The notes: generated by a model from the sequence alone, not told the origin. Shown: positions 1 through 64,000, counted from the stretch's first letter. The stretch is 64,000 bases of DNA from an uncultured delta proteobacterium (GCA_963737905.1 CAVTUQ010000019.1:32001-96000), one strand, 5' to 3'. Translations and numbers: made by a program.

Positions 1-3000
1 ATTCTGACTGCTGTGGAGCCGATAGTTCCCGACCCAGTCGTATTTCTAGATGAAGCAGAATCGGCGGGGCTCGGAAAGTTACTTAGTAACCCTCAAACTC
101 TTGAGTTTATAGCGCGTGCTTGGGGAAGCGACAAGAAGCCTAAAAACAAATTCGAGGCATATGAGATAGGAATCTCTGAACTACTTAAGGAGACGAATGA
201 TAAACATGCGCGCAGCGTGCTTAGGTCCGGTAGCGAATTACGCAAAGCTGCAAGCGCCGTCGCGTCGATACTGCTCCTTTCGAACTCCGCCGGTATTGCG
301 CGGACAGAGCCGGCAAGCGGCAATGACTATACCATTCTCTCGGTTGTACCATATCCGAACAGAGATGCAATTGATGCTGTTTTGAGACGGCGGCTTTTTA
401 TTTCCCCGGAGAGCGGATCGGTTCGAACTGATTCATCGTACCGTTGCTGAGTTCTTGGCCGCAGAGGATTTATTCGATCGGATCCAGAAGGGTCTTCCAA
501 TTGATCGGGTAATGGCGCTGATATGCGGGAGTCGACGGGAGGCCCGTCTCCTCGCTTCGAGGTCTTTTCGCCTGGTTGATGTGCAGGCTTCGCCAGCGCG
601 CCGAGGATTACGTCGAGCGTGACCCCTATGGAGTTGCTACATATGGCGATGCCAGCGTATTGCCGCCAAGCGGCCAAAGGGCAATCTGGGCTGGACTTCG
701 GAGGCTTCGTGATCCGTGGTTTCTCGGGAACGAAGACGACCGCGGCTCGTTCCGTGGCCTCGCCAACAAAAATACGGCCAAAATGGTTACTGAAATCTTC
801 CAAGATCCGGCAAGCGGAGTTCATCTGCGAATCGCCGCGCTCGAAGCAGCCGCCAATACCAGAGAAGACATTGGATTGAAAGCCACTTTTCGAGACATGA
901 CGCTAGCGAAACACGAAAGCGAATGGCTTAGATCAAAAGCATTAAACGCCTTCGCGGAATCGGTCAAGAACGATTGGGCGCTACTAGAGGCTCTCGATCG
1001 CGAACTTGCCCAAGCGGCCGATGATGCGACCGCCTCTGAAGTACGGGTTAAATTGCTCTGCCTGACGCCAGGATGTGGTATCTTGCCCTTGCGGTTGCTC
1101 TCGATTCTGGAGCAGGCTGCCTCTGCAAAAAATGAAAGGCATGTTCTTGGCGGTTTCCGTTCACTGATTGATCTACCGTCCGATTCCGATTTGACTGCGA
1201 TTCTTGACGGCGACATTCTCGAGGTATTAACGCCGGAGAAGAAGAAATACTATTTTGAGCTCCGCTCAATTTTCGATAAATGGTTGAAGCGGCGTCTAGA
1301 CGGCCCCGCACCGACCGCGGCAATACAGCTAGCCAGTTGGATCAAAAGCATACAGGTCGGGCGGGACCGATATCCCGAGCTGACACTGGCATCTTTAAAA
1401 GCACGATTTGAACGGGAGCCGTCGCTCTTTGAAGAAGTGTTCGAAGAGCTCGCCAGTAAGCCAGGCAAGGAACGGTCGTTCTTGTTTTTTGTCTTTCACG
1501 ATGTGCGGCGACTATTGCCGGCGACAATATGGCCTATTCCTCAATGCGAATTCTTCTTGGCCCGCGCCGAGAAGGAAAACGATCCCGAACGTGGCGCCGC
1601 ATTCTTCCAGATGTATCTGCATTGCTTCCCAAGCGAGGGAGCATCTGTCGCACTAGCTGAGGCGGGTTTCAATTTGTTGGATCGTCGACGTGATCTGGCG
1701 GAGACACTCGGAGATTGGAACATTTGTAAAATCGAAGAATCGCAAAAGGATCAGTCGGAGAGACTTCAAAAAGAGAGTCGAGAACGCTCCGAGAATCGCG
1801 CGCAAATCATTGCGTACTTAACACCGCGCCTCACTACCATTCGAGAGGGAAGCGAGGAAAAGGTCCGACTGTGGGCGGTCCGGTTCTATTTAGGGTTTGT
1901 TGAGGGGACTGAAGATGTGTCCGAGCCGCGGGAGCGCCTAGTTAAATTCACGACCGAAGAGATCGCAGATGCTCTTATTGAGGGAATCATCCGGTACGCG
2001 CAGAATCCAGCCGTCGCGCAAAAAGGGAACGGTGAATTCCAACTATGATTTATTGAGTCTGTCGGTCTTTCTACGATTCACTGAAGACATGACCGTACCC
2101 GAGGACGCGCTGCCGAATTGTATCGCGGCGGTAGTCACCTCCTACTTAGGTGATACTTTGCCGGACTATGATGGCAAGCTGTCCAAATGGCTGCTTCGAC
2201 AAGCGTCCGAAAAACCAACCGTTGTGAAATCTGTTCTAAAGAGGATGTGGGTTTCTGACGGGACGAGTAAGAAAAGGCTACTGCCGGGCTTTGATGTATT
2301 GAGCCGTGATCCCGGCTCTCAACAATTCCTCGCTTCGTTGTCAGCCGATGTTCTCAAGACGGGGATCAATGAAGATCACGGAGCAGTTGCCGAACTGGTA
2401 TCCGTCCTTCTGCGTCATGATCGGGAGGAAGCCCTCGCCATCGGAGAGAGTGAGCTCATACGAAACGAATTGTCGCCGGAAGTGCGAGCCATCTGGATCA
2501 CTATCCTTTTTGTGATCGATCCGAGTCGGTATTTGCAGGCTTGGAGAACCTACATGTCGCGACCAGATGCGGCTCTATGGGAAGCCATTGATGTCGTTAG
2601 AGACGGTCGCGACGGAAGGAAAAATGGCATTAGCCTCACGTCAGAACAACGCACGGAAGTCATAGCGTCGGTCGGGGCGCGGTTTCCTGAACGTCGGACA
2701 CCCTTCCGACGACTGGATCGATAACCGAGACCCATGGGACGCGTCGGAATTTGTCGGCAAACAAATCAAGCTGTTAGCCACCGACATCTCGCCAACCACT
2801 GATGCTCAACTTGAACGGTTGGAAATTAGTGACGCCTTGTTAAGTTACCGCGAATTGATCAGGCACCAAAGGGCGCAGCATCAAAAGCGGCGGCGTGATT
2901 CTAGCTTTTTGTTTGCATCGCCCGAGCAAGTCGCCCATGCCATTTTAAATTGCGCTCCTGCTACTTCGGGTGATTTTCTGGCTTTCATAGTCGATCACTT

Positions 3001-3509
3001 GAACGCCCTATCGCGAGAATTGACCGGAACGCAAAGAGAGAGATACCGCGCCTACTGGAATGAGAGGGGCGTACCTGCAAGCCGAAACGCGAGGAAGAAT
3101 GCTCGGGGTTTTTAGCAGACGATTTACAGAATAGAATTGATGCTCATGGCCTTATAGTTACGGTAGAACACCACATGATTGACAACAAGGAATGCGATAT
3201 AGTCGCGTCGCAGGGAACCGATCGGCTATTGCCGATAGAGGTGAAGCATCACTACAACCCGAAACTTTGGACGGCATGGCAAACCCAGCTCGATCGCCTA
3301 TACACAGAGACGCAAAGGCGGGCAGACTCGGCATCTATCTCGTTCTCTGGTCGGGCGAGGCCAAGAATAGGAAGATGCCGAAGCTTCCGAACGGCATCAA
3401 ACGTCCGACTAGCGCGGCTGAACTTAAGAACGCGATTGAATCACTCGTCCCGGAAGCGGATCGGCACCGGCTTAAAGTGGTCGTCGTGGATATTTCGGAG
3501 CGGACCTGA
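1..3509 (+). pseudogene. Large NACHT/STAND-type NTPase-associated protein, C-terminal part, with a C-terminal PD-(D/E)xK-like nuclease; broken by several frameshifts and 5'-truncated by the window edge
   Basis: Consecutive + strand ORFs 13-450, 576-2048, 1969-2724, 2819-3115 and 3175/3192-3509 read as one protein when frames are shifted. HRTVAEFLAA at ~433-462 matches the NACHT winged-helix FxHxx(F/I)xEFLAA motif. ECDIVA...LPIEVK followed by GIYLVLW is a restriction-endonuclease-like motif. Confidence 0.7.
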
Positions 3510-3776
3510 TGCCTGCTAACTTCGTTCGAGCTGACAAATGGAAAAAAAAGCGGCAATGGCGGTGAATGTGAATTTCCACTAAATGACGATGGGTGGACGA
3601 CTTCCACTCTGGGCGGTATTCTCTAATTGAACTGAATTCTCCTACAGTCAAACCCCGCGCGCAAACGGGTATGCCAGAAATGTGTACAGAAGCACATTGG
3701 TCAGCGGTTCAGAAAAAATTGATAAGGGGAGTTAAAGGGTCAGGCGTCTCTCCTCTCCCTAATTCAACCTATCTCT

Positions 3777-3960
3777 TCATACCACTCTTCGTGCTGTGAC
3801 CAGCGCTGGCAGCTTAAGCAGATCGTCCAGCGCCATTGGTGACCGGCAGCCAGGGCAGCGCCCGCGGGTCTTAAACATTCCACGCCGTGCCGCCGCCTTC
3901 GAAGAATTACTCCGGGTATCGCCGCAATAATGGGGGCTCGATGCTTTCCGACGCGATACG
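3777..3960 (-). pseudogene. Degenerate copy of the Cys-rich zinc-ribbon gene at 7288-7644
   Basis: accactcttcgtgctgtgaccagcgctggcagcttaagcagatcgtccagcgccattggtgacc... aligns with 7306-7480, with indels. Remnant peptides include YCGD and TRGRCPGC. Confidence 0.75.
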
Positions 3961-4100
3961 CCTACCCTTTGTTCGCTTCGGGCTAATCCACAATATTTCT
4001 TTTTGATCTTGAGTCTACGTGGGTTCTTCCTGGGTTGGCGAATCCAGTCCCTGCGTAGTATCTTGAGAGAGATCTCTTTGATCGGGTGATTTGTACTCTT

Positions 4101-4361
4101 ATGCCGACGATCAGCGTTTTCTATGGCATCGTGATTCAGATGTTTTGGCGGGATCATGGGCCGCCGCACTTCCATGCTCTGTACGCCGAGCACGAAGCAT
4201 TGATTGACTTGGTAGACTTGCGTGACATTCGCGGCTCTTTGCCCGAGCGAGCAATGAAGTTAGTATTGGAGTGGGCGACCGAACATCGCGATGAATTGAT
4301 GGAGAATTGGAGCCTGTGCAGTCAACTGAAAACACCGAAGGCAATCGAACCGCTGAAGTAG
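4101..4361 (+). CDS. DUF4160 family protein (DhiT-like toxin of a type II TA pair)
   Basis: MPTISVFYGIVIQMFWRDHGPPHFHALY is the characteristic DUF4160 N-terminus, and it is paired with a DUF2442 gene. Confidence 0.85.
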   Translation: MPTISVFYGIVIQMFWRDHGPPHFHALYAEHEALIDLVDLRDIRGSLPERAMKLVLEWATEHRDELMENWSLCSQLKTPKAIEPLK

Positions 4362-4651
4362 AACCGGCGATATGGCATACCGTTCCGTGGCGTGTGACGT
4401 CTGTGACCGCTTTGCCGGATTCTCGGCTTCATGTGACTTTTGTGGATGGGGTGGTCGGGGATGTCGATATGCGCTCGTTTCTGAGCGATCCAAAGATCGA
4501 CAGCACCATTTTCGAGTCGCTGCGGGATCAAGCAGTCTTTGCTCAAGCCCGCGTCGTGCTGGGAGCGGTTCAGTGGCCGAACGGCGCCGATCTGGCCCCG
4601 GATGCGATGTATGATGCCATTCGTGAATATAGCGTTTGGGTTTTGAATTGA
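4307..4651 (+). CDS. DUF2442 family protein (DhiA-like antitoxin)
   Basis: VTSVTALPDSRLHVTFVDG...FESLRD...VQWPNGADLAPDAMY; overlaps the DUF4160 gene. Exact start is uncertain. Confidence 0.85.
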   Translation: MEPVQSTENTEGNRTAEVEPAIWHTVPWRVTSVTALPDSRLHVTFVDGVVGDVDMRSFLSDPKIDSTIFESLRDQAVFAQARVVLGAVQWPNGADLAPDAMYDAIREYSVWVLN

Positions 4652-4654
4652 GAC

Positions 4655-4790
4655 GCCAGGAAGGAAAAGTCACGGAGGCGCAGGCCAAACGAATCGCGGA
4701 TGAGGCCAAGCACTACGCGCGCAAAGCTCGGCGCAGATAGCCTGTGCTCCGAGCGGTCCTTGATGCCAATGTAGTGATCAGTACCGTCAG
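4655..4790 (+). pseudogene. Remnant of an antitoxin 3' end followed by a PIN/VapC toxin 5' end
   Basis: ...EAQAKRIADEAKHYARKARRR* then GTG at 4744 giving VLRAVLDANVVIST, the PIN N-terminal VLDxNV motif. The similarity then ends. Confidence 0.55.
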
Positions 4791-5030
4791 GACGAATCCT
4801 GACAAGCCCATCTTCTTTCTCTCAAAGCTTACGAAAGTATTCGCATTATAACTCCTCGAGTATTCCTGGGTTTGCTCTAGTCACGGACGGAGAGCGACGC
4901 ATGGATCTTTCGGCGGCGCCATGATAATCAGTTGGCGGCCGGCGCGCTCAGGAGTTGACGCGAATGGCGTCATTTTATTTGTTGTCAGATGCTGGGACGT
5001 TCGGGATTCAAGCGAAAGGCGGTTATTCAA

Positions 5031-6091
5031 ATGCGTTTTGGCATGCAGTTCTATCCGTTGCCCGCCGCCCCACAGACGGCGGCTTACGCCAGGCGGGCGA
5101 TGTCGCAACATCCGTTCGAACGGCTCTGGGTTCCCGATCATCTGACTCACGAGAATCCGTTCGTGACCCTGGCGGCGATTCTCGCCGAAACGCGCGCCAA
5201 TGTGGGCACGTCGGTGACCAACCCCGTGTGCCGGACGCCGGTGGATCTTGCCTCCAGCTTCAGTGCCCTCGCCCATCTGGCGGGCGAGCAGGGCGTCACG
5301 GCGGGAATCGGCGCCGGCTCCGCGTCGTCCAACATGATTCGCAAAGAGCGCCGGATCGGCATGCTGCGCGAGATGATCTTGTTTCTCCGAGAAATGTTTA
5401 GCGGGCGGCGGGTCAGGTTAGGAAAGTTTCCCGACCTGACCGGCTTCTTTCGCCTCGACTCGACGCCGAGGCGTTCCTGCGCATGCCGCCGGAGCGATCG
5501 CCGGAAATTTTTGTCGCGGCCGCCGGGCCGCAGAGCCTAAGAATCGCCGGTGAACTCGGCGACGGTTTGATCATCAGCAACCTCTCCTTTCCCTCGGCAT
5601 TGATTCGTCAAGGCGCTCTGGCGGATGCTCTGGCCAATCTCCCAGTGCGTCGCGCGCATTTCACCAAAGTGCTCCACCTGCATGTCTCGGTGGCGCGCGA
5701 CGGCGCGGCGGCGCGGCGCTGCTCCCGGCGCATGGCCGTCAACGGCCTGATCGGCGGACATCTACTGGGCAAGAGGATGGTCGAGCTGCCGGTGCCGGCC
5801 GCGACGCGGGCCGTCATTCAGGAGGGTCACCGGCAGGGCAAGACCGTTGAAGAACTCGACCCGCTGATCAGCGAGCGCGTGATCGAAGAGAGCGGCATCG
5901 TCGTCGCGGGCACGCCCGCGGAGTGCCTTGCCCAACTCGACGAAGTGCTGCGCTTGGCCAAACCCTATCGCTTCGACATCGTGGACATGGCCTCGCCCCT
6001 CGGCCCCGATTGGAACGAGGCCATCGACATCATCTGCCAGGAGATTCTGCCCGAGCTCGAGCGCCGTTCGAGCGCTTATGTCGAAAATTGA
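5031..6091 (+). CDS. LLM-class (luciferase-like) flavin-dependent oxidoreductase, one frameshift near 5465
   Basis: FERLWVPDH, VGTSVTNP, AGIGAG in ORF 4989-5540. IFVAAAGPQSLRIAGELGDG and VAGTPAEC in ORF 5483-6091. Confidence 0.85.
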
Positions 6092-6133
6092 TAGCGTAAA
6101 TATCCGCGGCGACAGACGGAAGGAGCACCAACG

Positions 6134-7183
6134 ATGCGGAAGATGTTTATCGTTCTGATTCACGCGTGGCTAACTTCACCGCCAATGATAAGCGCCGCGG
6201 AGCAGCCGTACTTCCAGGGCAAGACCGTGACGCTGCAAGTCGGCGCTCCCGCGGGCGGGAGGCAGGATCGCATCGCCAGAACCATGGCCAAGTATTTCTC
6301 CAAATACACGCCGGGCAATCCGGCATTCTTGATTCAAAACAAGACCGGCGGACAAGGGATACCCGCCATGTTGGCTCTTAGCAAGGGGCCCACCGATGGG
6401 AGCTTCATGTCGACGGTCATCTCCTCGTATTTGGAAGCGCCTTACTTCGGCGCGCCTGGGGCGACGTATGAACCGCGAAGCTTCGTCTACGTTGGCGGTC
6501 CGAGCACCGGCAAACAGCGAAACGTTCTTTTTTTTCATCAACGAGCAGGAATCAAAACGTTGGACGATGTAAAAAGCCGGGAAGTGACCCTCGGCTCCCA
6601 GGGAGTCGGCAGCCGAAGTTATCTCTACTCCCGGCTGATGACCGAAGTTTTGGGGCTCAAGGTTCGGTGGGTCCTGGGCTATGACACGCTCCAGCTCAAC
6701 GTCGCGATGGAGCAAGGCGAGGTGCAGGGCCGGGTGAACGATGCCGCTTCCATGATGACCGATAAGTCCGAATGGTTTGCCAATCGCGAGATTGTTGCGC
6801 TGCTGGCGATGACCTTGCCGGCGGAATTGCCGCCGGTCAAGCATCCGATGTTCGAAGGGATTCCGTCGATTATGCAATTCGCCAAGACCGATGTGCAAAA
6901 AAACATTATTCAGAAAATCAACTCCACCGGCCGGCTGGGCGCCGCTCTGGCTTTCCCGCCGGGAACTCCCGAAGCGATTCGCGGGATCATGGAAGAAGCG
7001 CTGCTAAAAGTCGGCAAGGATCCGGCGTTTAGAAAAGATTGGGAAGAGCTGGTTTTGGAAGGACTTGCGTTCGAGCAGATGTTTTCCGGCAAAGAGATTT
7101 TCGAAAACGTGAAAATCTATACAGATTGGCGGCCCGAAATCCTGAGCATGTACAAGAGGCTGGCCCACGAAGCGCCAAAATAG
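6134..7183 (+). CDS. Tripartite tricarboxylate transporter substrate-binding protein (TctC/Bug family)
   Basis: Signal peptide, YFQGKTVTLQVGAPAGG, PGNP...QNKTGG, AMEQGEVQG, FPPGTP. Confidence 0.85.
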   Translation: MRKMFIVLIHAWLTSPPMISAAEQPYFQGKTVTLQVGAPAGGRQDRIARTMAKYFSKYTPGNPAFLIQNKTGGQGIPAMLALSKGPTDGSFMSTVISSYLEAPYFGAPGATYEPRSFVYVGGPSTGKQRNVLFFHQRAGIKTLDDVKSREVTLGSQGVGSRSYLYSRLMTEVLGLKVRWVLGYDTLQLNVAMEQGEVQGRVNDAASMMTDKSEWFANREIVALLAMTLPAELPPVKHPMFEGIPSIMQFAKTDVQKNIIQKINSTGRLGAALAFPPGTPEAIRGIMEEALLKVGKDPAFRKDWEELVLEGLAFEQMFSGKEIFENVKIYTDWRPEILSMYKRLAHEAPK

Positions 7184-7287
7184 TTAGATTCAAGGAGTTT
7201 GATTTCGATCGTGAGTGAGTGTCTCTGCCAACCGATTTTGTTTTCGTTGCCTTTGGCGCGAAGTAAAAGGTCTGCCTTGTCTTCGAT

Positions 7288-7644
7288 TCAATCCTGATTC
7301 TCATACCACTCTTCATGCCGCGACCAGCGCTGGCAGCATAGACAGATGGTCCAGCGCCATTGGTGGCCGCAGCCGGGGCAGTGCCCGCGGGTCGTAAACG
7401 TATTCCACGCCGTCCCGCAGCCTTCGAAGAAGTACTCCGGGTAATCGCAGTCGCCGCAATACCAGCGGCTCGATGGGTTCGGACGCCATTTACAAAGCGG
7501 GCAACGAACACGGCTGAACTCTTTCGCTTTGTCGTGAGCTGTAGCTTTCTTAGTGCTTTCCGCTGGCTTCAATCTCTCTTGGAAAAGCCGGAACACTATC
7601 GCGCGATGCAGAAGTTGCAGCACTTGTTTTTGTAGCGGGGCCAT
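7288..7644 (-). CDS. Cys-rich zinc-ribbon hypothetical protein
   Basis: CPLC...CGDC...C...CPGC...CLCC...H motifs in 118 aa; directly downstream of the hydrolase gene. Confidence 0.7.
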   Translation of the reverse strand: MAPLQKQVLQLLHRAIVFRLFQERLKPAESTKKATAHDKAKEFSRVRCPLCKWRPNPSSRWYCGDCDYPEYFFEGCGTAWNTFTTRGHCPGCGHQWRWTICLCCQRWSRHEEWYENQD

Positions 7645-7656
7645 TTCTTTGCTCGT

Positions 7657-8559
7657 TTAAGGCAAGTTCTCAGGCAGGTGTTTGAGAAAGAAGTCTTTAA
7701 TCCTGGTTCGGTAGTCGGAAGCCAATTGACCGTGGGCATACTGTTCGTGGAACCAAAACTCGGCGTTGGGATTTTTTGCCAGGGCCTGCTGCAACAATCG
7801 GGCGTGGGAAAAGGGAATCACGGCATCAGCAGACGAGTGGATCAAGAGGATCGGAATCGTGGTGTTGCGGATACGATCTGCCGGCGATGCATCTCTCACA
7901 TCGACGCCAAGAAAAAGCTTGGCCCAGATACCGACAAGATACGCAATCGGATAGTTGAGCACTGGGATTCGAAGAAGCTCGAAAGCCATGTCCGCGAGAC
8001 TAGCGTAACTTGATTCTGCGATGACCGCTCTGATCTCGGGAGCTTTCTGGATCGCCATCAGAGCCACGGCGCCACCCATAGAAAATCCCCACACGCCTAC
8101 TTCGTTTATCCCTCTAGTTCGCAGAAATTGAATCGCCGCGAGGAGATCTTCGACCTCCTTAGCACCGGCCGTCGAATAGCTCCCCTCGCTTTTCCCGAGA
8201 TAGCGGAAATCGAATAAGAGCAGATTAAAGTCATCATGCAGAAACGCCAGCGCAGGCAAGATATTTCCTTTATCCGCAGGGTAGCCGTGGAGCAGGATCA
8301 ACGTTTTCTGGTTTTTTTTCATAGATGGGATATACCAGCCGCGGAGCGTGAGGCCGTCCGCCGTTCTGAACGACACGTCCTCGTAATTCATCTTCAAGTC
8401 GCGCGGGGTGATTGAGGAGATAATCTTCGGCGGTCGAATCGAAGAATAAAAGCCCCAGAGGCTAATGATGATCAGAACTGAAACGACGATAAGGACAATA
8501 CGGAGGATTGCTGCGTCCACCTTTGCGCGCATTGTCCCCGACGGGGCGAGAGCTGTCAA
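7657..8559 (-). CDS. Membrane-anchored alpha/beta hydrolase
   Basis: N-terminal TM helix, LILLHGY, FDFRYLGKSEG, nucleophile GFSMGG, IHSSAD, C-terminal His. Start is uncertain. Confidence 0.88.
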   Translation of the reverse strand: MTALAPSGTMRAKVDAAILRIVLIVVSVLIIISLWGFYSSIRPPKIISSITPRDLKMNYEDVSFRTADGLTLRGWYIPSMKKNQKTLILLHGYPADKGNILPALAFLHDDFNLLLFDFRYLGKSEGSYSTAGAKEVEDLLAAIQFLRTRGINEVGVWGFSMGGAVALMAIQKAPEIRAVIAESSYASLADMAFELLRIPVLNYPIAYLVGIWAKLFLGVDVRDASPADRIRNTTIPILLIHSSADAVIPFSHARLLQQALAKNPNAEFWFHEQYAHGQLASDYRTRIKDFFLKHLPENLP

Positions 8560-8597
8560 CTTCGCGCTGTAGCCTCGGTTCGCCGATAAAAATTGGT

Positions 8598-8810
8598 TCT
8601 TCCGGGTTTACTGTGAAACAGTATTCACCACGAGAGGGCCAGCGCGGCAGGGCCGCAAGAAAAAGTCAGAATATCTCGCGCAAAGGCGCAAAGCATGTCC
8701 TGAGCGCAGTCGAAGGGACCGCCAAGTTCGGACAAGTAACAAGAAGTTTTTCTTTGCGTCTTGGCGCGATCAATTTTCCAACTCCGCGCCCTCAGCGTCT
8801 CCGTGGTGGG
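8598..8810. repeat. Composite nested palindromic repeat element
   Basis: Shares cttccgggtttactgtgaa.agtattcacc and the terminal ccctcagcg.ctccg.ggt with 11561-11675. Contains internal tctcgcgcaaaggcgcaaag...ctttgcgtcttggcgcga arms and the 24-bp element gcatgtcctgagcgcagtcgaagg. Confidence 0.65.
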
Positions 8811-8880
8811 TCACATGAAGGTTTGAAGAGCTTAAAATTCAACGGCTATACGAGATTAGTTGATGCATTAACAACTCGCC

Positions 8881-8909
8881 TTGCAGTTTCATTCGGCCAA
8901 GACTATAGA
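8881..8909 (+). promoter_or_regulatory. Putative sigma70 promoter of the cupin-UbiD operon
   Basis: TTGCAG-17 nt-TATAGA about 55 nt upstream of the ATG at 8964. Confidence 0.4.
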
Positions 8910-8963
8910 ATCTGTTTAGCTCGGTAACGGGGTTCCAATTATTTGAACGAGACAGGTTGATTC

Positions 8964-10001
8964 ATGAGACTGCCCCATCGTGATCCGATACGTTTGGGTC
9001 CGACACCCTATGAAGTTTTTCAGGAAAGAGAAGGTATTCCTTCCGTCAAAGGGTTTTTTGTCGAAGATTTGATGGATGTCGAGGTCAAACTATGGGAACG
9101 TATGGGCGCCCTGGGGTCGTTTCTGAATCTCGGCGAGCAGCAGGAGACGGACGCGTACGTTTGCGAGATACCGCCCGGCCGGCAGACGAATCCGCAAAGG
9201 CATCTGTTCGAGACCCTCGTTTACATTCACAAGGGCCGCGGCGCGACGACGGTGTGGTTCGAAGAAAATGCTAAACAGACTTTCGAGTGGAGCGCCGGAG
9301 CGATCTTCGCGATTCCGCTGAACGTTTCTTATCAGCATTTCAATGTTTCCAACGAACCGGTGCGTTTTCTTGGCGGCACCAATGCCCCGCACGTGATCAA
9401 TCTGTTTCACAACGATGATTTTATTTTTCGTAATCCGTTCCAGTTCCGCGACCGGTTTCGCCCCGAACGCGAGTTTTTTCAAGAAAATAAACGCCTGACC
9501 GTCCGTTCGTGGGAAAGTAATTTGGTGCCCGACGTCAATGAGTTCGCTCTCGATGATTATCCGATGAAGGGTAAGGGCGTAAAAATCATGCGCTTTGGTC
9601 TCGCGGGAACAACCTATGGCTGCCACGTTCAGGAATTTCCTCCTGGCAGCCGGAGCACGTTTCACCGCCACGGGCCGGGCGCGATTGTCTGTGTGACGCA
9701 AGGAGAAGGCTTCGCCATGGTCTGGCGCGAAGGCGAAGAGCCGACACGTTTCGAGATCAAGCCTGGGTCCATTTATTCGCCCGGCGATCTCATGTACCAC
9801 GGCCATTTCAACACGGGACAGACGACCTTGCGTCACTTCGCCATGCGGGGCCGGAGCCCGAAGTACAGTCAGGACCGCTATCGAACCAAGCTCCATGAAA
9901 TGATTCCGTTCGATGAAGAGCCGCCGGATATTCATCCAATGTTTCTGGAAGAGTTGAAACGAAAGGGCGTAAAGAGCGAAGTCTCATTGGTAGAGGAATA
10001 A
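8964..10001 (+). CDS. Bicupin protein (gentisate 1,2-dioxygenase-like fold)
   Basis: Two cupin motifs: QRHLFE...YQHFN and FHRHGPG...YHGHFN. Confidence 0.85.
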   Translation: MRLPHRDPIRLGPTPYEVFQEREGIPSVKGFFVEDLMDVEVKLWERMGALGSFLNLGEQQETDAYVCEIPPGRQTNPQRHLFETLVYIHKGRGATTVWFEENAKQTFEWSAGAIFAIPLNVSYQHFNVSNEPVRFLGGTNAPHVINLFHNDDFIFRNPFQFRDRFRPEREFFQENKRLTVRSWESNLVPDVNEFALDDYPMKGKGVKIMRFGLAGTTYGCHVQEFPPGSRSTFHRHGPGAIVCVTQGEGFAMVWREGEEPTRFEIKPGSIYSPGDLMYHGHFNTGQTTLRHFAMRGRSPKYSQDRYRTKLHEMIPFDEEPPDIHPMFLEELKRKGVKSEVSLVEE

Positions 10002-10064
10002 AACTGTTCAAGGTTCCAAGTTCAAAGTTCAAGGTCAAAAGTCTCGGAGATCAGGAGAAATAAG

Positions 10065-11522
10065 ATGGCAGAGCTTGCATATCAAGATTTTCGGAGTTTC
10101 ATCGAAGAGGCGAAAAAGATCAGCGACTATCGGTTGATCGAAGGAGCCGATTGGGACGGCGAGATCGGCGCGTTGGTGGAATCCACGGCGGAGCTTGTGC
10201 CGCAACCGCCGATGCTTCTCTTCGATAAGGTCAAAGGTTATCCGGCCGGCTTTCGGGTTTGCAGCCTTCCCTACGCAGCTTACAAACGGGTTGCATTGGC
10301 GTTGGGTTTGCCCACCGACAAACCCAAACTGGAAATCCTTCGTCTGGCCGCCCGCAAGATACAGTCGGCAAAACCGATTCCGCCGAAGGAAGTGAGCAGC
10401 TCGCCGCTACTGGAGAACAAGTTAACAGGCAGCGACGTCAATCTACTCAAGTTTCCGGCTTTACGCTTTCACGAACACGACGGCGGCCGTTACTTCGGGC
10501 CAGGGGGCGGTCTGATCAACCGCGATCCGGATTCCGGCTACGTCAACACCGGTACCTACCGGATGCAACTCCACGACAAGAGCACGTTGGGATTGTGGAT
10601 GAGCCCCGGGCAAAACGGCCGACAGATTTGCATGAAGTATTGGGAAAAGGGCAAGAGCTGTCCGATGGTGGCGACTTACGGCCAGCATCCGCTGGTTTTT
10701 ATGCCGTCCTACACGAAGTTTCCATACGGCAGCTCAGAGATGGAGGTTTCCGGCGGCCTCATCGGTAAACCCCTGGAAGTTTTTCGCGGGCCCCTCACGG
10801 GCCTGCCGATTCCGGCGTCCTCTGAAATTGCGATCGAAGGCGAAGTGCCGCCACCGTCCGAAGAAGCGCGCGACGAAGGGCCCTTTGGGGAATGGCCGGG
10901 TTATTATTCCGGCGGGACCCTCGGTACCGGCGACAAGCAACCGATCATTCGAGTCAAAGCGATCTATCACCGCAACGATCCGATATTAGAAGACGAAGCG
11001 CCGCTCTGGCCAGGCGCCGTCAAGATGGATTTGCATATCTCCGCGGGTGTTCTCTGGGATCAGCTGGAAAGCGCCGGAATTCAAGACATCGTGGGCGTGT
11101 ACAATCATACTTCCTATCTGACCGTCGTTGCCATCAAGCAAAAATACGCCGGCCATGCCAAGCAGGCGGGCTTGGCCGCGGTGAGTTCCGCCGCCGCGGC
11201 GCGCAACGGCCGCTACGTGGTGGTGGTCGACGAAGATATCGATCCCACTAATCAAAAAGAAGTGCTCTGGGCGATGATGACGCGCGTGGACCCGGCGACC
11301 AACATTGACATCGTCGATGGTTGCTGGAGCACGCCGCTGGACCCGCGCATGCCGCCGGACAAACGGGAGAACCGCGACCACACCAACAGCCGAGGAATCT
11401 TCTACGCCGTGAGGCCGTTTGAGTGGCGGGACAAGTTTCCGAAAGTGAGTCGGTCCAGCCGGGAGCTGCGCGAGAAGACCATCGCCAAGTTCAAAGGAAT
11501 AATTCCATTCCCAGGGGTTTGA
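10065..11522 (+). CDS. UbiD family (prFMN-dependent) decarboxylase
   Basis: HEHDGGRY, NTGTYRMQ, EGPFGEWPGYY, VVVDEDIDP, STPLDP; RBS AGGAG upstream. Confidence 0.93.
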   Translation: MAELAYQDFRSFIEEAKKISDYRLIEGADWDGEIGALVESTAELVPQPPMLLFDKVKGYPAGFRVCSLPYAAYKRVALALGLPTDKPKLEILRLAARKIQSAKPIPPKEVSSSPLLENKLTGSDVNLLKFPALRFHEHDGGRYFGPGGGLINRDPDSGYVNTGTYRMQLHDKSTLGLWMSPGQNGRQICMKYWEKGKSCPMVATYGQHPLVFMPSYTKFPYGSSEMEVSGGLIGKPLEVFRGPLTGLPIPASSEIAIEGEVPPPSEEARDEGPFGEWPGYYSGGTLGTGDKQPIIRVKAIYHRNDPILEDEAPLWPGAVKMDLHISAGVLWDQLESAGIQDIVGVYNHTSYLTVVAIKQKYAGHAKQAGLAAVSSAAAARNGRYVVVVDEDIDPTNQKEVLWAMMTRVDPATNIDIVDGCWSTPLDPRMPPDKRENRDHTNSRGIFYAVRPFEWRDKFPKVSRSSRELREKTIAKFKGIIPFPGV

Positions 11523-11560
11523 ATGAACATCAAAGCATCGTCAGCAAAAAAATTGAGCCG

Positions 11561-11675
11561 CTTCCGGGTTTACTGTGAAGAAGTATTCACCGCAGAGACG
11601 GGGAGTTCACGGAGGTCGGAATATTTTCTTGATCAAGAACTCTTTACTCTGTGCCCTCAGCGCCTCCGCGGTTAG
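11561..11675. repeat. Simpler copy of the palindromic element at 8598-8810
   Basis: Same 5' ~30 nt, and caccgcagag...ctccgcggt inverted arms. Confidence 0.6.
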
Positions 11676-11711
11676 CCACAGGAAAGCCTGCCAGTCAATC
11701 AGGGGAATTTA

Positions 11712-11912
11712 GTGGCTGAAGTTCTACGATTCGGCATCGCCGGCCTGGGGGTGGCGAGCACACAAATCCTGCCGCCCATTTCAACGTTGCCGTTTATCAA
11801 AGTTAGTGCAGCAGCGGACACGCGCACCGAAGCGCCCGCGAAGTTCGGCTGTTGCGCACGATTAAAACATTCACCAGATCGCTCCGTAGCTGAACCTTCG
11901 CAATTCCTATGA
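11712..11912 (+). pseudogene. Truncated Gfo/Idh/MocA family oxidoreductase (N-terminus only)
   Basis: VLRFGIAGLGVASTQILP...SAAAD is a Rossmann start; similarity ends after about 45 aa. Confidence 0.65.
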
Positions 11913-13036
11913 AACAGAAACACCTTATAGCTTTCGTTACCATTGTCTGTGTTTGCTTGTTGCTTTTAGCCTATTCCCAAGCCGGGGAGCCGAAGCCGGG
12001 ATGGCAGCAGGAATGGGAGAAAACGCTCGAAGCCGCCAAGAAAGAAGGGCAAGTCACGATTTACATCAGTGGCTACGAGGCGGTGTTGCCGGATTTCGAG
12101 AAGGAATTTCCCGATATGAAGGTCGTGGCCGTCACTATGCGGGGTAACCAACTCGGGCAACGGCTGCTCGCTGAGCGGCGCGCGGAGAAGTATATTGCCG
12201 ATGTGGTGAGCTCGGGCGCGAATCCAAACTATCAGCAATTCTATCCGGCGAAAGCGCTCGACCCGATCAGACCTGCGCTGATCCTGCCCGAGGTCACCGA
12301 TCAAACAAAGTGGTATCTCAAACAGCACCAGTACTCCGATCCTGAAGGCCAGTACGTATTCAATTATGTCGGTTCGGCAACGTATGGAGCGGTCAACTAC
12401 AACACGAAGCTCGTCGACGTTAAGGAGTTTAGGTCTTACTGGGACTTGCTGAACCCTAAGTGGAAGGGCAAGATCGAAGCTCGTGACATCCGCGAAGCCG
12501 GGCCGGGCGCCGGCAACACACGGTTCTTCTACTATCATCCAGAACTTGGACCGTCGTTCATCAAGCGGCTTTTCGGCGAGATGGACGTAACTTTGTTTCG
12601 CGATTTTCGCCAGGGGCCGGATTGGTTGGCGACGGGAAAGTTCGCGATTTGTTTCTTTTGCGACGTGGATGTTCTGAAGCGACAGGGTTTGCCGGTGGAT
12701 ACGTTCGGCCCCGAGGTGTTCAAGGAGGGCGGCGGGCTGGTGCAGCAATTCGGCACAGTGGTGTTAGTGAACCGTGCGCCGCACCCAAATGCCGCCAAGG
12801 TTTTTATCAATTGGCTATTGTCGCGCAGGGGACAAATCGCGTTGCAAAAAAGGACATTGACCGGCGAGAGCCCGGCGGATTCATTGCGAACCGATATTCC
12901 CAAAGACGATGTGCCTTACCTGAATCGTCGGCTCGAGGGCATCAAATATCTCGACACCGGCAAACCGGAGTGGATCGAGATGAAGCCGATCCTCGAGGTC
13001 GTCAATGACGCACTGAAAGCGGCAGGGAAGAATTAG
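11909..13036 (+). CDS. Extracellular solute-binding protein (Fe3+/AfuA-like ABC family)
   Basis: Signal peptide, WEKTLEAAKKEGQV, LLNPKWKGKI, RAPHPNAAKVFINWLLS. Confidence 0.9.
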   Translation: MKQKHLIAFVTIVCVCLLLLAYSQAGEPKPGWQQEWEKTLEAAKKEGQVTIYISGYEAVLPDFEKEFPDMKVVAVTMRGNQLGQRLLAERRAEKYIADVVSSGANPNYQQFYPAKALDPIRPALILPEVTDQTKWYLKQHQYSDPEGQYVFNYVGSATYGAVNYNTKLVDVKEFRSYWDLLNPKWKGKIEARDIREAGPGAGNTRFFYYHPELGPSFIKRLFGEMDVTLFRDFRQGPDWLATGKFAICFFCDVDVLKRQGLPVDTFGPEVFKEGGGLVQQFGTVVLVNRAPHPNAAKVFINWLLSRRGQIALQKRTLTGESPADSLRTDIPKDDVPYLNRRLEGIKYLDTGKPEWIEMKPILEVVNDALKAAGKN

Positions 13037-13115
13037 TGGTCGCTGAGGATGGAAATGGAGGATGGAAGTTGGCAATCCTCGATCTTCTATTCTCAATTTT
13101 CGGTCTCCAATGGTG

Positions 13116-13415
13116 TCATTCCGAGCCGATGAGATCTGAGAAAGGAAGTCTTGTTAGGAGAACGTCTCGTTGCCTATAGGTAACTTTCCCAGACGGCATC
13201 GTCTTCGTCCTTCCAGACATCGGCAAACTTCTTTTCTGCCGCCTGTCGTAGGCTCTTCAATTCCTGTTTTTCTTCCACCCGGGTTATGGACCGGAGAAAA
13301 TCGTGCCGTCTCGCTAATCAACCTTTACGTAAGAACCCTTCCTCATTTTCGCCTTCTGTCGGACAGATTTGGGAATGGTAACTTGGTAGTGGGCATTGAC
13401 TTTGGCAACCTCCAT
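13116..13415 (-). pseudogene. Decayed AbrB/MazE antitoxin followed by a truncated MazF/PemK toxin
   Basis: MEVAKVNAHYQVTIPKSVRQK (AbrB motif) with an internal stop and a frameshift, ending ...DVWKDEDDAVWESYL*. Overlapping ATG at 13199 gives MPSGKVTYRQRDVLLTRLPFSDLIGSE*, matching the MazF N-terminal D.V...FPFSD motif. Confidence 0.7.
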
Positions 13416-13460
13416 GACGAACCGCCTCATAATAACTTTAATGTTACGGACCGTGAGTGA

Positions 13461-14069
13461 ATGATGCTCGATCCCGCTATGGCGTACATGGTTCTGCTGA
13501 CAGACTTCGCGTCGAAGATCGACGGCCTCTGGGCATTTCAGGTCGCCATTCACGCGCAGATCGAACGCATCGCCAAGACCGACTGGTTGGATGCAAGCCT
13601 CAGTCGTCGTGACAACAAGGATCGAAAGAAGGAGCTCGGTGGCTTTCTCTTCTTCAGCCGCGATCTCCTGCGGGAATTCGAAATACTTGGAATGGCGAAG
13701 ACTTTCGACGATACCCTGGTCCTGGCCAAGGAACTGGGCTTGCCAGCCTTCAACATCTGGGCCGATAACGAATTGAGACTGCCCTACTACCACGAAATGC
13801 GCAGTGTGCGGGCCTTGGCCAACGTCATCAAGCACAACGGCTCACGTATCGTTGCTGGGGGTGGCGAGGCTTGCCGGTTCCTGATCGAGAAGGTCGGCTT
13901 CAAGCCCGATACGCAGATCGCCTATATTGACTTTGACATCGAAAAGGCACTCTACCAGACATACGTGTTTCTTGATGCGCTCTCTGGTTATCTCACCGGA
14001 GTGGCAGTCGAGACTATCGACTTCGAGCAGTTCAAGACCAGCGTTCTGCCATGGTTTCTCAAGCAGTAA
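13461..14069 (+). CDS. Hypothetical protein with a HEPN-like motif
   Basis: 202 aa, apparently helical. RALANVIKHNG resembles the HEPN R-x(4-6)-H ribonuclease signature. Confidence 0.5.
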   Translation: MMLDPAMAYMVLLTDFASKIDGLWAFQVAIHAQIERIAKTDWLDASLSRRDNKDRKKELGGFLFFSRDLLREFEILGMAKTFDDTLVLAKELGLPAFNIWADNELRLPYYHEMRSVRALANVIKHNGSRIVAGGGEACRFLIEKVGFKPDTQIAYIDFDIEKALYQTYVFLDALSGYLTGVAVETIDFEQFKTSVLPWFLKQ

Positions 14070-14367
14070 GTTCGCAACCGCCCTTTCGTGCCGCCGTTGT
14101 GACGCGGCGCTCGAGCCCGCATGAGTCCCCGCAAGATTCTGTTCACGTTTAACGTGGTGCCCCCGAGACGAGCCACCCGCCGGTCCACGGTAAAGCCAAA
14201 AAGGGCCAAGCCCTGAAGGCCCGATTGCCGGACGCACCTGTCCTCGCACTGTATCAACGGCCCGTTTCAAGCCAATAAGGTGTTCGTCACGCCAGCGCCG
14301 CGCATGCTGCTGGCTTCTGGTCGTGCTTTGCTTGCAACTGGTTCTCAACGATCCTCGGACATTACCC

Positions 14368-14396
14368 TTGATAGGGTGCCGGAGTCGTAATAGAAT
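14368..14396 (+). promoter_or_regulatory. Putative sigma70 promoter of the nuclease-ATPase gene
   Basis: TTGATA-17 nt-TAGAAT, 57 nt before the ATG at 14454. Confidence 0.55.
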
Positions 14397-14453
14397 CGTG
14401 AAAAATGAAATTCCGAAGCCCGGTCGTTCAAAATTGCGACGAATGGGTACGAA

Positions 14454-16892
14454 ATGGCTGACTACGAATCCGGCCGGGAAGCACTCCAAAAGCTCGCCGA
14501 TGTAGAACTCGGCGATTCTCAGCAGATTGAGTCTGCTCGTAATGAGGCCAGTACTAGATATCACATCATCGACCTTCTCGTGACTGATGTGCTTTGCTGG
14601 CACAAGTCGGCCGTCAAGGTGGAGCGTCATGAGGACTCCGGCTACTCAGACTACGAACTTGGTTCCCCATCGTCACTTCTCCTAGAAGCGAAAAAAGAGG
14701 GCGTTCACTTTTCGCTGCCTGCGGGATGGGATAAGGAAATCGCTAGGCTCGAGACGCTATTTTCCGCTTCCGAAGACACGAAAAAGGCAGTTCAGCAGGC
14801 TATCGACTACGCCGTTCAGCGAGGTATACCATATGCAGCCATCTGCAATGGTCATCAGCTTATCGCCTTTCTTGCAAGCCGCCAGGATGGTACACCGCCT
14901 ATTCGTGGCACCGCGCTTATTTATAAATCTCAGCGTGATATGCTCGCACGTTTTGCTCAATTATGGGATGCTCTATCCCCGCCGGGGCTGGCAATGGGAG
15001 GCCTATCTCGGATTCTTGGTGCTGCTCCTCTCAGCGCACCGCCTCAGAAACTCTCAGCCAGTATTGTAAATTATCCAGGCTACAAAAACCGCAATCCAAT
15101 TGCTACGGAGTTGCAGATTCTCGGTGGAATTTTTCTCGAGGATCTGACCCGCGAGCCAGGTTTGGAAGACGACTTCTTGCAGCAGACATACTGTACAAGC
15201 GGTGCGCTTTCCCAATACGCGCTCGTCAGTAAAGAGCTGTTGCAGGCACGGTACGCTAGTGTCTTCGAGAACGATGGTAACGTCTCGGCAAGCCCCGCAG
15301 CAAGTAAGAGAGGCGTTTCGCCAGAATTGACTCAAGACGTAGTTGCTGCAAGTCTCAGCCGCCGACCAATCCTATTGGTGGGAGATGTCGGAGCCGGTAA
15401 GTCTATATTCATCCGATATCTGATTAAAGTAGCTGCAAAAGAAGCGCTCGAGCGAGCGTTGGTTCTCTATATCGACTTTGGAACAAAACCGGCCTTGGCG
15501 AGCGACCTTCGGCCATATGTCGTTCAGGAAATTGTACGTCAACTTCGAGATGATTATGAATTGGACGTGTATGAGCGCGACTTCGTCAGAGGGGTCTACC
15601 ATGGAGAATTACTTCGGTTCGAGCGCGGGATCTACGCTGATCTCAAGGACTCCGATCCGCCCACATTTCGTGCGAAGGAAATACAGCGCCTAGAACAACT
15701 CACGAGTGATACTGAACAACACCTCAAAGCATGTCTTACCGACGCCGTACGAGGTCAGCGACGTCAGGTAGTTCTCTTCCTTGATAACGTCGATCAGCGG
15801 CCGGGACAGTTTCAGGAGGAAGTTTTCCTCATTGCTCAGGCTCTCGCAGATCAATGGCCCTTGACAGCCTTCGTGGCACTTCGTCCTGAAACATTTGCCG
15901 AATCACGGGTTAAAGGTTCTCTCACGGCATATCAACCCCGGGTCTTCACCATAGATCCGCCGCGGGTCGATCTAGTGCTCCGACGAAGACTAGCATTCGC
16001 TCTGAAGCAGCTTGCGGAACAAGGCCGGTTGGGCGCCATACTGCAACTGAACGTTCAATCAGACACGCTCAAGCGATATATCAGTATGCTTCTACGAGCC
16101 TTCGAGAATGAGGAATCAATCATTGAGTTTGTTGACAACATGAGCGCAGGTAATATTCGGCGCGCGCTAGACTTCGTCGCGGCGTTCTTTGGTAGCGGGC
16201 ATGTTGACAGCCAGAAGATCCTGAGAGCTGAAGAGAAAGAACCGGGAAGCTATAGGCTGCCATTGCACGAGTTTCTCCGGGCGGTAACGTATGGTGACAA
16301 TGCGCACTATGATCCTTCGAAGTCTCCCATCCTGAACGTCTATGACGTATCCTCTCGCGATGGGAAAGAGCACTTTCTAGTTGGAGTCTTGGTAGCCTTC
16401 ACTGAACGCGCGGGTCAACTCGGTGGCAGCGAAGGCTATGTCATGCGAGACACAGTGTTTCGGTTTGCCCGGAGTCTTGGTTTTCAGCCCTCACAAGTCC
16501 AACTAGCTTTGAGGAGATGCATTGAGAAAAGACTTCTGGCAACTCCAGCAACCCTGAGCGGGGAGGACTATTCCAGGCTCAGGGTCACAACGGTCGGGGC
16601 GTACACGATTAAGAAGTTGATGTTCTTCTTTACCTACCTAGATGCCGTAGTAGTGGATACACCGATTCTGGATCCTAGTGTGCGAGCCAAGATACGTGAT
16701 GTTGGGCTGACAGACGAGCGGCTCGTCAGAGCGGAAATTTTTTTGGATTACCTAGATGAGCAGTGGGTAGCCCTTCGAGAGACGGCGGCAGAAATCCTGG
16801 ATTGGTCGAATCGGGCTGGTCGTGCACGCGAAGAGATTCGCTGGATCAAAGAACGACTTCGACGCATAGCAGTCAGCACAGGTACCCTGTAA
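14454..16892 (+). CDS. HsdR_N-like PD-(D/E)xK nuclease fused to a P-loop (STAND/AAA-like) NTPase; putative anti-phage protein
   Basis: NEASTRYHIID...YSDYEL...LLEAKK...QQAIDYA...CNGH (type I REase N-terminal-like). Walker A GDVGAGKS, Walker B VLFLDNVD, GNIRRAL. Confidence 0.8.
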   Translation: MADYESGREALQKLADVELGDSQQIESARNEASTRYHIIDLLVTDVLCWHKSAVKVERHEDSGYSDYELGSPSSLLLEAKKEGVHFSLPAGWDKEIARLETLFSASEDTKKAVQQAIDYAVQRGIPYAAICNGHQLIAFLASRQDGTPPIRGTALIYKSQRDMLARFAQLWDALSPPGLAMGGLSRILGAAPLSAPPQKLSASIVNYPGYKNRNPIATELQILGGIFLEDLTREPGLEDDFLQQTYCTSGALSQYALVSKELLQARYASVFENDGNVSASPAASKRGVSPELTQDVVAASLSRRPILLVGDVGAGKSIFIRYLIKVAAKEALERALVLYIDFGTKPALASDLRPYVVQEIVRQLRDDYELDVYERDFVRGVYHGELLRFERGIYADLKDSDPPTFRAKEIQRLEQLTSDTEQHLKACLTDAVRGQRRQVVLFLDNVDQRPGQFQEEVFLIAQALADQWPLTAFVALRPETFAESRVKGSLTAYQPRVFTIDPPRVDLVLRRRLAFALKQLAEQGRLGAILQLNVQSDTLKRYISMLLRAFENEESIIEFVDNMSAGNIRRALDFVAAFFGSGHVDSQKILRAEEKEPGSYRLPLHEFLRAVTYGDNAHYDPSKSPILNVYDVSSRDGKEHFLVGVLVAFTERAGQLGGSEGYVMRDTVFRFARSLGFQPSQVQLALRRCIEKRLLATPATLSGEDYSRLRVTTVGAYTIKKLMFFFTYLDAVVVDTPILDPSVRAKIRDVGLTDERLVRAEIFLDYLDEQWVALRETAAEILDWSNRAGRAREEIRWIKERLRRIAVSTGTL

Positions 16893-17123
16893 AATCTTTC
16901 AGATGGATTGAACTGGTTAAAATTTCACTCCCCGTTTGTATCGTACCGCGAGAGTCGCCGATTGCATGAATCTGATTTGTAGCTGGTCATTCGGACCTGT
17001 TGCGGGCTGAGCGCTTGTGTCTTCTTCCTCACTGCTTGCTTTTTCTTCGACAATGGAAGGTGTATGTTCTGCCCAGGTTCAGGCACAGAACAAGCACAGT
17101 CGTGCGTGATGCGTGAGGGAGAA

Positions 17124-18119
17124 ATGAATAAGCGGAAACGCGGTAGCTTTGCTCTATGGGCCATGCTTTTTGCGCTTTGCTTGCCCGCCGAGGCGCAGCA
17201 GCCGCAGAAAGTCCCGCGGATAGGATACGTAGCGCCGGTCGATGCCGCTAGTGACTCCGCCCGTGCGGAGGCAATTAGGCTGGCTCTGCGCGAGCGTGGC
17301 TACATAGAAGGACAGAATATCGCCATCGAATACCGATATTCGGAGGGGAAGCGCGATCGGCTCCCTGAGCTTGCGGCTGAGCTGGTGCGTCTCAAGGTTG
17401 ATATCATCGTGGTAACAGGAGGGAACAGGATAATCCCCGCGGCCAAGAACGCGACCAAGACGATTCCCATCGTTATGACGGGTGCTGGGATTGATCCGGT
17501 TGACGCAGGCCTAGTGGAAAGTCTTGCCCGTCCCGGCGGCAATGTCACTGGCGTTACAAACCTTATCGGAGAGCTAGGCGGTAAGAGGCTGGAGCTTTTC
17601 AAAGAGGCCGTTCCCAAAGTTGCCCGTGTTGCGGTTCTCCACGATCCGGGCACTGCGGCCAGTGTACACCAGGTGAAAGAAGTGCTTCCCGCCGCGGCGC
17701 GCGCACTGGGGTTGACTATTAAGCCTTGGGAGGTACAAGGCACGGACGGTTTCGAGCGGGTATTCGCTGCGTTAAACAAGGAGCGCCCGGATGGACTCTA
17801 CGTGTCCTTGGGACCGCTGATGCTTGCTAACGGAAAACGGATCGCGGGCTTTGCGTTGAAGAGCCGGTTACCTTCGATATACGTCAGAAGGGAATTTGTA
17901 GATGCCGGTGGGCTCATGTCCTACGGAGCCGACCTCGCGGACAGCTACAAGCGCGTCGCTTATTTCGTGGACAGAATTCTCAAGGGAGCCAAGCCTGCCG
18001 ATCTTCCCGTCGAGCAGCCGACGCGGTTCGAGCTCGTGGTCAATCTGAAAACTGCGAAACAGATCGGCCTGACGATTCCGCCAGAGGTGCTCGCCCGAGC
18101 GACCAAGCTGATCAAGTGA
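17124..18119 (+). CDS. ABC transporter substrate-binding protein (ABC_sub_bind/PF04392 type)
   Basis: QQPQKVPRIG, GYIEGQNIAIEYR, SLARPGGNVTG, GAKPADLPVEQPT, IPPEVLARA. Confidence 0.92.
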   Translation: MNKRKRGSFALWAMLFALCLPAEAQQPQKVPRIGYVAPVDAASDSARAEAIRLALRERGYIEGQNIAIEYRYSEGKRDRLPELAAELVRLKVDIIVVTGGNRIIPAAKNATKTIPIVMTGAGIDPVDAGLVESLARPGGNVTGVTNLIGELGGKRLELFKEAVPKVARVAVLHDPGTAASVHQVKEVLPAAARALGLTIKPWEVQGTDGFERVFAALNKERPDGLYVSLGPLMLANGKRIAGFALKSRLPSIYVRREFVDAGGLMSYGADLADSYKRVAYFVDRILKGAKPADLPVEQPTRFELVVNLKTAKQIGLTIPPEVLARATKLIK

Positions 18120-18359
18120 TTTCCGATTACCGATTTTCCGATTCAGCGCGAGCCAGAGCGGATGAGTGGACATCGAATCGGAGATGTTCCGCTGACTGAA
18201 TATCAGATGTTCTACCCTGACTGTAGGAGAGGCGAGGCGTGCCGCGTCACGTCTGTGGCACGTCGCTCAGGTTGAAAATGGGGCGATATGAGGTCACTTG
18301 AGGCGCACGAGGCACCAGAAGCCCAATGATTTCGCGGCCTCGCCCGGCGCTTCGTGGCT

Positions 18360-18412
18360 ACGTGACTTTTCCGCCGAATGTGCTGGCGCGGGCGGACCGG
18401 GTCATTAAATGA
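18360..18412 (+). pseudogene. Isolated 3' end of another ABC_sub_bind gene
   Basis: Translates as VTFPPNVLARADRVIK*, the canonical C-terminus of this family. Confidence 0.65.
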
Positions 18413-18492
18413 AGCAAGATCCTTCACGTTCGTTCAGGACAAGTTTTAGATTGCCGATTTTCGATTAGGAGAGAGTCAAGGTGACTCAGTTC

Positions 18493-18699
18493 TTACAGCG
18501 CGCGAAATTGCTCTTCGCTGAGGCCGGCCTGTTTAAGAATCTTACGAAAGGTTCCCGTTGGCAGTGCACCTGGATGCATTGCGACGTAGGTTTGCCTTCC
18601 ATCGGGATGGCGAAGAACTTTGTGGCTCCCACTCTGTCTTACTTCTACGAATCCGGCGCGAATCAATCTTGCGAGGACCTCACGGGCGGAGTATGGCAT
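18493..18699 (-). CDS. hicA: HicA family mRNA interferase toxin
   Basis: [32 protein letters not shown]...H...[15 protein letters not shown]. Confidence 0.92.
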
Positions 18700-18922
18700 C
18701 GGGAATTTCGACCTGAGCGATCAACGACTTCGTTTCGACAGGAACGCTTTCGCCGCGCGAGCGCTTCTCTTCGACCCACGCTTCAATCAATTCTTGAGCA
18801 GCAGCAATGGCTCCTTCGATACCCTGGCCGTGCGTGGTCAGGTCGAGAGTTGGAATGTGGGCGTAATAGTAACCCTGAAATTCAGGTTCGTTTATCGGCT
18901 CAAGAAGCACGGAGTAGCGCAT
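18680..18922 (-). CDS. hicB: Short HicB family antitoxin
   Basis: MRYSVLLEP...[28 protein letters not shown]; RBS GGAG upstream; lies upstream of hicA. Confidence 0.88.
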
Positions 18923-18989
18923 GATGACCCCTCCAGGAGAGAATTCTATAACAGCCTCGCCCATCAGCACAAGGTTGTCATTGGTCAGA

Positions 18990-19560
18990 GGCAAAGTGTT
19001 CAAAACCCTGATACTCGTAACCTTCATGTTGGGGTTCGTATATTTAGCCGACGCACAGCAGCAGAAGAAAATCCCGCGGATAGCTTTTCTAGGGGCTGCC
19101 TCTGCTACGTCTCGAGCTTCCCGTCTTGATGCATTTCGCCAAGGGTTGTGGGAGCTGGGCTATGTAGAGGGGAAGAACATCATTATTGAGTACCGCCATG
19201 CCGAAGGGAAATTTGAACGGTTGCCCGAACTTTCAGCCGAACTGGCGCATCTCAAGGTGGACATCATCGTCACCCAGGGAAGTCCGGCGGCCGAAGCTGC
19301 CAGGAAAACGACAAGCACAATTCCGATCATCATGGCAACAGGTGGCGATGCCTGTTGGCTCGGGGCTGGTTGCGAGCCTCGCCCGGCCGGGCGGGAACGT
19401 CACCGAATTATCCAGTCTCGTCACAGATCTGGCTGGGAAACGGCTGGAGCTTCTCAAGGAAGTCGCACCCAAGGTCTCCCGCGTCGCCATGACGGCGCAG
19501 CAGATCGGTCTCACGATTCCGCCGAATGTGCTGGTGAGAGCGGATAAAGTAATAAAATGA
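18990..19560 (+). pseudogene. ABC_sub_bind SBP pseudogene (frameshift plus internal deletion)
   Basis: QQQKKIPRIAFL...GYVEGKNIIIEYR, frameshift near 19350, then SLARPGGNVT...VSRVA joined directly to QQIGLTIPPNVLVRADKVIK*. Confidence 0.8.
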
Positions 19561-19642
19561 AACATTTTGGATTTCGGATTGGAGAAGGGAACACACGCAG
19601 CGATATTCGCTTCGCGATCTTAGGTTCAATGCTCGTCCTAAT

Positions 19643-19747
19643 CGTCATTCCAGCCGGGTTGGCGTGATCCCCGCCTTCGCGGGGAGGCGAGAGCCGGAAT
19701 CCAGGAGATTCAGTCGAATCTGGATTCCCGCGTTCGCGGGAATGACG
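19643..19747. repeat. CGTCA-type REP doublet with a nested hairpin
   Basis: cgtcattcc...ggaatcc...ggattcccgcgttcgcgggaatgacg inverted arms, with internal ccccgccttcgcgggg. Confidence 0.75.
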
Positions 19748-20833
19748 TTTGTGGCGGTGGCGATTGCTGCAGCCTTCACTGCGATTGTGTCAGCCGCGGA
19801 GATACCTAAGTGGAAAGAAGAATGGCTGAGAGTGGCGGAAGCGGCCAAGAAGGAAGGGCAGGTTTCGCTCTACGGTGGGCAAGAAATCACCCATCCGGAT
19901 ATCATCGCGGCGTTCAACAAAGAGTTTCCTTTCATTAAAGTCCTGACCACCAGTGGACGCGGCGGAGATCTGCTCGCGCGCATTATATCAGAGCGGCGAG
20001 CGGACAAATATTTAGTGGACGTTATTGCGACTGGCCCCAACGGGCCGCGCATGCTTTATTTGGCCAAAGCGTTGGACCCCATCGCGCCAGCGCTAATTCT
20101 GCCCGAGGTCACGGATGTGTCCAAATGGTACAGCGGGAAGCACTGGTACGCGGACCCCGAGAATCAATACATCTTCATGTTCGAAGGTACTCTGAACAGC
20201 ACCGCCCTTTCGTATAACACGAAGCTCATGCATCCCGACGAGATCACGTCTTATTGGGATCTCTTGAGGCCGGAATGGAAAGGCAAACTCTTGACCTTGG
20301 ACCCGCGGGGGACGACGCCGCCGACAACGGTCTTGAATCTCTATCATAGACCCGGGCTCGGCGCAGACTTTGTGCGGCGATTTTACTCGGAAATGGAGGT
20401 CACCTTCTTCAGAGACCGGCGCCAGGGAACGAATTGGTTGGCCACGGGGAAATTCCCACTCTGTTTTCTGTGCCGGGATATTGACAAGGCGAATAGACAA
20501 GGTCTCCCGGTGGATGTGATTCTACCCGATCGCATCAAGGAAGGCGGAACGTTAGGCGGAGGCAGCGCGAGTAATCTAGCGCTGATCAATCGCGCGCCGC
20601 ATCCCAACGCGGCCAAGGTTTTCATAAATTGGTACCTATCCCGAAAGGGCCAATCAGTCTGGCAAAAGGTGATGAATACCAAAGAATTGGAAGCTTCGGA
20701 GTCGATGCGGAGCGACATCCCGAAGGACGACGTGTTGCTCGAGGGCCGGCGTGTCGAAGGCAAAGAGTATCAAGTTGTCGGCTTTTTGGACCCAGAGCCG
20801 GTGCAGAAGTTGTTGCAGGAGATTTTGAAGTAA
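19742..20833 (+). CDS. Extracellular solute-binding protein (AfuA-like)
   Basis: Signal peptide, EAAKKEGQV, LLRPEWKGK, RAPHPNAAKVFINW. Start is uncertain. Confidence 0.88.
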   Translation: MTFVAVAIAAAFTAIVSAAEIPKWKEEWLRVAEAAKKEGQVSLYGGQEITHPDIIAAFNKEFPFIKVLTTSGRGGDLLARIISERRADKYLVDVIATGPNGPRMLYLAKALDPIAPALILPEVTDVSKWYSGKHWYADPENQYIFMFEGTLNSTALSYNTKLMHPDEITSYWDLLRPEWKGKLLTLDPRGTTPPTTVLNLYHRPGLGADFVRRFYSEMEVTFFRDRRQGTNWLATGKFPLCFLCRDIDKANRQGLPVDVILPDRIKEGGTLGGGSASNLALINRAPHPNAAKVFINWYLSRKGQSVWQKVMNTKELEASESMRSDIPKDDVLLEGRRVEGKEYQVVGFLDPEPVQKLLQEILK

Positions 20834-20930
20834 GAGACAAGTTCACCACGAAGAACGCGAAGTTCACGAAGGAAGAGATCGAAAGGCGGATTTTTAGCCG
20901 CAAAGAACCTAGCGCGGCAAGGAGACGAAC

Positions 20931-21878
20931 ATGTCCGAATACAACACAATGGATATTCGCGGTTTCTACCGTTCGCACTCGCACCTGCCCATCTGGGAAC
21001 TGATGGACAAGGCAGGGATCTGGGAGCGGGTCGGATTGAAAGTGACTTTCGAGTTTTGCGACAGTTCGTCGGCGGCGGAGAAAGCACTTTTCGACGGCAG
21101 CGTCGATTTTGTCTCCGGGAACCACATCTCGCCTTACTTGTTGGTGCGCCGTGGAAAGCCGATTGTAAGCCTCACTTCGCCGTCCAACAGCGTGAACGAT
21201 AAGTTGGTGGCTCGGTTTCCGATCAAGAAGATCTCGGAGTTACGTGGAAAGCGCATCGGCGATACCACACTGGTGGATTCCATCGGCGGCTACCATCACC
21301 CGCGAGGCAATCACATGCTGTATGTCATGCGCGGCGGTTTGCGCCTGGATGAGGTGGAATTTGTGGAGCTGACGGAATCGAACAACGAGTTTCACGCGAT
21401 GCAGCTCGAAGTCGTCAAGTCCGGCAAAGTCGACGCCGTTTTTGTTACCGGAAATACAGATAAGTTCGAGCAGGCCGGTTTGCATGTTTTGCCGTTGGAG
21501 CGGCTGCCCATGATCAATGGGCCGACGTTGACATCGACGTTGACCACACTGCAAAAGAAACCGGGCTTAGCAGAGCGGCTAGTGAAGGCGCAAGTGATGG
21601 GTATCCACTTCGCGCGCACCCGGCGCGGCGAGACGGAAGACATTCTCGCCGGGCTGCGCCGGCGGGTGCCGGAGGCGAAAAACGCGGCCTATCGGAGCGT
21701 GGCGAAACTATTGCCCAAGCCCTATCCGGATCATGAAGGCGTGGCGAACGCTTACAAGCTCTGCTGTCTCAAGAGTCCCGAGACGGAGGAGATGAGCCCT
21801 ATGGCACTGTGGGACCTTCACTACCTTAGAGAATTGGACAGCTCAGGATTCATCGATGCGCTTTATGCGAACGACTGA
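20931..21878 (+). CDS. SsuA/NMT1-like SBP-fold protein without a signal peptide
   Basis: KAGIWERVGL, ALFDGSVDF, ELRGKRIG, LRELDSSGFIDALY; no hydrophobic N-terminus; RBS AGGAG upstream. Confidence 0.75.
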   Translation: MSEYNTMDIRGFYRSHSHLPIWELMDKAGIWERVGLKVTFEFCDSSSAAEKALFDGSVDFVSGNHISPYLLVRRGKPIVSLTSPSNSVNDKLVARFPIKKISELRGKRIGDTTLVDSIGGYHHPRGNHMLYVMRGGLRLDEVEFVELTESNNEFHAMQLEVVKSGKVDAVFVTGNTDKFEQAGLHVLPLERLPMINGPTLTSTLTTLQKKPGLAERLVKAQVMGIHFARTRRGETEDILAGLRRRVPEAKNAAYRSVAKLLPKPYPDHEGVANAYKLCCLKSPETEEMSPMALWDLHYLRELDSSGFIDALYAND

Positions 21879-22014
21879 GCGCGCTCTTGCGGGATGCGTC
21901 GCCCAGTCGCCGGAACTCGGGGCACTACGGTTGACATTGACTTTCGCGTGGGGGACTATTCTGCCGTGGTTTATGTGGAAAGTGTTTCTTTGGTCATTCC
22001 CAGTCGGAGGTAGA

Positions 22015-23145
22015 ATGATGTTGGGTATATTCGGGAGCAGGTTTGTAGCGGCCGGAGCAATGATGCTCTTGTTCTTCGCGTTGGCGGGAGAAGGCGGGGC
22101 CCAATCCAATTGGCAGAAGGAATGGGAAAAGACTCTCGCAGAGGCGAAAAAAGAGGGACAGGTCAATATCTATATATATCGCTACGAGCGGCTGCTGCAG
22201 GATTTCAGGAAGGAATACCCCGATATTAATGTTGTTTCCGTCACCGGAAGAGGGACGGAGTTGACAGCACGCATTATGGCAGAGCGACGGGCCGGTAAAT
22301 ATATCGCGGACGTTTACAGCGGTGGAACTAACGGTAACTACAATACATTTTATAAGGGTAAAGTCCTCGATCCAATTAAGCCGGCACTGATTCTCCCCGA
22401 AGTTACCGATCAATCCAAGTGGTACGGGAATGAACACCGTTACGCCGACCGGGAAGGGCAATACATCTTTGCCTATCTTGCGAATCCGAGCGGCGCGCAA
22501 CTCGCTTTCAACTTGAATCTCGTCAACCCGAAGGATTTCAAGTCCTACTGGGATGTTACGAATTCCAAGTGGAAGGGTAAGATCGTGTCACTTGATCCTA
22601 GAGACACCGGGTTGGGTGCGACTATGCAGTTCCTCTACTATAACCCGGAGATCGGTCCTGAGTTCATGAAGAAGTTTTTTGGCGGCATGGATATGCAGTT
22701 TGTCAAGAATTTCCGCCAAATGACCGACTGGTTGGCCCAGGGAAAGTATGCTATCTGCATGGGCTGTAAGGATTCCATGAGGGCCAAGAATCAGGGGCTT
22801 CCTGTGGACGACTTTGATACGACGAAGTGGAAAGAGGGGTCGAGCTTTTCCTCGGGTGGCGGCTCGCTCAGCCTGCTGAATCAGGCGCCGCACCCTAATG
22901 CGGCCAGGGTTTTTATCAACTGGTTTCTCTCGCGCAAGGGACAGTTGGCGTTGCAAAAACTGGGCGACCCAGATGATCCACCTAACTCACGGCGCATAGA
23001 CATTTCCAAGGACGACGTCCCGATGGACGCCCGCCTGCAGCCCGGGGCCAAATATTTTGACGTCGTGAAGCCGGAATACGGCGACATGAAGCCGATTTTC
23101 GATCTCGCTAAGGAGATCATGGCGGCGAACGAGGCGAAGAAATAG
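22015..23145 (+). CDS. Extracellular solute-binding protein (AfuA-like)
   Basis: GGAGG RBS, signal peptide, WEKTLAEAKKEGQV, QAPHPNAARVFINW. Confidence 0.9.
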   Translation: MMLGIFGSRFVAAGAMMLLFFALAGEGGAQSNWQKEWEKTLAEAKKEGQVNIYIYRYERLLQDFRKEYPDINVVSVTGRGTELTARIMAERRAGKYIADVYSGGTNGNYNTFYKGKVLDPIKPALILPEVTDQSKWYGNEHRYADREGQYIFAYLANPSGAQLAFNLNLVNPKDFKSYWDVTNSKWKGKIVSLDPRDTGLGATMQFLYYNPEIGPEFMKKFFGGMDMQFVKNFRQMTDWLAQGKYAICMGCKDSMRAKNQGLPVDDFDTTKWKEGSSFSSGGGSLSLLNQAPHPNAARVFINWFLSRKGQLALQKLGDPDDPPNSRRIDISKDDVPMDARLQPGAKYFDVVKPEYGDMKPIFDLAKEIMAANEAKK

Positions 23146-23153
23146 GAGGGACC

Positions 23154-24324
23154 ATGCTGACTCGTGAAGAAAATGAGATGTTGACTCGAGTTGGGCGGGG
23201 GACAGCGGCCGGCGAACTGCTGCGCCGGTACTGGCAGCCCGTGGCCGCCGCCGGTGAACTAACCGATGAAAAGCCGATTAAAGCGGTGCGCCTCCTGGGT
23301 GAAAACCTCGTTGTGTATCGTGACAAGCGGGGAAGCTATGGCCTGGTGGGCGAACAATGCCCGCATCGCAAGGCGTCCTTGGCTTTTGGTCGCGTCGATG
23401 AAGACGGCATTCGTTGTCCGTATCACGGTTGGAAATATGACTGCACAGGAAGGTGTCTTGAACAGCCCGCCGAACCCGAATCCGGCGGATTCAAAGACAA
23501 GATCAAACATCTCGCGTATCCGGTGCAGAAGTTAGGCGGGCTCTTGTGGGCCTATCTCGGACCGGAACCGAAGCCGCTACTGCCCCGCTGGGACGTGTTG
23601 GCATGGGAGAACGGCAAACGTTGGATCGAGAAGCACGAGATTTACAACTGCAACTGGCTGCAGCCCATGGAGAACTCTGTCGATCCCTCGCATCTCTACT
23701 GGCTCCATGGCGACACCGCACACCTGGTCGGTGCGGTGGAGCGGTACGAAGAAGAGCACGAATTCATCCCGTTCGAATTCGGCATCATGAAAGTACGACG
23801 GACGCCGGGGAAAAAACCCAGCGACAGGTCAGAGATCGACCAGCATCCGCTGGTTTTTCCGAACACGCTGCGGCATGTCTTCCGGATGATAAAAACCGAT
23901 AGCCTGCTTGCGCCATAACTTGCAGATCCGTGTGCCGGTGGACGACACGCACACGCAAATCTACGTCGTTTATTTCACGCCCAACGACACCGATCTTTCG
24001 CCCGCGGAGGGCGACGCGCCGTGGGAGTTTTTCCCGATCAGGGATGAGCGAGGTCAGTATCGTCTCGACCACGTGCTGGTACAGGATGCGATGGCTTGGG
24101 AAACCCAAGGAGCGATCACGGATCGGACGCAAGAACATCTCGGCGTGGGCGACGAAGGCATTATTATCTTTCGGAAGCTTTTGCACGAGCAGATCGAAAT
24201 CGTGCGCAATGGCCGAGAACCGCTGGGGGTAGTGCGGGATCCCGGCAAGAATCGGCTCATAGAATTCGACGTCATCAACGAACGGATCGCTGTTTACGGC
24301 ACTGAGCGGCAGAAGGTCGCGTGA
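23154..24324 (+). CDS. Rieske non-heme iron oxygenase alpha subunit (phthalate 4,5-dioxygenase/LigX-like), frameshift near 23900
   Basis: CPHRKASL...CPYHGW Rieske motif, ENSVDPSHLYWLH. C-terminal part (VPVDDTHT, QDAMAWETQGAITDR) is in ORF 23908-24324. Confidence 0.9.
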
Positions 24325-24342
24325 TGTGCGGTTCACACCAAG

Positions 24343-24424
24343 GGACTGTGTCGAAATAGCGCTGTCATCCCGAGCGAATGCGAGGGATCTAAAACAGATT
24401 TCTCCCTTCGGTCGAAATGACAGA
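24343..24424. repeat. TGTCA REP doublet with a partial MITE end
   Basis: gactgtgtcg...tgtcatcccgagcgaatgcgagggatct...agatttctcccttcggtcgaaatgaca; same family as 38917-39036. Confidence 0.65.
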
Positions 24425-24486
24425 AGAGATGAACAGTTAAGAGAAGTGAATCACGGCCATCAGGGAGTTTTCAGGAGGAGCTTGCA

Positions 24487-25584
24487 ATGGCAGTTGATCA
24501 AAGACCACAGGATCTCAAGCCGGAAAGGATCGATACTTACAAGGACTGGCAAGCGGAGCAGAAGATTCCAGTCGTGCGCGGCTTCTTCGTCGAGGACGTG
24601 AACAAAGTCGAACTCGAATACTGGGACCTGAAAGGCGTTCCCTGTTCTTTCGTTGTTCTCGACGGTACCGGAGGCACCAACGACGCGTACGTTTGCGAGA
24701 TCCCGGCGGGCGGCAAAACCAAACCGCAAAAACACATGTACGAAGAGATGGTCTACGTCACCCAGGGCTATGGCGCGACTACGGTCTGGCAAAGAGACGG
24801 CAAGAAGCACACTTTCGAGTGGGGACCGGGAAGCATGTTTGCGATTCCGATCAACGCCGACTATCAGCATTTTAACGCCAGCGGCAGCGATCCGGCGCGC
24901 TATTTTGCCGTGACCAACTGCTGCTTCATGATGAACTTGTTCCACAACGTCGATTATATCTTTAACAGCGACTACACCTTTTTTGACCGTTTTGATCCGC
25001 GCACCGAGGGTTATTTCAGCGGCCAGGGCGAGCTCACGGGACGCTTCTTCCTGACCACCAACTTCGTGTCCGACACCCACACTCTCAAGCTCACCGAGTA
25101 CAACGAGCGCGGCAAGGGCAGCACCAACATGAAATTCAACCTGGCAAAAAACACCATGGGCGCGCATATCTCCGAATTTCCGGTGGGGACTTATAAAAAA
25201 GGGCACCGGCATGGTCCCGGCGCCCACGTAATTATCTTGACCGGCCAGGGCTACTCCATCCTGTGGCCGGAAGGTGAGGAGATGAAGCGGGTCGATTGGA
25301 AGCCTGGGAGCGTCGTCGTTCCTCCTGATCGGTGGTTCCATCAACATTTCAACTCCGGCGCAAAGCCGGCGCGCTACCTGGCGCTCCGCTGGAACAACTG
25401 GCGCTTTCGTTTCATGCGTTCGCAGGACGGCGAGGGAGGCACATTCACGAGCGTCAAATTGGGCGGCGGCCAGATCGAGTTCGAGGATGAGGACCCGCAG
25501 ATTCACCGTGACTTCGAAGCGGCGATGAAATCCGCCGGCGCGCACTGCAACATGCCTTATCACCCGGGGTGCACGCAAAAGTAG
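24487..25584 (+). CDS. Bicupin protein, paralog of 8964-10001
   Basis: QKHMYEE...YQHFN and GHRHGPG...FHQHFN motifs; AGGAGG RBS. Confidence 0.87.
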   Translation: MAVDQRPQDLKPERIDTYKDWQAEQKIPVVRGFFVEDVNKVELEYWDLKGVPCSFVVLDGTGGTNDAYVCEIPAGGKTKPQKHMYEEMVYVTQGYGATTVWQRDGKKHTFEWGPGSMFAIPINADYQHFNASGSDPARYFAVTNCCFMMNLFHNVDYIFNSDYTFFDRFDPRTEGYFSGQGELTGRFFLTTNFVSDTHTLKLTEYNERGKGSTNMKFNLAKNTMGAHISEFPVGTYKKGHRHGPGAHVIILTGQGYSILWPEGEEMKRVDWKPGSVVVPPDRWFHQHFNSGAKPARYLALRWNNWRFRFMRSQDGEGGTFTSVKLGGGQIEFEDEDPQIHRDFEAAMKSAGAHCNMPYHPGCTQK

Positions 25585-25722
25585 TCGCGCATAAGCGCGC
25601 CTACTTGTGTTCAAGGTTCCAGGTTCGACGTTCAATGTGTGAAGGCCAAATCTTAAATCCGATTCGTTGAACCTTGAACGTGGAACGTTGAACCTATAAC
25701 AGGGAGCAGGCAGGCAAAACCG

Positions 25723-26736
25723 ATGGCGCGGTTGAGATTGAGCTTCGTTTCCGCATTCAACGAGAGAGTCGAGCCGCTCATGAACGGCAGCGTTCAGCCC
25801 GAAGGCGTCGAGCTGATTTCGACCTATTCAGATCCTTCGGAGACTTTCTGGCGCCAGCTCAAATTCCAAGAGTTTGAGATTTCCGAGATGTCGCTTTCGT
25901 CCTATCTCATCGCCAAATCCCGTGGGATGGATATGGTGGCGATACCGGTTTTTCCGTCCAGACGGTTTATGCACGCGCAGCTCTCGTACCATGCCGATTC
26001 GGGCATTTGCCAGCCCAGCGACGTTACGGGCAAGCGAATCGGCGTCGGCGAATACCAGCAGACCGCTTCCCTCTGGGTGCGCGGCGTTTTGGAGCATGAT
26101 TTCGGCGTGTCGCAATACCGGGTTCATTGGTACATGGAGAGAAGCGAGGAGTTGAGCCATGGGGGCGCTACGGGATTTACGCCGCCGCCGGGAATTTCGT
26201 TCCAGCGAATTCCGCCGGACAAGAGTCTCGCCTCCATGCTCGTGGCTAACGAAATCGATGTTGCTGCGGTCAACCGAGCGTTTCAAAAGGATAGCAACAT
26301 AATCGACCGCTCCACCCATATCCGCGCTCGCGGGGGCGACTGGAGCAAGGTCAAGCCTCTTTTTCCCGACATGATCGCCGAAGGGACGCGGTTCTTCACC
26401 AAACATGGTTTCATCCCCGCAAACCATGCCTATGTCATCAGAGGCGACGTGGACAGAAAATATCCCTGGCTCGCATTCAACCTGTTCAGCGCCTTTGTCA
26501 AAGCGAAGGCAATTGCCCAAGATCAACTGGCCGATAGCATTCCAACGGGATTAATTTTCGGCAAAGAGTATTTCGCGAAAACAAGAGATATCTTTGGCGC
26601 AGATCCTTTTCCTTACGGCATCAAACAGAATCGCCCGATGCTCCAGACCATCATCGAATATTCGCATGAGCAGGGTTTGACGCCGAAAAAGAGCGAGCTC
26701 GAAGATCTTTTCGCGCCCAGCACCTTGGACCTTTGA
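25723..26736 (+). CDS. 4,5-dihydroxyphthalate decarboxylase-like protein (SBP fold)
   Basis: ETFWRQLKFQEFEISEMSLSSY, PVFPSRRF, GVGEYQQTASLWVRG, DPFPYGI, YSHEQGL. Confidence 0.85.
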   Translation: MARLRLSFVSAFNERVEPLMNGSVQPEGVELISTYSDPSETFWRQLKFQEFEISEMSLSSYLIAKSRGMDMVAIPVFPSRRFMHAQLSYHADSGICQPSDVTGKRIGVGEYQQTASLWVRGVLEHDFGVSQYRVHWYMERSEELSHGGATGFTPPPGISFQRIPPDKSLASMLVANEIDVAAVNRAFQKDSNIIDRSTHIRARGGDWSKVKPLFPDMIAEGTRFFTKHGFIPANHAYVIRGDVDRKYPWLAFNLFSAFVKAKAIAQDQLADSIPTGLIFGKEYFAKTRDIFGADPFPYGIKQNRPMLQTIIEYSHEQGLTPKKSELEDLFAPSTLDL

Positions 26737-26767
26737 CCCTCTGACCTGGGCTTGAGAGGAAACTCTC

Positions 26768-27876
26768 ATGATCCGCAACGCCGTCCTGAACCGGACGTTA
26801 ATCGTTTTAACGCTGCAATTTTTCTTTCGCCCGCAAGCGACTGCCGCTGAAATCGCCTGGGAGATCGAATGGGAGCGCACGGTCAAAGCCGCTGAGCAAG
26901 AAGGGCAGGTCGTTGTCTACAAGATCGCCCACGACGCGGAATGGCACGCCTTCCAGAAAAAGTTTCCCAAGATCAAAGTTATCTTGGTACCCGGCGGCGC
27001 CGCGCAGATCCAGCAACGCATTTTAGCCGAGCGAAGGGCGGGAAAGTTTCTCGCCGATGTGATCCGGCTCGGTGGCGGTACCTCTACGTCGCTCTACAAA
27101 GCCAAGGCGCTCGATCCAATAGGCCCGGCGCTGATTCTTTCCGAAGTCAAAGATGTTTCGAAATGGCTCGACGGCAAACATCACTACAACGACATCGATA
27201 ATCAGTATGTTTTTGTCTACGCGGCCTTTCCCTTGCATTTGCTCGGCTACAATCAAAAATTAGTCGACCCGAAAACATTGACGAGCTATTGGGATCTTCT
27301 CGACGCGAAGTGGAAAGGCAAGATCACCCTCAAAGACCCGCGGGAGCCCGGCGGCGGAAGCCCGCTGGTGTTTCTCTACCACAACCCGCAGCTCGGACCG
27401 GAGTACATAAAAAATCTTTTCTCTGTGGCCGGCGTTACCTTGGTGCGAGACGAGCGCCAACAGACCGACTGGATCGGTTCGGGGAGATTCCCGCTCGCCA
27501 TCACGGCGAAGGCGGATCAAGTCCAAGAAGCGAAGAAGCAGGGATTGCCCGTCGAGATGCTTGACGCCCACGCTTTCAAGAAAGACGGTGTCGGCCTGGA
27601 AGCCGGGGGAACTATGATTGCGCTGGCAAACAAAGCGCCGCATCCCAACGCGGCGAAGGTGCTGATTAACTGGTTTTTATCCCGCGAGGGACAGACGGCT
27701 ATCCAGAAAACCGGCCCCGGTGAGCCCGGCCAGAACTCCCTGCGTGAAGATATTCCGAAAGAGCATTTGCCGCATGGGCGCAGCGTCAGAAGGGAGTTAA
27801 GTATATTCGCCTCTGGGGGCCGGATGCGTGGGACAGGGAAGCCGTAACGAAATTAGTCACGGAGCTGGCGAAGTGA
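26768..27876 (+). CDS. Extracellular solute-binding protein (AfuA-like), frameshift near 27772
   Basis: WERTVKAAEQEGQV, KAPHPNAAKVLINW. The natural C-terminus WAQRQKGVKYIRLW...ELAK* is in the shifted frame. Confidence 0.85.
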
Positions 27877-28005
27877 GAGTGTTGCCCCTATCCTAGCCTT
27901 CCCCCGGAGGCGGGGGAAGGAATAAGTCGGTTGGGCGAAAGGTCAGTCTGTCGTTCTGTCGGAAACTATTTTTGCTAAGTGAAAAATCATCCAGGGGGAA
28001 ATACC

Positions 28006-29217
28006 ATGATCAAACCGAGTGAGCTCACATGGGATGATGTCGTTAGAGTAGGACCCGGCACGCCGGGAGGGAACTATCTGCGATCGTTTTGGTGGCCCGT
28101 GGCGGTTTCAGAGGAAGTCAAGGATATCCCCGTGCCCGTAAAACTTCTCGGCGAAGAACTGGTGCTTTTCCGCGATCTCTCAGGCGAGTTGGTGCTGCTC
28201 GGAGGCTACTGCTCGCACCGCCGTGCCTCACTGGAGTATGGCATCATTCAAGCGAACGGTATTCGTTGCGCCTATCACGGATGGTGCTACGACCGGCGAG
28301 GTAGAGTGGTGGACCGGCCTGCCGAGCCGATCAAGACCGCGACCCACATTCAGCACCCATGGTATCCCACGCAGGAATTGAGCGGGTTTGTGTTCGCTTA
28401 TTTAGGCAAAGACAAAGAAAGTCCGCCGCCGCTGCCCAGGTACGACGTGCTCGTCCAAGACGGTTACCGAGTGGTGGAAAGAGGCGACGCCGAGGCCGGC
28501 AAAGCTTACAACTGCAACTGGCTCCAGGGCGTGGAAAACACCACGGACACAACCCACCTAACTTATCTTCACCGAATCTACGAAAAGTGTCCCGCGTTCA
28601 AGCCGGTGGAAAGCGAATACGGCGTCAAGCTGTACATCTTGGAGCCGCGCACGAAACCCAATCATGTGGCATTGCGAAAAAGATGCACCGTGCTGCCTAC
28701 GATCAATCGAAAATCCCGCGAGCTTCGGCCCAAAAATCCCGGTGAGCGTGGCGTTACGCTCCAGCAGGCCATTTGGGTTATTCCGATCGACGACACCCAC
28801 TGCGAGGAGATGCGCCTGACGGTTTATCCGGAAAAACCCAGCGAGCGCAGATATCATGGCGCGTATTTGGATCAAGCCAAAGAACGGGAAAGAAAACCGT
28901 ACGACCGGCGCTTTTACGGCGAGATCAAGGGCAACGTTCCTCTAGAAGACAAAGCTATGGTGGAGAGTCAGGGGTCCATCGTCGATCGTACGCTGGAACA
29001 TCCCGGTTACGGGGACAGAGCGATTCTGCTTCTCCGCAAAATGATCCGCGATGGCATCGCTGAGGTGGCTAACGGCGGCACGCCGAAGGGCGTGCTGCGC
29101 GAGAATAGGGCGCTGGTCGATCTCGATATCGGCGTTGAAGAGTATGCCATCGATAAAGTCCCCGAGGGAAGAGCAGCGCTGCTGGCGGAACTGCGGCAGC
29201 AATCGGAGCAAATATGA
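28006..29217 (+). CDS. Rieske non-heme iron oxygenase alpha subunit
   Basis: CSHRRASL...CAYHGW, ENTTDTTHLTYLH, EDKAMVESQG. Confidence 0.9.
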   Translation: MIKPSELTWDDVVRVGPGTPGGNYLRSFWWPVAVSEEVKDIPVPVKLLGEELVLFRDLSGELVLLGGYCSHRRASLEYGIIQANGIRCAYHGWCYDRRGRVVDRPAEPIKTATHIQHPWYPTQELSGFVFAYLGKDKESPPPLPRYDVLVQDGYRVVERGDAEAGKAYNCNWLQGVENTTDTTHLTYLHRIYEKCPAFKPVESEYGVKLYILEPRTKPNHVALRKRCTVLPTINRKSRELRPKNPGERGVTLQQAIWVIPIDDTHCEEMRLTVYPEKPSERRYHGAYLDQAKERERKPYDRRFYGEIKGNVPLEDKAMVESQGSIVDRTLEHPGYGDRAILLLRKMIRDGIAEVANGGTPKGVLRENRALVDLDIGVEEYAIDKVPEGRAALLAELRQQSEQI

Positions 29218-30095
29218 AAAACACCGGCGATGCTGTGGCGCCGTTGGAGCGCTTGGGGTTTATCGGCCTTGGCAACATGGGCGGCGCCATCGCTCTGCGA
29301 CTTTTACGGGCCGGCTACCCGCTGACTGTCCTCGATCTCGATGAGGAAAAGTTGAAGCGGCTCGTACGCGAGGGCGCGAGCAGCGCGACTACACCGGGCG
29401 AAATTGCCGACCGGTCTACCATCGTCCTGGCGTCGCTGCAGCCGGCTGATGTTGAAAGAGTCGCCTGCGGCGAAAACGGCATCGCCGACGCGAAAAAGGA
29501 CGGCTTGGTCTTTGTCGATCTGAGCAGCACTGCGCCGGAGCTTGCTATCAAAGTCTCCGATGCCCTGCGCGTGCGCGGCATCGAGATGCTCGATGCGCCG
29601 CTGAGCGGCGCCGACATCGGCGCCACCAACGGCAACCTCACGATCTTTGTCGGCGGTAATTATGCCGCCTATCAGCGCTGCCTGCCGGTGCTTCAACATG
29701 TCGGGCGGATGGTCACGTACTTGGGCAAGAATGGCAACGGACAGATCGGCAAACGGATCAATCAAATGATGCAAGCTTTATCGGAACTGGCGATCTACGA
29801 AGGCTTGCTGTTGGCGAAAAAATCCGGCCTCGACTTGAAGATGTTCGCCCGCGCGGCTTCCGGAGGTTGCGCGCAGTCGTGGCGCTTGGATGAGTTGGTC
29901 GATAACGTTTTCAACAAAGGCGACACGACTTACCAACTTGGCTTGCGTCCGGGTCGCACCGGGAACGCGCTCAAGATGGCCGAGACACTTGGGTTAAACT
30001 TGGCGGGAGCGAAGGCGGCCGATCAAATTTTCTCACGCCAAGGTTGGCGGGTGGAGATCGATTTTGAAAAAGACGAGCTGCCGGATCCAGTATGA
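29214..30095 (+). CDS. NAD(P)-dependent oxidoreductase, 3-hydroxyisobutyrate dehydrogenase family
   Basis: GFIGLGNMG, VDLSS, DAPLSG, GQIGKRINQ; ATGA overlap with the Rieske gene. Confidence 0.9.
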   Translation: MKNTGDAVAPLERLGFIGLGNMGGAIALRLLRAGYPLTVLDLDEEKLKRLVREGASSATTPGEIADRSTIVLASLQPADVERVACGENGIADAKKDGLVFVDLSSTAPELAIKVSDALRVRGIEMLDAPLSGADIGATNGNLTIFVGGNYAAYQRCLPVLQHVGRMVTYLGKNGNGQIGKRINQMMQALSELAIYEGLLLAKKSGLDLKMFARAASGGCAQSWRLDELVDNVFNKGDTTYQLGLRPGRTGNALKMAETLGLNLAGAKAADQIFSRQGWRVEIDFEKDELPDPV

Positions 30096-30274
30096 TTAAA
30101 ATGATTTTGGATTTTCGATTGAGGATAGAAACACGCGAGCCGATAGAGCATTATTCGGTGAGGACCGAAGAGTTTGGGAGTAATGCGAGAATATGACCAG
30201 GATAGGACAAAGAAGGTAGGCTTTTATTTCTCCCACTTCGGGAAGAGCTTTGTAGACCATTTTGGAGACTGAAT

Positions 30275-31285
30275 ATGAGCGCAACGTCGAGGCCCAAATC
30301 CCTGTGGCTTTACGTCTTCGTTCTTTTGACCCCGGGTGCCGGTGTTATGAGTGCGGAGCCGCAAGGGGAAAGATTGCACATGGGCTACAGCATCTATTCG
30401 GGCATGACCGCGCCGATTTGGGCGACCAAGGAAGCGGGTTTGTTTGAGAAAAATGGGCTCAACGTGCAATTGGTTTACCTCAGAGGCGGCACCGAGGCTG
30501 CCCAGGCTCTGATCACGGGCGATATTCCCTTCGCCATGATGGGAGGAGGCGCCGTGATCGCCTCCAATCTCGCCGGCTCGGGGAGCGTCATTCTTGCGGG
30601 GATTGAGAATACGATGCTCTTTAAATTAGTGACTTCGAAAGACATCGACTCCGCAGAGAAGTTGCGCGGCAAAAAACTCGGCGTCGCATCGCTGGGCGGA
30701 TCCACGTATCTGGCTACCGTTCGTGCCCTTCAACATTTTGGAATGAAAGCTAATGACGCGACCATTTTGGCGATTGGCAGCGGACCGAACCGATTGGCGG
30801 CCGTGCAATCGGGCTCGATCCAAGGCGGCGTCTTCCTGCCTCCTGAAACTCTTATCGCTAAGAAACTGGGGCTCAATTTCCTTCTCGACTTGGGATCATT
30901 GGGCGTGGAATTCCAAAATGCGGTCATCGCCGCAGGAAGGAATGTCGTAGAAAAAAAGCCGGAAACGGCTAGAAGATTCATCAAGGCGATAGTCGAGGGA
31001 ATACACGCGTACAGGACCGATAGAGATTTTGGCCTGAGAGTTCTCAGAAAATATCTGAAGACCAGCGATCAAGAGATCCTTGAAGAGACTTATGATTTCT
31101 ACAGCGATAAGGTTTTCCCCAAGCCCTACCCGACCGTTAAGGGCATGCAGGCAGTATTAAGCGACCTGGCCGGCAGAAATCCTAAGGCCAAAGATGTCCA
31201 GACCTCTCAACTTGTAAACTTAAGTTTCCTCAAAGAATTAGACGAGAGCGGCTACATCGATCGGCTCTATAAGAGTTCCCGATAA
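30275..31285 (+). CDS. SsuA/NMT1-like ABC substrate-binding protein
   Basis: Signal peptide, KEAGLFEKNGL, LRGKKLGV, ELDESGYIDRLY. Confidence 0.88.
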   Translation: MSATSRPKSLWLYVFVLLTPGAGVMSAEPQGERLHMGYSIYSGMTAPIWATKEAGLFEKNGLNVQLVYLRGGTEAAQALITGDIPFAMMGGGAVIASNLAGSGSVILAGIENTMLFKLVTSKDIDSAEKLRGKKLGVASLGGSTYLATVRALQHFGMKANDATILAIGSGPNRLAAVQSGSIQGGVFLPPETLIAKKLGLNFLLDLGSLGVEFQNAVIAAGRNVVEKKPETARRFIKAIVEGIHAYRTDRDFGLRVLRKYLKTSDQEILEETYDFYSDKVFPKPYPTVKGMQAVLSDLAGRNPKAKDVQTSQLVNLSFLKELDESGYIDRLYKSSR

Positions 31286-31409
31286 GCTGGACACTCGCTC
31301 GAAGGCGCAAGTGCGCTAAGAGAGAAAGTGAGGAAACGGGTTGCACGATACGCTTGAACTTCCCGCTTCTACGCGCTAAAAACGCGGTGGCTTAGAAAGG
31401 GACTGCGAT

Positions 31410-33146
31410 ATGGCAAAAACCGAGACGCTAAGTCCGGCGCCGGTTATCCGTTCTTGGCTACCTCCACTGAACGGCGGCACCGCGCTTATGGCTGGGCTGA
31501 TTGGTATCATGGGATTTATCGTCGTGTATCCCTTGGTATTGATCCTGATCAACAGCTTCAACACCGCCACGATTGCCGAGCCGCCGGTATATGGATTGAA
31601 AGCTTGGCGCGACGCTTTCAGCGAGTATGGCATTTGGCGCTCGCTGTGGAATAGCGTGAAGATCGGCATCGTGTTGCAAGTGATCGCCTTGCCACTGGGA
31701 ATTTTTGTTTCCTGGTTGCTCGCTCGCACGAACATTCTTTTCGCCAACGTCTTTGAGTTGGGCTTCTGGATCTCGTTTTTCCTACCGAATTTAGCGACCA
31801 CGTTCGGCTGGATGTTGATGCTCGATCCAAGCACGGGCTTGATCAATGCTTGGCTGCGTCAGCTTCCTTTTTTGAGCGGGCTCAATTTCGACATCTATTC
31901 CTTCTCGGGGATCATCTGGGTGCACCTGGTTTCCACCGGCTTGTCGACCAAGGTGATGCTCATGACACCGGCGTTTCGGCGCATGGACGCGTCGATGGAA
32001 GAGGCGAGCCGGATGTCCGGAGCAAACGCGTTCACGACCTTGTGGCGGATCACGGTACCCGCCATGACGCCGGTGATCGTTGTGGTTTTCCTGCTCAGCG
32101 TGATTCGAATCTTCAGCAGCTTTGAGATCGAGCTCTTGCTCGGCGTGCCGTGGAGCTTTTACGTCTATTCGACAAAGATCGTCGATCTGGCGCGGCAGGA
32201 GCCGCCGCTGGTCAATCAAGCAGCGGCGTTGGGCAGCATTATTCTGGTCTTTCTCGCCGCCTTCATTCCGATCCAACGCAAATTGATCACCCGCCGGCAA
32301 TTCACCACGGTCACGGGGCAATTCAAACCTAAAACCATCGATCTCGGCGCATGGCGTTATCCGGCGACGGCGTTTGTTGCTTTGGTTATTTTCATCCTGG
32401 ACGTGGTGCCGCTCTTAAGCGTCTTGGGCGGCAGCTTCATGACGCGGTTCGGCTTTTTCAACTTGCCGAAAACATGGACGTTGGAATATTGGAAGATGGC
32501 GCTTGGCGATCCGCGTATTCTCCAGGGCCTGCACAACACGTTGATCGTCGCGGTCAGCGCCGGACTCGTCGGAGCGGTGCTGTTCTCGTTGATCGGTTAC
32601 GTTCTGGTGCGGACCAAGCTTCCCGGTCGCGCGGTGCTCGATTCGATCTGCTGGTTGCCCTCGGCAATCCCAGGCGTATTATCAGGGCTCGGCCTATTAT
32701 GGATGTTTCTCGGCACCCCGTTCTTTCGCCCGTTCTACGGCACCCTCGTGCTTCTCATGGTCGCGCAAATGCTCGGCGGCATCACGCTGTCGACGCAGAT
32801 CCTAAAAGCAAATCTTGTCCAGCTCGGCAAAGAGCTGGAGGAATCGTCGCGTATGTCGGGAGCTGGCTTTTGGCGCACCTATCTGCGCATCGTGTTTCCG
32901 CTGATGGCGCAGACGATGGTGATGGTGGGCGTCATCAAGTTCATGTTCGCCGCGCAGCATAATTCGGCCATCATTCTGCTGGCGACTTCGGAAACTAGAA
33001 CGTTATCGCTGCTCGCTCTTGATCAGGTGGCGGCGGGATACCGTGAGGTGGCGAGCATTACCATCATTATGGTTACCGTGCTCACGCTTGGATTGGCGAT
33101 CGTCGCGAGGTCGTTTGGCCTCAAGGTCGGCATTCGCGCCGAGTGA
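31410..33146 (+). CDS. Iron(III)-type ABC transporter permease (duplicated BPD_transp_1)
   Basis: Multiple TM helices and two EAA loops (MEEASRMSGA, LEESSRMSGA). Confidence 0.92.
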   Translation: MAKTETLSPAPVIRSWLPPLNGGTALMAGLIGIMGFIVVYPLVLILINSFNTATIAEPPVYGLKAWRDAFSEYGIWRSLWNSVKIGIVLQVIALPLGIFVSWLLARTNILFANVFELGFWISFFLPNLATTFGWMLMLDPSTGLINAWLRQLPFLSGLNFDIYSFSGIIWVHLVSTGLSTKVMLMTPAFRRMDASMEEASRMSGANAFTTLWRITVPAMTPVIVVVFLLSVIRIFSSFEIELLLGVPWSFYVYSTKIVDLARQEPPLVNQAAALGSIILVFLAAFIPIQRKLITRRQFTTVTGQFKPKTIDLGAWRYPATAFVALVIFILDVVPLLSVLGGSFMTRFGFFNLPKTWTLEYWKMALGDPRILQGLHNTLIVAVSAGLVGAVLFSLIGYVLVRTKLPGRAVLDSICWLPSAIPGVLSGLGLLWMFLGTPFFRPFYGTLVLLMVAQMLGGITLSTQILKANLVQLGKELEESSRMSGAGFWRTYLRIVFPLMAQTMVMVGVIKFMFAAQHNSAIILLATSETRTLSLLALDQVAAGYREVASITIIMVTVLTLGLAIVARSFGLKVGIRAE

Positions 33147-33279
33147 CTATGAGGCGAATAAAAAGAAAAAGCGGTCGAGGATCGAGGATGGAAAATCGAA
33201 GATCGCGATCCTCTATCTTCGATCCTCGATCATCATTTGCCATTGTATCCCTCTACGTGGCCTGCGCAGGACGGAGCAC

Positions 33280-34395
33280 GTGAGTTTTTTGCGTATTCAA
33301 GATCTCTACAAAACATTCGACCGTGTGGTCGCGGTCAATCACATCAATCTTGAGGTCGCCGAAGGAGAGTTCTTCACGTTGCTCGGCTCCAGCGGCTGCG
33401 GCAAGACGACCACGTTGCGCATGGTTGGTGGGTTGGAAAAACCCGACGGCGGAGAGATTCATCTGGGGAACAGATGTCTCGTGTCCGGAAGCAAGCGTCT
33501 CTTCATTAAACCTGAGAAGCGGGATATGGGCATGGTCTTCCAGTCCTACGCCCTGTGGCCGCACATGACGGTTTTTGAGAATGTCGTCTATCCGTTGAAG
33601 TTGCGCGGTATCAGAGGCGACGAAGCCGAAAAAAAGGTCGCCGAGGTCTTGGATCTCGTGGGGCTCGCGGGTTTAGAGGACCGCCCGGCGCCGGCACTCA
33701 GCGGCGGGCAGCAGCAACGGGTTGCGCTGGCGCGGGCATTGGTGTTTTCGCCGCGGGTTTTGTTGCTTGACGAACCGCTCAGCAATCTCGATGCGCAACT
33801 GCGTGAAGAGATGCGGCGGGAGTTAAAGAGTTTGCAGCAGCGACTCGGGATCACGGTTTTATTCGTGACGCACGATCAGATTGAGGCGTTGAGTCTGTCC
33901 GATCGAATCGCCATCATGAGGACGGGGCAATTGGAACAGGTCGGCGGCCCCGAAGACGTCTATTATCATCCGGCGACGCCGTTTGTGCGGGATTTCCTGG
34001 GCAAGACCTTTCTCCTTCCGGGAAAGATTCTCGGGATTGCTGATCAGCAAGTCAATGTGGCGATTCAGCAGTTTGACGCTTCTCCGCTTTCTATTCAGCG
34101 GTCAAATCTTTCGGCTTCCGGCAACGGTTTAACCGGAGTCGGCCAGTCCGTGATGGTCGCGATCCGACCCGAGCAGGTCGAATTATGGGCCAAGGCCCCT
34201 GAAGGCAAGCTCAATATGGTTCCAGCGAATCTTCAGTCCGTCCAGTTTCTCGGCGACCGCTATGAATACACGGTGGCATTGGGCTCGGAAACTCGAGTCT
34301 TGGTCTCGCCGGCCTCGCGGCATCTCAAAGCAGGCGAAAAGATTTATCTGGAACTCAAGTCCGAAGGTATCACCCTCTGGCCGAGAGAGGTGTGA
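33280..34395 (+). CDS. ABC transporter ATP-binding protein (PotA/FbpC-like)
   Basis: GSSGCGKTT, LSGGQQQR, LLLDEPLSNLD, VTHDQ; GTG start after GGAG. Confidence 0.95.
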   Translation: MSFLRIQDLYKTFDRVVAVNHINLEVAEGEFFTLLGSSGCGKTTTLRMVGGLEKPDGGEIHLGNRCLVSGSKRLFIKPEKRDMGMVFQSYALWPHMTVFENVVYPLKLRGIRGDEAEKKVAEVLDLVGLAGLEDRPAPALSGGQQQRVALARALVFSPRVLLLDEPLSNLDAQLREEMRRELKSLQQRLGITVLFVTHDQIEALSLSDRIAIMRTGQLEQVGGPEDVYYHPATPFVRDFLGKTFLLPGKILGIADQQVNVAIQQFDASPLSIQRSNLSASGNGLTGVGQSVMVAIRPEQVELWAKAPEGKLNMVPANLQSVQFLGDRYEYTVALGSETRVLVSPASRHLKAGEKIYLELKSEGITLWPREV

Positions 34396-34468
34396 AGCTC
34401 CCCGCTGGCGCTCGGAATCTCAAATCTCAGATTCAAATTTGTGATCTGAAAATCCCACAAGGTGGATT

Positions 34469-35767
34469 CTAACCCGTCGCTCGCTCGTCTTCCGCGACAT
34501 TTTTGCCAGCCCGGTAATCTTCCGTTCCTTTCCAGCGGAACCGCGGTATTTCGGGCACCCGCCAGACAGTCAGCAGCGTTACCACGAATACCAGTAGGCC
34601 ACCGAAAAAAGTTGCCGCCGGCGCCCCCATAAGCGGGACGACTAATCCCGTTTCCGTCTGGCCCAGAGGATGAAGCCCCCGGTTACTCAACTGAAAAACT
34701 CCCATGACTCTGCCGCGGAAGTTTTCCGGCGTAATCAGTTGCAGGATCGTGCTGCGGCAGGCGGACCAGATGGTGTCGGTTACGCCCACGAACGCAATCA
34801 GCGCTAGAGAGAGCAGGAACCAAGGAGAAAGGCCGAAAAGCGCAAAGCCGATACCGTAAAGAATCGCCGAAGCAAAGAGAATTTTCCCATGGTCCGAGCG
34901 ATGGCCCATGGCGATGAACAGACTCGAGCCGATGACGGCACCGAGGCCACGGGCCGACTGCAAGAGTCCGAACCCGCTGGCACCCACGTGTAAGACATCG
35001 CTTGCAAAGATGGTCAGCATGGCGTTATCCAGACCGAAGACGGATGAGACTCCTTCCATGATCATCACGCCCAGAATGAGGGGACGGGAGACGATGTAGG
35101 AAAACCCCGCCTTCGTTTCACTCAAAAAATCATGGTGTCTTTGGCGCGCAGATGCCGAGGTCCGCATCAGCAAGAGCGCGACGACGACAACCAGGAAACT
35201 CGCCGCATTGGCGTAGAACGCTCCGGCGGTACCCATGAGGCTGATGGCGACGCCGCCCAGCGTTGGTCCGAGGAGTGCCGCCCCTTTCCATAACAGTGAA
35301 TTGAGCGCCACCGCATTGGGGAGGACGGAGCGGGGGACCAGCGAAGGAAATAAAGCCTGGCGCGCGGGACCATCGAAGGAGCCGACCGTGGAGCTGACGA
35401 AGGTGAAGGCGTAGATCTGCCAGGCTTGAACGTGACCGGAGTCATCCAATACGCCGAGACCCAGCGCCAGTAGACCCAGAAGAACCTGGGTCCCGAGCAT
35501 GAGCCGGCGGCGATCGTAGCGATCGGCGAAGGTGCCGCTGATGAGCCCGAGGCCTATGGCAGGAATCGCGCGGAAGATGCCGTTGAGTCCCAGCTGCATC
35601 GGAGAGTCTGTCAGTTGATACAGCAGCCAGTTGGTTGCGGTCATCTGCATCCAGGTGCCGATGTTCGAAACAAAAAGGCTGATCCAAAAAAGTCTGAAAT
35701 CGCGGTAGCGAAAGGCAGCGAGACGCCCGATTTCTCTCGGGTCCGAGGAGGGTGGTTCGTCGGTCAT
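34469..35767 (-). CDS. MFS transporter (MFS_3/EntS-like)
   Basis: YRDFRLFW...SNIGTWMQ, GTFADRYDRRRL, FRGRVMG; about 12 TM segments. Confidence 0.92.
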   Translation of the reverse strand: MTDEPPSSDPREIGRLAAFRYRDFRLFWISLFVSNIGTWMQMTATNWLLYQLTDSPMQLGLNGIFRAIPAIGLGLISGTFADRYDRRRLMLGTQVLLGLLALGLGVLDDSGHVQAWQIYAFTFVSSTVGSFDGPARQALFPSLVPRSVLPNAVALNSLLWKGAALLGPTLGGVAISLMGTAGAFYANAASFLVVVVALLLMRTSASARQRHHDFLSETKAGFSYIVSRPLILGVMIMEGVSSVFGLDNAMLTIFASDVLHVGASGFGLLQSARGLGAVIGSSLFIAMGHRSDHGKILFASAILYGIGFALFGLSPWFLLSLALIAFVGVTDTIWSACRSTILQLITPENFRGRVMGVFQLSNRGLHPLGQTETGLVVPLMGAPAATFFGGLLVFVVTLLTVWRVPEIPRFRWKGTEDYRAGKNVAEDERATG

Positions 35768-35828
35768 TCGAAGGAGACTCTAAACGTGATGCAAGATCAA
35801 TGTTTTGGATGGCGAAAACGAATGGCGA

Positions 35829-36731
35829 TTAATTGAGCCCCCAGTGCGCAAAGCCCATGGCGCAACCGACACCGGTGCGGGTGCGGTACAGCGGAAAGTA
35901 TTTGACGACTTTGCCCGGCCTGTCCGCTGCACCCGCGGTCACAATCCAGTTGCGGATCTCGGAGGTTCCCTCGACTAAATCGGCAGCGGGCATGGAGCCC
36001 ATGTAGTCGAGGTCGTTTGTCTCCAGCGCCTTGAGAAAGCGGTAATCCAAGGGTTCGCTGATCTTCGTATGGCTGAGCCCGCCGGAGCCGATCACAACGA
36101 CTCGTTCCTGGCCGGGAAGCCGGCGGAGAATCGAAGCCAGAGCCTGGCCGAATTTAACGCAGCGCTTGGCCGAAGGCGCGGGGGGATAATAGGTATTCAC
36201 CATCACGGGAACGATGCGACACTGGGCGTCCGGCGTGAGAAATTTGAGCACTCGCGCAAAGGCATGGCCGAGTCCGCCGTCGTAGCGCGTTTGTTTGGAA
36301 TAGGCGGGATCGAACCCTTCATCCATCAAGCCGTTGATGAGTCCTTCGGCCATTTTGGAATCAACCTGATACCGGGTTCGATTTTCAGACTTCGGCTGCT
36401 TTAGGTATCTCAGGCTGACGCTCGCCTCGGCTTCCTCTCCCATATAGATCGTGAAGGGCGGCATATTGTCATCGACCAAATTCTCATGCTGATCGTCGCC
36501 CACCACGATCAAGACATCCGGGTGGAGCTCGTTCAATTGTTGGCGAAGCGTGGCGATGGCATCCATGCAGCCGCGCCATTTCGTCCACTTCACTTCCGAA
36601 GTTTCATTTTCCAAGCCCGGTTTCTCCGGCAAGCCCTCGTTCTCGCGATTCTTGAGCAAATGCCACTGATCGGGATTGAGCATCAATTGGGGCCCGTGGG
36701 ACATGGCCAGACAGCCGATCAGGTTTGCCAT
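35829..36731 (-). CDS. Class III extradiol ring-cleavage dioxygenase subunit B-like protein (LigB family)
   Basis: SHGP, GDDQHEN, GHAF, SGGLSH, GTSEIRNW. Confidence 0.85.
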   Translation of the reverse strand: MANLIGCLAMSHGPQLMLNPDQWHLLKNRENEGLPEKPGLENETSEVKWTKWRGCMDAIATLRQQLNELHPDVLIVVGDDQHENLVDDNMPPFTIYMGEEAEASVSLRYLKQPKSENRTRYQVDSKMAEGLINGLMDEGFDPAYSKQTRYDGGLGHAFARVLKFLTPDAQCRIVPVMVNTYYPPAPSAKRCVKFGQALASILRRLPGQERVVVIGSGGLSHTKISEPLDYRFLKALETNDLDYMGSMPAADLVEGTSEIRNWIVTAGAADRPGKVVKYFPLYRTRTGVGCAMGFAHWGLN

Positions 36732-36816
36732 AGTAAGTTCCGTGTCTCGGGTCTCGCGTCTCGGGTTGCCCGCCGAACACGGGACTCGAAACGCTAGACT
36801 CGAGACTGATTTCCTA

Positions 36817-37860
36817 TCACGCGTGAGCGGCCTTCATGTCGGAAACATGCGGCGCTTTCACGTTCAGTTTGAACCAACTGCTGCCGCTATCTTCGCTGCC
36901 AAACAGGTCGCCGTTTTGCTGCGCCGCGTACATGCGATCAAAGTTAGCCGGGTCAAAAGCAAAGGCTTCCACAAAGCTTTGATTGGCTCTTGAAACTTCG
37001 CCTTCTAGCTTTTTCCAGCTTTTTCCAGCGTCCGTCGACTGAATGAGGAACGCTTCCGCGCCGGAGGCACGCTTTCGCCACTGTCCCGGCTGTCCGTTGG
37101 CCACGGCGGAGTAAATAACATTAGGTCTCTTGGGATGGATCGTTAGCGGAACTGAATATTCTTCCTTAAACTCTGCGGCCATCGGGGCCCAGTTCTCTCC
37201 GCCATCGCCACTGAAATAAAGCGCGCGCCCCGGAGCCTTGCCGGCCCGGCAGTCGTGGCCGCCGGTGGCGATGAAGATCTTCCGGCTGTCCTCAGGATGC
37301 AAGACGATGGTGTGTACGTCGCAATCGAGATTCTTGTTCAAAAGCTCCCAAGTCGCGCCGCCGTCCTTGGTCTTGATCATGTAACCCACCTGCAGCGCGA
37401 CGTACATGGTGTTGGGTTCTTTGGGGTCGATGGTGATATCACGGACATGGGGCTCGACCGTAGCCACTGGATAGGTGATGGTTGATACCGAGGGAATGTT
37501 CCAAACGGAGTCGAGCCGTCTCCAGCTCTTCGCGGCATCTTTACTGATAAAGACATCAATGGGTTCGGTGCCCGCGTAAATGGTATCGGGATCGCGGGGG
37601 TCGATGGTGAGGCAACGGACTTTGCCGGGACCCCGCTTGCCGTAGCAGGGTTTCGACCAGGTAGCGCCGAAATCTTCGCTCACCCAGACGCCGTCGCCAC
37701 GCGTTCCGGCAAACACCTTGTTAGGCGCCGATGGCGCAAGGGCGACTTCCGGGACTTCCCAATCTTTGAGCCCGTGATGTTCTACATTCCAAGAACGGCC
37801 ATCCTCACTTTTAAGTGTGACCACGCCTTCGTCTGTTCCCAAATAAAGAATCGATGCCAT
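36817..37860 (-). CDS. BNR/Asp-box repeat beta-propeller protein, no signal peptide
   Basis: Repeated S/T-x-D-x-G-x-x-W Asp-box motifs (SEDGRSW, SEDFGATW, TKDGGATW, SGDGGENW, STDAGKSW, SEDSGSSW). Confidence 0.88.
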   Translation of the reverse strand: MASILYLGTDEGVVTLKSEDGRSWNVEHHGLKDWEVPEVALAPSAPNKVFAGTRGDGVWVSEDFGATWSKPCYGKRGPGKVRCLTIDPRDPDTIYAGTEPIDVFISKDAAKSWRRLDSVWNIPSVSTITYPVATVEPHVRDITIDPKEPNTMYVALQVGYMIKTKDGGATWELLNKNLDCDVHTIVLHPEDSRKIFIATGGHDCRAGKAPGRALYFSGDGGENWAPMAAEFKEEYSVPLTIHPKRPNVIYSAVANGQPGQWRKRASGAEAFLIQSTDAGKSWKKLEGEVSRANQSFVEAFAFDPANFDRMYAAQQNGDLFGSEDSGSSWFKLNVKAPHVSDMKAAHA

Positions 37861-38069
37861 GACCCTATCCTCCCTTCTATTTGACTCCGAATCTACTACA
37901 GAAATATAGCGGCGACAACCGGGTTTTTTGAACGACTGGAACGATTAGAAGCTGGCGAACGGTTATTGAGTCCGTTGGAAAGAAGGACGTTGACGCGGAT
38001 ATACCCGCATGTTACTAAGCCGATAAATCTCGCGGGGGGTGGGTCATCGCAAATCCAAAACCGTCGGCA

Positions 38070-38870
38070 GTGGTCAGGGTAGGCTCCGCCGAAGCATCGA
38101 AAGCCTGTGCTGAGCCCTTCGACAGTGCTCAGGGTGGAACTCGTCGAAGTGTCCAAAACCTGAAGCGGCGACTGGTGGAAGGTTTGCAGGTCGTGACAGG
38201 TGAAGAAGTACTGTCCGGCTCGGGTCATTTGAGCGTGCGGATCCCCGGAACTGAAGCCTTTCTCATCAATCCCAGATTCGCCGGCATACTGGCCGATCCG
38301 AAACACATTTGCACCGTAAACTTCGCCGGCAAGCGCATTGCCGGGAGGGGGCCGATTCCTTCCGAGGCTCCGATCCACGCCGCGGTCTACCGGAGCCGCC
38401 CTGATGTGGCAAGTGTGCTTCACTGCCACGCGCGCTATTCGGTTCTCGTCGGCTTGCTTGAAAGCGGTTTGATTCCATTCAATCGCGAGGCGAAAATCTT
38501 TGCGGACGGCGTTCCGATCTTTCCGGAAAGTCGGGGCATTAATACTTTCAGTCTTGCGGAGCGCATGGTGGATGCTTTGGGACCGCATTTTGCAATTTTT
38601 CTTCGCGGGCACGGCGTCGTAGTGGTGGGACCTGGCATTGAAGGGACTTGTCTATCCGCGATTCAACTCGAGCGAGCTTGTCAGGATCAACTCCTGATGA
38701 TGAGTATCACCACCGTCAAACCGATGGCCGATGCGGGTCGAGGACGAAACAACGCGCGGCTCGAAAATCCCTATCGCGCCTGGCCATTTCTTTTGTACAA
38801 GCATAAAGTCAAATCGAGGGCGCAAATTCGCGCCGGCATTCGTACACTCGAAGAAGGCAAGCACTACTGA
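38070..38870 (+). CDS. Class II aldolase/adducin family protein
   Basis: GHLSVR, PSEAPIHAAVYRSRPDVASVLHCH, LRGHG. Start is uncertain and the N-terminus contains a repeat insertion. Confidence 0.9.
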   Translation: MVRVGSAEASKACAEPFDSAQGGTRRSVQNLKRRLVEGLQVVTGEEVLSGSGHLSVRIPGTEAFLINPRFAGILADPKHICTVNFAGKRIAGRGPIPSEAPIHAAVYRSRPDVASVLHCHARYSVLVGLLESGLIPFNREAKIFADGVPIFPESRGINTFSLAERMVDALGPHFAIFLRGHGVVVVGPGIEGTCLSAIQLERACQDQLLMMSITTVKPMADAGRGRNNARLENPYRAWPFLLYKHKVKSRAQIRAGIRTLEEGKHY

Positions 38871-40099
38871 TGTCATCGTCAAAGAAAATCACCCCTACCT
38901 TTGTCCTCCCCTGTGGGAGACTGTGTCGTAACATCGAAAACATCGTCTCTGTCATTTCGACCGCAGGGAGAAATCTTAGATCCCTCACATTCGTTCGGGA
39001 TGACAATGCAGTCTTGGGCCATTGCGACACGGTCTCCCGAGGGCGAGGAAAGGGGACCCAGACCGGCTCGTCGGTTCTGTTTCCAGCAGCAAATCTTAAA
39101 CTTTCGCTCGCTGTTCTTTTCTTGATTCTTTTCCTCTTCGTTCCCTGGTTAAGTGCGCAGGAGAAAAAGCTCGACCCTTTTACCATTTCCTATGCATCGG
39201 TTTCGGGTACGCGCGGGCCGCTCTGGATCGCCCAGGATCTCGGTCTTTTTGCAAAATACGGCCTTGATGTCGATCTCGTCTACATCCCCTCGGGCGTGAC
39301 ATCGGTCAATGCTTTGCTGGGTGGAAGCGTCGACATCATCGCGGCTTCCGGATCGTCCGTTGTGAGCGCCGCGTCGCGGGGCGCCCCTCTGGTGATCATC
39401 GCCAGTCTGGGTCACATCGCTTACAAATTGGTCGCGCTCCCGTCGATTACCACCACACAAGGCCTCAAAGGCAAGATCATCGGTTCAAGTCGCATCGGCG
39501 CCGGCACGGATTACGCACTGAAACGCCTTCTTCCGAAATTGGGTTTGACTCCAGGTAAAGATGTGCAGCTCATTCCCACGGGAATCAGCGAATCGGATCG
39601 CCGGCTCATCATGATGCTCCAGGGTAAAATCGACGCCACCCTGGCTACGGAAGACAATCTCCTCCAACTCGGCGCCAGGGGCGCGAAGTTGTCCGTGCTC
39701 GCCGATCTTTACGATAACGGAGTCTACACGACCGGCAGCGATATCGCGACGAGCCGCAAACTCTTGAAGGAACGGCCCCGGCAACTCAAGGCTTTCATCA
39801 TGGCGCTCACCGAGGGAACCGCCTACGGGCGCGCACACAAGGATCAAACCATGCGAATTTACCGCAAGTACTTGAAGATCGAGGATCCGAAGCTGCTGGA
39901 ATCGATCCACAAGAACTATCTACTGGGGACGATCCCTGCGAAGCCCTATCCGCGCGAAGAGGCGCTGCAAAACGACATTGAGGATCTGAGTTATACCTAT
40001 CCCGATCTGAAAGGAAGAAGGGCCTCCGAGTTTCTCGACCTCTCTTTGCTGAAAAGCTTGGAGGACGAAGGATTCTTCACACGACTCTACGGGAAATGA
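38870..40099 (+). CDS. SsuA/NMT1-like ABC substrate-binding protein with an in-frame MITE in its N-terminus
   Basis: TGATG coupling to the aldolase stop, hydrophobic signal segment after the insert, GLFAKYGLDV, LEDEGFFTRLY. Confidence 0.85.
   Translation: MSSSKKITPTFVLPCGRLCRNIENIVSVISTAGRNLRSLTFVRDDNAVLGHCDTVSRGRGKGTQTGSSVLFPAANLKLSLAVLFLILFLFVPWLSAQEKKLDPFTISYASVSGTRGPLWIAQDLGLFAKYGLDVDLVYIPSGVTSVNALLGGSVDIIAASGSSVVSAASRGAPLVIIASLGHIAYKLVALPSITTTQGLKGKIIGSSRIGAGTDYALKRLLPKLGLTPGKDVQLIPTGISESDRRLIMMLQGKIDATLATEDNLLQLGARGAKLSVLADLYDNGVYTTGSDIATSRKLLKERPRQLKAFIMALTEGTAYGRAHKDQTMRIYRKYLKIEDPKLLESIHKNYLLGTIPAKPYPREEALQNDIEDLSYTYPDLKGRRASEFLDLSLLKSLEDEGFFTRLYGK
38917..39036 (+). mobile_element. 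120-bp MITE (TIR GAGACTGTGTCGyAA) carrying a REP doublet
   Basis: Terminal inverted repeats gagactgtgtcgtaa / ttgcgacacggtctc. A near-identical inverted copy lies at 54356-54475. Confidence 0.8.
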
Positions 40100-40169
40100 T
40101 GCTGAACACTTTGCGAGCGAATGCGGCGGCAAACGCCATTGCCATGACAGAAAAGTTGCTCCCAAAGTC

Positions 40170-40231
40170 CGTCATTCCGGCGAATGCCGGAATCTATAAG
40201 GGGATGGATACCGGCTTCCGCCGGTATGACG
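40170..40231. repeat. CGTCA-type REP doublet upstream of the GIY-YIG gene
   Basis: cgtcattccggcgaatgccggaatc...gataccggcttccgccggtatgacg. Confidence 0.78.
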
Positions 40232-40292
40232 AGGGACACGGCGTGGTTTTCAGCGGGTGACGTAAAGAACGAAATTCGCAGATACTCGCGCT

Positions 40293-40580
40293 ATGAAACA
40301 GCCCTGCGTTTACCTCTTGGCTAGTAGGCGAAATGGTACTTTGTATGTGGGTGTGACATCAGATCTGGTCCAACGAGTCTGGCAACACAAGAATGATATT
40401 GTCGAAGGATTCACGAAGCGCTACAGAGTTCACACGTTGGTGTGGTATGAAACGTGTGAGACCATGCACGCCGCCATCGCAAGGGAAAAGGCGATTAAGG
40501 AATGGAAACGCGCTTGGAAGATTGAATTGATTGAAAAATTCAACTCAGAATGGCGCGATCTGTATAAAGAGCTACTTTGA
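40293..40580 (+). CDS. Stand-alone GIY-YIG nuclease (UPF0213-like)
   Basis: VYLLASRRNGTLYVGVTSDLVQRVWQHK...AIAREKAIKEWKRAWK. Confidence 0.93.
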   Translation: MKQPCVYLLASRRNGTLYVGVTSDLVQRVWQHKNDIVEGFTKRYRVHTLVWYETCETMHAAIAREKAIKEWKRAWKIELIEKFNSEWRDLYKELL

Positions 40581-40677
40581 ATAGGCTCCGCCCCGCAACG
40601 AGTCCACCACAGGATTTAAGCATTCTGCAGCGAGGCGACGAGTGGCTGAATAGAGATCATTTGCCGAGGTAAGAAAC

Positions 40678-41970
40678 ATGATCGCCCAGGAAGAAAATGA
40701 TTTATTGACCCAGACCGGGCCACGAACTCCCTGCGGCGAGTTGATGCGCCGCTACTGGCAACCGGTCGCTCTTGTCGAAGAATTGTCCAGCGGCTCGGCT
40801 CCCAAAAAGGTGCGGATATTCAGCGAGGACCTGGTTCTCTTCCGCGACGATCAAGGTCGACCGGGATTGTTGGGCCTTCATTGTTCCCATCGCGGAACGG
40901 ATCTCAGTTATGGACGCGTCGAACACGGCGGGCTCCGCTGTCTCTATCATGGGTGGCTTTACGACGTTCGCGGGAAAGTTTTGGAACAACCGGGGGAGCC
41001 GGGTGGAGGGGCCAAGAGGGATGAAATCTGTCATCTCGCTTATCCTTGCCTTGAAGCGGGCGGAGTCATTTTTACTTACATGGGTCCGGGTGGACCCCCT
41101 TTGCTGCCTAACTACGAATTTCTCACAGTTTCGCAAGAGCAAAGGGCCGTCACAAAAATTTTCTACCAGTGCAACTATTTGCAGGGCAACGAAGGCAACA
41201 TCGACCCGGTACACCTTTCGTTTTTGCATCAATACCTCAAGGAAGCCGAAGTCAACCGGCCGCGCATCGTTCCGGGGAGCACGACAACCGACAATGCATT
41301 GCTAGGAAAAGACCTGGCGCCGACTATCGAGGTGGAAGTGACGGATTACGGCCTGCGAATTCTCACGTTGCGCGAAGCTGAATCGAATCAATCTTATCTG
41401 CGCATCACCAATTTTATCATGCCGAATCTGTCGGCCTTCGGCGGCTCGACGGTCGGTGAAGGTTACGCCGTCCACTGGCACGTGCCTGTCAATGACACGT
41501 GCCATTGGAAATACGTTTTCATGTTCAGCCGGGAAAGAGCACTTTCGCAGGATCTGCGGGATAAAAACCGGGCCGGCTTAACACCGGATTACTTTTTAAC
41601 CCAGCGAGAGGAGAACCGGTACCAACAGGACCGCCGGTCCATGAAGACGAAGACTTTCACGGGTATGGGTTTGAACTTTCAAGCGCATGATGCCTTCGCC
41701 ACGGAAAGCCAGGGCATTATCCAGGACAGAACCGCGGAACATCTGGTTTCGTCGGACAAAGCGATCGTCGCGTCGCGGAAACTTTTGCTGAACGGTATTG
41801 AAGACGTGAAACAGGGACGAGACCCGCGCCACCTGATCAGAGATCCGAAGGTAAACCGCTTCCCGCATCTCATGGTTACTTCCGAGGTCGTTCCCGGGTC
41901 GATGGACTGGAAAGAGTACGCCAAGAAGCTCATTGACGAAAAACGAGCCCCCGCTGAGCGCGCGAGCTGA
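40678..41970 (+). CDS. Rieske oxygenase alpha subunit (phthalate 4,5-dioxygenase-like)
   Basis: CSHRGTDL...CLYHGW, EGNIDPVHLSFLH, HDAFATESQG. Confidence 0.92.
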   Translation: MIAQEENDLLTQTGPRTPCGELMRRYWQPVALVEELSSGSAPKKVRIFSEDLVLFRDDQGRPGLLGLHCSHRGTDLSYGRVEHGGLRCLYHGWLYDVRGKVLEQPGEPGGGAKRDEICHLAYPCLEAGGVIFTYMGPGGPPLLPNYEFLTVSQEQRAVTKIFYQCNYLQGNEGNIDPVHLSFLHQYLKEAEVNRPRIVPGSTTTDNALLGKDLAPTIEVEVTDYGLRILTLREAESNQSYLRITNFIMPNLSAFGGSTVGEGYAVHWHVPVNDTCHWKYVFMFSRERALSQDLRDKNRAGLTPDYFLTQREENRYQQDRRSMKTKTFTGMGLNFQAHDAFATESQGIIQDRTAEHLVSSDKAIVASRKLLLNGIEDVKQGRDPRHLIRDPKVNRFPHLMVTSEVVPGSMDWKEYAKKLIDEKRAPAERAS

Positions 41971-42138
41971 AACCGCATACCGGCACGAAAATCTCCGCGT
42001 GCTTCACAGGATCAGTGTATGGGGCTGATGCTTCATCGTCCCAACGCTGATGTATAAGTCAAGTGGACTTAGAGTCTGAATCAACTAGAATATCTCGCGC
42101 CTAGAAGAAATTTTTGCGCATACGAGGAAGGGGGAATT

Positions 42139-43122
42139 ATGAAATTGCTGAGCAGGCTGATGTATGTCGTTCTCGCGCTCGTGGTTTTCCCCGTAAGTTC
42201 CGTTGCCGAGGAACGCTACCTGATCGGCTACGCCGGGTTCGCGGGCTTCCAAGCGTCCATGTGGGCCGTTAAGGACTTGGGCTTGCTCAAAAAGTACGGT
42301 CTCGATGGCGAAGTGGTGTTGGTTCCCGGAACCACGCGCCAGATCCAGGCGCTCGTGGGCGAAAGCATCGATTTCGCGCATGTCGATGCCGCGGGTCACA
42401 TTCGAGCCGTAATGCGAGGAGCAGATATGGTTCTGGTTGGAGGGTCGCTGAACAAGTTTCCGTTTAGTCTCGTAACACAAAGGGAGATTCGCAAACCGGC
42501 GGATCTAATCGGCAAGAAAATCGGCATCGTCGGATTTGGCGGCGCCAACGATCTGGCCGTTACTCTCCTGCTCAAAGAGTGGAAGATTCCGCGTGAAAAA
42601 GTCACGGTTCTGCAGGCGGGGGGAGGCGCGAACCGGCTTGTGGCCATGACTGCGAAAGCGCTTGATGCAACGGTGCTTTCTCACCCGGAGCTTGGCGAGG
42701 CCTTGCGCATGGGGATGAACGAGTTGGGCAACCTGAACGACTTCAAATCGGCTGATTATCCCATGACCGCCGTGGCGGTCCGTCGCGCGTTCTTGCAGAA
42801 TAACCGTGATGTCGTGAAGCGTTTCATGCGGGCCTACGCTGAAGGCACGTACCAATTCATGCACGACAAGGAGACAGGGATCAAGATTTTGCGGAACAGG
42901 CTGAAGCAGGACAACCCGACGGCGCTCGAGGAGACTTACCGTTATTTTGCTCCGCAGTTTTCTTTTCCGACGCGAGTCTCCCAAATCGGGTTGCGCAACA
43001 CGATTGAGATGATCGCGAAAGAAAATACCAAAGTAGAAACCAGTCTCGACAAATATGTCGACGAGAGTTTGCTTGACGAGTTGGAGAAGGAAGGATTCTT
43101 TAAAAAGGTCGCTGGAAAATGA
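42139..43122 (+). CDS. SsuA/NMT1-like ABC substrate-binding protein
   Basis: Signal peptide, ERYLIGYAGFAGFQ, ELEKEGFF. Confidence 0.88.
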   Translation: MKLLSRLMYVVLALVVFPVSSVAEERYLIGYAGFAGFQASMWAVKDLGLLKKYGLDGEVVLVPGTTRQIQALVGESIDFAHVDAAGHIRAVMRGADMVLVGGSLNKFPFSLVTQREIRKPADLIGKKIGIVGFGGANDLAVTLLLKEWKIPREKVTVLQAGGGANRLVAMTAKALDATVLSHPELGEALRMGMNELGNLNDFKSADYPMTAVAVRRAFLQNNRDVVKRFMRAYAEGTYQFMHDKETGIKILRNRLKQDNPTALEETYRYFAPQFSFPTRVSQIGLRNTIEMIAKENTKVETSLDKYVDESLLDELEKEGFFKKVAGK

Positions 43123-43327
43123 TCCGCGACGGTTCAAAACGTTCCATCCGTTCAAATCGTTCAAGCCGTATAATAGGTTCAACCCAGCACGGCTAACACG
43201 TTCGACGTTTTGAACTGCATGAACGATTCAAACGTTTTGAACAAGGGCCGACGAAGGAGGCCATTACATGTTCACCAAGATTCAGCACACCGCCATGGTC
43301 AGTGAAAACTTCGTAAGATGCAGCCAC

Positions 43328-44308
43328 ATGATAAAAACATTACTCGCCGCGGTTTCCCTTGTTCTTGTCGTGGCCGGAATTCCGGCTGCTCAGGAACGTT
43401 ACATGATCGGTTACGCAGGATTCGCGGGGTTCCAGGCCTCCATGTGGGCTGTCAAAGACCTGGGGTTGCTCAACAAGTATGGCTTGGACGGCGAGGTGGT
43501 GATGCTTCCCGGTTCGATTCGCCAGATTCAAGCGCTGGTCAGCGACAGCATTCACTTTGGGCATGTGGATGCGGCGGGTACGATTCGAGCGATCATGGGC
43601 GGCGCCGACATCGTGATGGTGGGGGCGTCGCTGAACAAGTTTCCTTTTAGCTTTGTGACCCAAAAGGAGATTCGCAAACCCGCGGACCTCGTGGGGAAGA
43701 AAATCGGTGTCGTCGGGTTCGGCAGCGCCCATGAGATGGCCATGACTCTGCTGCTTAAAGAGTGGAACATTCCGCGGCAATCGGTGGCGATCATACAAAG
43801 CGGCGGGGCTGCCAACCGGCTCATTGCGCTTTCCGCGCACTCCCTCGATGCCACCCTGCTCTCTTATCCGGAGATCGGCGAGGCGAACCGGATGGGTATG
43901 AGCGTGCTCAGTGACTTTAATGAGCTCAAGTCGGCGGACTATCCCATGACCGCCGTCGCCGTGCGCCGCGCCTTCTTGGAACAAAAACGGGATACGGTAA
44001 AGCGGTTCATGATGGCCTACGCCGAAGGAACTTACCAATTCATCGCCGACAAAGAAAAGGCCTATTTGATTTACAAACGTAGGCTAAAGCAAAACAACCC
44101 CAAAGCGCTGGAAGAGACCTATCAGTATTTTGCTCCGAAGTTTTCTTTCCCGACCCGGGTCTCTCAAAACGGCCTGCGCAACACTCTGGAATTGATCGCG
44201 AAAGAAAATCCGAAATTGGATATGAATCTCGGCAAGTATCTCGACGAAGGTATTTTAGACGAGTTGGACAAAGAGGGGTTCTTTAAGCAGATCGCGAGAA
44301 GTAATTAG
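43328..44308 (+). CDS. SsuA/NMT1-like ABC substrate-binding protein, tandem paralog of 42139-43122
   Basis: Shares long identical stretches (IGYAGFAGFQASMWAVKDLGLL, KSADYPMTAVAVRRAFL). The ORF extends upstream to 43268 through a VOC-gene remnant. Confidence 0.88.
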   Translation: MIKTLLAAVSLVLVVAGIPAAQERYMIGYAGFAGFQASMWAVKDLGLLNKYGLDGEVVMLPGSIRQIQALVSDSIHFGHVDAAGTIRAIMGGADIVMVGASLNKFPFSFVTQKEIRKPADLVGKKIGVVGFGSAHEMAMTLLLKEWNIPRQSVAIIQSGGAANRLIALSAHSLDATLLSYPEIGEANRMGMSVLSDFNELKSADYPMTAVAVRRAFLEQKRDTVKRFMMAYAEGTYQFIADKEKAYLIYKRRLKQNNPKALEETYQYFAPKFSFPTRVSQNGLRNTLELIAKENPKLDMNLGKYLDEGILDELDKEGFFKQIARSN

Positions 44309-44440
44309 ATTCTGTTCAAACGTTCAATCGTTCAAAGTTCAAAGCGTTGGGCAAATCACGGACCGAAAGATTTCCGAGCCGGTTTGAACAACTTGAACGG
44401 TTTGAACGTTTTGAACGAGACCGACCAAAGGGAGGCGTAG

Positions 44441-45292
44441 ATGTTAAGCCGGATTCAACATGCCGCGATCGTGAGTGAAAATTTCGTCCGCGAGGCGAAG
44501 TTTTACGAAGCGGTGCTTGGAATGAAACGGTCCAAGCCGGGCTCGGCCGAGGAAGAAAAGGCGATCCGAACCAACTACGCGGTCAGCATCAGCGACGGCT
44601 ATGTCGGCGTCACCGTAATCGGTAGAAAGCCTGGATACGTTCCTGGCCTGCATCATTTCGGCGTCGATGTCGATGATGTCGACGAAGCCATTCGCCGGAT
44701 CAAGAAAAACTATCCCGACGTCGCGGTACTCAAGCGGCCGTCGAACCGGCCCTTCGCGAGCTATGGCGCTCACGATCCGGAAGGTAACTACTTCGATCTC
44801 ACTCAGGAAGGCATGGACAACCGTAGAGATGTCTACGCGGTTCGGCCGGGTTCACCGCAAGGCGAGCAGCAACGGGAGCAGCCAAGGCGCATCCATCATA
44901 TTAAGCTGCGGGTGATGAAACCAACCGTGGTTGCCGCTTTCTACCGCGATCTATTCGATTTGAAGGAAGAAGAAAAAGCGCCGGAAGATCCCAACTTCTA
45001 CCTGACCGACGACAAAGTAACTTTGATCATCGCGCCGTGGAAAATGAGCGATTTCGAAGGCGCGGGGATCGACCGTCCGGGAATAGAACATGTTGGCTTC
45101 AAAGTCGAAAGCGTTCAGGCTGTCAAGAAAGAACTAGCCGCTTTGCGCGAATCCGATCCCGAGATGCGCGAGCGGATCGTCAGCGAGCCCAAAGAAGGCG
45201 AGCGCCGTCTTAGCTTGATCGCGACGTGCCGCCACGGCCAGCATCAATTCTCCGACCCGGACGGGGTATTCATCGATATCGTGGAGAGTTAG
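44441..45292 (+). CDS. Two-domain VOC (glyoxalase-like) family protein
   Basis: IQHAAI...FYEAVLGM...GLHHFG...DPEGN; second domain IHHIKL...GIEHVGF...DPDGVFID. Confidence 0.88.
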   Translation: MLSRIQHAAIVSENFVREAKFYEAVLGMKRSKPGSAEEEKAIRTNYAVSISDGYVGVTVIGRKPGYVPGLHHFGVDVDDVDEAIRRIKKNYPDVAVLKRPSNRPFASYGAHDPEGNYFDLTQEGMDNRRDVYAVRPGSPQGEQQREQPRRIHHIKLRVMKPTVVAAFYRDLFDLKEEEKAPEDPNFYLTDDKVTLIIAPWKMSDFEGAGIDRPGIEHVGFKVESVQAVKKELAALRESDPEMRERIVSEPKEGERRLSLIATCRHGQHQFSDPDGVFIDIVES

Positions 45293-45386
45293 AAGGCGCA
45301 GTTCTTACCGTGCTGCGCGGTGCTCCGTGTCATTTCGACCGGAGGGAGAAATCTTTTCCCGCCGCGCTGGAGTGGCGGTCAACGAG

Positions 45387-46487
45387 TTACGACATCTCGA
45401 ACGGTATCCCCGTTTTTTTCGAGATGTCCAACAAATCATTCACCACTGGTTTGATCAGGGGAATTCCTTCTTTGCTACGAATCGCCTCGGCTTCTCTTTC
45501 CGGATCGCCGGGGATGAGTGGGCCGTTGGTTCCGGGAGCGGGTTTGGTGTTGCGGAAGACGTGAATCCAGTCGTCGATCTGTCTCTTGAATTCGTTTTTG
45601 TCGATGAAACCGTCGATTTGCATGGCCCCAAAGAAGTGACCGATGCCTTTGCCGACGCTACGCTCGGGGATCTCTTGTCTGAGGGCGAAGGGTGGCGCGA
45701 AGGGTCCCCAGTTGGCGCCGCTGAGAACGCAGCACAGGATGTCGACCATAGAGGCGAGACCATAGCCTTTGTGCCCGCCCATTTCTCTTTCGGAGCCAAG
45801 CGGAAGTTGAGCCCCGCCGTCGATCATATCGTGCGGAGTCGTGGTGTCACGGCCGGCTTTGTCGATGATCCAGCCCTTTGGAATTTGTTCCTTTTTCCGC
45901 AGGGCGATTTCGATTTTGCCGTAGGCCACGGCGCTGGTGGCCATGTCGATGACAATCGGCGGCTCTTTGTCGCCTGGAAAGGCGATGGCGATCGGGTTGG
46001 TGCCGAGCATTCTTTCCGCACCCCACAGTGGCGCGACCAATTTCGTTGAGTTGGTCATGGCCCAACCAATCAGATCCCTTTCGAGCGCTTGCAAAGGATA
46101 ATAGCCCGCGAATCCGAAATGGTTCGTATTGCAAACACTTACCCAACCCGAGCCAAACTTCTCCGCCTTGTCCATGGCGATCTCATTCGCCTTCGGGCCG
46201 ACCACGAGGCCTAAACCATTGTCTCCATCGATGGTTGCCACGCTGGCTTTTTCCCGGACGATCTTGATATTGGGCTTGGGATTGATTCGCCCTAGCTCCA
46301 GCATGTCGAAGTAAGTGTGCAGCCTCGCCACGCCGTGGGAATCGATGCCTCTTAGATCCGACTTCGCCAAGACCTCGGCGGCTTGTCTGGCGTCCGCTTC
46401 GGGGACGCCGAAATAGGTGAACACGGCGGCGGAGAAGTCCGAAAGATAGTCTCCGGGAAAAAGATGAAATTCAGCTTCTAAACTCAT
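45387..46487 (-). CDS. Ldh_2 family oxidoreductase (malate/L-sulfolactate dehydrogenase, ComC/AllD-like)
   Basis: DLRGIDSHGVARL, DGDNGLG, NHFG, GTNPIA, DMATS, GHKGYGL. Confidence 0.92.
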   Translation of the reverse strand: MSLEAEFHLFPGDYLSDFSAAVFTYFGVPEADARQAAEVLAKSDLRGIDSHGVARLHTYFDMLELGRINPKPNIKIVREKASVATIDGDNGLGLVVGPKANEIAMDKAEKFGSGWVSVCNTNHFGFAGYYPLQALERDLIGWAMTNSTKLVAPLWGAERMLGTNPIAIAFPGDKEPPIVIDMATSAVAYGKIEIALRKKEQIPKGWIIDKAGRDTTTPHDMIDGGAQLPLGSEREMGGHKGYGLASMVDILCCVLSGANWGPFAPPFALRQEIPERSVGKGIGHFFGAMQIDGFIDKNEFKRQIDDWIHVFRNTKPAPGTNGPLIPGDPEREAEAIRSKEGIPLIKPVVNDLLDISKKTGIPFEMS

Positions 46488-46531
46488 AACATCGATCTCC
46501 CAATCGGGCCGGAGAAACCTTCTGAGGGAGG

Positions 46532-47568
46532 CTATCGGATCGGGTGCCTGACTGTCAATGTATTAGGAAGTCGGAATTGGAATAGCAGGGTTCGCTGTAA
46601 CGGGTGATAGTTGTCGTCTGAGACGATGTAAATGATCGTTCCGTTACGCTGATCTTCTTGGACAGCGACGCCCTCGAAATTGTCGACTTCGAGAGGATAT
46701 TCGAGTTTTATCAGTTCCTCGCCGACGAGCTTGGATCCGGGTTGAATAGTTGTCGCCCGGACCAATTTCAGCCGCGCCGACAGGATCCCCAACGGAACGT
46801 AGCGACGCTCGAGAACAATCACATCACCATTGCTCAATGCCGCGCAATCCGTCACTCGAAATCCCTCGGAAGGTAGATAAGAAAGCTCGAAAAAACGTTC
46901 ACTTTCGATCAACCAGCCTTTGAAGCTTCCATCCCGATTCTGGAACTCCTCGGTCAAGGCCAGCAGGCGACCATCCGAAAAAGCGGCAATCCCCTCCATT
47001 CCGCCGTTGCTGGGAGCTTTCCCGACGTCAGCCGGGGTGAGCACTGGTGCGGGCAAAGAACGGAAAGTAATAGGAGGCGGAGGATAACGCCAGATTCGAT
47101 GGACCTGCTCGAAAGCTACCAGAAAGGAACCATCTGGAGCGCGTGCCAAAGCTTCGGCATCATGCAGTGGATTGCGTTACCGGCGCACCGGTCGTGGACC
47201 GGATGCGGTTGGATGACCCAGTCGCGTGAGATCCAGCAGTTGGCCTCCGAATCTACGATCATTTGCGCCGAAACCCAGTAGCCTGCATCCGAGACCCCGT
47301 ACAATCTCCCGTCTGCTCCAATCGTCAATCCGGATAGTCCGCCAAAACGCGGGTCGCGTGAGCGCAATTGAAAACCGCTCAAAAATTCGAGACGGCCAAA
47401 TTCTCTCTGCTGAGGATTCCTGGCATCGAGTTCGATGGGGAGCAATTCGACGAGCTGCGGATTCGGACCGGCCTGGCCGGCGGTGTGCCAGCTGCAAGAA
47501 ACCGACAAAAGAAACAGAGCCAAAGCGAGCGAAACGGAGATCACAGCGCGAATCACGAAGCGTTCCAC
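46532..47568 (-). CDS. Esterase-like activity of phytase family protein, probable lipoprotein, frameshifted near 47150-47240
   Basis: Lipobox-like LSVSC, FGGLSGL, SNGGMEG, VDNFEG, VSDDNY...QRTLL. Confidence 0.8.
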
Positions 47569-47743
47569 GAGCGGATCGAGATATGCGAGATAATGGCACC
47601 GTATAACATCCGACTCAAGCCTAAAGATCGCGCCGCGCGGCTTGACAGAGGTCAGATGGCCGTTATAGGCAGAGTATGGCGTCGGTCGGGTCTTTGCGTT
47701 TCGTAAAATGAACTATGTTTTTATCGCATGAGGCGCGAACATA

Positions 47744-49978
47744 ATGATCCTGGAACAGCATAAGTTTTCAATTATCGGCAACTCCGTCCATCGCGTCGAT
47801 GGTGTTGATAAGGTCACGGGCAAGGCGAAGTACGTTGCCGATCTGATCATTCCTGGAATGAGCGAAGGCAAGTTTCTGCGCAGCCCTTACGCCCATGCGC
47901 GCATCCGCTCCATCGGCACAACTGAAGCTGAAGCCATGCCGGGTGTGTTCGCGGTAGTTACGAGCAAAGACTTTACGGATATCAGCCCCTACATGGGGCG
48001 CGGCAAGAGCAAAGATCACCCGATCATCGCATTGGATCGGGCGATCTTTGCCGGCCAGCCGGTGGCGGCGGTTGCCGCGGTGGACCGGGCGACCGCGGAA
48101 GAGGCGTTGAGCAAGATCAACGTCGTTTACGAAGAGCTTCCGGCTGTGATCGAAGTCGAAGAGGCGATGGCTGACGGCGCGCCGTTGGTCCATTCCTTCG
48201 TGGAAAAAAACATCTGTTTCCAGACGGAGCTCGTTAAAGGGAATGTCGAAAAAGCTTTCGTCGATGCCGATGAGATCTTCGAAGATAGTTTCGAGTTCCC
48301 GATGATCTATCACTATTCGATGGAACCGCATACGTCCATCGCCCAAGTGGACGGCGACGAGATCACGATCTGGGCGTCCACGGGGCACCCGTTCGGTGTG
48401 CGCCAGGAAGTCGCGGAGGTCTTTAAAGTACCGCTCTCTAAAGTGCGGGTGCATACGAATTTCGTCGGTGCGGCCTACGGCAGTAAGTCCGGCGCGAAAA
48501 TCGAGCCCCTCGTCGTCGCGCTGGCGCGGAAAGCCCAGCGCCCGGTACGAGTAGTGCAAACTTTTTTCGAGGCGATGGTGACCTGCCGCCGTCACGCGGT
48601 CAAGTGCAAGGTCAAAACCGGAGTGAAAAAAGACGGCACCTTAGTGGCGAAACAGGCGCAAATTTTTCTCAACACCGGCGCCTATGCGGAAACGGGTCCG
48701 ACGGTTACCGGAAGGACGCTCACGCGTATTCTCGGGCCCTATCGTTATCCGAACCTGAAAATCAATGCGTACTGCATTTATACTCATACGGCGTCAGCCG
48801 CGTCGTTCCGTTCTATCGGCGGGCCGCAGACCGCGTGGGCGACCGAGTCGCAGATGGATATCATCGCCAAGAAGCTTGGGCTGGACCCGGTAGAGTTGCG
48901 CCTGAAGAATCTGGTTAAAAAAGGCGAAGAGATCCGGCCGAACTTTAGACCGCTGGATGCCGATCTCTTCAAAGGGTTCAAACTAGTCACGGACAAATTG
49001 GGTTGGGATGGTCCGGTTTCCAGGGAAGGACACGGCAGAGGAGTCGGATTTGGCACGACCGATCCCGGCGCGCCGCTTGCGTCGACATCCACAGTGCACG
49101 TGCTGGCAGATGGCAGCGTTGTGTTTATGTGCGGCACCGTGGAACTGGGTCAGGGCGCCAAGACCGTAATGAGCCAAATCGTCGCGGAAGAATTGCGCGT
49201 GCCGCTCGACCGGGTCACGATCAGGCCCATCGATACTGCGTTCACGCCGTTTGACCGCTCCACCGGTTCGAGTCGCTCGACCACCGTTATGGGCAAGGCG
49301 GTTGAGCTGGCGGGGTGCGACGCGCGCCGGCAAATCCTTGAGTTGGCTTCCGATCATTTTGAATGCCCCGACGATGCGATTACGCTTAAGGATGGCGAAG
49401 CGATCGCCGGCGGCAAGAGAATCACCTACGGCGAATTGATTAACAAGCACTTTGCGATGCAAGGCGGCGAGCTCGTCGGGACGGGTTACGCCCACAGTGG
49501 GATGGCGCCGACGCCGGCCAATCCGCTGTTTTGGGAAATCGGCATCGGCGCAGTGGAGGTCAGGGTCGACAAAGAAACCGGCCAGGTGCATGTTGAAAAG
49601 TATGTGACTGCCGCGGACGCCGGCAAGGCGCTGCATCCGCTTCAGTGCGAGGGGCAGGACGAAGGATCGGCGATGATGGGGTTCGGGCATACCTTCTATG
49701 AATCCTATCAATTCGACGGTGGGCAAATCATCAATTCGAGCCTGGTGGATTACAAAGTGCCCACCTTCGACGACGTGCCTGACGAGTTCGAATCGATCTT
49801 GATCGAAGACGCTAATGGTCCGGGACCCTATGGCGCCAAAGGTTTGGGCGAGGGCGGAATTATTCCTGTGGCCCCTGCAGTGGCAAACGCGGTGGCGTGG
49901 TGCACCGGCGCCCGAGTAAAGTCGTTGCCGCTGACGCCGGAAAAGGTCTGGCGCGCGCTGCAACAGACGAAAGACTAA
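47744..49978 (+). CDS. Xanthine dehydrogenase family molybdopterin-binding subunit
   Basis: KVTGKAKY, LRSPYAHARI, HYSMEPH, YGSK, ELGQG, GAKGLGEGG; no FAD or 2Fe-2S subunit genes adjacent. Confidence 0.93.
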   Translation: MILEQHKFSIIGNSVHRVDGVDKVTGKAKYVADLIIPGMSEGKFLRSPYAHARIRSIGTTEAEAMPGVFAVVTSKDFTDISPYMGRGKSKDHPIIALDRAIFAGQPVAAVAAVDRATAEEALSKINVVYEELPAVIEVEEAMADGAPLVHSFVEKNICFQTELVKGNVEKAFVDADEIFEDSFEFPMIYHYSMEPHTSIAQVDGDEITIWASTGHPFGVRQEVAEVFKVPLSKVRVHTNFVGAAYGSKSGAKIEPLVVALARKAQRPVRVVQTFFEAMVTCRRHAVKCKVKTGVKKDGTLVAKQAQIFLNTGAYAETGPTVTGRTLTRILGPYRYPNLKINAYCIYTHTASAASFRSIGGPQTAWATESQMDIIAKKLGLDPVELRLKNLVKKGEEIRPNFRPLDADLFKGFKLVTDKLGWDGPVSREGHGRGVGFGTTDPGAPLASTSTVHVLADGSVVFMCGTVELGQGAKTVMSQIVAEELRVPLDRVTIRPIDTAFTPFDRSTGSSRSTTVMGKAVELAGCDARRQILELASDHFECPDDAITLKDGEAIAGGKRITYGELINKHFAMQGGELVGTGYAHSGMAPTPANPLFWEIGIGAVEVRVDKETGQVHVEKYVTAADAGKALHPLQCEGQDEGSAMMGFGHTFYESYQFDGGQIINSSLVDYKVPTFDDVPDEFESILIEDANGPGPYGAKGLGEGGIIPVAPAVANAVAWCTGARVKSLPLTPEKVWRALQQTKD

Positions 49979-50258
49979 AGGCCGGAAAGGAAGTTTTGGA
50001 GACACCTACGCTGTGTTATTCAGCGAGACTGACCGACGAGCGAGCCTCTCCGGTCGCGGGCAATGGGCCTGTGCCTTGAGGACGCCTGCGAACTGAAGAG
50101 GCAAATCGCAGAGTAAGGAAGAAACGCGAGCCTATAGCCGAGGCCCTAGAAGTCAGCGTAGCTCTACGCTCTTGTGCCCACTCGCTCCGAGGCTCACTCG
50201 GCGGTCATGCATAGCGCGGCCTAATGTCCCACAGTAGAAACTTTGAGGTGGAAACCTT

Positions 50259-51329
50259 ATGAATCGCCTCGCGAGAAAAGCTTGGTTGTTTGTTGGGCTA
50301 ATAAACTGGTTGCTCGTCGCGGAGCTTCGTTCGGCCGAAGTGAGCGTCGAAAGCCTGCTAGCAGACATCAACCGCAAACCGGCGGAGCAGCGTTTGCAGG
50401 CTCTTTTGGAAGGCGCGAAGAAAGAAGGCATTGTCTACCATTACGGCTCGATCAATGCGCCGGATAATGATGAGCTCACGAGAGCTTTCAACAAACAGTA
50501 CCCGTTTGTGGAAGTACGCTACACGAGATTGGGCGCAGAGCAGATCGTCAATCGCGCTGTGACGGAGTATCGATCGGGAGTCCCAAGTGCCGACGTGATT
50601 TCCATGCGTGGAACGTTTATGCCCGAGTTGTCGGAGAAGAAAATCATTGCTCGCTACAAAAGCCCCATGACGGCCTTTCTGCGCCGTGGTTTTACCGACT
50701 CGGAGGGGTTCATGGCGACGACGTTTGCCACCGGTTATGCGATGATCTTTAACGTCACCAAGGTGAAACCCACCGAGGTGCCGAAGTCCTACGATGATCT
50801 GCTGCATCCCCGATGGAAAGGAAGATTGGCGCTGGATCAGGATGCCCACGATTGGTTTGCCGGCATGATCGATCTCATGGGGGAAGAGAAGGCCGCCGGT
50901 TTCTTGAGGAGGTTGGTGACGGAGCAGGGTTTAAAACTCAAAAGAAACCATTCATTGATCACGCAGCTGACCGCGGCGGGCGAGCATGACCTGTTCATCG
51001 ACGGTTATATTCACAATGCGGTGGAATTCAAAAGCAAAGGAGCACCGGTTGATTTTGTTTTTACGAATCCAACCATCGTGAAGCCACCTTCTGTAATTGC
51101 GATCGCTTCAAGGACTGCGCGTCCTCACGCGGCGGCGTTGCTGTTGGATTATTATTTATCGAAAGAAGCGCAGGAGATCATGGCGCACAAGCAATCCCGT
51201 TGGACCACCCGCGCCGACGTCAAGTGGCTTACGGAACCAGGCACGGAGATTCATGTCGTTTCACCGATCAAGTGGGGCCGCCGCTACAACGACGTGGTGA
51301 AGTTGTTCAGGAAAACCACTGCTCAATAG
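50259..51329 (+). CDS. Extracellular solute-binding protein (AfuA-like)
   Basis: Signal peptide, LEGAKKEG, DLLHPRWKG, RPHAAALLLDY. Confidence 0.88.
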   Translation: MNRLARKAWLFVGLINWLLVAELRSAEVSVESLLADINRKPAEQRLQALLEGAKKEGIVYHYGSINAPDNDELTRAFNKQYPFVEVRYTRLGAEQIVNRAVTEYRSGVPSADVISMRGTFMPELSEKKIIARYKSPMTAFLRRGFTDSEGFMATTFATGYAMIFNVTKVKPTEVPKSYDDLLHPRWKGRLALDQDAHDWFAGMIDLMGEEKAAGFLRRLVTEQGLKLKRNHSLITQLTAAGEHDLFIDGYIHNAVEFKSKGAPVDFVFTNPTIVKPPSVIAIASRTARPHAAALLLDYYLSKEAQEIMAHKQSRWTTRADVKWLTEPGTEIHVVSPIKWGRRYNDVVKLFRKTTAQ

Positions 51330-51351
51330 CCGCTGCTAAAGGAGAGGCCGA

Positions 51352-51849
51352 ATGAAACCGGAAAAAGCACAGCTGGTGGTCCAGGGACTCAAGGAGGCGG
51401 GAGTGGACTTTACCGCCGGAGTGCCGGACGCCCAGTTCATCGAAGTCTACAAGATGCTCGCTGACGATCCCGATATTCGCTATGTGGGTACGGCCAACGA
51501 AGCCGAAGCTGTGGGCGTCGGGTTTGGAGCATGGTTCGGAGGAAAAAAACCGGCGTTGATTCTCGCCACCTCCGGCTTGTTGGTAGCGACCTATCATCTG
51601 GCGCGGGTCAATATCATGCACGAAGTCCCGCTCTTAGTCGTAATTCCATACCGTGGCGACATTGGAGATCCGCGATGGCTGGGGCTTTACAAAAAAACCA
51701 CCGAGCCAGGCCTCGATGCCATGGACATTCCGTATCGGGTTGTAAGCCGCTCGGCGGACATCGTGAGGACTCTCAAAGAGTGCAACGAAAGCGCACGAGC
51801 TTGGCTCAAATGCATCGCCGTGATCTTGAATGAGGAGGCTCTATGGTAA
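51352..51849 (+). CDS. Sulfopyruvate/phosphonopyruvate decarboxylase alpha subunit-like (ComD-like)
   Basis: GVPD, NEAEAVGVGFGAWFGGKKP, PYRGD: a TPP PYR domain. Confidence 0.82.
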   Translation: MKPEKAQLVVQGLKEAGVDFTAGVPDAQFIEVYKMLADDPDIRYVGTANEAEAVGVGFGAWFGGKKPALILATSGLLVATYHLARVNIMHEVPLLVVIPYRGDIGDPRWLGLYKKTTEPGLDAMDIPYRVVSRSADIVRTLKECNESARAWLKCIAVILNEEALW

Positions 51850-52472
51850 CGCGCTTGGCATTAATCAAAGAATTGGCAACTATTGTTCCGGAAGACCTTC
51901 TCGTCGTTTCCAGTATCGGGAACAACAGCGCTTTTTGGGGAGAGCTTGCGGAAAGGGAAGCTAACTTGTTTCATGCCACCTTGGGAATGTGCACCCCGGC
52001 GGCTTTCGGGCTCGCCATGGCGCTGCCTAATCGTAAAGTTTTGGCCCTTGACGCGGATGGCAACCTTATTTTGAATTTGGGCGTCCTCGGCACGATTGCC
52101 AATGAGAACCCCACCAACCTGACGATCCTCGTCATGGACAATGGCAATTATCTGGGGAGCCACAAAAAAGAACCGGGAATGCCGACGGCGACGGGTGGAA
52201 AAATGAATCTTGAGCAAGTGGCGAAAGCATGCGGCATCGAAAGCTCGTGCACGGTTCAGGAGGTCACGGCGTTTCGCCAGCAAGTTCAGATGGCGCTGGC
52301 AAAGGCAGGGCCACATTTTATTCGCGCGCGAGTTGAGGCTCTCGATACCGAAAGGCCCGGCCGGATAAAGCGCGTGCCCGACCCGCGCGAAAACAAATAC
52401 CAGTTCGCCAAATATATTGAGAGGACCGCCGGGGTGCAGATCCTTGGCGGTGGTCTGGGCAATTTCGGCTAA
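51843..52472 (+). CDS. Sulfopyruvate decarboxylase beta subunit-like (ComE-like), TPP-binding
   Basis: DADGNLILNLG...VMDNG TPP motif; overlaps the alpha gene. Confidence 0.82.
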   Translation: MVTRLALIKELATIVPEDLLVVSSIGNNSAFWGELAEREANLFHATLGMCTPAAFGLAMALPNRKVLALDADGNLILNLGVLGTIANENPTNLTILVMDNGNYLGSHKKEPGMPTATGGKMNLEQVAKACGIESSCTVQEVTAFRQQVQMALAKAGPHFIRARVEALDTERPGRIKRVPDPRENKYQFAKYIERTAGVQILGGGLGNFG

Positions 52473-52499
52473 CCGACCGCAAGCAGTAACGGAGACCAT

Positions 52500-53474
52500 A
52501 TGAAACCGTTCGCAAAGTGTCTTATTTGGAGTTTGCCGGCGGTGTTGACGTTTGTTTTTGGGTTGCCGTACGCTGCATTGGCCCAGACCAAGATGACCAT
52601 CGCCTATTCTTCGTTGGGTCCGATGGCGACGGGCGTTTGGATGGCAAAAGACATCGGGGCTTTTGATAAGTACGGGATCCAAGCCGATATCCTTTTTATC
52701 TCCTCGGGACCGGTGGTCGTTCAAGCTCTCATCGGTGGAGATTTACAGGTGGGAAGCGCGGCTAGCAATGCGGTCATCAACGCTATTTTGCACGGCGCGC
52801 CCATCATCGGCGTGGCCGGGACGGCAAATCGGCCTTACCACCGGCTGTTCGTGCAGCCGGACATCAACCGCCTCGAAGATCTGCGTGGAAAGACTCTCGG
52901 GGTTACCCGGTTTGGCTCGATTACCGATAATCTAACGCGGATCCTGTTACGAAAATCCGGTTTAGAAGGGGCGGTCAACGTTCGTCAAATGGGCGGCACG
53001 CTCGAAGTGTCCGCGGCTTTCCAAAATAAAGTATTGGCGGGGGCGGTGACGTCCGATCTTCGAGTGAATCCGCCAGCCCAGGCAAAGGTTCTCACGCGAT
53101 TGATCGATCTAGGCATTCCTTACTCGATGAACATGATCGCCGTCTCCCGTGATTTCCTGAAACGCAATCCTGGGGCGGTGGAGAGTGTTGTCAAGGCCTA
53201 CGCCGAAGGAATCGCATTCATGAACCGTGATAAGGAACGCTCGCTGAAAATTATCGCCAAGTACGCGCGCTTGACGGATCTTAAAATGATTGAGGACCAC
53301 TACAACGACTCAGTGACATATTTGGAACGCATCCCGACACCCGAACCTGAGGCGGTGGAAACCATTCTCGAGTTCATGGGTAAAAAAGGAGTTCCGCTAG
53401 AGACTTTTATGGACAGCACGATCGTCAATCGTCTCATCGCTGAAGGCTTTTTCAAACGACTTTATCGACAATAG
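52500..53474 (+). CDS. SsuA/NMT1-like ABC substrate-binding protein
   Basis: Signal peptide, WMAKDIGAFDKYG, LRGKTLGVTRFGS. Confidence 0.88.
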   Translation: MKPFAKCLIWSLPAVLTFVFGLPYAALAQTKMTIAYSSLGPMATGVWMAKDIGAFDKYGIQADILFISSGPVVVQALIGGDLQVGSAASNAVINAILHGAPIIGVAGTANRPYHRLFVQPDINRLEDLRGKTLGVTRFGSITDNLTRILLRKSGLEGAVNVRQMGGTLEVSAAFQNKVLAGAVTSDLRVNPPAQAKVLTRLIDLGIPYSMNMIAVSRDFLKRNPGAVESVVKAYAEGIAFMNRDKERSLKIIAKYARLTDLKMIEDHYNDSVTYLERIPTPEPEAVETILEFMGKKGVPLETFMDSTIVNRLIAEGFFKRLYRQ

Positions 53475-53533
53475 ACGCCCGCGCGTCGTCTTATGTGCCG
53501 TTGCTATTTTTGCGCCCAGGGAGGTGCGATGAC

Positions 53534-54268
53534 ATGAGTCGAGTGATAACAAGGCCACTGAAAGAGGACAAAGATGGAATTCCAGGTTACATCGCGTTTC
53601 CCGAGCGCGAGGAGAAGGGGCCGGGGCTGCTTTTGATCCACCAGCATTCCGGACTCACCGGATACTTGAAGACCGCGGCCTACCGGTTTGCTAAGCTGGG
53701 TTATACGACGGTCGTCCCGAATCTTTATCACATGCTCGGTTATCCAGCGGAAACGCACATCGACAAGGGGACCGAGATTCAAAACAAGACACCCGACCCG
53801 GATTTTGTTCGAGTGATCGACCAGGGTTGGCGCTATGTTTGCGGGCGTAACGATGTTAATGCCTCGCGGGTTGGAGTCATCGGCTACTGCATGGGCGGGC
53901 GGTTGGGCATCCACTTCGTCGCCGCAACGCCATCCGCGCGAGCCTTCGTCGCCTATTATCCGTCTGTTGCGGATGAGCCAACGACGCGCATCCGGCCGCG
54001 ACATCCTTGCGACGCGGCACGGGAGATCAAATGCCCATCGATGATCCTTTACGGCGGTCATGACCAGCACAGCACGTTTCCGGTCCAGCAGCGCGTAATG
54101 GAAAGTTTTTATGCTAACGGGCAACCGTTGGAGTGGCACTACTTCCACTTCGGCAATCATGGGTTTGCGTCCACTGAATCAGACGGCTATCAACCCTATC
54201 TCGCGGATCTCGTCTGGCCGCTGGTGACCGAGTTTTTGAGTCGCGAGCTGATTGGACCGGCCCTGTAG
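53534..54268 (+). CDS. Dienelactone hydrolase family protein
   Basis: GYCMGG nucleophile, YGGHD, NHGF. Confidence 0.9.
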   Translation: MSRVITRPLKEDKDGIPGYIAFPEREEKGPGLLLIHQHSGLTGYLKTAAYRFAKLGYTTVVPNLYHMLGYPAETHIDKGTEIQNKTPDPDFVRVIDQGWRYVCGRNDVNASRVGVIGYCMGGRLGIHFVAATPSARAFVAYYPSVADEPTTRIRPRHPCDAAREIKCPSMILYGGHDQHSTFPVQQRVMESFYANGQPLEWHYFHFGNHGFASTESDGYQPYLADLVWPLVTEFLSRELIGPAL

Positions 54269-54355
54269 CGCGGGAAACAGCATTCCAGAGGAATATAGGA
54301 AGATTTTCCGCATCAAAGAATTGCGCCATTCACCTGAGCGTTCTTTCCCCATCCA

Positions 54356-54475
54356 GAGACTGTGTCGCAATGGTTCAAGACCGCATTGTCATCCCGAACG
54401 AAGGTGAGGGATCTGAGATTTCTCCCTGCGGTCGAAATGACAGAGACGATGTTTTCGATGTTGCGACACAGTCTC
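54356..54475 (-). mobile_element. Second copy of the 120-bp MITE
   Basis: Perfect TIRs gagactgtgtcgcaa / ttgcgacacagtctc; the reverse complement matches 38917-39036 with few mismatches. Confidence 0.8.
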
Positions 54476-54638
54476 TGATGGAGGTTAGGATAGGGGTGGT
54501 TTGAATCGGCAACGTGACTTCTATCCCGCGGGTCGAGGACGGAGCGAAAAAACACGATGACAGAAAAATTATCTCCGTGGTTATTGTTTTTGGTTGCCGT
54601 TGGGACAGTAAAAACGGTGGTTGTCTGGAGCCTGAGAG

Positions 54639-54667
54639 TTGACGAGTACACCAATTGGCAGTACCCT
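54639..54667 (+). promoter_or_regulatory. Putative higBA promoter with an overlapping palindromic operator
   Basis: TTGACG-17 nt-TACCCT. The imperfect palindrome GTACaCCAATTGGcaGTAC spans the spacer, and the ATG lies 5 nt after the -10. Confidence 0.55.
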
Positions 54668-54672
54668 AATTT

Positions 54673-54948
54673 ATGATCAAACAGGTCGATATCCGGGCGG
54701 TAGAAAAAGACCTGATGAAGACGCCTAAAGCTTTAGTCATTAAGTTTCAGAAGTGGGTTGATGATATCGAGAGGTATGGTCTGGAAGAGGTTCGAAAAGT
54801 ACGAGGTTGGCATGACCATACGCTCAAGGGCGACCGCGCGGGGCAAAGGGCCATTTATTTAAACAAAAGATGGCGTGCGGTCTACGTGATTGAGGGAGGC
54901 GAAGTGAAAATCGTGAAAGTCATAGAGGTGCACCCCCATGAGTACTAA
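54673..54948 (+). CDS. RelE/HigB-like mRNA interferase toxin
   Basis: HDHTLKGDRAGQRAIYLNKRWRAVY; toxin-first gene order. Confidence 0.88.
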   Translation: MIKQVDIRAVEKDLMKTPKALVIKFQKWVDDIERYGLEEVRKVRGWHDHTLKGDRAGQRAIYLNKRWRAVYVIEGGEVKIVKVIEVHPHEY

Positions 54949-55249
54949 GAAAAAAAGTGATGCGATGCAGTTCTTAGAAAGCCTGGTCGGGGAGGTAACG
55001 TTTGGCGGATTGATCGAAGCGATGCGCCAAGCTGAGGAGATGTCTCAGGTTGAATTTGCCAAGAAGCTCGGGATTTCCAAGCAGCACCTGTGTGACATCG
55101 AGAAGGGTCGCAAGTTTGTGAGTCCTGAGCGTGCCGCGAAGTTCGCCAAGATACTGGGCCATTCGGAACAGAGCTTTGTAGCTCTCGCGCTCCAAGACAT
55201 CGTCAATCAGGGTGGGCTGAAGCTAAAAGTCACCGTAGAGGCTGCCTGA
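54938..55249 (+). CDS. Xre-HTH antitoxin (HigA-like)
   Basis: MSQVEFAKKLGISKQHLCDIEKGRK helix-turn-helix; overlaps the toxin gene. Confidence 0.88.
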   Translation: MSTKKKSDAMQFLESLVGEVTFGGLIEAMRQAEEMSQVEFAKKLGISKQHLCDIEKGRKFVSPERAAKFAKILGHSEQSFVALALQDIVNQGGLKLKVTVEAA

Positions 55250-55415
55250 AATGTACTGAGGGCTGCGCCTTCACGGATTCCAAAGAGAGGTTAACTCGCC
55301 CGGATCCGTTAACGGGGAAAAGGACCAGCTATGATTCCTTATCGGCCAGACAAGATGATTAAATAGGCGAGAGGCATGAGGCAATAGTAAGAATTTCAGA
55401 TTAGGAAAAAAGTAT

Positions 55416-56506
55416 ATGAATAAGAAATCGTCGATCCGATTTCCGGCCTCTTGCTCCGACAATCTAAAATCCAAAGCATGTCCTGAGCCACGCCGAAGGA
55501 TCGAAAATCTAAAATGGCTGGGGCTTTCGGTAATCGCTTTCGTGCTCGTGGTGGCCGGGGCGTTGGCTCAGGCGCAGCAGCCGAACAAAGTCCCGCGGAT
55601 AGGGTACCTATCGCCGTTCGATCCAGTTGCTGAGTCCACCCGTTCCGAGGCAATTCGGCTAGCTCTGCGCGAGTTTGGCTACATAGAAGGACAGAACATC
55701 GCCATCGAGTACCGATATTCGGAGGGTAAGGTCAATCGGTTCCCTGAGCTTGCGGCCGAGCTGGTGCGTCTCAAGGTTGATATCATCTTGGTATCAGGAG
55801 GGGACAGGCTGATCCTGGCGGCCAAGAATGCGACCAAGACGATTCCCATCGTTATGACAGGCGGTGGGCTCGATCCTGTTGAGGCAGGCCTGGTTGAAAG
55901 CCTTGCCCGTCCCGGCGGCAACGTCACCGGCATTACAAACCTTACCGGAGAACTAGGCGGTAAGCGGCTGGAACTGCTCAAGGAAGCCGTTCCCAAACTT
56001 GCCCGTGTCGCGGTTCTCTACGATCCGGCCAATCCGGACAGTGTACTCGAGCTGAAAGAGGTTCTCCCAGCCGCGGCGCGTGCGCTGAGGTTGACTATTC
56101 AGCCTTGGGAGGTACGAGCTGCGGACGGTTTCGAGAAGCGTATTCGCTGCGATCAGTAAGTGGCGCCCGGATGGACTCTATGTGCCTACCTCGGGCCCGC
56201 TAATGCGTGCGTGCTAACCGAAAACGGATCGTCGGCTTTGCGTTAAAGAGCCGATTACCGTCGATGTACAGCAACAGACAAGCTGTAGAGGCTGGTGGTC
56301 TCATGTCCTACGGGGCGGATCTCGCGGACAGCTACAGGCGCGTCGCATATTTCGTGGACAGAATTCTGAAGGGAGCCAAGCCTGCTGAGCTGCCTGTGGA
56401 GCAACCGACTAAGTTCGAGTTTATCATCAATCTGAAAACGGCCAAGCAAATCGGTTTGACGATTCCGCCTGAGGTGCTCGCCCGGGCGAGCAGGCTGATC
56501 AAGTGA
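55416..56506 (+). CDS. ABC_sub_bind SBP, frameshifted near 56135-56210
   Basis: Close paralog of 17124-18119, split into ORFs 55416-56159 and 56207-56506. Confidence 0.85.
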
Positions 56507-56802
56507 TTCAATTTTAGATTTTCGATTGCCGATTTTAGATTACGAGAGGCAAAATAACGAAGAAGATTTTTAGGACTCGATTCTCGTATTCCCTCTCCGA
56601 CAATCGGAAATCTAAAATCCAAAATCGAAAATAGGCGCGGTTGTCGCCTTCGGTCGGGATGTGGCTCAATGGTTCCGGGAGCCTTTTTTACGCCGTGTGA
56701 GGATCTGAGAATTTTACCGACGGAGTCCGTTTGGCAGTCGGGGCTAATTTTTATATACCAGAGATACCTACGTTAAAAGGAATTGGGAGAAACACGGAGA
56801 AG

Positions 56803-56966
56803 AAAATCCGAATATCGAAATCCGAAATCCGAAACAAATTAAAATGATCAAAAACTACATGTTCTAAACGGCGAGGATCGGATTTGGGGTTTTGGAATTT
56901 TTCAGATTTTGGGTTTATTTGGTTGTTAGTTTGTTTTGGATTTCGATATTCGGATTTCGAGTTTTG
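56803..56966. repeat. Inverted heptamer tandem-repeat array (AAATCCG/CGGATTT type)
   Basis: aaaatccgaatatcgaaatccgaaatccgaaac ... ggatttcgatattcggatttcgag. Confidence 0.7.
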
Positions 56967-57054
56967 TTTCAGTGATGTCTTGGGGCAATAAATTTTGGTG
57001 AAGTCGTTTTGTTAGGCAATTACTATGTAATAATCTACGCCTAAGGAGATCTTA

Positions 57055-57768
57055 ATGCAAGTCCCGGAGTGGCGAAACGTTATCGGTGAGATGGTGCGCA
57101 AGCACATGCGCTCGCCGGAGCTAGAGCACTATTTTTCAGTTAAGATGAATAAGCCGCGGGCGCAGCTCATGATCACGCAGCTTGGGCTTTACATCCGGCA
57201 CCGGCGGGATTGTTGGGCGTTGGTCTCGGCGAATTGCCCGGTGATGGCGATCAAGCAGGCGATCTTGCAGCATGAATATGGCGAAGTGATCAAGGATCAG
57301 TTTTCCGATTACGGTCATTTGCATTTCATCATTCGCCAGGCGCAAAAACTGGGATTGACGCCTCAAGAAGTGATCGACACCAAGCCGATCGTCAGCACGA
57401 CGGCGACGCTCTATGCTTGGGCCTGGCTGACGCACGCCAAGAGCTGGATCGAAGGATTATCCGCGCTGACGGTCACCGAATGGACAAACGATGACCGGTT
57501 ATTGCGCGATATCGGCGGCGGCCATTCCACGCGCATGGGCAGACGGTGGACTGAGGATATGGGGATTCCGTGGCGCGACATGCCGAATTTCGTCGCGCAC
57601 TCGCAGGCGGACGAAGAACATAGCGATATGTTCCTACCGTTTTTGGAAGAGTACGCGACGGGCGAAAAAGAGAAGATGGCTCTTAATGCCGTAAAAGAAT
57701 CCCTGGATCTTTTCGCTCTGTATCGCGATGGCGTGGCGCGGGCGATGGAGAAGATTCCGTTGAATTGA
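57055..57768 (+). CDS. CADD/TenA/PqqC-like heme-oxygenase-fold diiron protein, copy 1
   Basis: HEYGE...GH, a mid-protein TEW, and HSQADEEH match the E/H/E/H/D/H diiron ligand set; AAGGAG RBS. Confidence 0.8.
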   Translation: MQVPEWRNVIGEMVRKHMRSPELEHYFSVKMNKPRAQLMITQLGLYIRHRRDCWALVSANCPVMAIKQAILQHEYGEVIKDQFSDYGHLHFIIRQAQKLGLTPQEVIDTKPIVSTTATLYAWAWLTHAKSWIEGLSALTVTEWTNDDRLLRDIGGGHSTRMGRRWTEDMGIPWRDMPNFVAHSQADEEHSDMFLPFLEEYATGEKEKMALNAVKESLDLFALYRDGVARAMEKIPLN

Positions 57769-57916
57769 TGTTATTCTAAGTTTTACCGAGAAGGCAATAG
57801 GTGAGGTTTGTGCGCATGTGGCAAGGAATTACCATCCTTCAATTCGTCAGGAGGACGGAGGTTGAAAAGAAGTCCGTAAAGGTAAGTGAATTAGAAATCA
57901 AAAAAAGGAGGTGAAC

Positions 57917-58255
57917 ATGGAAAAACCAAGAATCCGGCATATTGCGATCAACGTCGAAGATCTCGACAAGACCGCAGAGTATTACAAACGAGTCTTCGGC
58001 ATGGAAGAAAAACATCGGCGGCCTGGGGGAACTATTTATCTATCCGACGGCCATCTCGATCTCGCTCTCATCCATACCGAGAAATATCCATGGGGAATCC
58101 ATCACTTTGGTTTCAAAGTCGATAGCGTCAAAGAAATCGAGAAAATTGCCGACACCAAAGCCGAGGACAACACCTACGGAGCCATTGCGGAAAGCTGGAT
58201 CAAAGATGTCGAAGGCAATCGCGTCGATGTTTCCGAGCACGGCTGGCCGATATAT
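57917..58255 (+). CDS. VOC (glyoxalase) family protein; expected stop after GWPI is missing, so the ORF runs on to 58921
   Basis: IRHIAINVEDLDKTAEYYKRVFGM...GIHHFGF...DVEGNRVDV. Confidence 0.8.
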
Positions 58256-58413
58256 CAGCAAGCTGTAAAAAGACTGTCGATTCGAGGATCAAATCGAGGT
58301 TTCGCGCGTTCATTTGCTCCGCGAGTACGCATATCGCGAGCCGGCCTCAGCCGTATGGTTTCAATGAAGTATTTTCGAACTGCAGCGAGTCTAGTCGACC
58401 GAGTTGTGACTCA

Positions 58414-59370
58414 ATGCTGGTCGCGACAAGAGCATTTTCTGATTCTCTATTTGCGTTTCTGTGCGCACTGCCGGCGCTTAGCTCGCGCAGAACCCATCCA
58501 AGGTTACCGTCGCTTATTCCGCCGTCAGCCCGATTTTCGCCGGCGTGTGGATGGCCAAGGAGATCGGCGCCTTCGAAAAGCAGGGGCTAAAAGCGGATCT
58601 CGTTTATATCAGCTCCGGAAGCATCACGGTGCAGGCGATCTTGGGCGGCAATTTGGATATGAGTATTGCGGCGAGCAACGCGGTGGTGAGCTCGATCTTG
58701 CGCGGCGCGCCGCTGGTGGCGGTCGGGAGCATTACGAACCGGCCGGCGATGAGTTTGTTCGTGCAACCGGAGATTACCAAGCCCGAGCAATTGCAGGGCA
58801 AAACCTTGGCGATCACGCGGCACGGCTCGTCGACTCATTTCTTGACCTGTTTGCGACTGGAGAAAGCTGGGCTTGCACGACAAGGTCAAGATTCAACCAA
58901 TGGGCGGCACACGGGAAGTAGATGCGGCAGTGCGAACCGGTATGGTGGCGGGCGCTGTGCGTAGCATGAAGCCGGGACCGAAAACGCGGATGCTCGTCGA
59001 TCTGCCGGATCTAGGCATTCCTTTCTCAATGGATCTTATCGCCGTGAAGCGTGATTTTTACAAGAACTCGCCGCGTACGGTGGAGGCGATGCTCAAAGCC
59101 TATATCGAAGGCGTGGTAGCGCTGAGAACCAGAAAAGAGTTTGCCTACAAAGTGTTAGGAAAATACATGCTGGGCGCGAATGATTCGCTGGACGAGGCTT
59201 ATGAATACTCCGTCAAGTATCTCGATCGTCAAGCCAAAGTGGATCCGGCCGTGATTCAAACAGTGCTGAATTGGGAAAACAAGGGCGACACTCCGGTCAA
59301 CGAGTTTTTCGACAATTCAGCCATCGATCGGATTATCAAAGAGGGATATGTCGAGCGGTTGTACAAGTAG
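58414..59370 (+). CDS. SsuA/NMT1-like ABC substrate-binding protein, frameshifted (near 58490 and 58875)
   Basis: KVTVAYSAVSPIFAGVWMAKEIGAFEKQG..., then DLGIPFSM...EGYVERLYK in ORF 58873-59370. Start is approximate. Confidence 0.78.
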
Positions 59371-59385
59371 CCGCTGGAGACAGTC

Positions 59386-60102
59386 ATGAAGCGAGCAGAG
59401 TGGAGGAAAGAGCTCGGTGAGTTGGTCCGGAACGCGATGCGTTCGCCCGAGCTGGAACACTATTTCCGAGTTAAGATCACCAAGCCCGGCGCCCAAGTCT
59501 TGATCACGCAATTAGGGCTTTTCATTCACCACCGGCGCGATTGCTGGGCACACGTATCCGGCAATTGTCCGCATATGTCCGTGAAGCAAAAGATTCTGCA
59601 GCATGAATACGGCGAAGTCATCAAAGATGAATACACCGAGCATGGACACATGGAGCTGATCATCCGCCAGGGGAAGGCGCTAGGTTTGACGCCTGATGAA
59701 GTTCTGAATGTCGAGCCTCTACCTTCAACTATGGCGACTCTTTATGCCTGGGCTTGGATCGCGAGAGAGAAAAGCTGGCTCGAAGGGCTGGCCTCTAATA
59801 CGATCACCGAGTGGGCCAACGACGACCGATTGCTTCAGGATGTCGGCGGCGGGCTTTCCAGCCGCATGGCAAAGCGGTGGATGGACGATTTGGGGTTCGG
59901 CTGGGAGCAGATGCCGAATTTCAGAGTTCACAGCCAGGCGGACGAAGAGCACAGCGACATGTTCTTGGAAGATTTCGAGCGGTTCGCCACCGGCGAGAAG
60001 GAAGCGCTGGTTTACCGAGCCGCTAAAGAGTCAATGGATCTTCTCATAATGTTCCGCGGCGGGATCGCGGCTGAGATGGAAAAGCTGGCCAAAGATATTT
60101 GA
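59386..60102 (+). CDS. CADD/TenA-like diiron protein, copy 2
   Basis: HRRDCW...SGNCP, QHEYGE...HGH, TEW, HSQADEEH. Confidence 0.8.
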   Translation: MKRAEWRKELGELVRNAMRSPELEHYFRVKITKPGAQVLITQLGLFIHHRRDCWAHVSGNCPHMSVKQKILQHEYGEVIKDEYTEHGHMELIIRQGKALGLTPDEVLNVEPLPSTMATLYAWAWIAREKSWLEGLASNTITEWANDDRLLQDVGGGLSSRMAKRWMDDLGFGWEQMPNFRVHSQADEEHSDMFLEDFERFATGEKEALVYRAAKESMDLLIMFRGGIAAEMEKLAKDI

Positions 60103-60174
60103 AATTTGGGATGAAGAATGTCTCGTGCAAAGGCGCAAAGGGCGGCAAGGTTTGTCCAACGATGAGGAACAAGA

Positions 60175-60882
60175 ATGGATGCTAAGGGTTGGGAAGCTGC
60201 TTTCGGAAAGCTCGCGCGGGAAACTATGTCGTCGCCGGAGCTGGAGCGCTATTATTCCGTGCCGATCACTCGGGCGCGAGCGCAACTACTTCTGCAACAG
60301 CTTTCGCTTTATGTCCGCCATCGCAGGGATTGTTGGGCCTTCGTTTCCGGCAATTGCCCGGTGCTTTCGGTGAAACAAAAAATTCTGGCGCATGAATACG
60401 AGGAGATGATTCGCGATCAGCACTCCGAGCACGGCCACCTGGACTTGATCATTCGACAGGGAAAAGCTATCGGCTTGTCTGCCAAGGATATTCTGGAGGC
60501 GAAGCCGATTCCGAGTACGACTGCGACACTCTACGCTTGGGGCTGGATTTGCAAGAAGAAACATTGGCTCGAAGGTCTGGCCGCGATGACCATGACGGAA
60601 TGGAATCAGGATGATCGCTTGCTCGCCGATCTCGGCGGCGGTCACGCCGCGCGCATGGGCGAACTCTGGATCAAATATCTGGGGATCACTTGGGACGATC
60701 TCCCAAACTGGAAAGCGCATCGCGCGGCGGACAAGGAGCATGTGGACATGTTCCTGCCGATCTGGGAAGAGTTCGGCCAAGGCGAAAGCGAAAAAATCAT
60801 TCTCGATGCCGCAAAGGAATCCGAGGAATTGTATCGCGTCTATCAAACCGGCATTGCCGATGCGATGGAGGCGCTGACTTGA
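60175..60882 (+). CDS. CADD/TenA-like diiron protein, copy 3
   Basis: HRRDCW...SGNCP, HEYEE...HGH, TEW, HRAADKEH. Confidence 0.8.
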   Translation: MDAKGWEAAFGKLARETMSSPELERYYSVPITRARAQLLLQQLSLYVRHRRDCWAFVSGNCPVLSVKQKILAHEYEEMIRDQHSEHGHLDLIIRQGKAIGLSAKDILEAKPIPSTTATLYAWGWICKKKHWLEGLAAMTMTEWNQDDRLLADLGGGHAARMGELWIKYLGITWDDLPNWKAHRAADKEHVDMFLPIWEEFGQGESEKIILDAAKESEELYRVYQTGIADAMEALT

Positions 60883-60947
60883 TACTGTTCTCGGACCTCA
60901 GGATCTCCTTCCCCTTAACGGGGAAGGATTAAGGAAGGGGTGTAAAA

Positions 60948-61979
60948 ATGAACACCTTCCTCTCAGCACCCCAATCCCCCGTCGAGGGGGAAGGAGTTTC
61001 CGGCCAGCGGGCACAGGTAACCAACATCTTCTTATCAGTATTCGCAATAATCGTTCTCTTTTCCATATCTGCCCATAGCGCCGAATCGGCAAAAGAGAAA
61101 ATCAGCGTGGCCTATGCTTCCATCAGCCCCAGCATGTCCGGGATCTGGATGGCTAAAGAGATCGGCGCCTTTGAGCGGCATGGTCTGAACGTTGATCTCG
61201 TCTACATTAGCTCAGGCGCCACGGCAATCCAGGGCTTGGTGGGCGGTAGTGTTCAGGCGGCGCTGGGCGCAAGTAACGCGGTGGTGGCCGCGATTCTCAA
61301 GGGCGCCCCGATCATCGCCGTCAGCAGCAATACGAGCCGCCCAGGCATGGCTCTATGGGTCCAACCCGAGATCCTGCGCGCTGAGCAACTTCAGGGGAAG
61401 ATACTGGCGATCACGCGCTTCGGCTCCACCAGTGATTTCGTCACGCGACTGGTGCTCAAGAAACTTGGCCTCGACGGCAAAGTAGACATCAGACAGTTCG
61501 GTGGAGTGGTCGAAGCGGATTTGGGTTTTCGCTCTCGACAGGCAGAGGGACGCGTTGCATCACAGGCACCCGGGCCCCAGGCAAAATTGTTGGTTGATGC
61601 CGCTGAGCTCGGCATTCCCTTCTCCATGAACCTGTTGGCCGTTAGCAACGACTACTATCGAAAATCGCCGAAATCAGTCGAAGGTATTGTCGCGGCCTAT
61701 ATCGAGGGCATCGCGGCGCTCAAAACCAAAAAGCCACAGGCGCTGAAAATGCTCGAAAGGTACATGGGCCCGCGGGGTGGCGGTCCGGAGCTGCACTATG
61801 AGTTCGTCACCAAATACCTCGACAACGTTCCGCGTGTCGACCCGGCGGCGATCGATACGGTGTTAGAGATGGTTGGCCAGTCGGGACCGGACAAAACGAA
61901 GCTTTTTGATAACAGCATCGTAGATCGGTTAGTGCAGCAGGGTTTGATCGACAAGCTCTACAAAGGAGGCAAGTTGTGA
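60948..61979 (+). CDS. SsuA/NMT1-like ABC substrate-binding protein
   Basis: Signal peptide, WMAKEIGAFERHGL, ELGIPFSM; GTGA overlap with the next gene. Confidence 0.88.
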   Translation: MNTFLSAPQSPVEGEGVSGQRAQVTNIFLSVFAIIVLFSISAHSAESAKEKISVAYASISPSMSGIWMAKEIGAFERHGLNVDLVYISSGATAIQGLVGGSVQAALGASNAVVAAILKGAPIIAVSSNTSRPGMALWVQPEILRAEQLQGKILAITRFGSTSDFVTRLVLKKLGLDGKVDIRQFGGVVEADLGFRSRQAEGRVASQAPGPQAKLLVDAAELGIPFSMNLLAVSNDYYRKSPKSVEGIVAAYIEGIAALKTKKPQALKMLERYMGPRGGGPELHYEFVTKYLDNVPRVDPAAIDTVLEMVGQSGPDKTKLFDNSIVDRLVQQGLIDKLYKGGKL

Positions 61980-62686
61980 ACGAGGTTGAGTGGCGCGAGC
62001 GATTAGGCGGGATGGTGCGCGACTATATCTGCTCGCCGGAACTGGAGCACTATTTCTCGATCAAGATGACCAAGCCGCGGGCCGCGGTCATGGTGACGCA
62101 ACAGAGCTTGTATGTACGCCATCGGCGCGAATGTTGGGCGCATGTCTCCGCTAACTGCCCGGTCCTGGCTGTGAAGCAAAGAATCTTAGAACACGAATAT
62201 GAAGAAATTATTCGGGACGATTTTTCCGAATACGGCCACCTGCATCTCATCATTCGGCAGGGAAAATCCGTCGATCTTCAACCGGACGAGATCCTCAATG
62301 CCCAGCCGTTGCCCGAGACGCGGACAGTCCTTTACGCCTGGTCATGGATGACGAGTGAAATGAGTTGGATCGAAGCGCTGGCCGGCATGACCATCACAGA
62401 ATGGTGCAACGACGATCGCCTGCTAGGCGACTTGGGCGGAGGACAGTCGACGCGCATGGCGAAGAAATGGATGAACGAAATGGGCTTTACTTGGAAGCAG
62501 ATTCCCAATATGGAAGCCCACAGCCAAGCGGACGAGAAACACAGCGACATGTTTCTGCCGTTTCTTAAGGAATACGCCACAGGGGAAAAAGAGGGACGCG
62601 CGATCCAGGCAGCCAAGGATTCCTTGGCATTCAATGCCATGTTTCGCGAGGGAATTGCAAAAGCACAAGAAAAACTGCCAGAGTGA
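61976..62686 (+). CDS. CADD/TenA-like diiron protein, copy 4
   Basis: HRRECW...SANCP, EHEYEE...YGH, TEW, HSQADEKH. Confidence 0.8.
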   Translation: MNEVEWRERLGGMVRDYICSPELEHYFSIKMTKPRAAVMVTQQSLYVRHRRECWAHVSANCPVLAVKQRILEHEYEEIIRDDFSEYGHLHLIIRQGKSVDLQPDEILNAQPLPETRTVLYAWSWMTSEMSWIEALAGMTITEWCNDDRLLGDLGGGQSTRMAKKWMNEMGFTWKQIPNMEAHSQADEKHSDMFLPFLKEYATGEKEGRAIQAAKDSLAFNAMFREGIAKAQEKLPE

Positions 62687-62829
62687 GAGAGCGGAGTGAT
62701 GGGAAAAGATTTCTCGCTCCGCTCGAACTGGCAATTGAGGATCGTGTCATCTCGAACGCAGTGAGAGATCTTTCTTCATTGCGGTTTAGTTAAGCGAGTA
62801 TAGTAGAGAGTGCTCGTAGGAGGATATTT

Positions 62830-63529
62830 ATGAGTCTTTGGCCCAAAGTTAGAGAAGAGCTTAACGCCATCGTCAACCGGCACTTTGACACCCCGGAGTA
62901 TAAGCAATTTTTCTCCGTCAAGCTGACTCCGGCGCGGCAGCAGATTTTGGATCTGCATTATCCCCACTACATCAAGAGCCGGCGCGATTGTTGGGGAGCC
63001 GCCGCGGTGAAAGCTCCGCTCGATGTGAAGCGCGCGATCTGGGAGCACGAGAAAGACGAGCTGATCTACGACCCGCGCATGGGATCGGCGCATCTGACTG
63101 ATGCGCAAATGGCCGAGGCGACTGCTGAATTGAATCTGTTGCCGGGTGCGCGGGCTGGCGATCTACGCCTGGATGTATCTGGCGACGACACGGCCGTGGA
63201 TCGAAAGTTTGATGGTGAACCACATCACGGAACGTAAGAACAACCCGGCCATCGTCAAAGGGGGAGGTTTTACCCAACGGTTCGCGCATAAAAAGGTCGC
63301 CGATTTGGGCGGAACGATCGAGACCCTCGACATCAACACAAAAGTGCACATGGTAGCGGATGAAGATCATTCGGACATGTTCGAGCCGATTTTTGATCGC
63401 CACGTGGTGGATGAGAGAGCAGCCCAGGCCGTGATTCGCGCCGCTCAAGACAGCCTGGCCGTCGATCGCGCTTATCGGAGCGCGCTGGCGACGGCGATGG
63501 TGCGAATCGCCGAGTCACAGGCGGCGTGA
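62830..63529 (+). CDS. CADD/TenA-like diiron protein, divergent copy 5, frameshift near 63150
   Basis: SRRDCW, EHEKDE...SAH in ORF 62830-63237. YAW...TER...HMVADEDHSDMF in ORF 63146-63529. AGGAGG RBS. Confidence 0.75.
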
Positions 63530-63880
63530 CCTCAGAAGGGTTTCGCGTTTCGGGTTTCAGGTCTCGAGTTCAAATCCAAACACGGGATTGACTCGTTCAG
63601 GTTCATCTTCGTCAGCGGCTCCGACCCACGCAAAGGCGGCAGTAAATCGGCTTCTGATCCCGTATCATCACAGATCGTTTTCAGATTTCGGCTTTTAGGG
63701 TCAACTCGAAACCAGGAACCAGAAACTCGAAACTGCGAAGTGGCGGTGCATCAAATTTGCTGCGGGGTATATCAAATTGACTACACCTCACGCCGTTTCT
63801 GATTAGTTGAGCCCCGGCCCGATCATCTCAATTCGCCAGTCATTACAAGCATTTCTTTGAAGCCCTGTCGCTCCCAACCT

Positions 63881-63895
63881 TGGCATATGACTTGC
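63881..63895 (+). promoter_or_regulatory. Putative sigma54 (-24/-12) promoter for a gene beyond the window
   Basis: TGGCAT-ATGAC-TTGC has the correct GG-N10-GC spacing. Two ATCAAATT-containing candidate activator sites lie at 63747-63786. Confidence 0.55.
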
Positions 63896-64000
63896 CATAT
63901 CCCTGTCCTGACGATTTGAACTATTTGAACGGCTTGAACTATTCGAACGGCACGGCATCCTGATTACGCTTGACAGTCGATGGGTGTGGTGGAATAAGCA

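Follow-up and report, generated by a model that had tools for sequence, protein, structure and literature searches.

An order-wide operon of heme-oxygenase-like dimetal oxidase paralogs with a dedicated VOC protein in Binatia, possibly a modular catabolic panel

About a dozen heme-oxygenase-like dimetal oxidases (HDOs) are validated among more than 10,000, and the available part of a review (PMC13108848) describes the substrates of the rest and the roles of second-sphere residues as open. The locus described here raises the question of what five such proteins do side by side. It lies in a 64,000-nt stretch of DNA, hereafter the window, from an uncultured delta proteobacterium (GCA_963737905.1 CAVTUQ010000019.1:32001-96000). 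ORF comparison confirmed the five co-oriented HDO-type paralogs, H1 to H5, at the starts proposed by the initial annotation (Table 1), together with the VOC gene after copy 1 and the binding proteins directly before copies 2 and 4. The stop of SBP2 overlaps the start of H4 as GTGA, and 15 bases separate the end of SBP1 from the start of H2. The label SsuA-like for the binding proteins did not hold, as SBP2 scored 43 bits against the TIGR01728 (SsuA) cut-off of 163.5, and they pass only the wider Pfam family NMT1. The reported absence of reductase, pqq and folate genes from the window was upheld for 30-64 kb, the part covered. No permease was found in the array, and a promoter and terminator scan gave signals no higher than the shuffle level. 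The ThDP-dependent decarboxylase upstream scored below the sulfopyruvate decarboxylase cut-offs.

Table 1. Features of the array and the extended cluster, with positions counted from the first base of the window
Feature	Position	Strand	Remarks
Mo hydroxylase (xanthine-dehydrogenase-family) large subunit	47744..49978	+	Pfam; ortholog upstream in G008, G022, G018, G162
Two-subunit ThDP-dependent decarboxylase, ComDE-like	51352..52472	+	upstream in G022, G012, G018, G162
SBP0, third NMT1-type binding protein of the extended cluster	52500..53474	+	Pfam, locus comparison
Dienelactone-hydrolase-family protein	53534..54268	+	PF01738; upstream in G015, G021, G014, G070
H1, HDO-type dimetal oxidase paralog	57055..57768	+	237 aa, intact; PF14518 39.4 bits
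VOC, single-domain, dedicated	57917..58252	+	PF00903; 112 aa in relatives
SBP1, NMT1-type binding protein	58482..59370	+	frameshifted here
H2, HDO paralog	59386..60102	+	238 aa, intact
H3, HDO paralog	60175..60882	+	235 aa, intact; PF14518 36.6 bits
SBP2, NMT1-type binding protein	60948..61979	+	PF09084 46.1 bits
H4, HDO paralog	61976..62686	+	236 aa, intact; PF14518 46.1 bits
H5, divergent HDO paralog	62830..63529	+	~231 aa in relatives; split here

The array was neither an assembly artefact, as the initial annotation had allowed, nor a recent tandem duplication. The longest exact DNA common to any two copies was 9-14 bases, and synonymous sites were saturated. Contigs from other sequencing runs linked H1-VOC, SBP1-H2 and H4-H5, with none covering the whole stretch, and the 99% complete genome G162 carries all five paralogs intact on a single contig. 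For G023, a single five-gene array joined via UbiD fragments was rejected because the fragments, which span residues 1-381 and 89-236, do not tile but cover a common part, and this genome is thus counted as having all five paralogs on two contigs, with H3 partial.

Identity among H1-H4 is 52-62%, while that of H5 to H1-H4 is 31-38%. The motifs HRR(D/E)CW or SRRDCW, HE-x-x-E...H, TE(W/R) and H-x3-D-x2-H are present in all five copies, and S(A/G)NCP and D-x-GGG occur in H1-H4 only, where the many Trp residues noted earlier amount to 8-10 per protein. S(A/G)NCP is indeed common to these four copies, but is not specific to the subfamily, as PqqC has AAIMANCP at the equivalent place. H1-H4 scored 36.6-46.1 bits against PF14518 (cut-off 28.9) and reached or exceeded the PF03070 cut-off. 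Since the intact H5 ortholog of G023 matched no Pfam family at E 0.001, H5 was assigned to the HDOs by fold and ligands only. The proposed CADD-like ligand pattern was verified by alignment to CADD (1rcw), in which the predicted ligands of H2 (E77, H88, E142, H182, D186 and H189) correspond to E81, H88, E142, H174, D178 and H181. The full 3His/3carboxylate set supports H1-H5 being HDO-type proteins, and the six ligands, along with R50, R51, H73 and E74, are kept in 90 of 90 clade sequences.

Structure prediction agreed with this assignment. The H2 model (pLDDT 92.6) adopts the heme-oxygenase-like seven-helix fold, superposing on SSO2700 with Z 23.5 (rmsd 3.2, 232 aligned) and on CADD 8va9 with Z 22.4 (rmsd 2.4, 208 aligned), and the model of the G023 H5 ortholog (pLDDT 93.5) has the same fold (Z 18.6 to CADD, rmsd 2.9, 196 aligned). 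The CADD superposition and the alignment suggest that the six ligands meet in a dimetal site. In the H2 model, an unbroken helix is predicted at residues 33-60 with Arg at 50 and 51, and D52 and E74 appear as conserved acids. The proteins thus seem to form an uncharacterised HDO clade with the signature R-R-x-x-W on the auxiliary helix plus H-E-x-x-E.

The 3His/3carboxylate HDOs of PF14518 (UndA, BesC, HrmI, AetD, SktA and FlcE) share the seven-helix fold and the E-H/E/H-D-H ligands, but identity in structure alignments is below 22%, and the clade adds the invariant RR-x-x-W and H-E-x-x-E. Up to five paralogs per operon occur here, with a dedicated VOC, and they are flanked by genes for catabolism and uptake rather than by a natural-product cluster. 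FlcD (8w1q) and SznF (6vzy) also have the fold of the array proteins. FlcD, with its E-H-E-H-V-R motif, is mononuclear, and in SznF a Glu serves as the seventh ligand; in SznF-like 3H/4C N-oxygenases this extra Glu sits in a beta-turn insertion of auxiliary helix 2. The clade appears to have the plain six-ligand set, with Arg in place of Glu at what would be ~26 residues before the first ligand. SSO2700 of Sulfolobus solfataricus (4lqx), which has a TENA/THI-4 domain, matches best in both sequence and fold (E 3e-13, ~20% identity); when aligned, it shows neither the RR motif nor a His where H182 stands, and no publication on SSO2700/4LQX was found in the literature covered. The clade may be present as an unnamed cluster in the SSN supplements of PMC7848743 and PMC11363339. 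ESM Atlas returned only generic PF14518/PF03070 clusters, and the AetD residues sought in the available text of PMC11611611 did not appear there.

Synteny in related genomes showed the cluster to be the most complete version of an operon that extends across the order, and not the local oddity that it had seemed; it is set in a genome where HDO, UbiD and NMT1-type binding-protein genes have all expanded. Of 21 genomes from this Binatia order, 20 were found to contain the clade, against none of 130 from other orders. H1-H5 form separate ortholog clades with SH-aLRT values of 99-100 (H1 99, H3 100, H4 99); the tree was a quick version with SH-aLRT support only and flagged long branches, and was used solely for these tight clades. 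All 17 ortholog pairs gave dN/dS of 0.04-0.09 (0.06-0.07 for H1), indicating purifying selection. Clade-fixed differences were found at the putative pocket positions 39, 43, 139, 145, 157, 220, 223 and 224. The number of HDO genes per locus varies from one to five, with the VOC retained throughout: the near-complete genomes G018 (98%) and G021 (95%) keep VOC and H5 only, and G029 (96%) and G013 keep VOC and an H1-like copy without H5. When cultured or annotated carriers were sought, 72,556 plasmids gave no match, and a contig search with a Chloroflexota homolog, which adjoins an FAH-family hydrolase gene, yielded one locus out of 116 pattern matches.

The association with the VOC and with SBP2 was examined at the ortholog level. 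Each of the 25 VOC orthologs (at least 65% identity) has a clade HDO no more than 1.1 kb away, the genome total of VOC genes being 62. His8, His63 and Asp104 are invariant in their alignment, and mean column identity is 84%. The VOC profile gave only weak matches, to catechol 2,3-dioxygenase N-terminal regions, and we therefore do not assign it a function. All seven SBP2 orthologs (at least 74% identity) directly precede an H4-type gene; H4 occurs without SBP2 in G004 and G012, and SBP2-like genes (58-64%) occur without a clade HDO in G016. These VOC-HDO and SBP2-H4 links are strong evidence for a module. Plain adjacency to an NMT1-type binding protein is weak evidence, since the genome has ~305 of them, beside 35 HDO-like ORF hits, 44 UbiD, 33 XDH and 125 amidohydrolase genes.

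The wider neighbourhood has a catabolic character. In G162, UbiD lies within the array itself, in G023 it follows H2, and a GGT-like gene follows H5 in 12 loci. Sister paralogs of the clade are accompanied by UbiD and a bicupin resembling gentisate dioxygenase, and in many cases by a DapA-like aldolase. Of 25 HDO loci, 5 had a bicupin within 5 kb, where 1.1-1.4 would be expected (p 0.005-0.007, uncorrected, with seven families tested). The enrichment of UbiD and VOC near HDO loci was lost against an SBP-anchored control (p 0.09 and 0.20), and XDH, ThDP and amidohydrolase genes showed no enrichment near HDO loci genome-wide. No conserved reductase or ferredoxin was present in the inspected arrays, the sole ferredoxin-domain gene being on the opposite strand in G070.

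We consider it somewhat probable that the array encodes old, functionally diverged, stand-alone O2-activating dimetal enzymes that constitute a modular catabolic panel for imported anionic acids. The import-and-oxidise module proposed initially stands as a gene set conserved with uptake and catabolic genes, and of the two forms suggested for it the panel is favoured over the hetero-oligomer. NMT1-type binding proteins would capture related small anionic substrates, some being co-inherited with one oxidase, such as SBP2 with H4. The invariant Arg-Arg/His pocket may grip the anionic group, with specificity coming from the clade-specific residues; in FlcD, an HDO that oxidises a carboxylate-rich substrate as a four-electron dioxygenase, arginines bind the substrate carboxylates (available text of PMC11363339), and the auxiliary helix of SznF contributes substrate determinants (available text of PMC7848743). 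The metal is most likely diiron, and an Fe2(II/II) site would give a peroxo species that oxygenates a ring or cleaves C-C bonds oxidatively. The single common VOC could convert a shared reactive product of all the oxidases, and the Mo hydroxylase, UbiD, lactone hydrolase, GGT-like amidohydrolase and ThDP decarboxylase might serve in substrate preparation or the final steps. As the substrate class, aromatic or N-heteroaromatic carboxylic acids are a tentative suggestion.

A catabolic role for the HDO family was not found in the literature covered, and the available part of PMC13108848 describes biosynthetic HDOs. A search for HDOs with catabolism, UbiD, VOC or a heterodimer returned nothing relevant in the literature found, subscription papers lying mostly outside the search. 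The available text of the Binatota survey PMC8262859 contains no mention of 'heme oxygenase', 'PqqC', 'TenA' or 'diiron'. A rather doubtful extension of our reading is that one Binatia order turned the HDO scaffold into catabolic oxygenases, with ~10 Arg-Arg members among ~35 HDO-like ORFs per genome, which would open or decarboxylate (hetero)aromatic acids unlike Rieske, flavin or ferritin-like oxygenases. A dedicated reductase would be dispensable because the enzymes are substrate-reduced dioxygenases or because the VOC is an effector or coupling subunit.

An unlikely alternative is that one substrate passes from paralog to paralog in sequence, or that mixed dimers are formed, the VOC then being a bound subunit that acts as an effector or in channelling. 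The gene order H3-SBP2-H4-H5 recurs across genomes, H5, with its strongly divergent pocket, usually adjoins an H1-4-type gene, the C12 paralogs are also found as a fixed pair, and the VOC is both highly conserved and always adjacent, all of which speak for such an arrangement. The near-complete genomes that keep only H5 or only an H1-like copy with the same VOC nevertheless argue against an obligate hetero-oligomer, and they exclude a fixed stoichiometry or a required five-step order. The metal sites are also complete in all copies, unlike multicomponent diiron hydroxylases, in which a catalytic subunit is paired with a structural one. A biosynthetic cluster for a small metabolite, with which the free loss of members accords poorly, is distinctly improbable; amino-acid-derived N-oxygenation or C-C cleavage would be its chemistry, and the binding proteins would import precursors or the product. 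The array-locus genes, part of which were run through Pfam, included no recognisable NRPS, PKS, ATP-grasp, precursor peptide or exporter, and the sister paralogs accompany ring-cleavage cupins and UbiD. Biosynthesis would accord with the GGT-like gene after H5, with H73, which lies four residues before the first ligand, at what would be the place of the substrate-contacting Y177 of FlcD (available text of PMC11363339), and with the HDOs characterised in the review, all biosynthetic in its available part (PMC13108848).

The known roles of CADD, PqqC and TenA failed to explain the array, as was first surmised, with profile scores or residue positions against each. Close homologs are labelled PqqC in databases, the ANCP turn is common to PqqC, PF03070 matches H1-H4 and the binding proteins are NMT1/THI5-like, so metal-independent proteins of the TenA/PqqC type sharing the HO fold, for example in thiamine-precursor salvage, were considered; we regard them as very improbable. 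The clade keeps an invariant dimetal set, whereas PqqC lacks the His at the H88 position, and PqqC and TenA are metal-free according to the available part of PMC13108848. H2 scored 19.2 bits against 240 for TIGR02111 (PqqC), with no match for H1, H3 or H4 and a best score in the genome of 135. The array proteins have TEW or TER in place of LPCYW, which we take to be the TenA thiaminase II motif with the catalytic Cys, and a separate TenA-like gene with LPCYW lies at C37:70848. NMT1-type genes are too numerous to indicate thiamine. Least probable of all is that H5 is a CADD-like self-sacrificing supplier of p-aminobenzoate in a PabB-lacking lineage. CADD/CT610 and NePabS (1rcw, 8va9, 9pj4; TIGR04305) are the closest characterised structures, and in CADD, Tyr27 is the substrate and Lys152 the amine donor (available text of PMC11965152). 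The genome G000 has dihydropteroate synthase, but its single chorismate-binding enzyme falls short of the PabB cut-off, and Tyr occupies the Tyr27 position in 20 of 20 H5-group sequences. This position is Leu in H1-H4 of the window, that of Lys152 is Met or Phe, and neither Lys152 nor the radical-chain tyrosine positions (Tyr43, Tyr141 and Tyr170) are kept in any of the five. H1-H4 reached only 12.7-34.9 bits against the TIGR04305 cut-off of 200 (best in genome 95.9), and no HDO was among the four genes called around folP on C30. Of the 15 genomes that have a second chorismate-binding enzyme, 11 contain H5, as do 13 of the 25 that have only one, a distribution that is not complementary.

The array offers five naturally occurring variants that share the same primary ligands and differ at pocket positions fixed within each clade, some of them accompanied by a binding protein of their own, and the second-sphere question is thus directly testable; the ligand of a binding protein can nominate the substrate of its oxidase. 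If the catabolic reading is true, these enzymes would add an oxygenase class for aromatic or heterocycle degradation, encoded by genes now mislabelled PqqC in an uncultured lineage that is widespread in soil and freshwater.

The copy of the module in the window carries several lesions. The initial annotation gave five ORFs of ~235 aa, which fits the intact H1-H4 (235-238 aa). H5 is not a single ORF here, being broken into 62830-63237 and 63146-63529 by a single extra base at 63157 that is absent from three of three aligned orthologs and four of four sequencing runs. SBP1 has a frameshift near 58847-58866 and a 5' end out of frame, but is intact in G023 and G015, and the VOC stop is missing, so that the frame continues to 58921 rather than ending after 112 aa. 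Only 0.06-0.12 of words were present in RNA runs. All three defective genes are intact in relatives, and since the rate of defective genes in the array (3 of 8) exceeds the background of 6 of 81 (p 0.017), decay of the module may be under way in this strain.

The five co-oriented HDO (heme-oxygenase-like dimetal oxidase) paralogs reported in the initial annotation, here H1 to H5, were confirmed at the same starts, and their motifs, Trp content and GTGA overlap matched its description. H1-H4 are intact and mutually 52-62% identical, and H5 shares 31-38% identity with them. Three defects had been overlooked: H5 is split, SBP1, an NMT1-type binding protein of the cluster, is frameshifted, and the VOC gene, a small single-domain partner following H1, has lost its stop. 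The split of H5 results from one extra base at 63157, absent from the near-identical contigs of other sequencing runs in 4/4 cases, and the net extra base in SBP1 was absent in three of these four runs, namely those covering the site. In the genome carrying the array (G000; 6.7 Mb, 46 contigs, 87% completeness; window at C19:32001-96000), 6 of 81 distinct genes with close relatives in the loci compared by tblastn were frameshifted (7/82 when both H5 hits are counted), which suggests an indel-prone assembly. As the proportion of defective genes in the array (3/8) was above the prediction from this background rate (p 0.017), local decay in this strain is a possible alternative to assembly error. 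The array is flanked by imperfect palindromic, low-complexity intergenic elements, and the upstream one is matched by many partial contigs of other runs, suggesting a dispersed repeat.

All of H1-H4 scored above the PF14518 cut-off. The predicted H2 model (pLDDT 92.6) matched SSO2700 (Z 23.5) and CADD (Z 22.4), and gave Z 19.5-20.8 against HrmI, BesC, FlcD and UndA. An intact H5 ortholog had no Pfam match, yet its model (pLDDT 93.5) had an HO-like fold with Z 18.6 to CADD. The alignment to CADD, made with a profile of 38 diverse members, placed E77, H88, E142, H182, D186 and H189 of H2 at CADD E81, H88, E142, H174, D178 and H181. These six ligands, together with R50, R51, H73 and E74, were kept in 90/90 sequences of the Arg-Arg clade (the HDO group with the R50/R51 motif that includes H1-H5), drawn from loci L011-L051 and G000 at BLAST E <=1e-25 over at least 190 residues, and R160 was kept in 88/90. 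By alignment, the clade carries the 3His/3carboxylate set that PMC13108848 assigns to most HDOs.

The initial annotation had held that known CADD, PqqC and TenA roles do not explain the array, and this was upheld by family scores, residues and distribution. The ANCP turn, on the other hand, does not serve as a subfamily marker, because PqqC has the same turn. PqqC identity was rejected at 19 bits against a cut-off of 240, as was TenA identity, a separate TenA gene being located on contig C37. A metal-free protein of the TenA/PqqC type is very improbable for a group retaining all six ligands. The CADD profile TIGR04305 gave 13-35 bits for H1-H4 against a cut-off of 200, and no HDO in G000 exceeded it. 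The position of CADD Tyr27 is Leu in H1-H4 of the window and Tyr only in H5, and those of Lys152 and Tyr43/141/170 are not retained in the array proteins; Tyr27 and Lys152 have known roles according to PMC9522330 and PMC11965152. Since G000 has folP and a single chorismate-binding enzyme, replacement of PabB by H5 was tested by co-distribution across genomes. H5 was present in 11 of the 15 genomes with a second chorismate-binding enzyme and in 13 of the 25 (among 41) with one, a distribution without complementarity. The sole G000 enzyme is presumably TrpE-like. CADD-like pABA supply, which the lone chorismate-binding enzyme would suit, is the least probable of the explanations considered.

A quick maximum-likelihood tree (78 rows) grouped each of H1, H2, H3, H4 and H5 with its orthologs from other genera, at a support of 99-100. 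The dN/dS values were 0.04-0.09 in 17/17 ortholog pairs, both H5 halves included, synonymous sites were saturated between paralogs, and the longest exact DNA common to any two copies was at most 14 bases; H1-H5 are old paralogs under selection. Helix positions near the site were fixed inside each clade and different between clades (Q43/Q157/N220 in H4, Q145/Y220/Q224 in H3 and H42/Y43/S49/N138/H139/R143 in H5). Considering the SznF auxiliary helix (PMC7848743) and the offsets to FlcD substrate residues (PMC11363339), these positions may line the substrate pocket.

A homolog at 78% identity carries the source name Candidatus Binatia, and the order is presumably UBA9968. A search of 41 genomes of the order gave some H2 match in every one. 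At an E threshold of 1e-25, the H1-H4 profile matched 20/21 genomes of the order and 0/130 from other families of the class; distant members occur, by source name, in Chloroflexota and Alphaproteobacteria. In one family (f1) the extended order is Mo hydroxylase, SBP, ThDP decarboxylase alpha/beta, SBP0, DLH, H1/VOC, SBP1, H2, H3, SBP2, H4, H5 and GGT, of which genomes hold subsets. The five HDOs are intact in G162, where UbiD separates H2 from H3 and H5 is followed by a GGT-like gene; G029 kept VOC and an H1-like gene, and G018 and G021 have only VOC and H5, with no H1-H4 ortholog found genome-wide. Family f3 loci contain a TctC-like SBP, VOC, H5, GGT, one copy of H1-4 type, another paralog and a second VOC. 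A survey scoring 57 candidates per genome placed SBP2 orthologs (at least 74% identity) directly before H4 in 7/7 cases, and H4 occurs without SBP2 in G004 and G012. VOC is the constant member of the operon: its orthologs (at least 65% identity) were found once each in 25 of the 41 genomes, in every case no more than 1.1 kb from a clade HDO; a weaker match (59%) in G022 falls outside these 25. VOC keeps His8, His63 and Asp104, and its fourth canonical metal position is Ala, a putative three-ligand arrangement like that of FosA-type VOCs. A ferritin-like gene lies between VOC and H1 in G022 only, and could supply iron. The clade is a real, conserved HDO group in a modular operon, which is probably catabolic.

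PF14518 gave 31 matches in G000, 24 above the cut-off, and matches in 2/14 control genomes; an iterated profile located 35 HDO-like ORF hits across 25 loci, including ten genes of the Arg-Arg clade. G000 also holds 44 UbiD, 62 VOCs, 31 bicupins, 33 XDH large subunits, 125 amidohydrolases (amidohydrolase-2) and about 305 NMT1-type binding proteins. Against the latter stand 96 ABC permease-domain matches, and many binding proteins have no adjoining transporter. In seven single tests with uncorrected values, NMT1 genes (16/25 vs 7.6 expected) and bicupins (5/25 vs 1.1-1.4 expected) were in excess near HDO loci, the excess of UbiD and VOC was lost against an SBP-anchored control, and near the 25 loci no excess was seen for XDH, ThDP or amidohydrolase genes. 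The sister HDO on contig C13, also of the Arg-Arg clade, is in a conserved operon with UbiD and a gentisate/aminosalicylate-dioxygenase-like bicupin (292-317 bits, below family cut-offs); a DapA-like aldolase is often present as well. The C12 HDO pair is accompanied by bicupins, and in G000 and G023 also a EutA-like gene; EutA-like and HDO neighbours recur in a Chloroflexota genome, followed by a FAH-family hydrolase.

The component families are all already known, and the array exemplifies an expansion that extends across the lineage. We consider it moderately likely that the array is a catabolic oxygenase panel. Each paralog would be a dimetal oxygenase complete in itself, with an anion pocket lined by arginines; the panel would attack a set of related imported acids, one VOC would process their shared reactive product, and hydrolases and decarboxylases would complete the breakdown after the VOC step. 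The substrates are most plausibly aromatic or N-heteroaromatic carboxylates, an assignment we make tentatively. With no conserved reductase, the chemistry could be substrate-reduced dioxygenation, by analogy with the four-electron dioxygenation by FlcD described in PMC11363339, or could use general cellular reductants. We regard a sequential pathway or an optional mixed complex as unlikely for paralogs also found in partial sets. A biosynthetic cluster is still more doubtful. A literature search of main texts found no description of the Arg-Arg clade, HDO-VOC pairing or catabolic HDO panels. The array is unusually well suited as a natural test set for HDO specificity.

Further aromatic-catabolism genes were observed upstream in the window, and two more HDOs of a different subfamily past its end. 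The HDO copy on contig C17 is likely an assembly error or contamination.

Coordinates of loci and neighbouring features (G000, genome with the array; C, its contigs; L, loci from relatives)
Feature	Location	Remarks
Sister Arg-Arg HDO operon	G000:C13:38866-42164; L044-L048	also often a binding-protein-fold gene without Pfam match
C12 HDO pair locus	G000:C12:107333-113632; L043; L051:4284-7839	
RelE-like toxin/HTH antitoxin pair and split ABC_sub_bind gene	window 54673-56506	between DLH and H1
Split ABC_sub_bind gene	window 55416-56159 and 56207-56506	with toxin/antitoxin pair, breaks up conserved cluster
Palindromic flanking elements	window 56780-56970 and 63530-63740	the former is the upstream, repeat-like element
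Aromatic-catabolism genes	window 35829-46487	LigB-like dioxygenase; LigXa-type Rieske oxygenase without adjoining reductase; two-domain VOC; several NMT1 binding proteins; Ldh_2 dehydrogenase
Two further HDOs	G000:C19:106036-111957	each adjoining UbiD
Ferritin-like gene	L020:5249-5782	
Sole chorismate-binding enzyme/dihydropteroate synthase	G000:C9:70680-71441 and C30:36513-37280	
C17 HDO copy	G000:C17:59286-60517	frameshifted, partly duplicated copy of C7:460237 HDO
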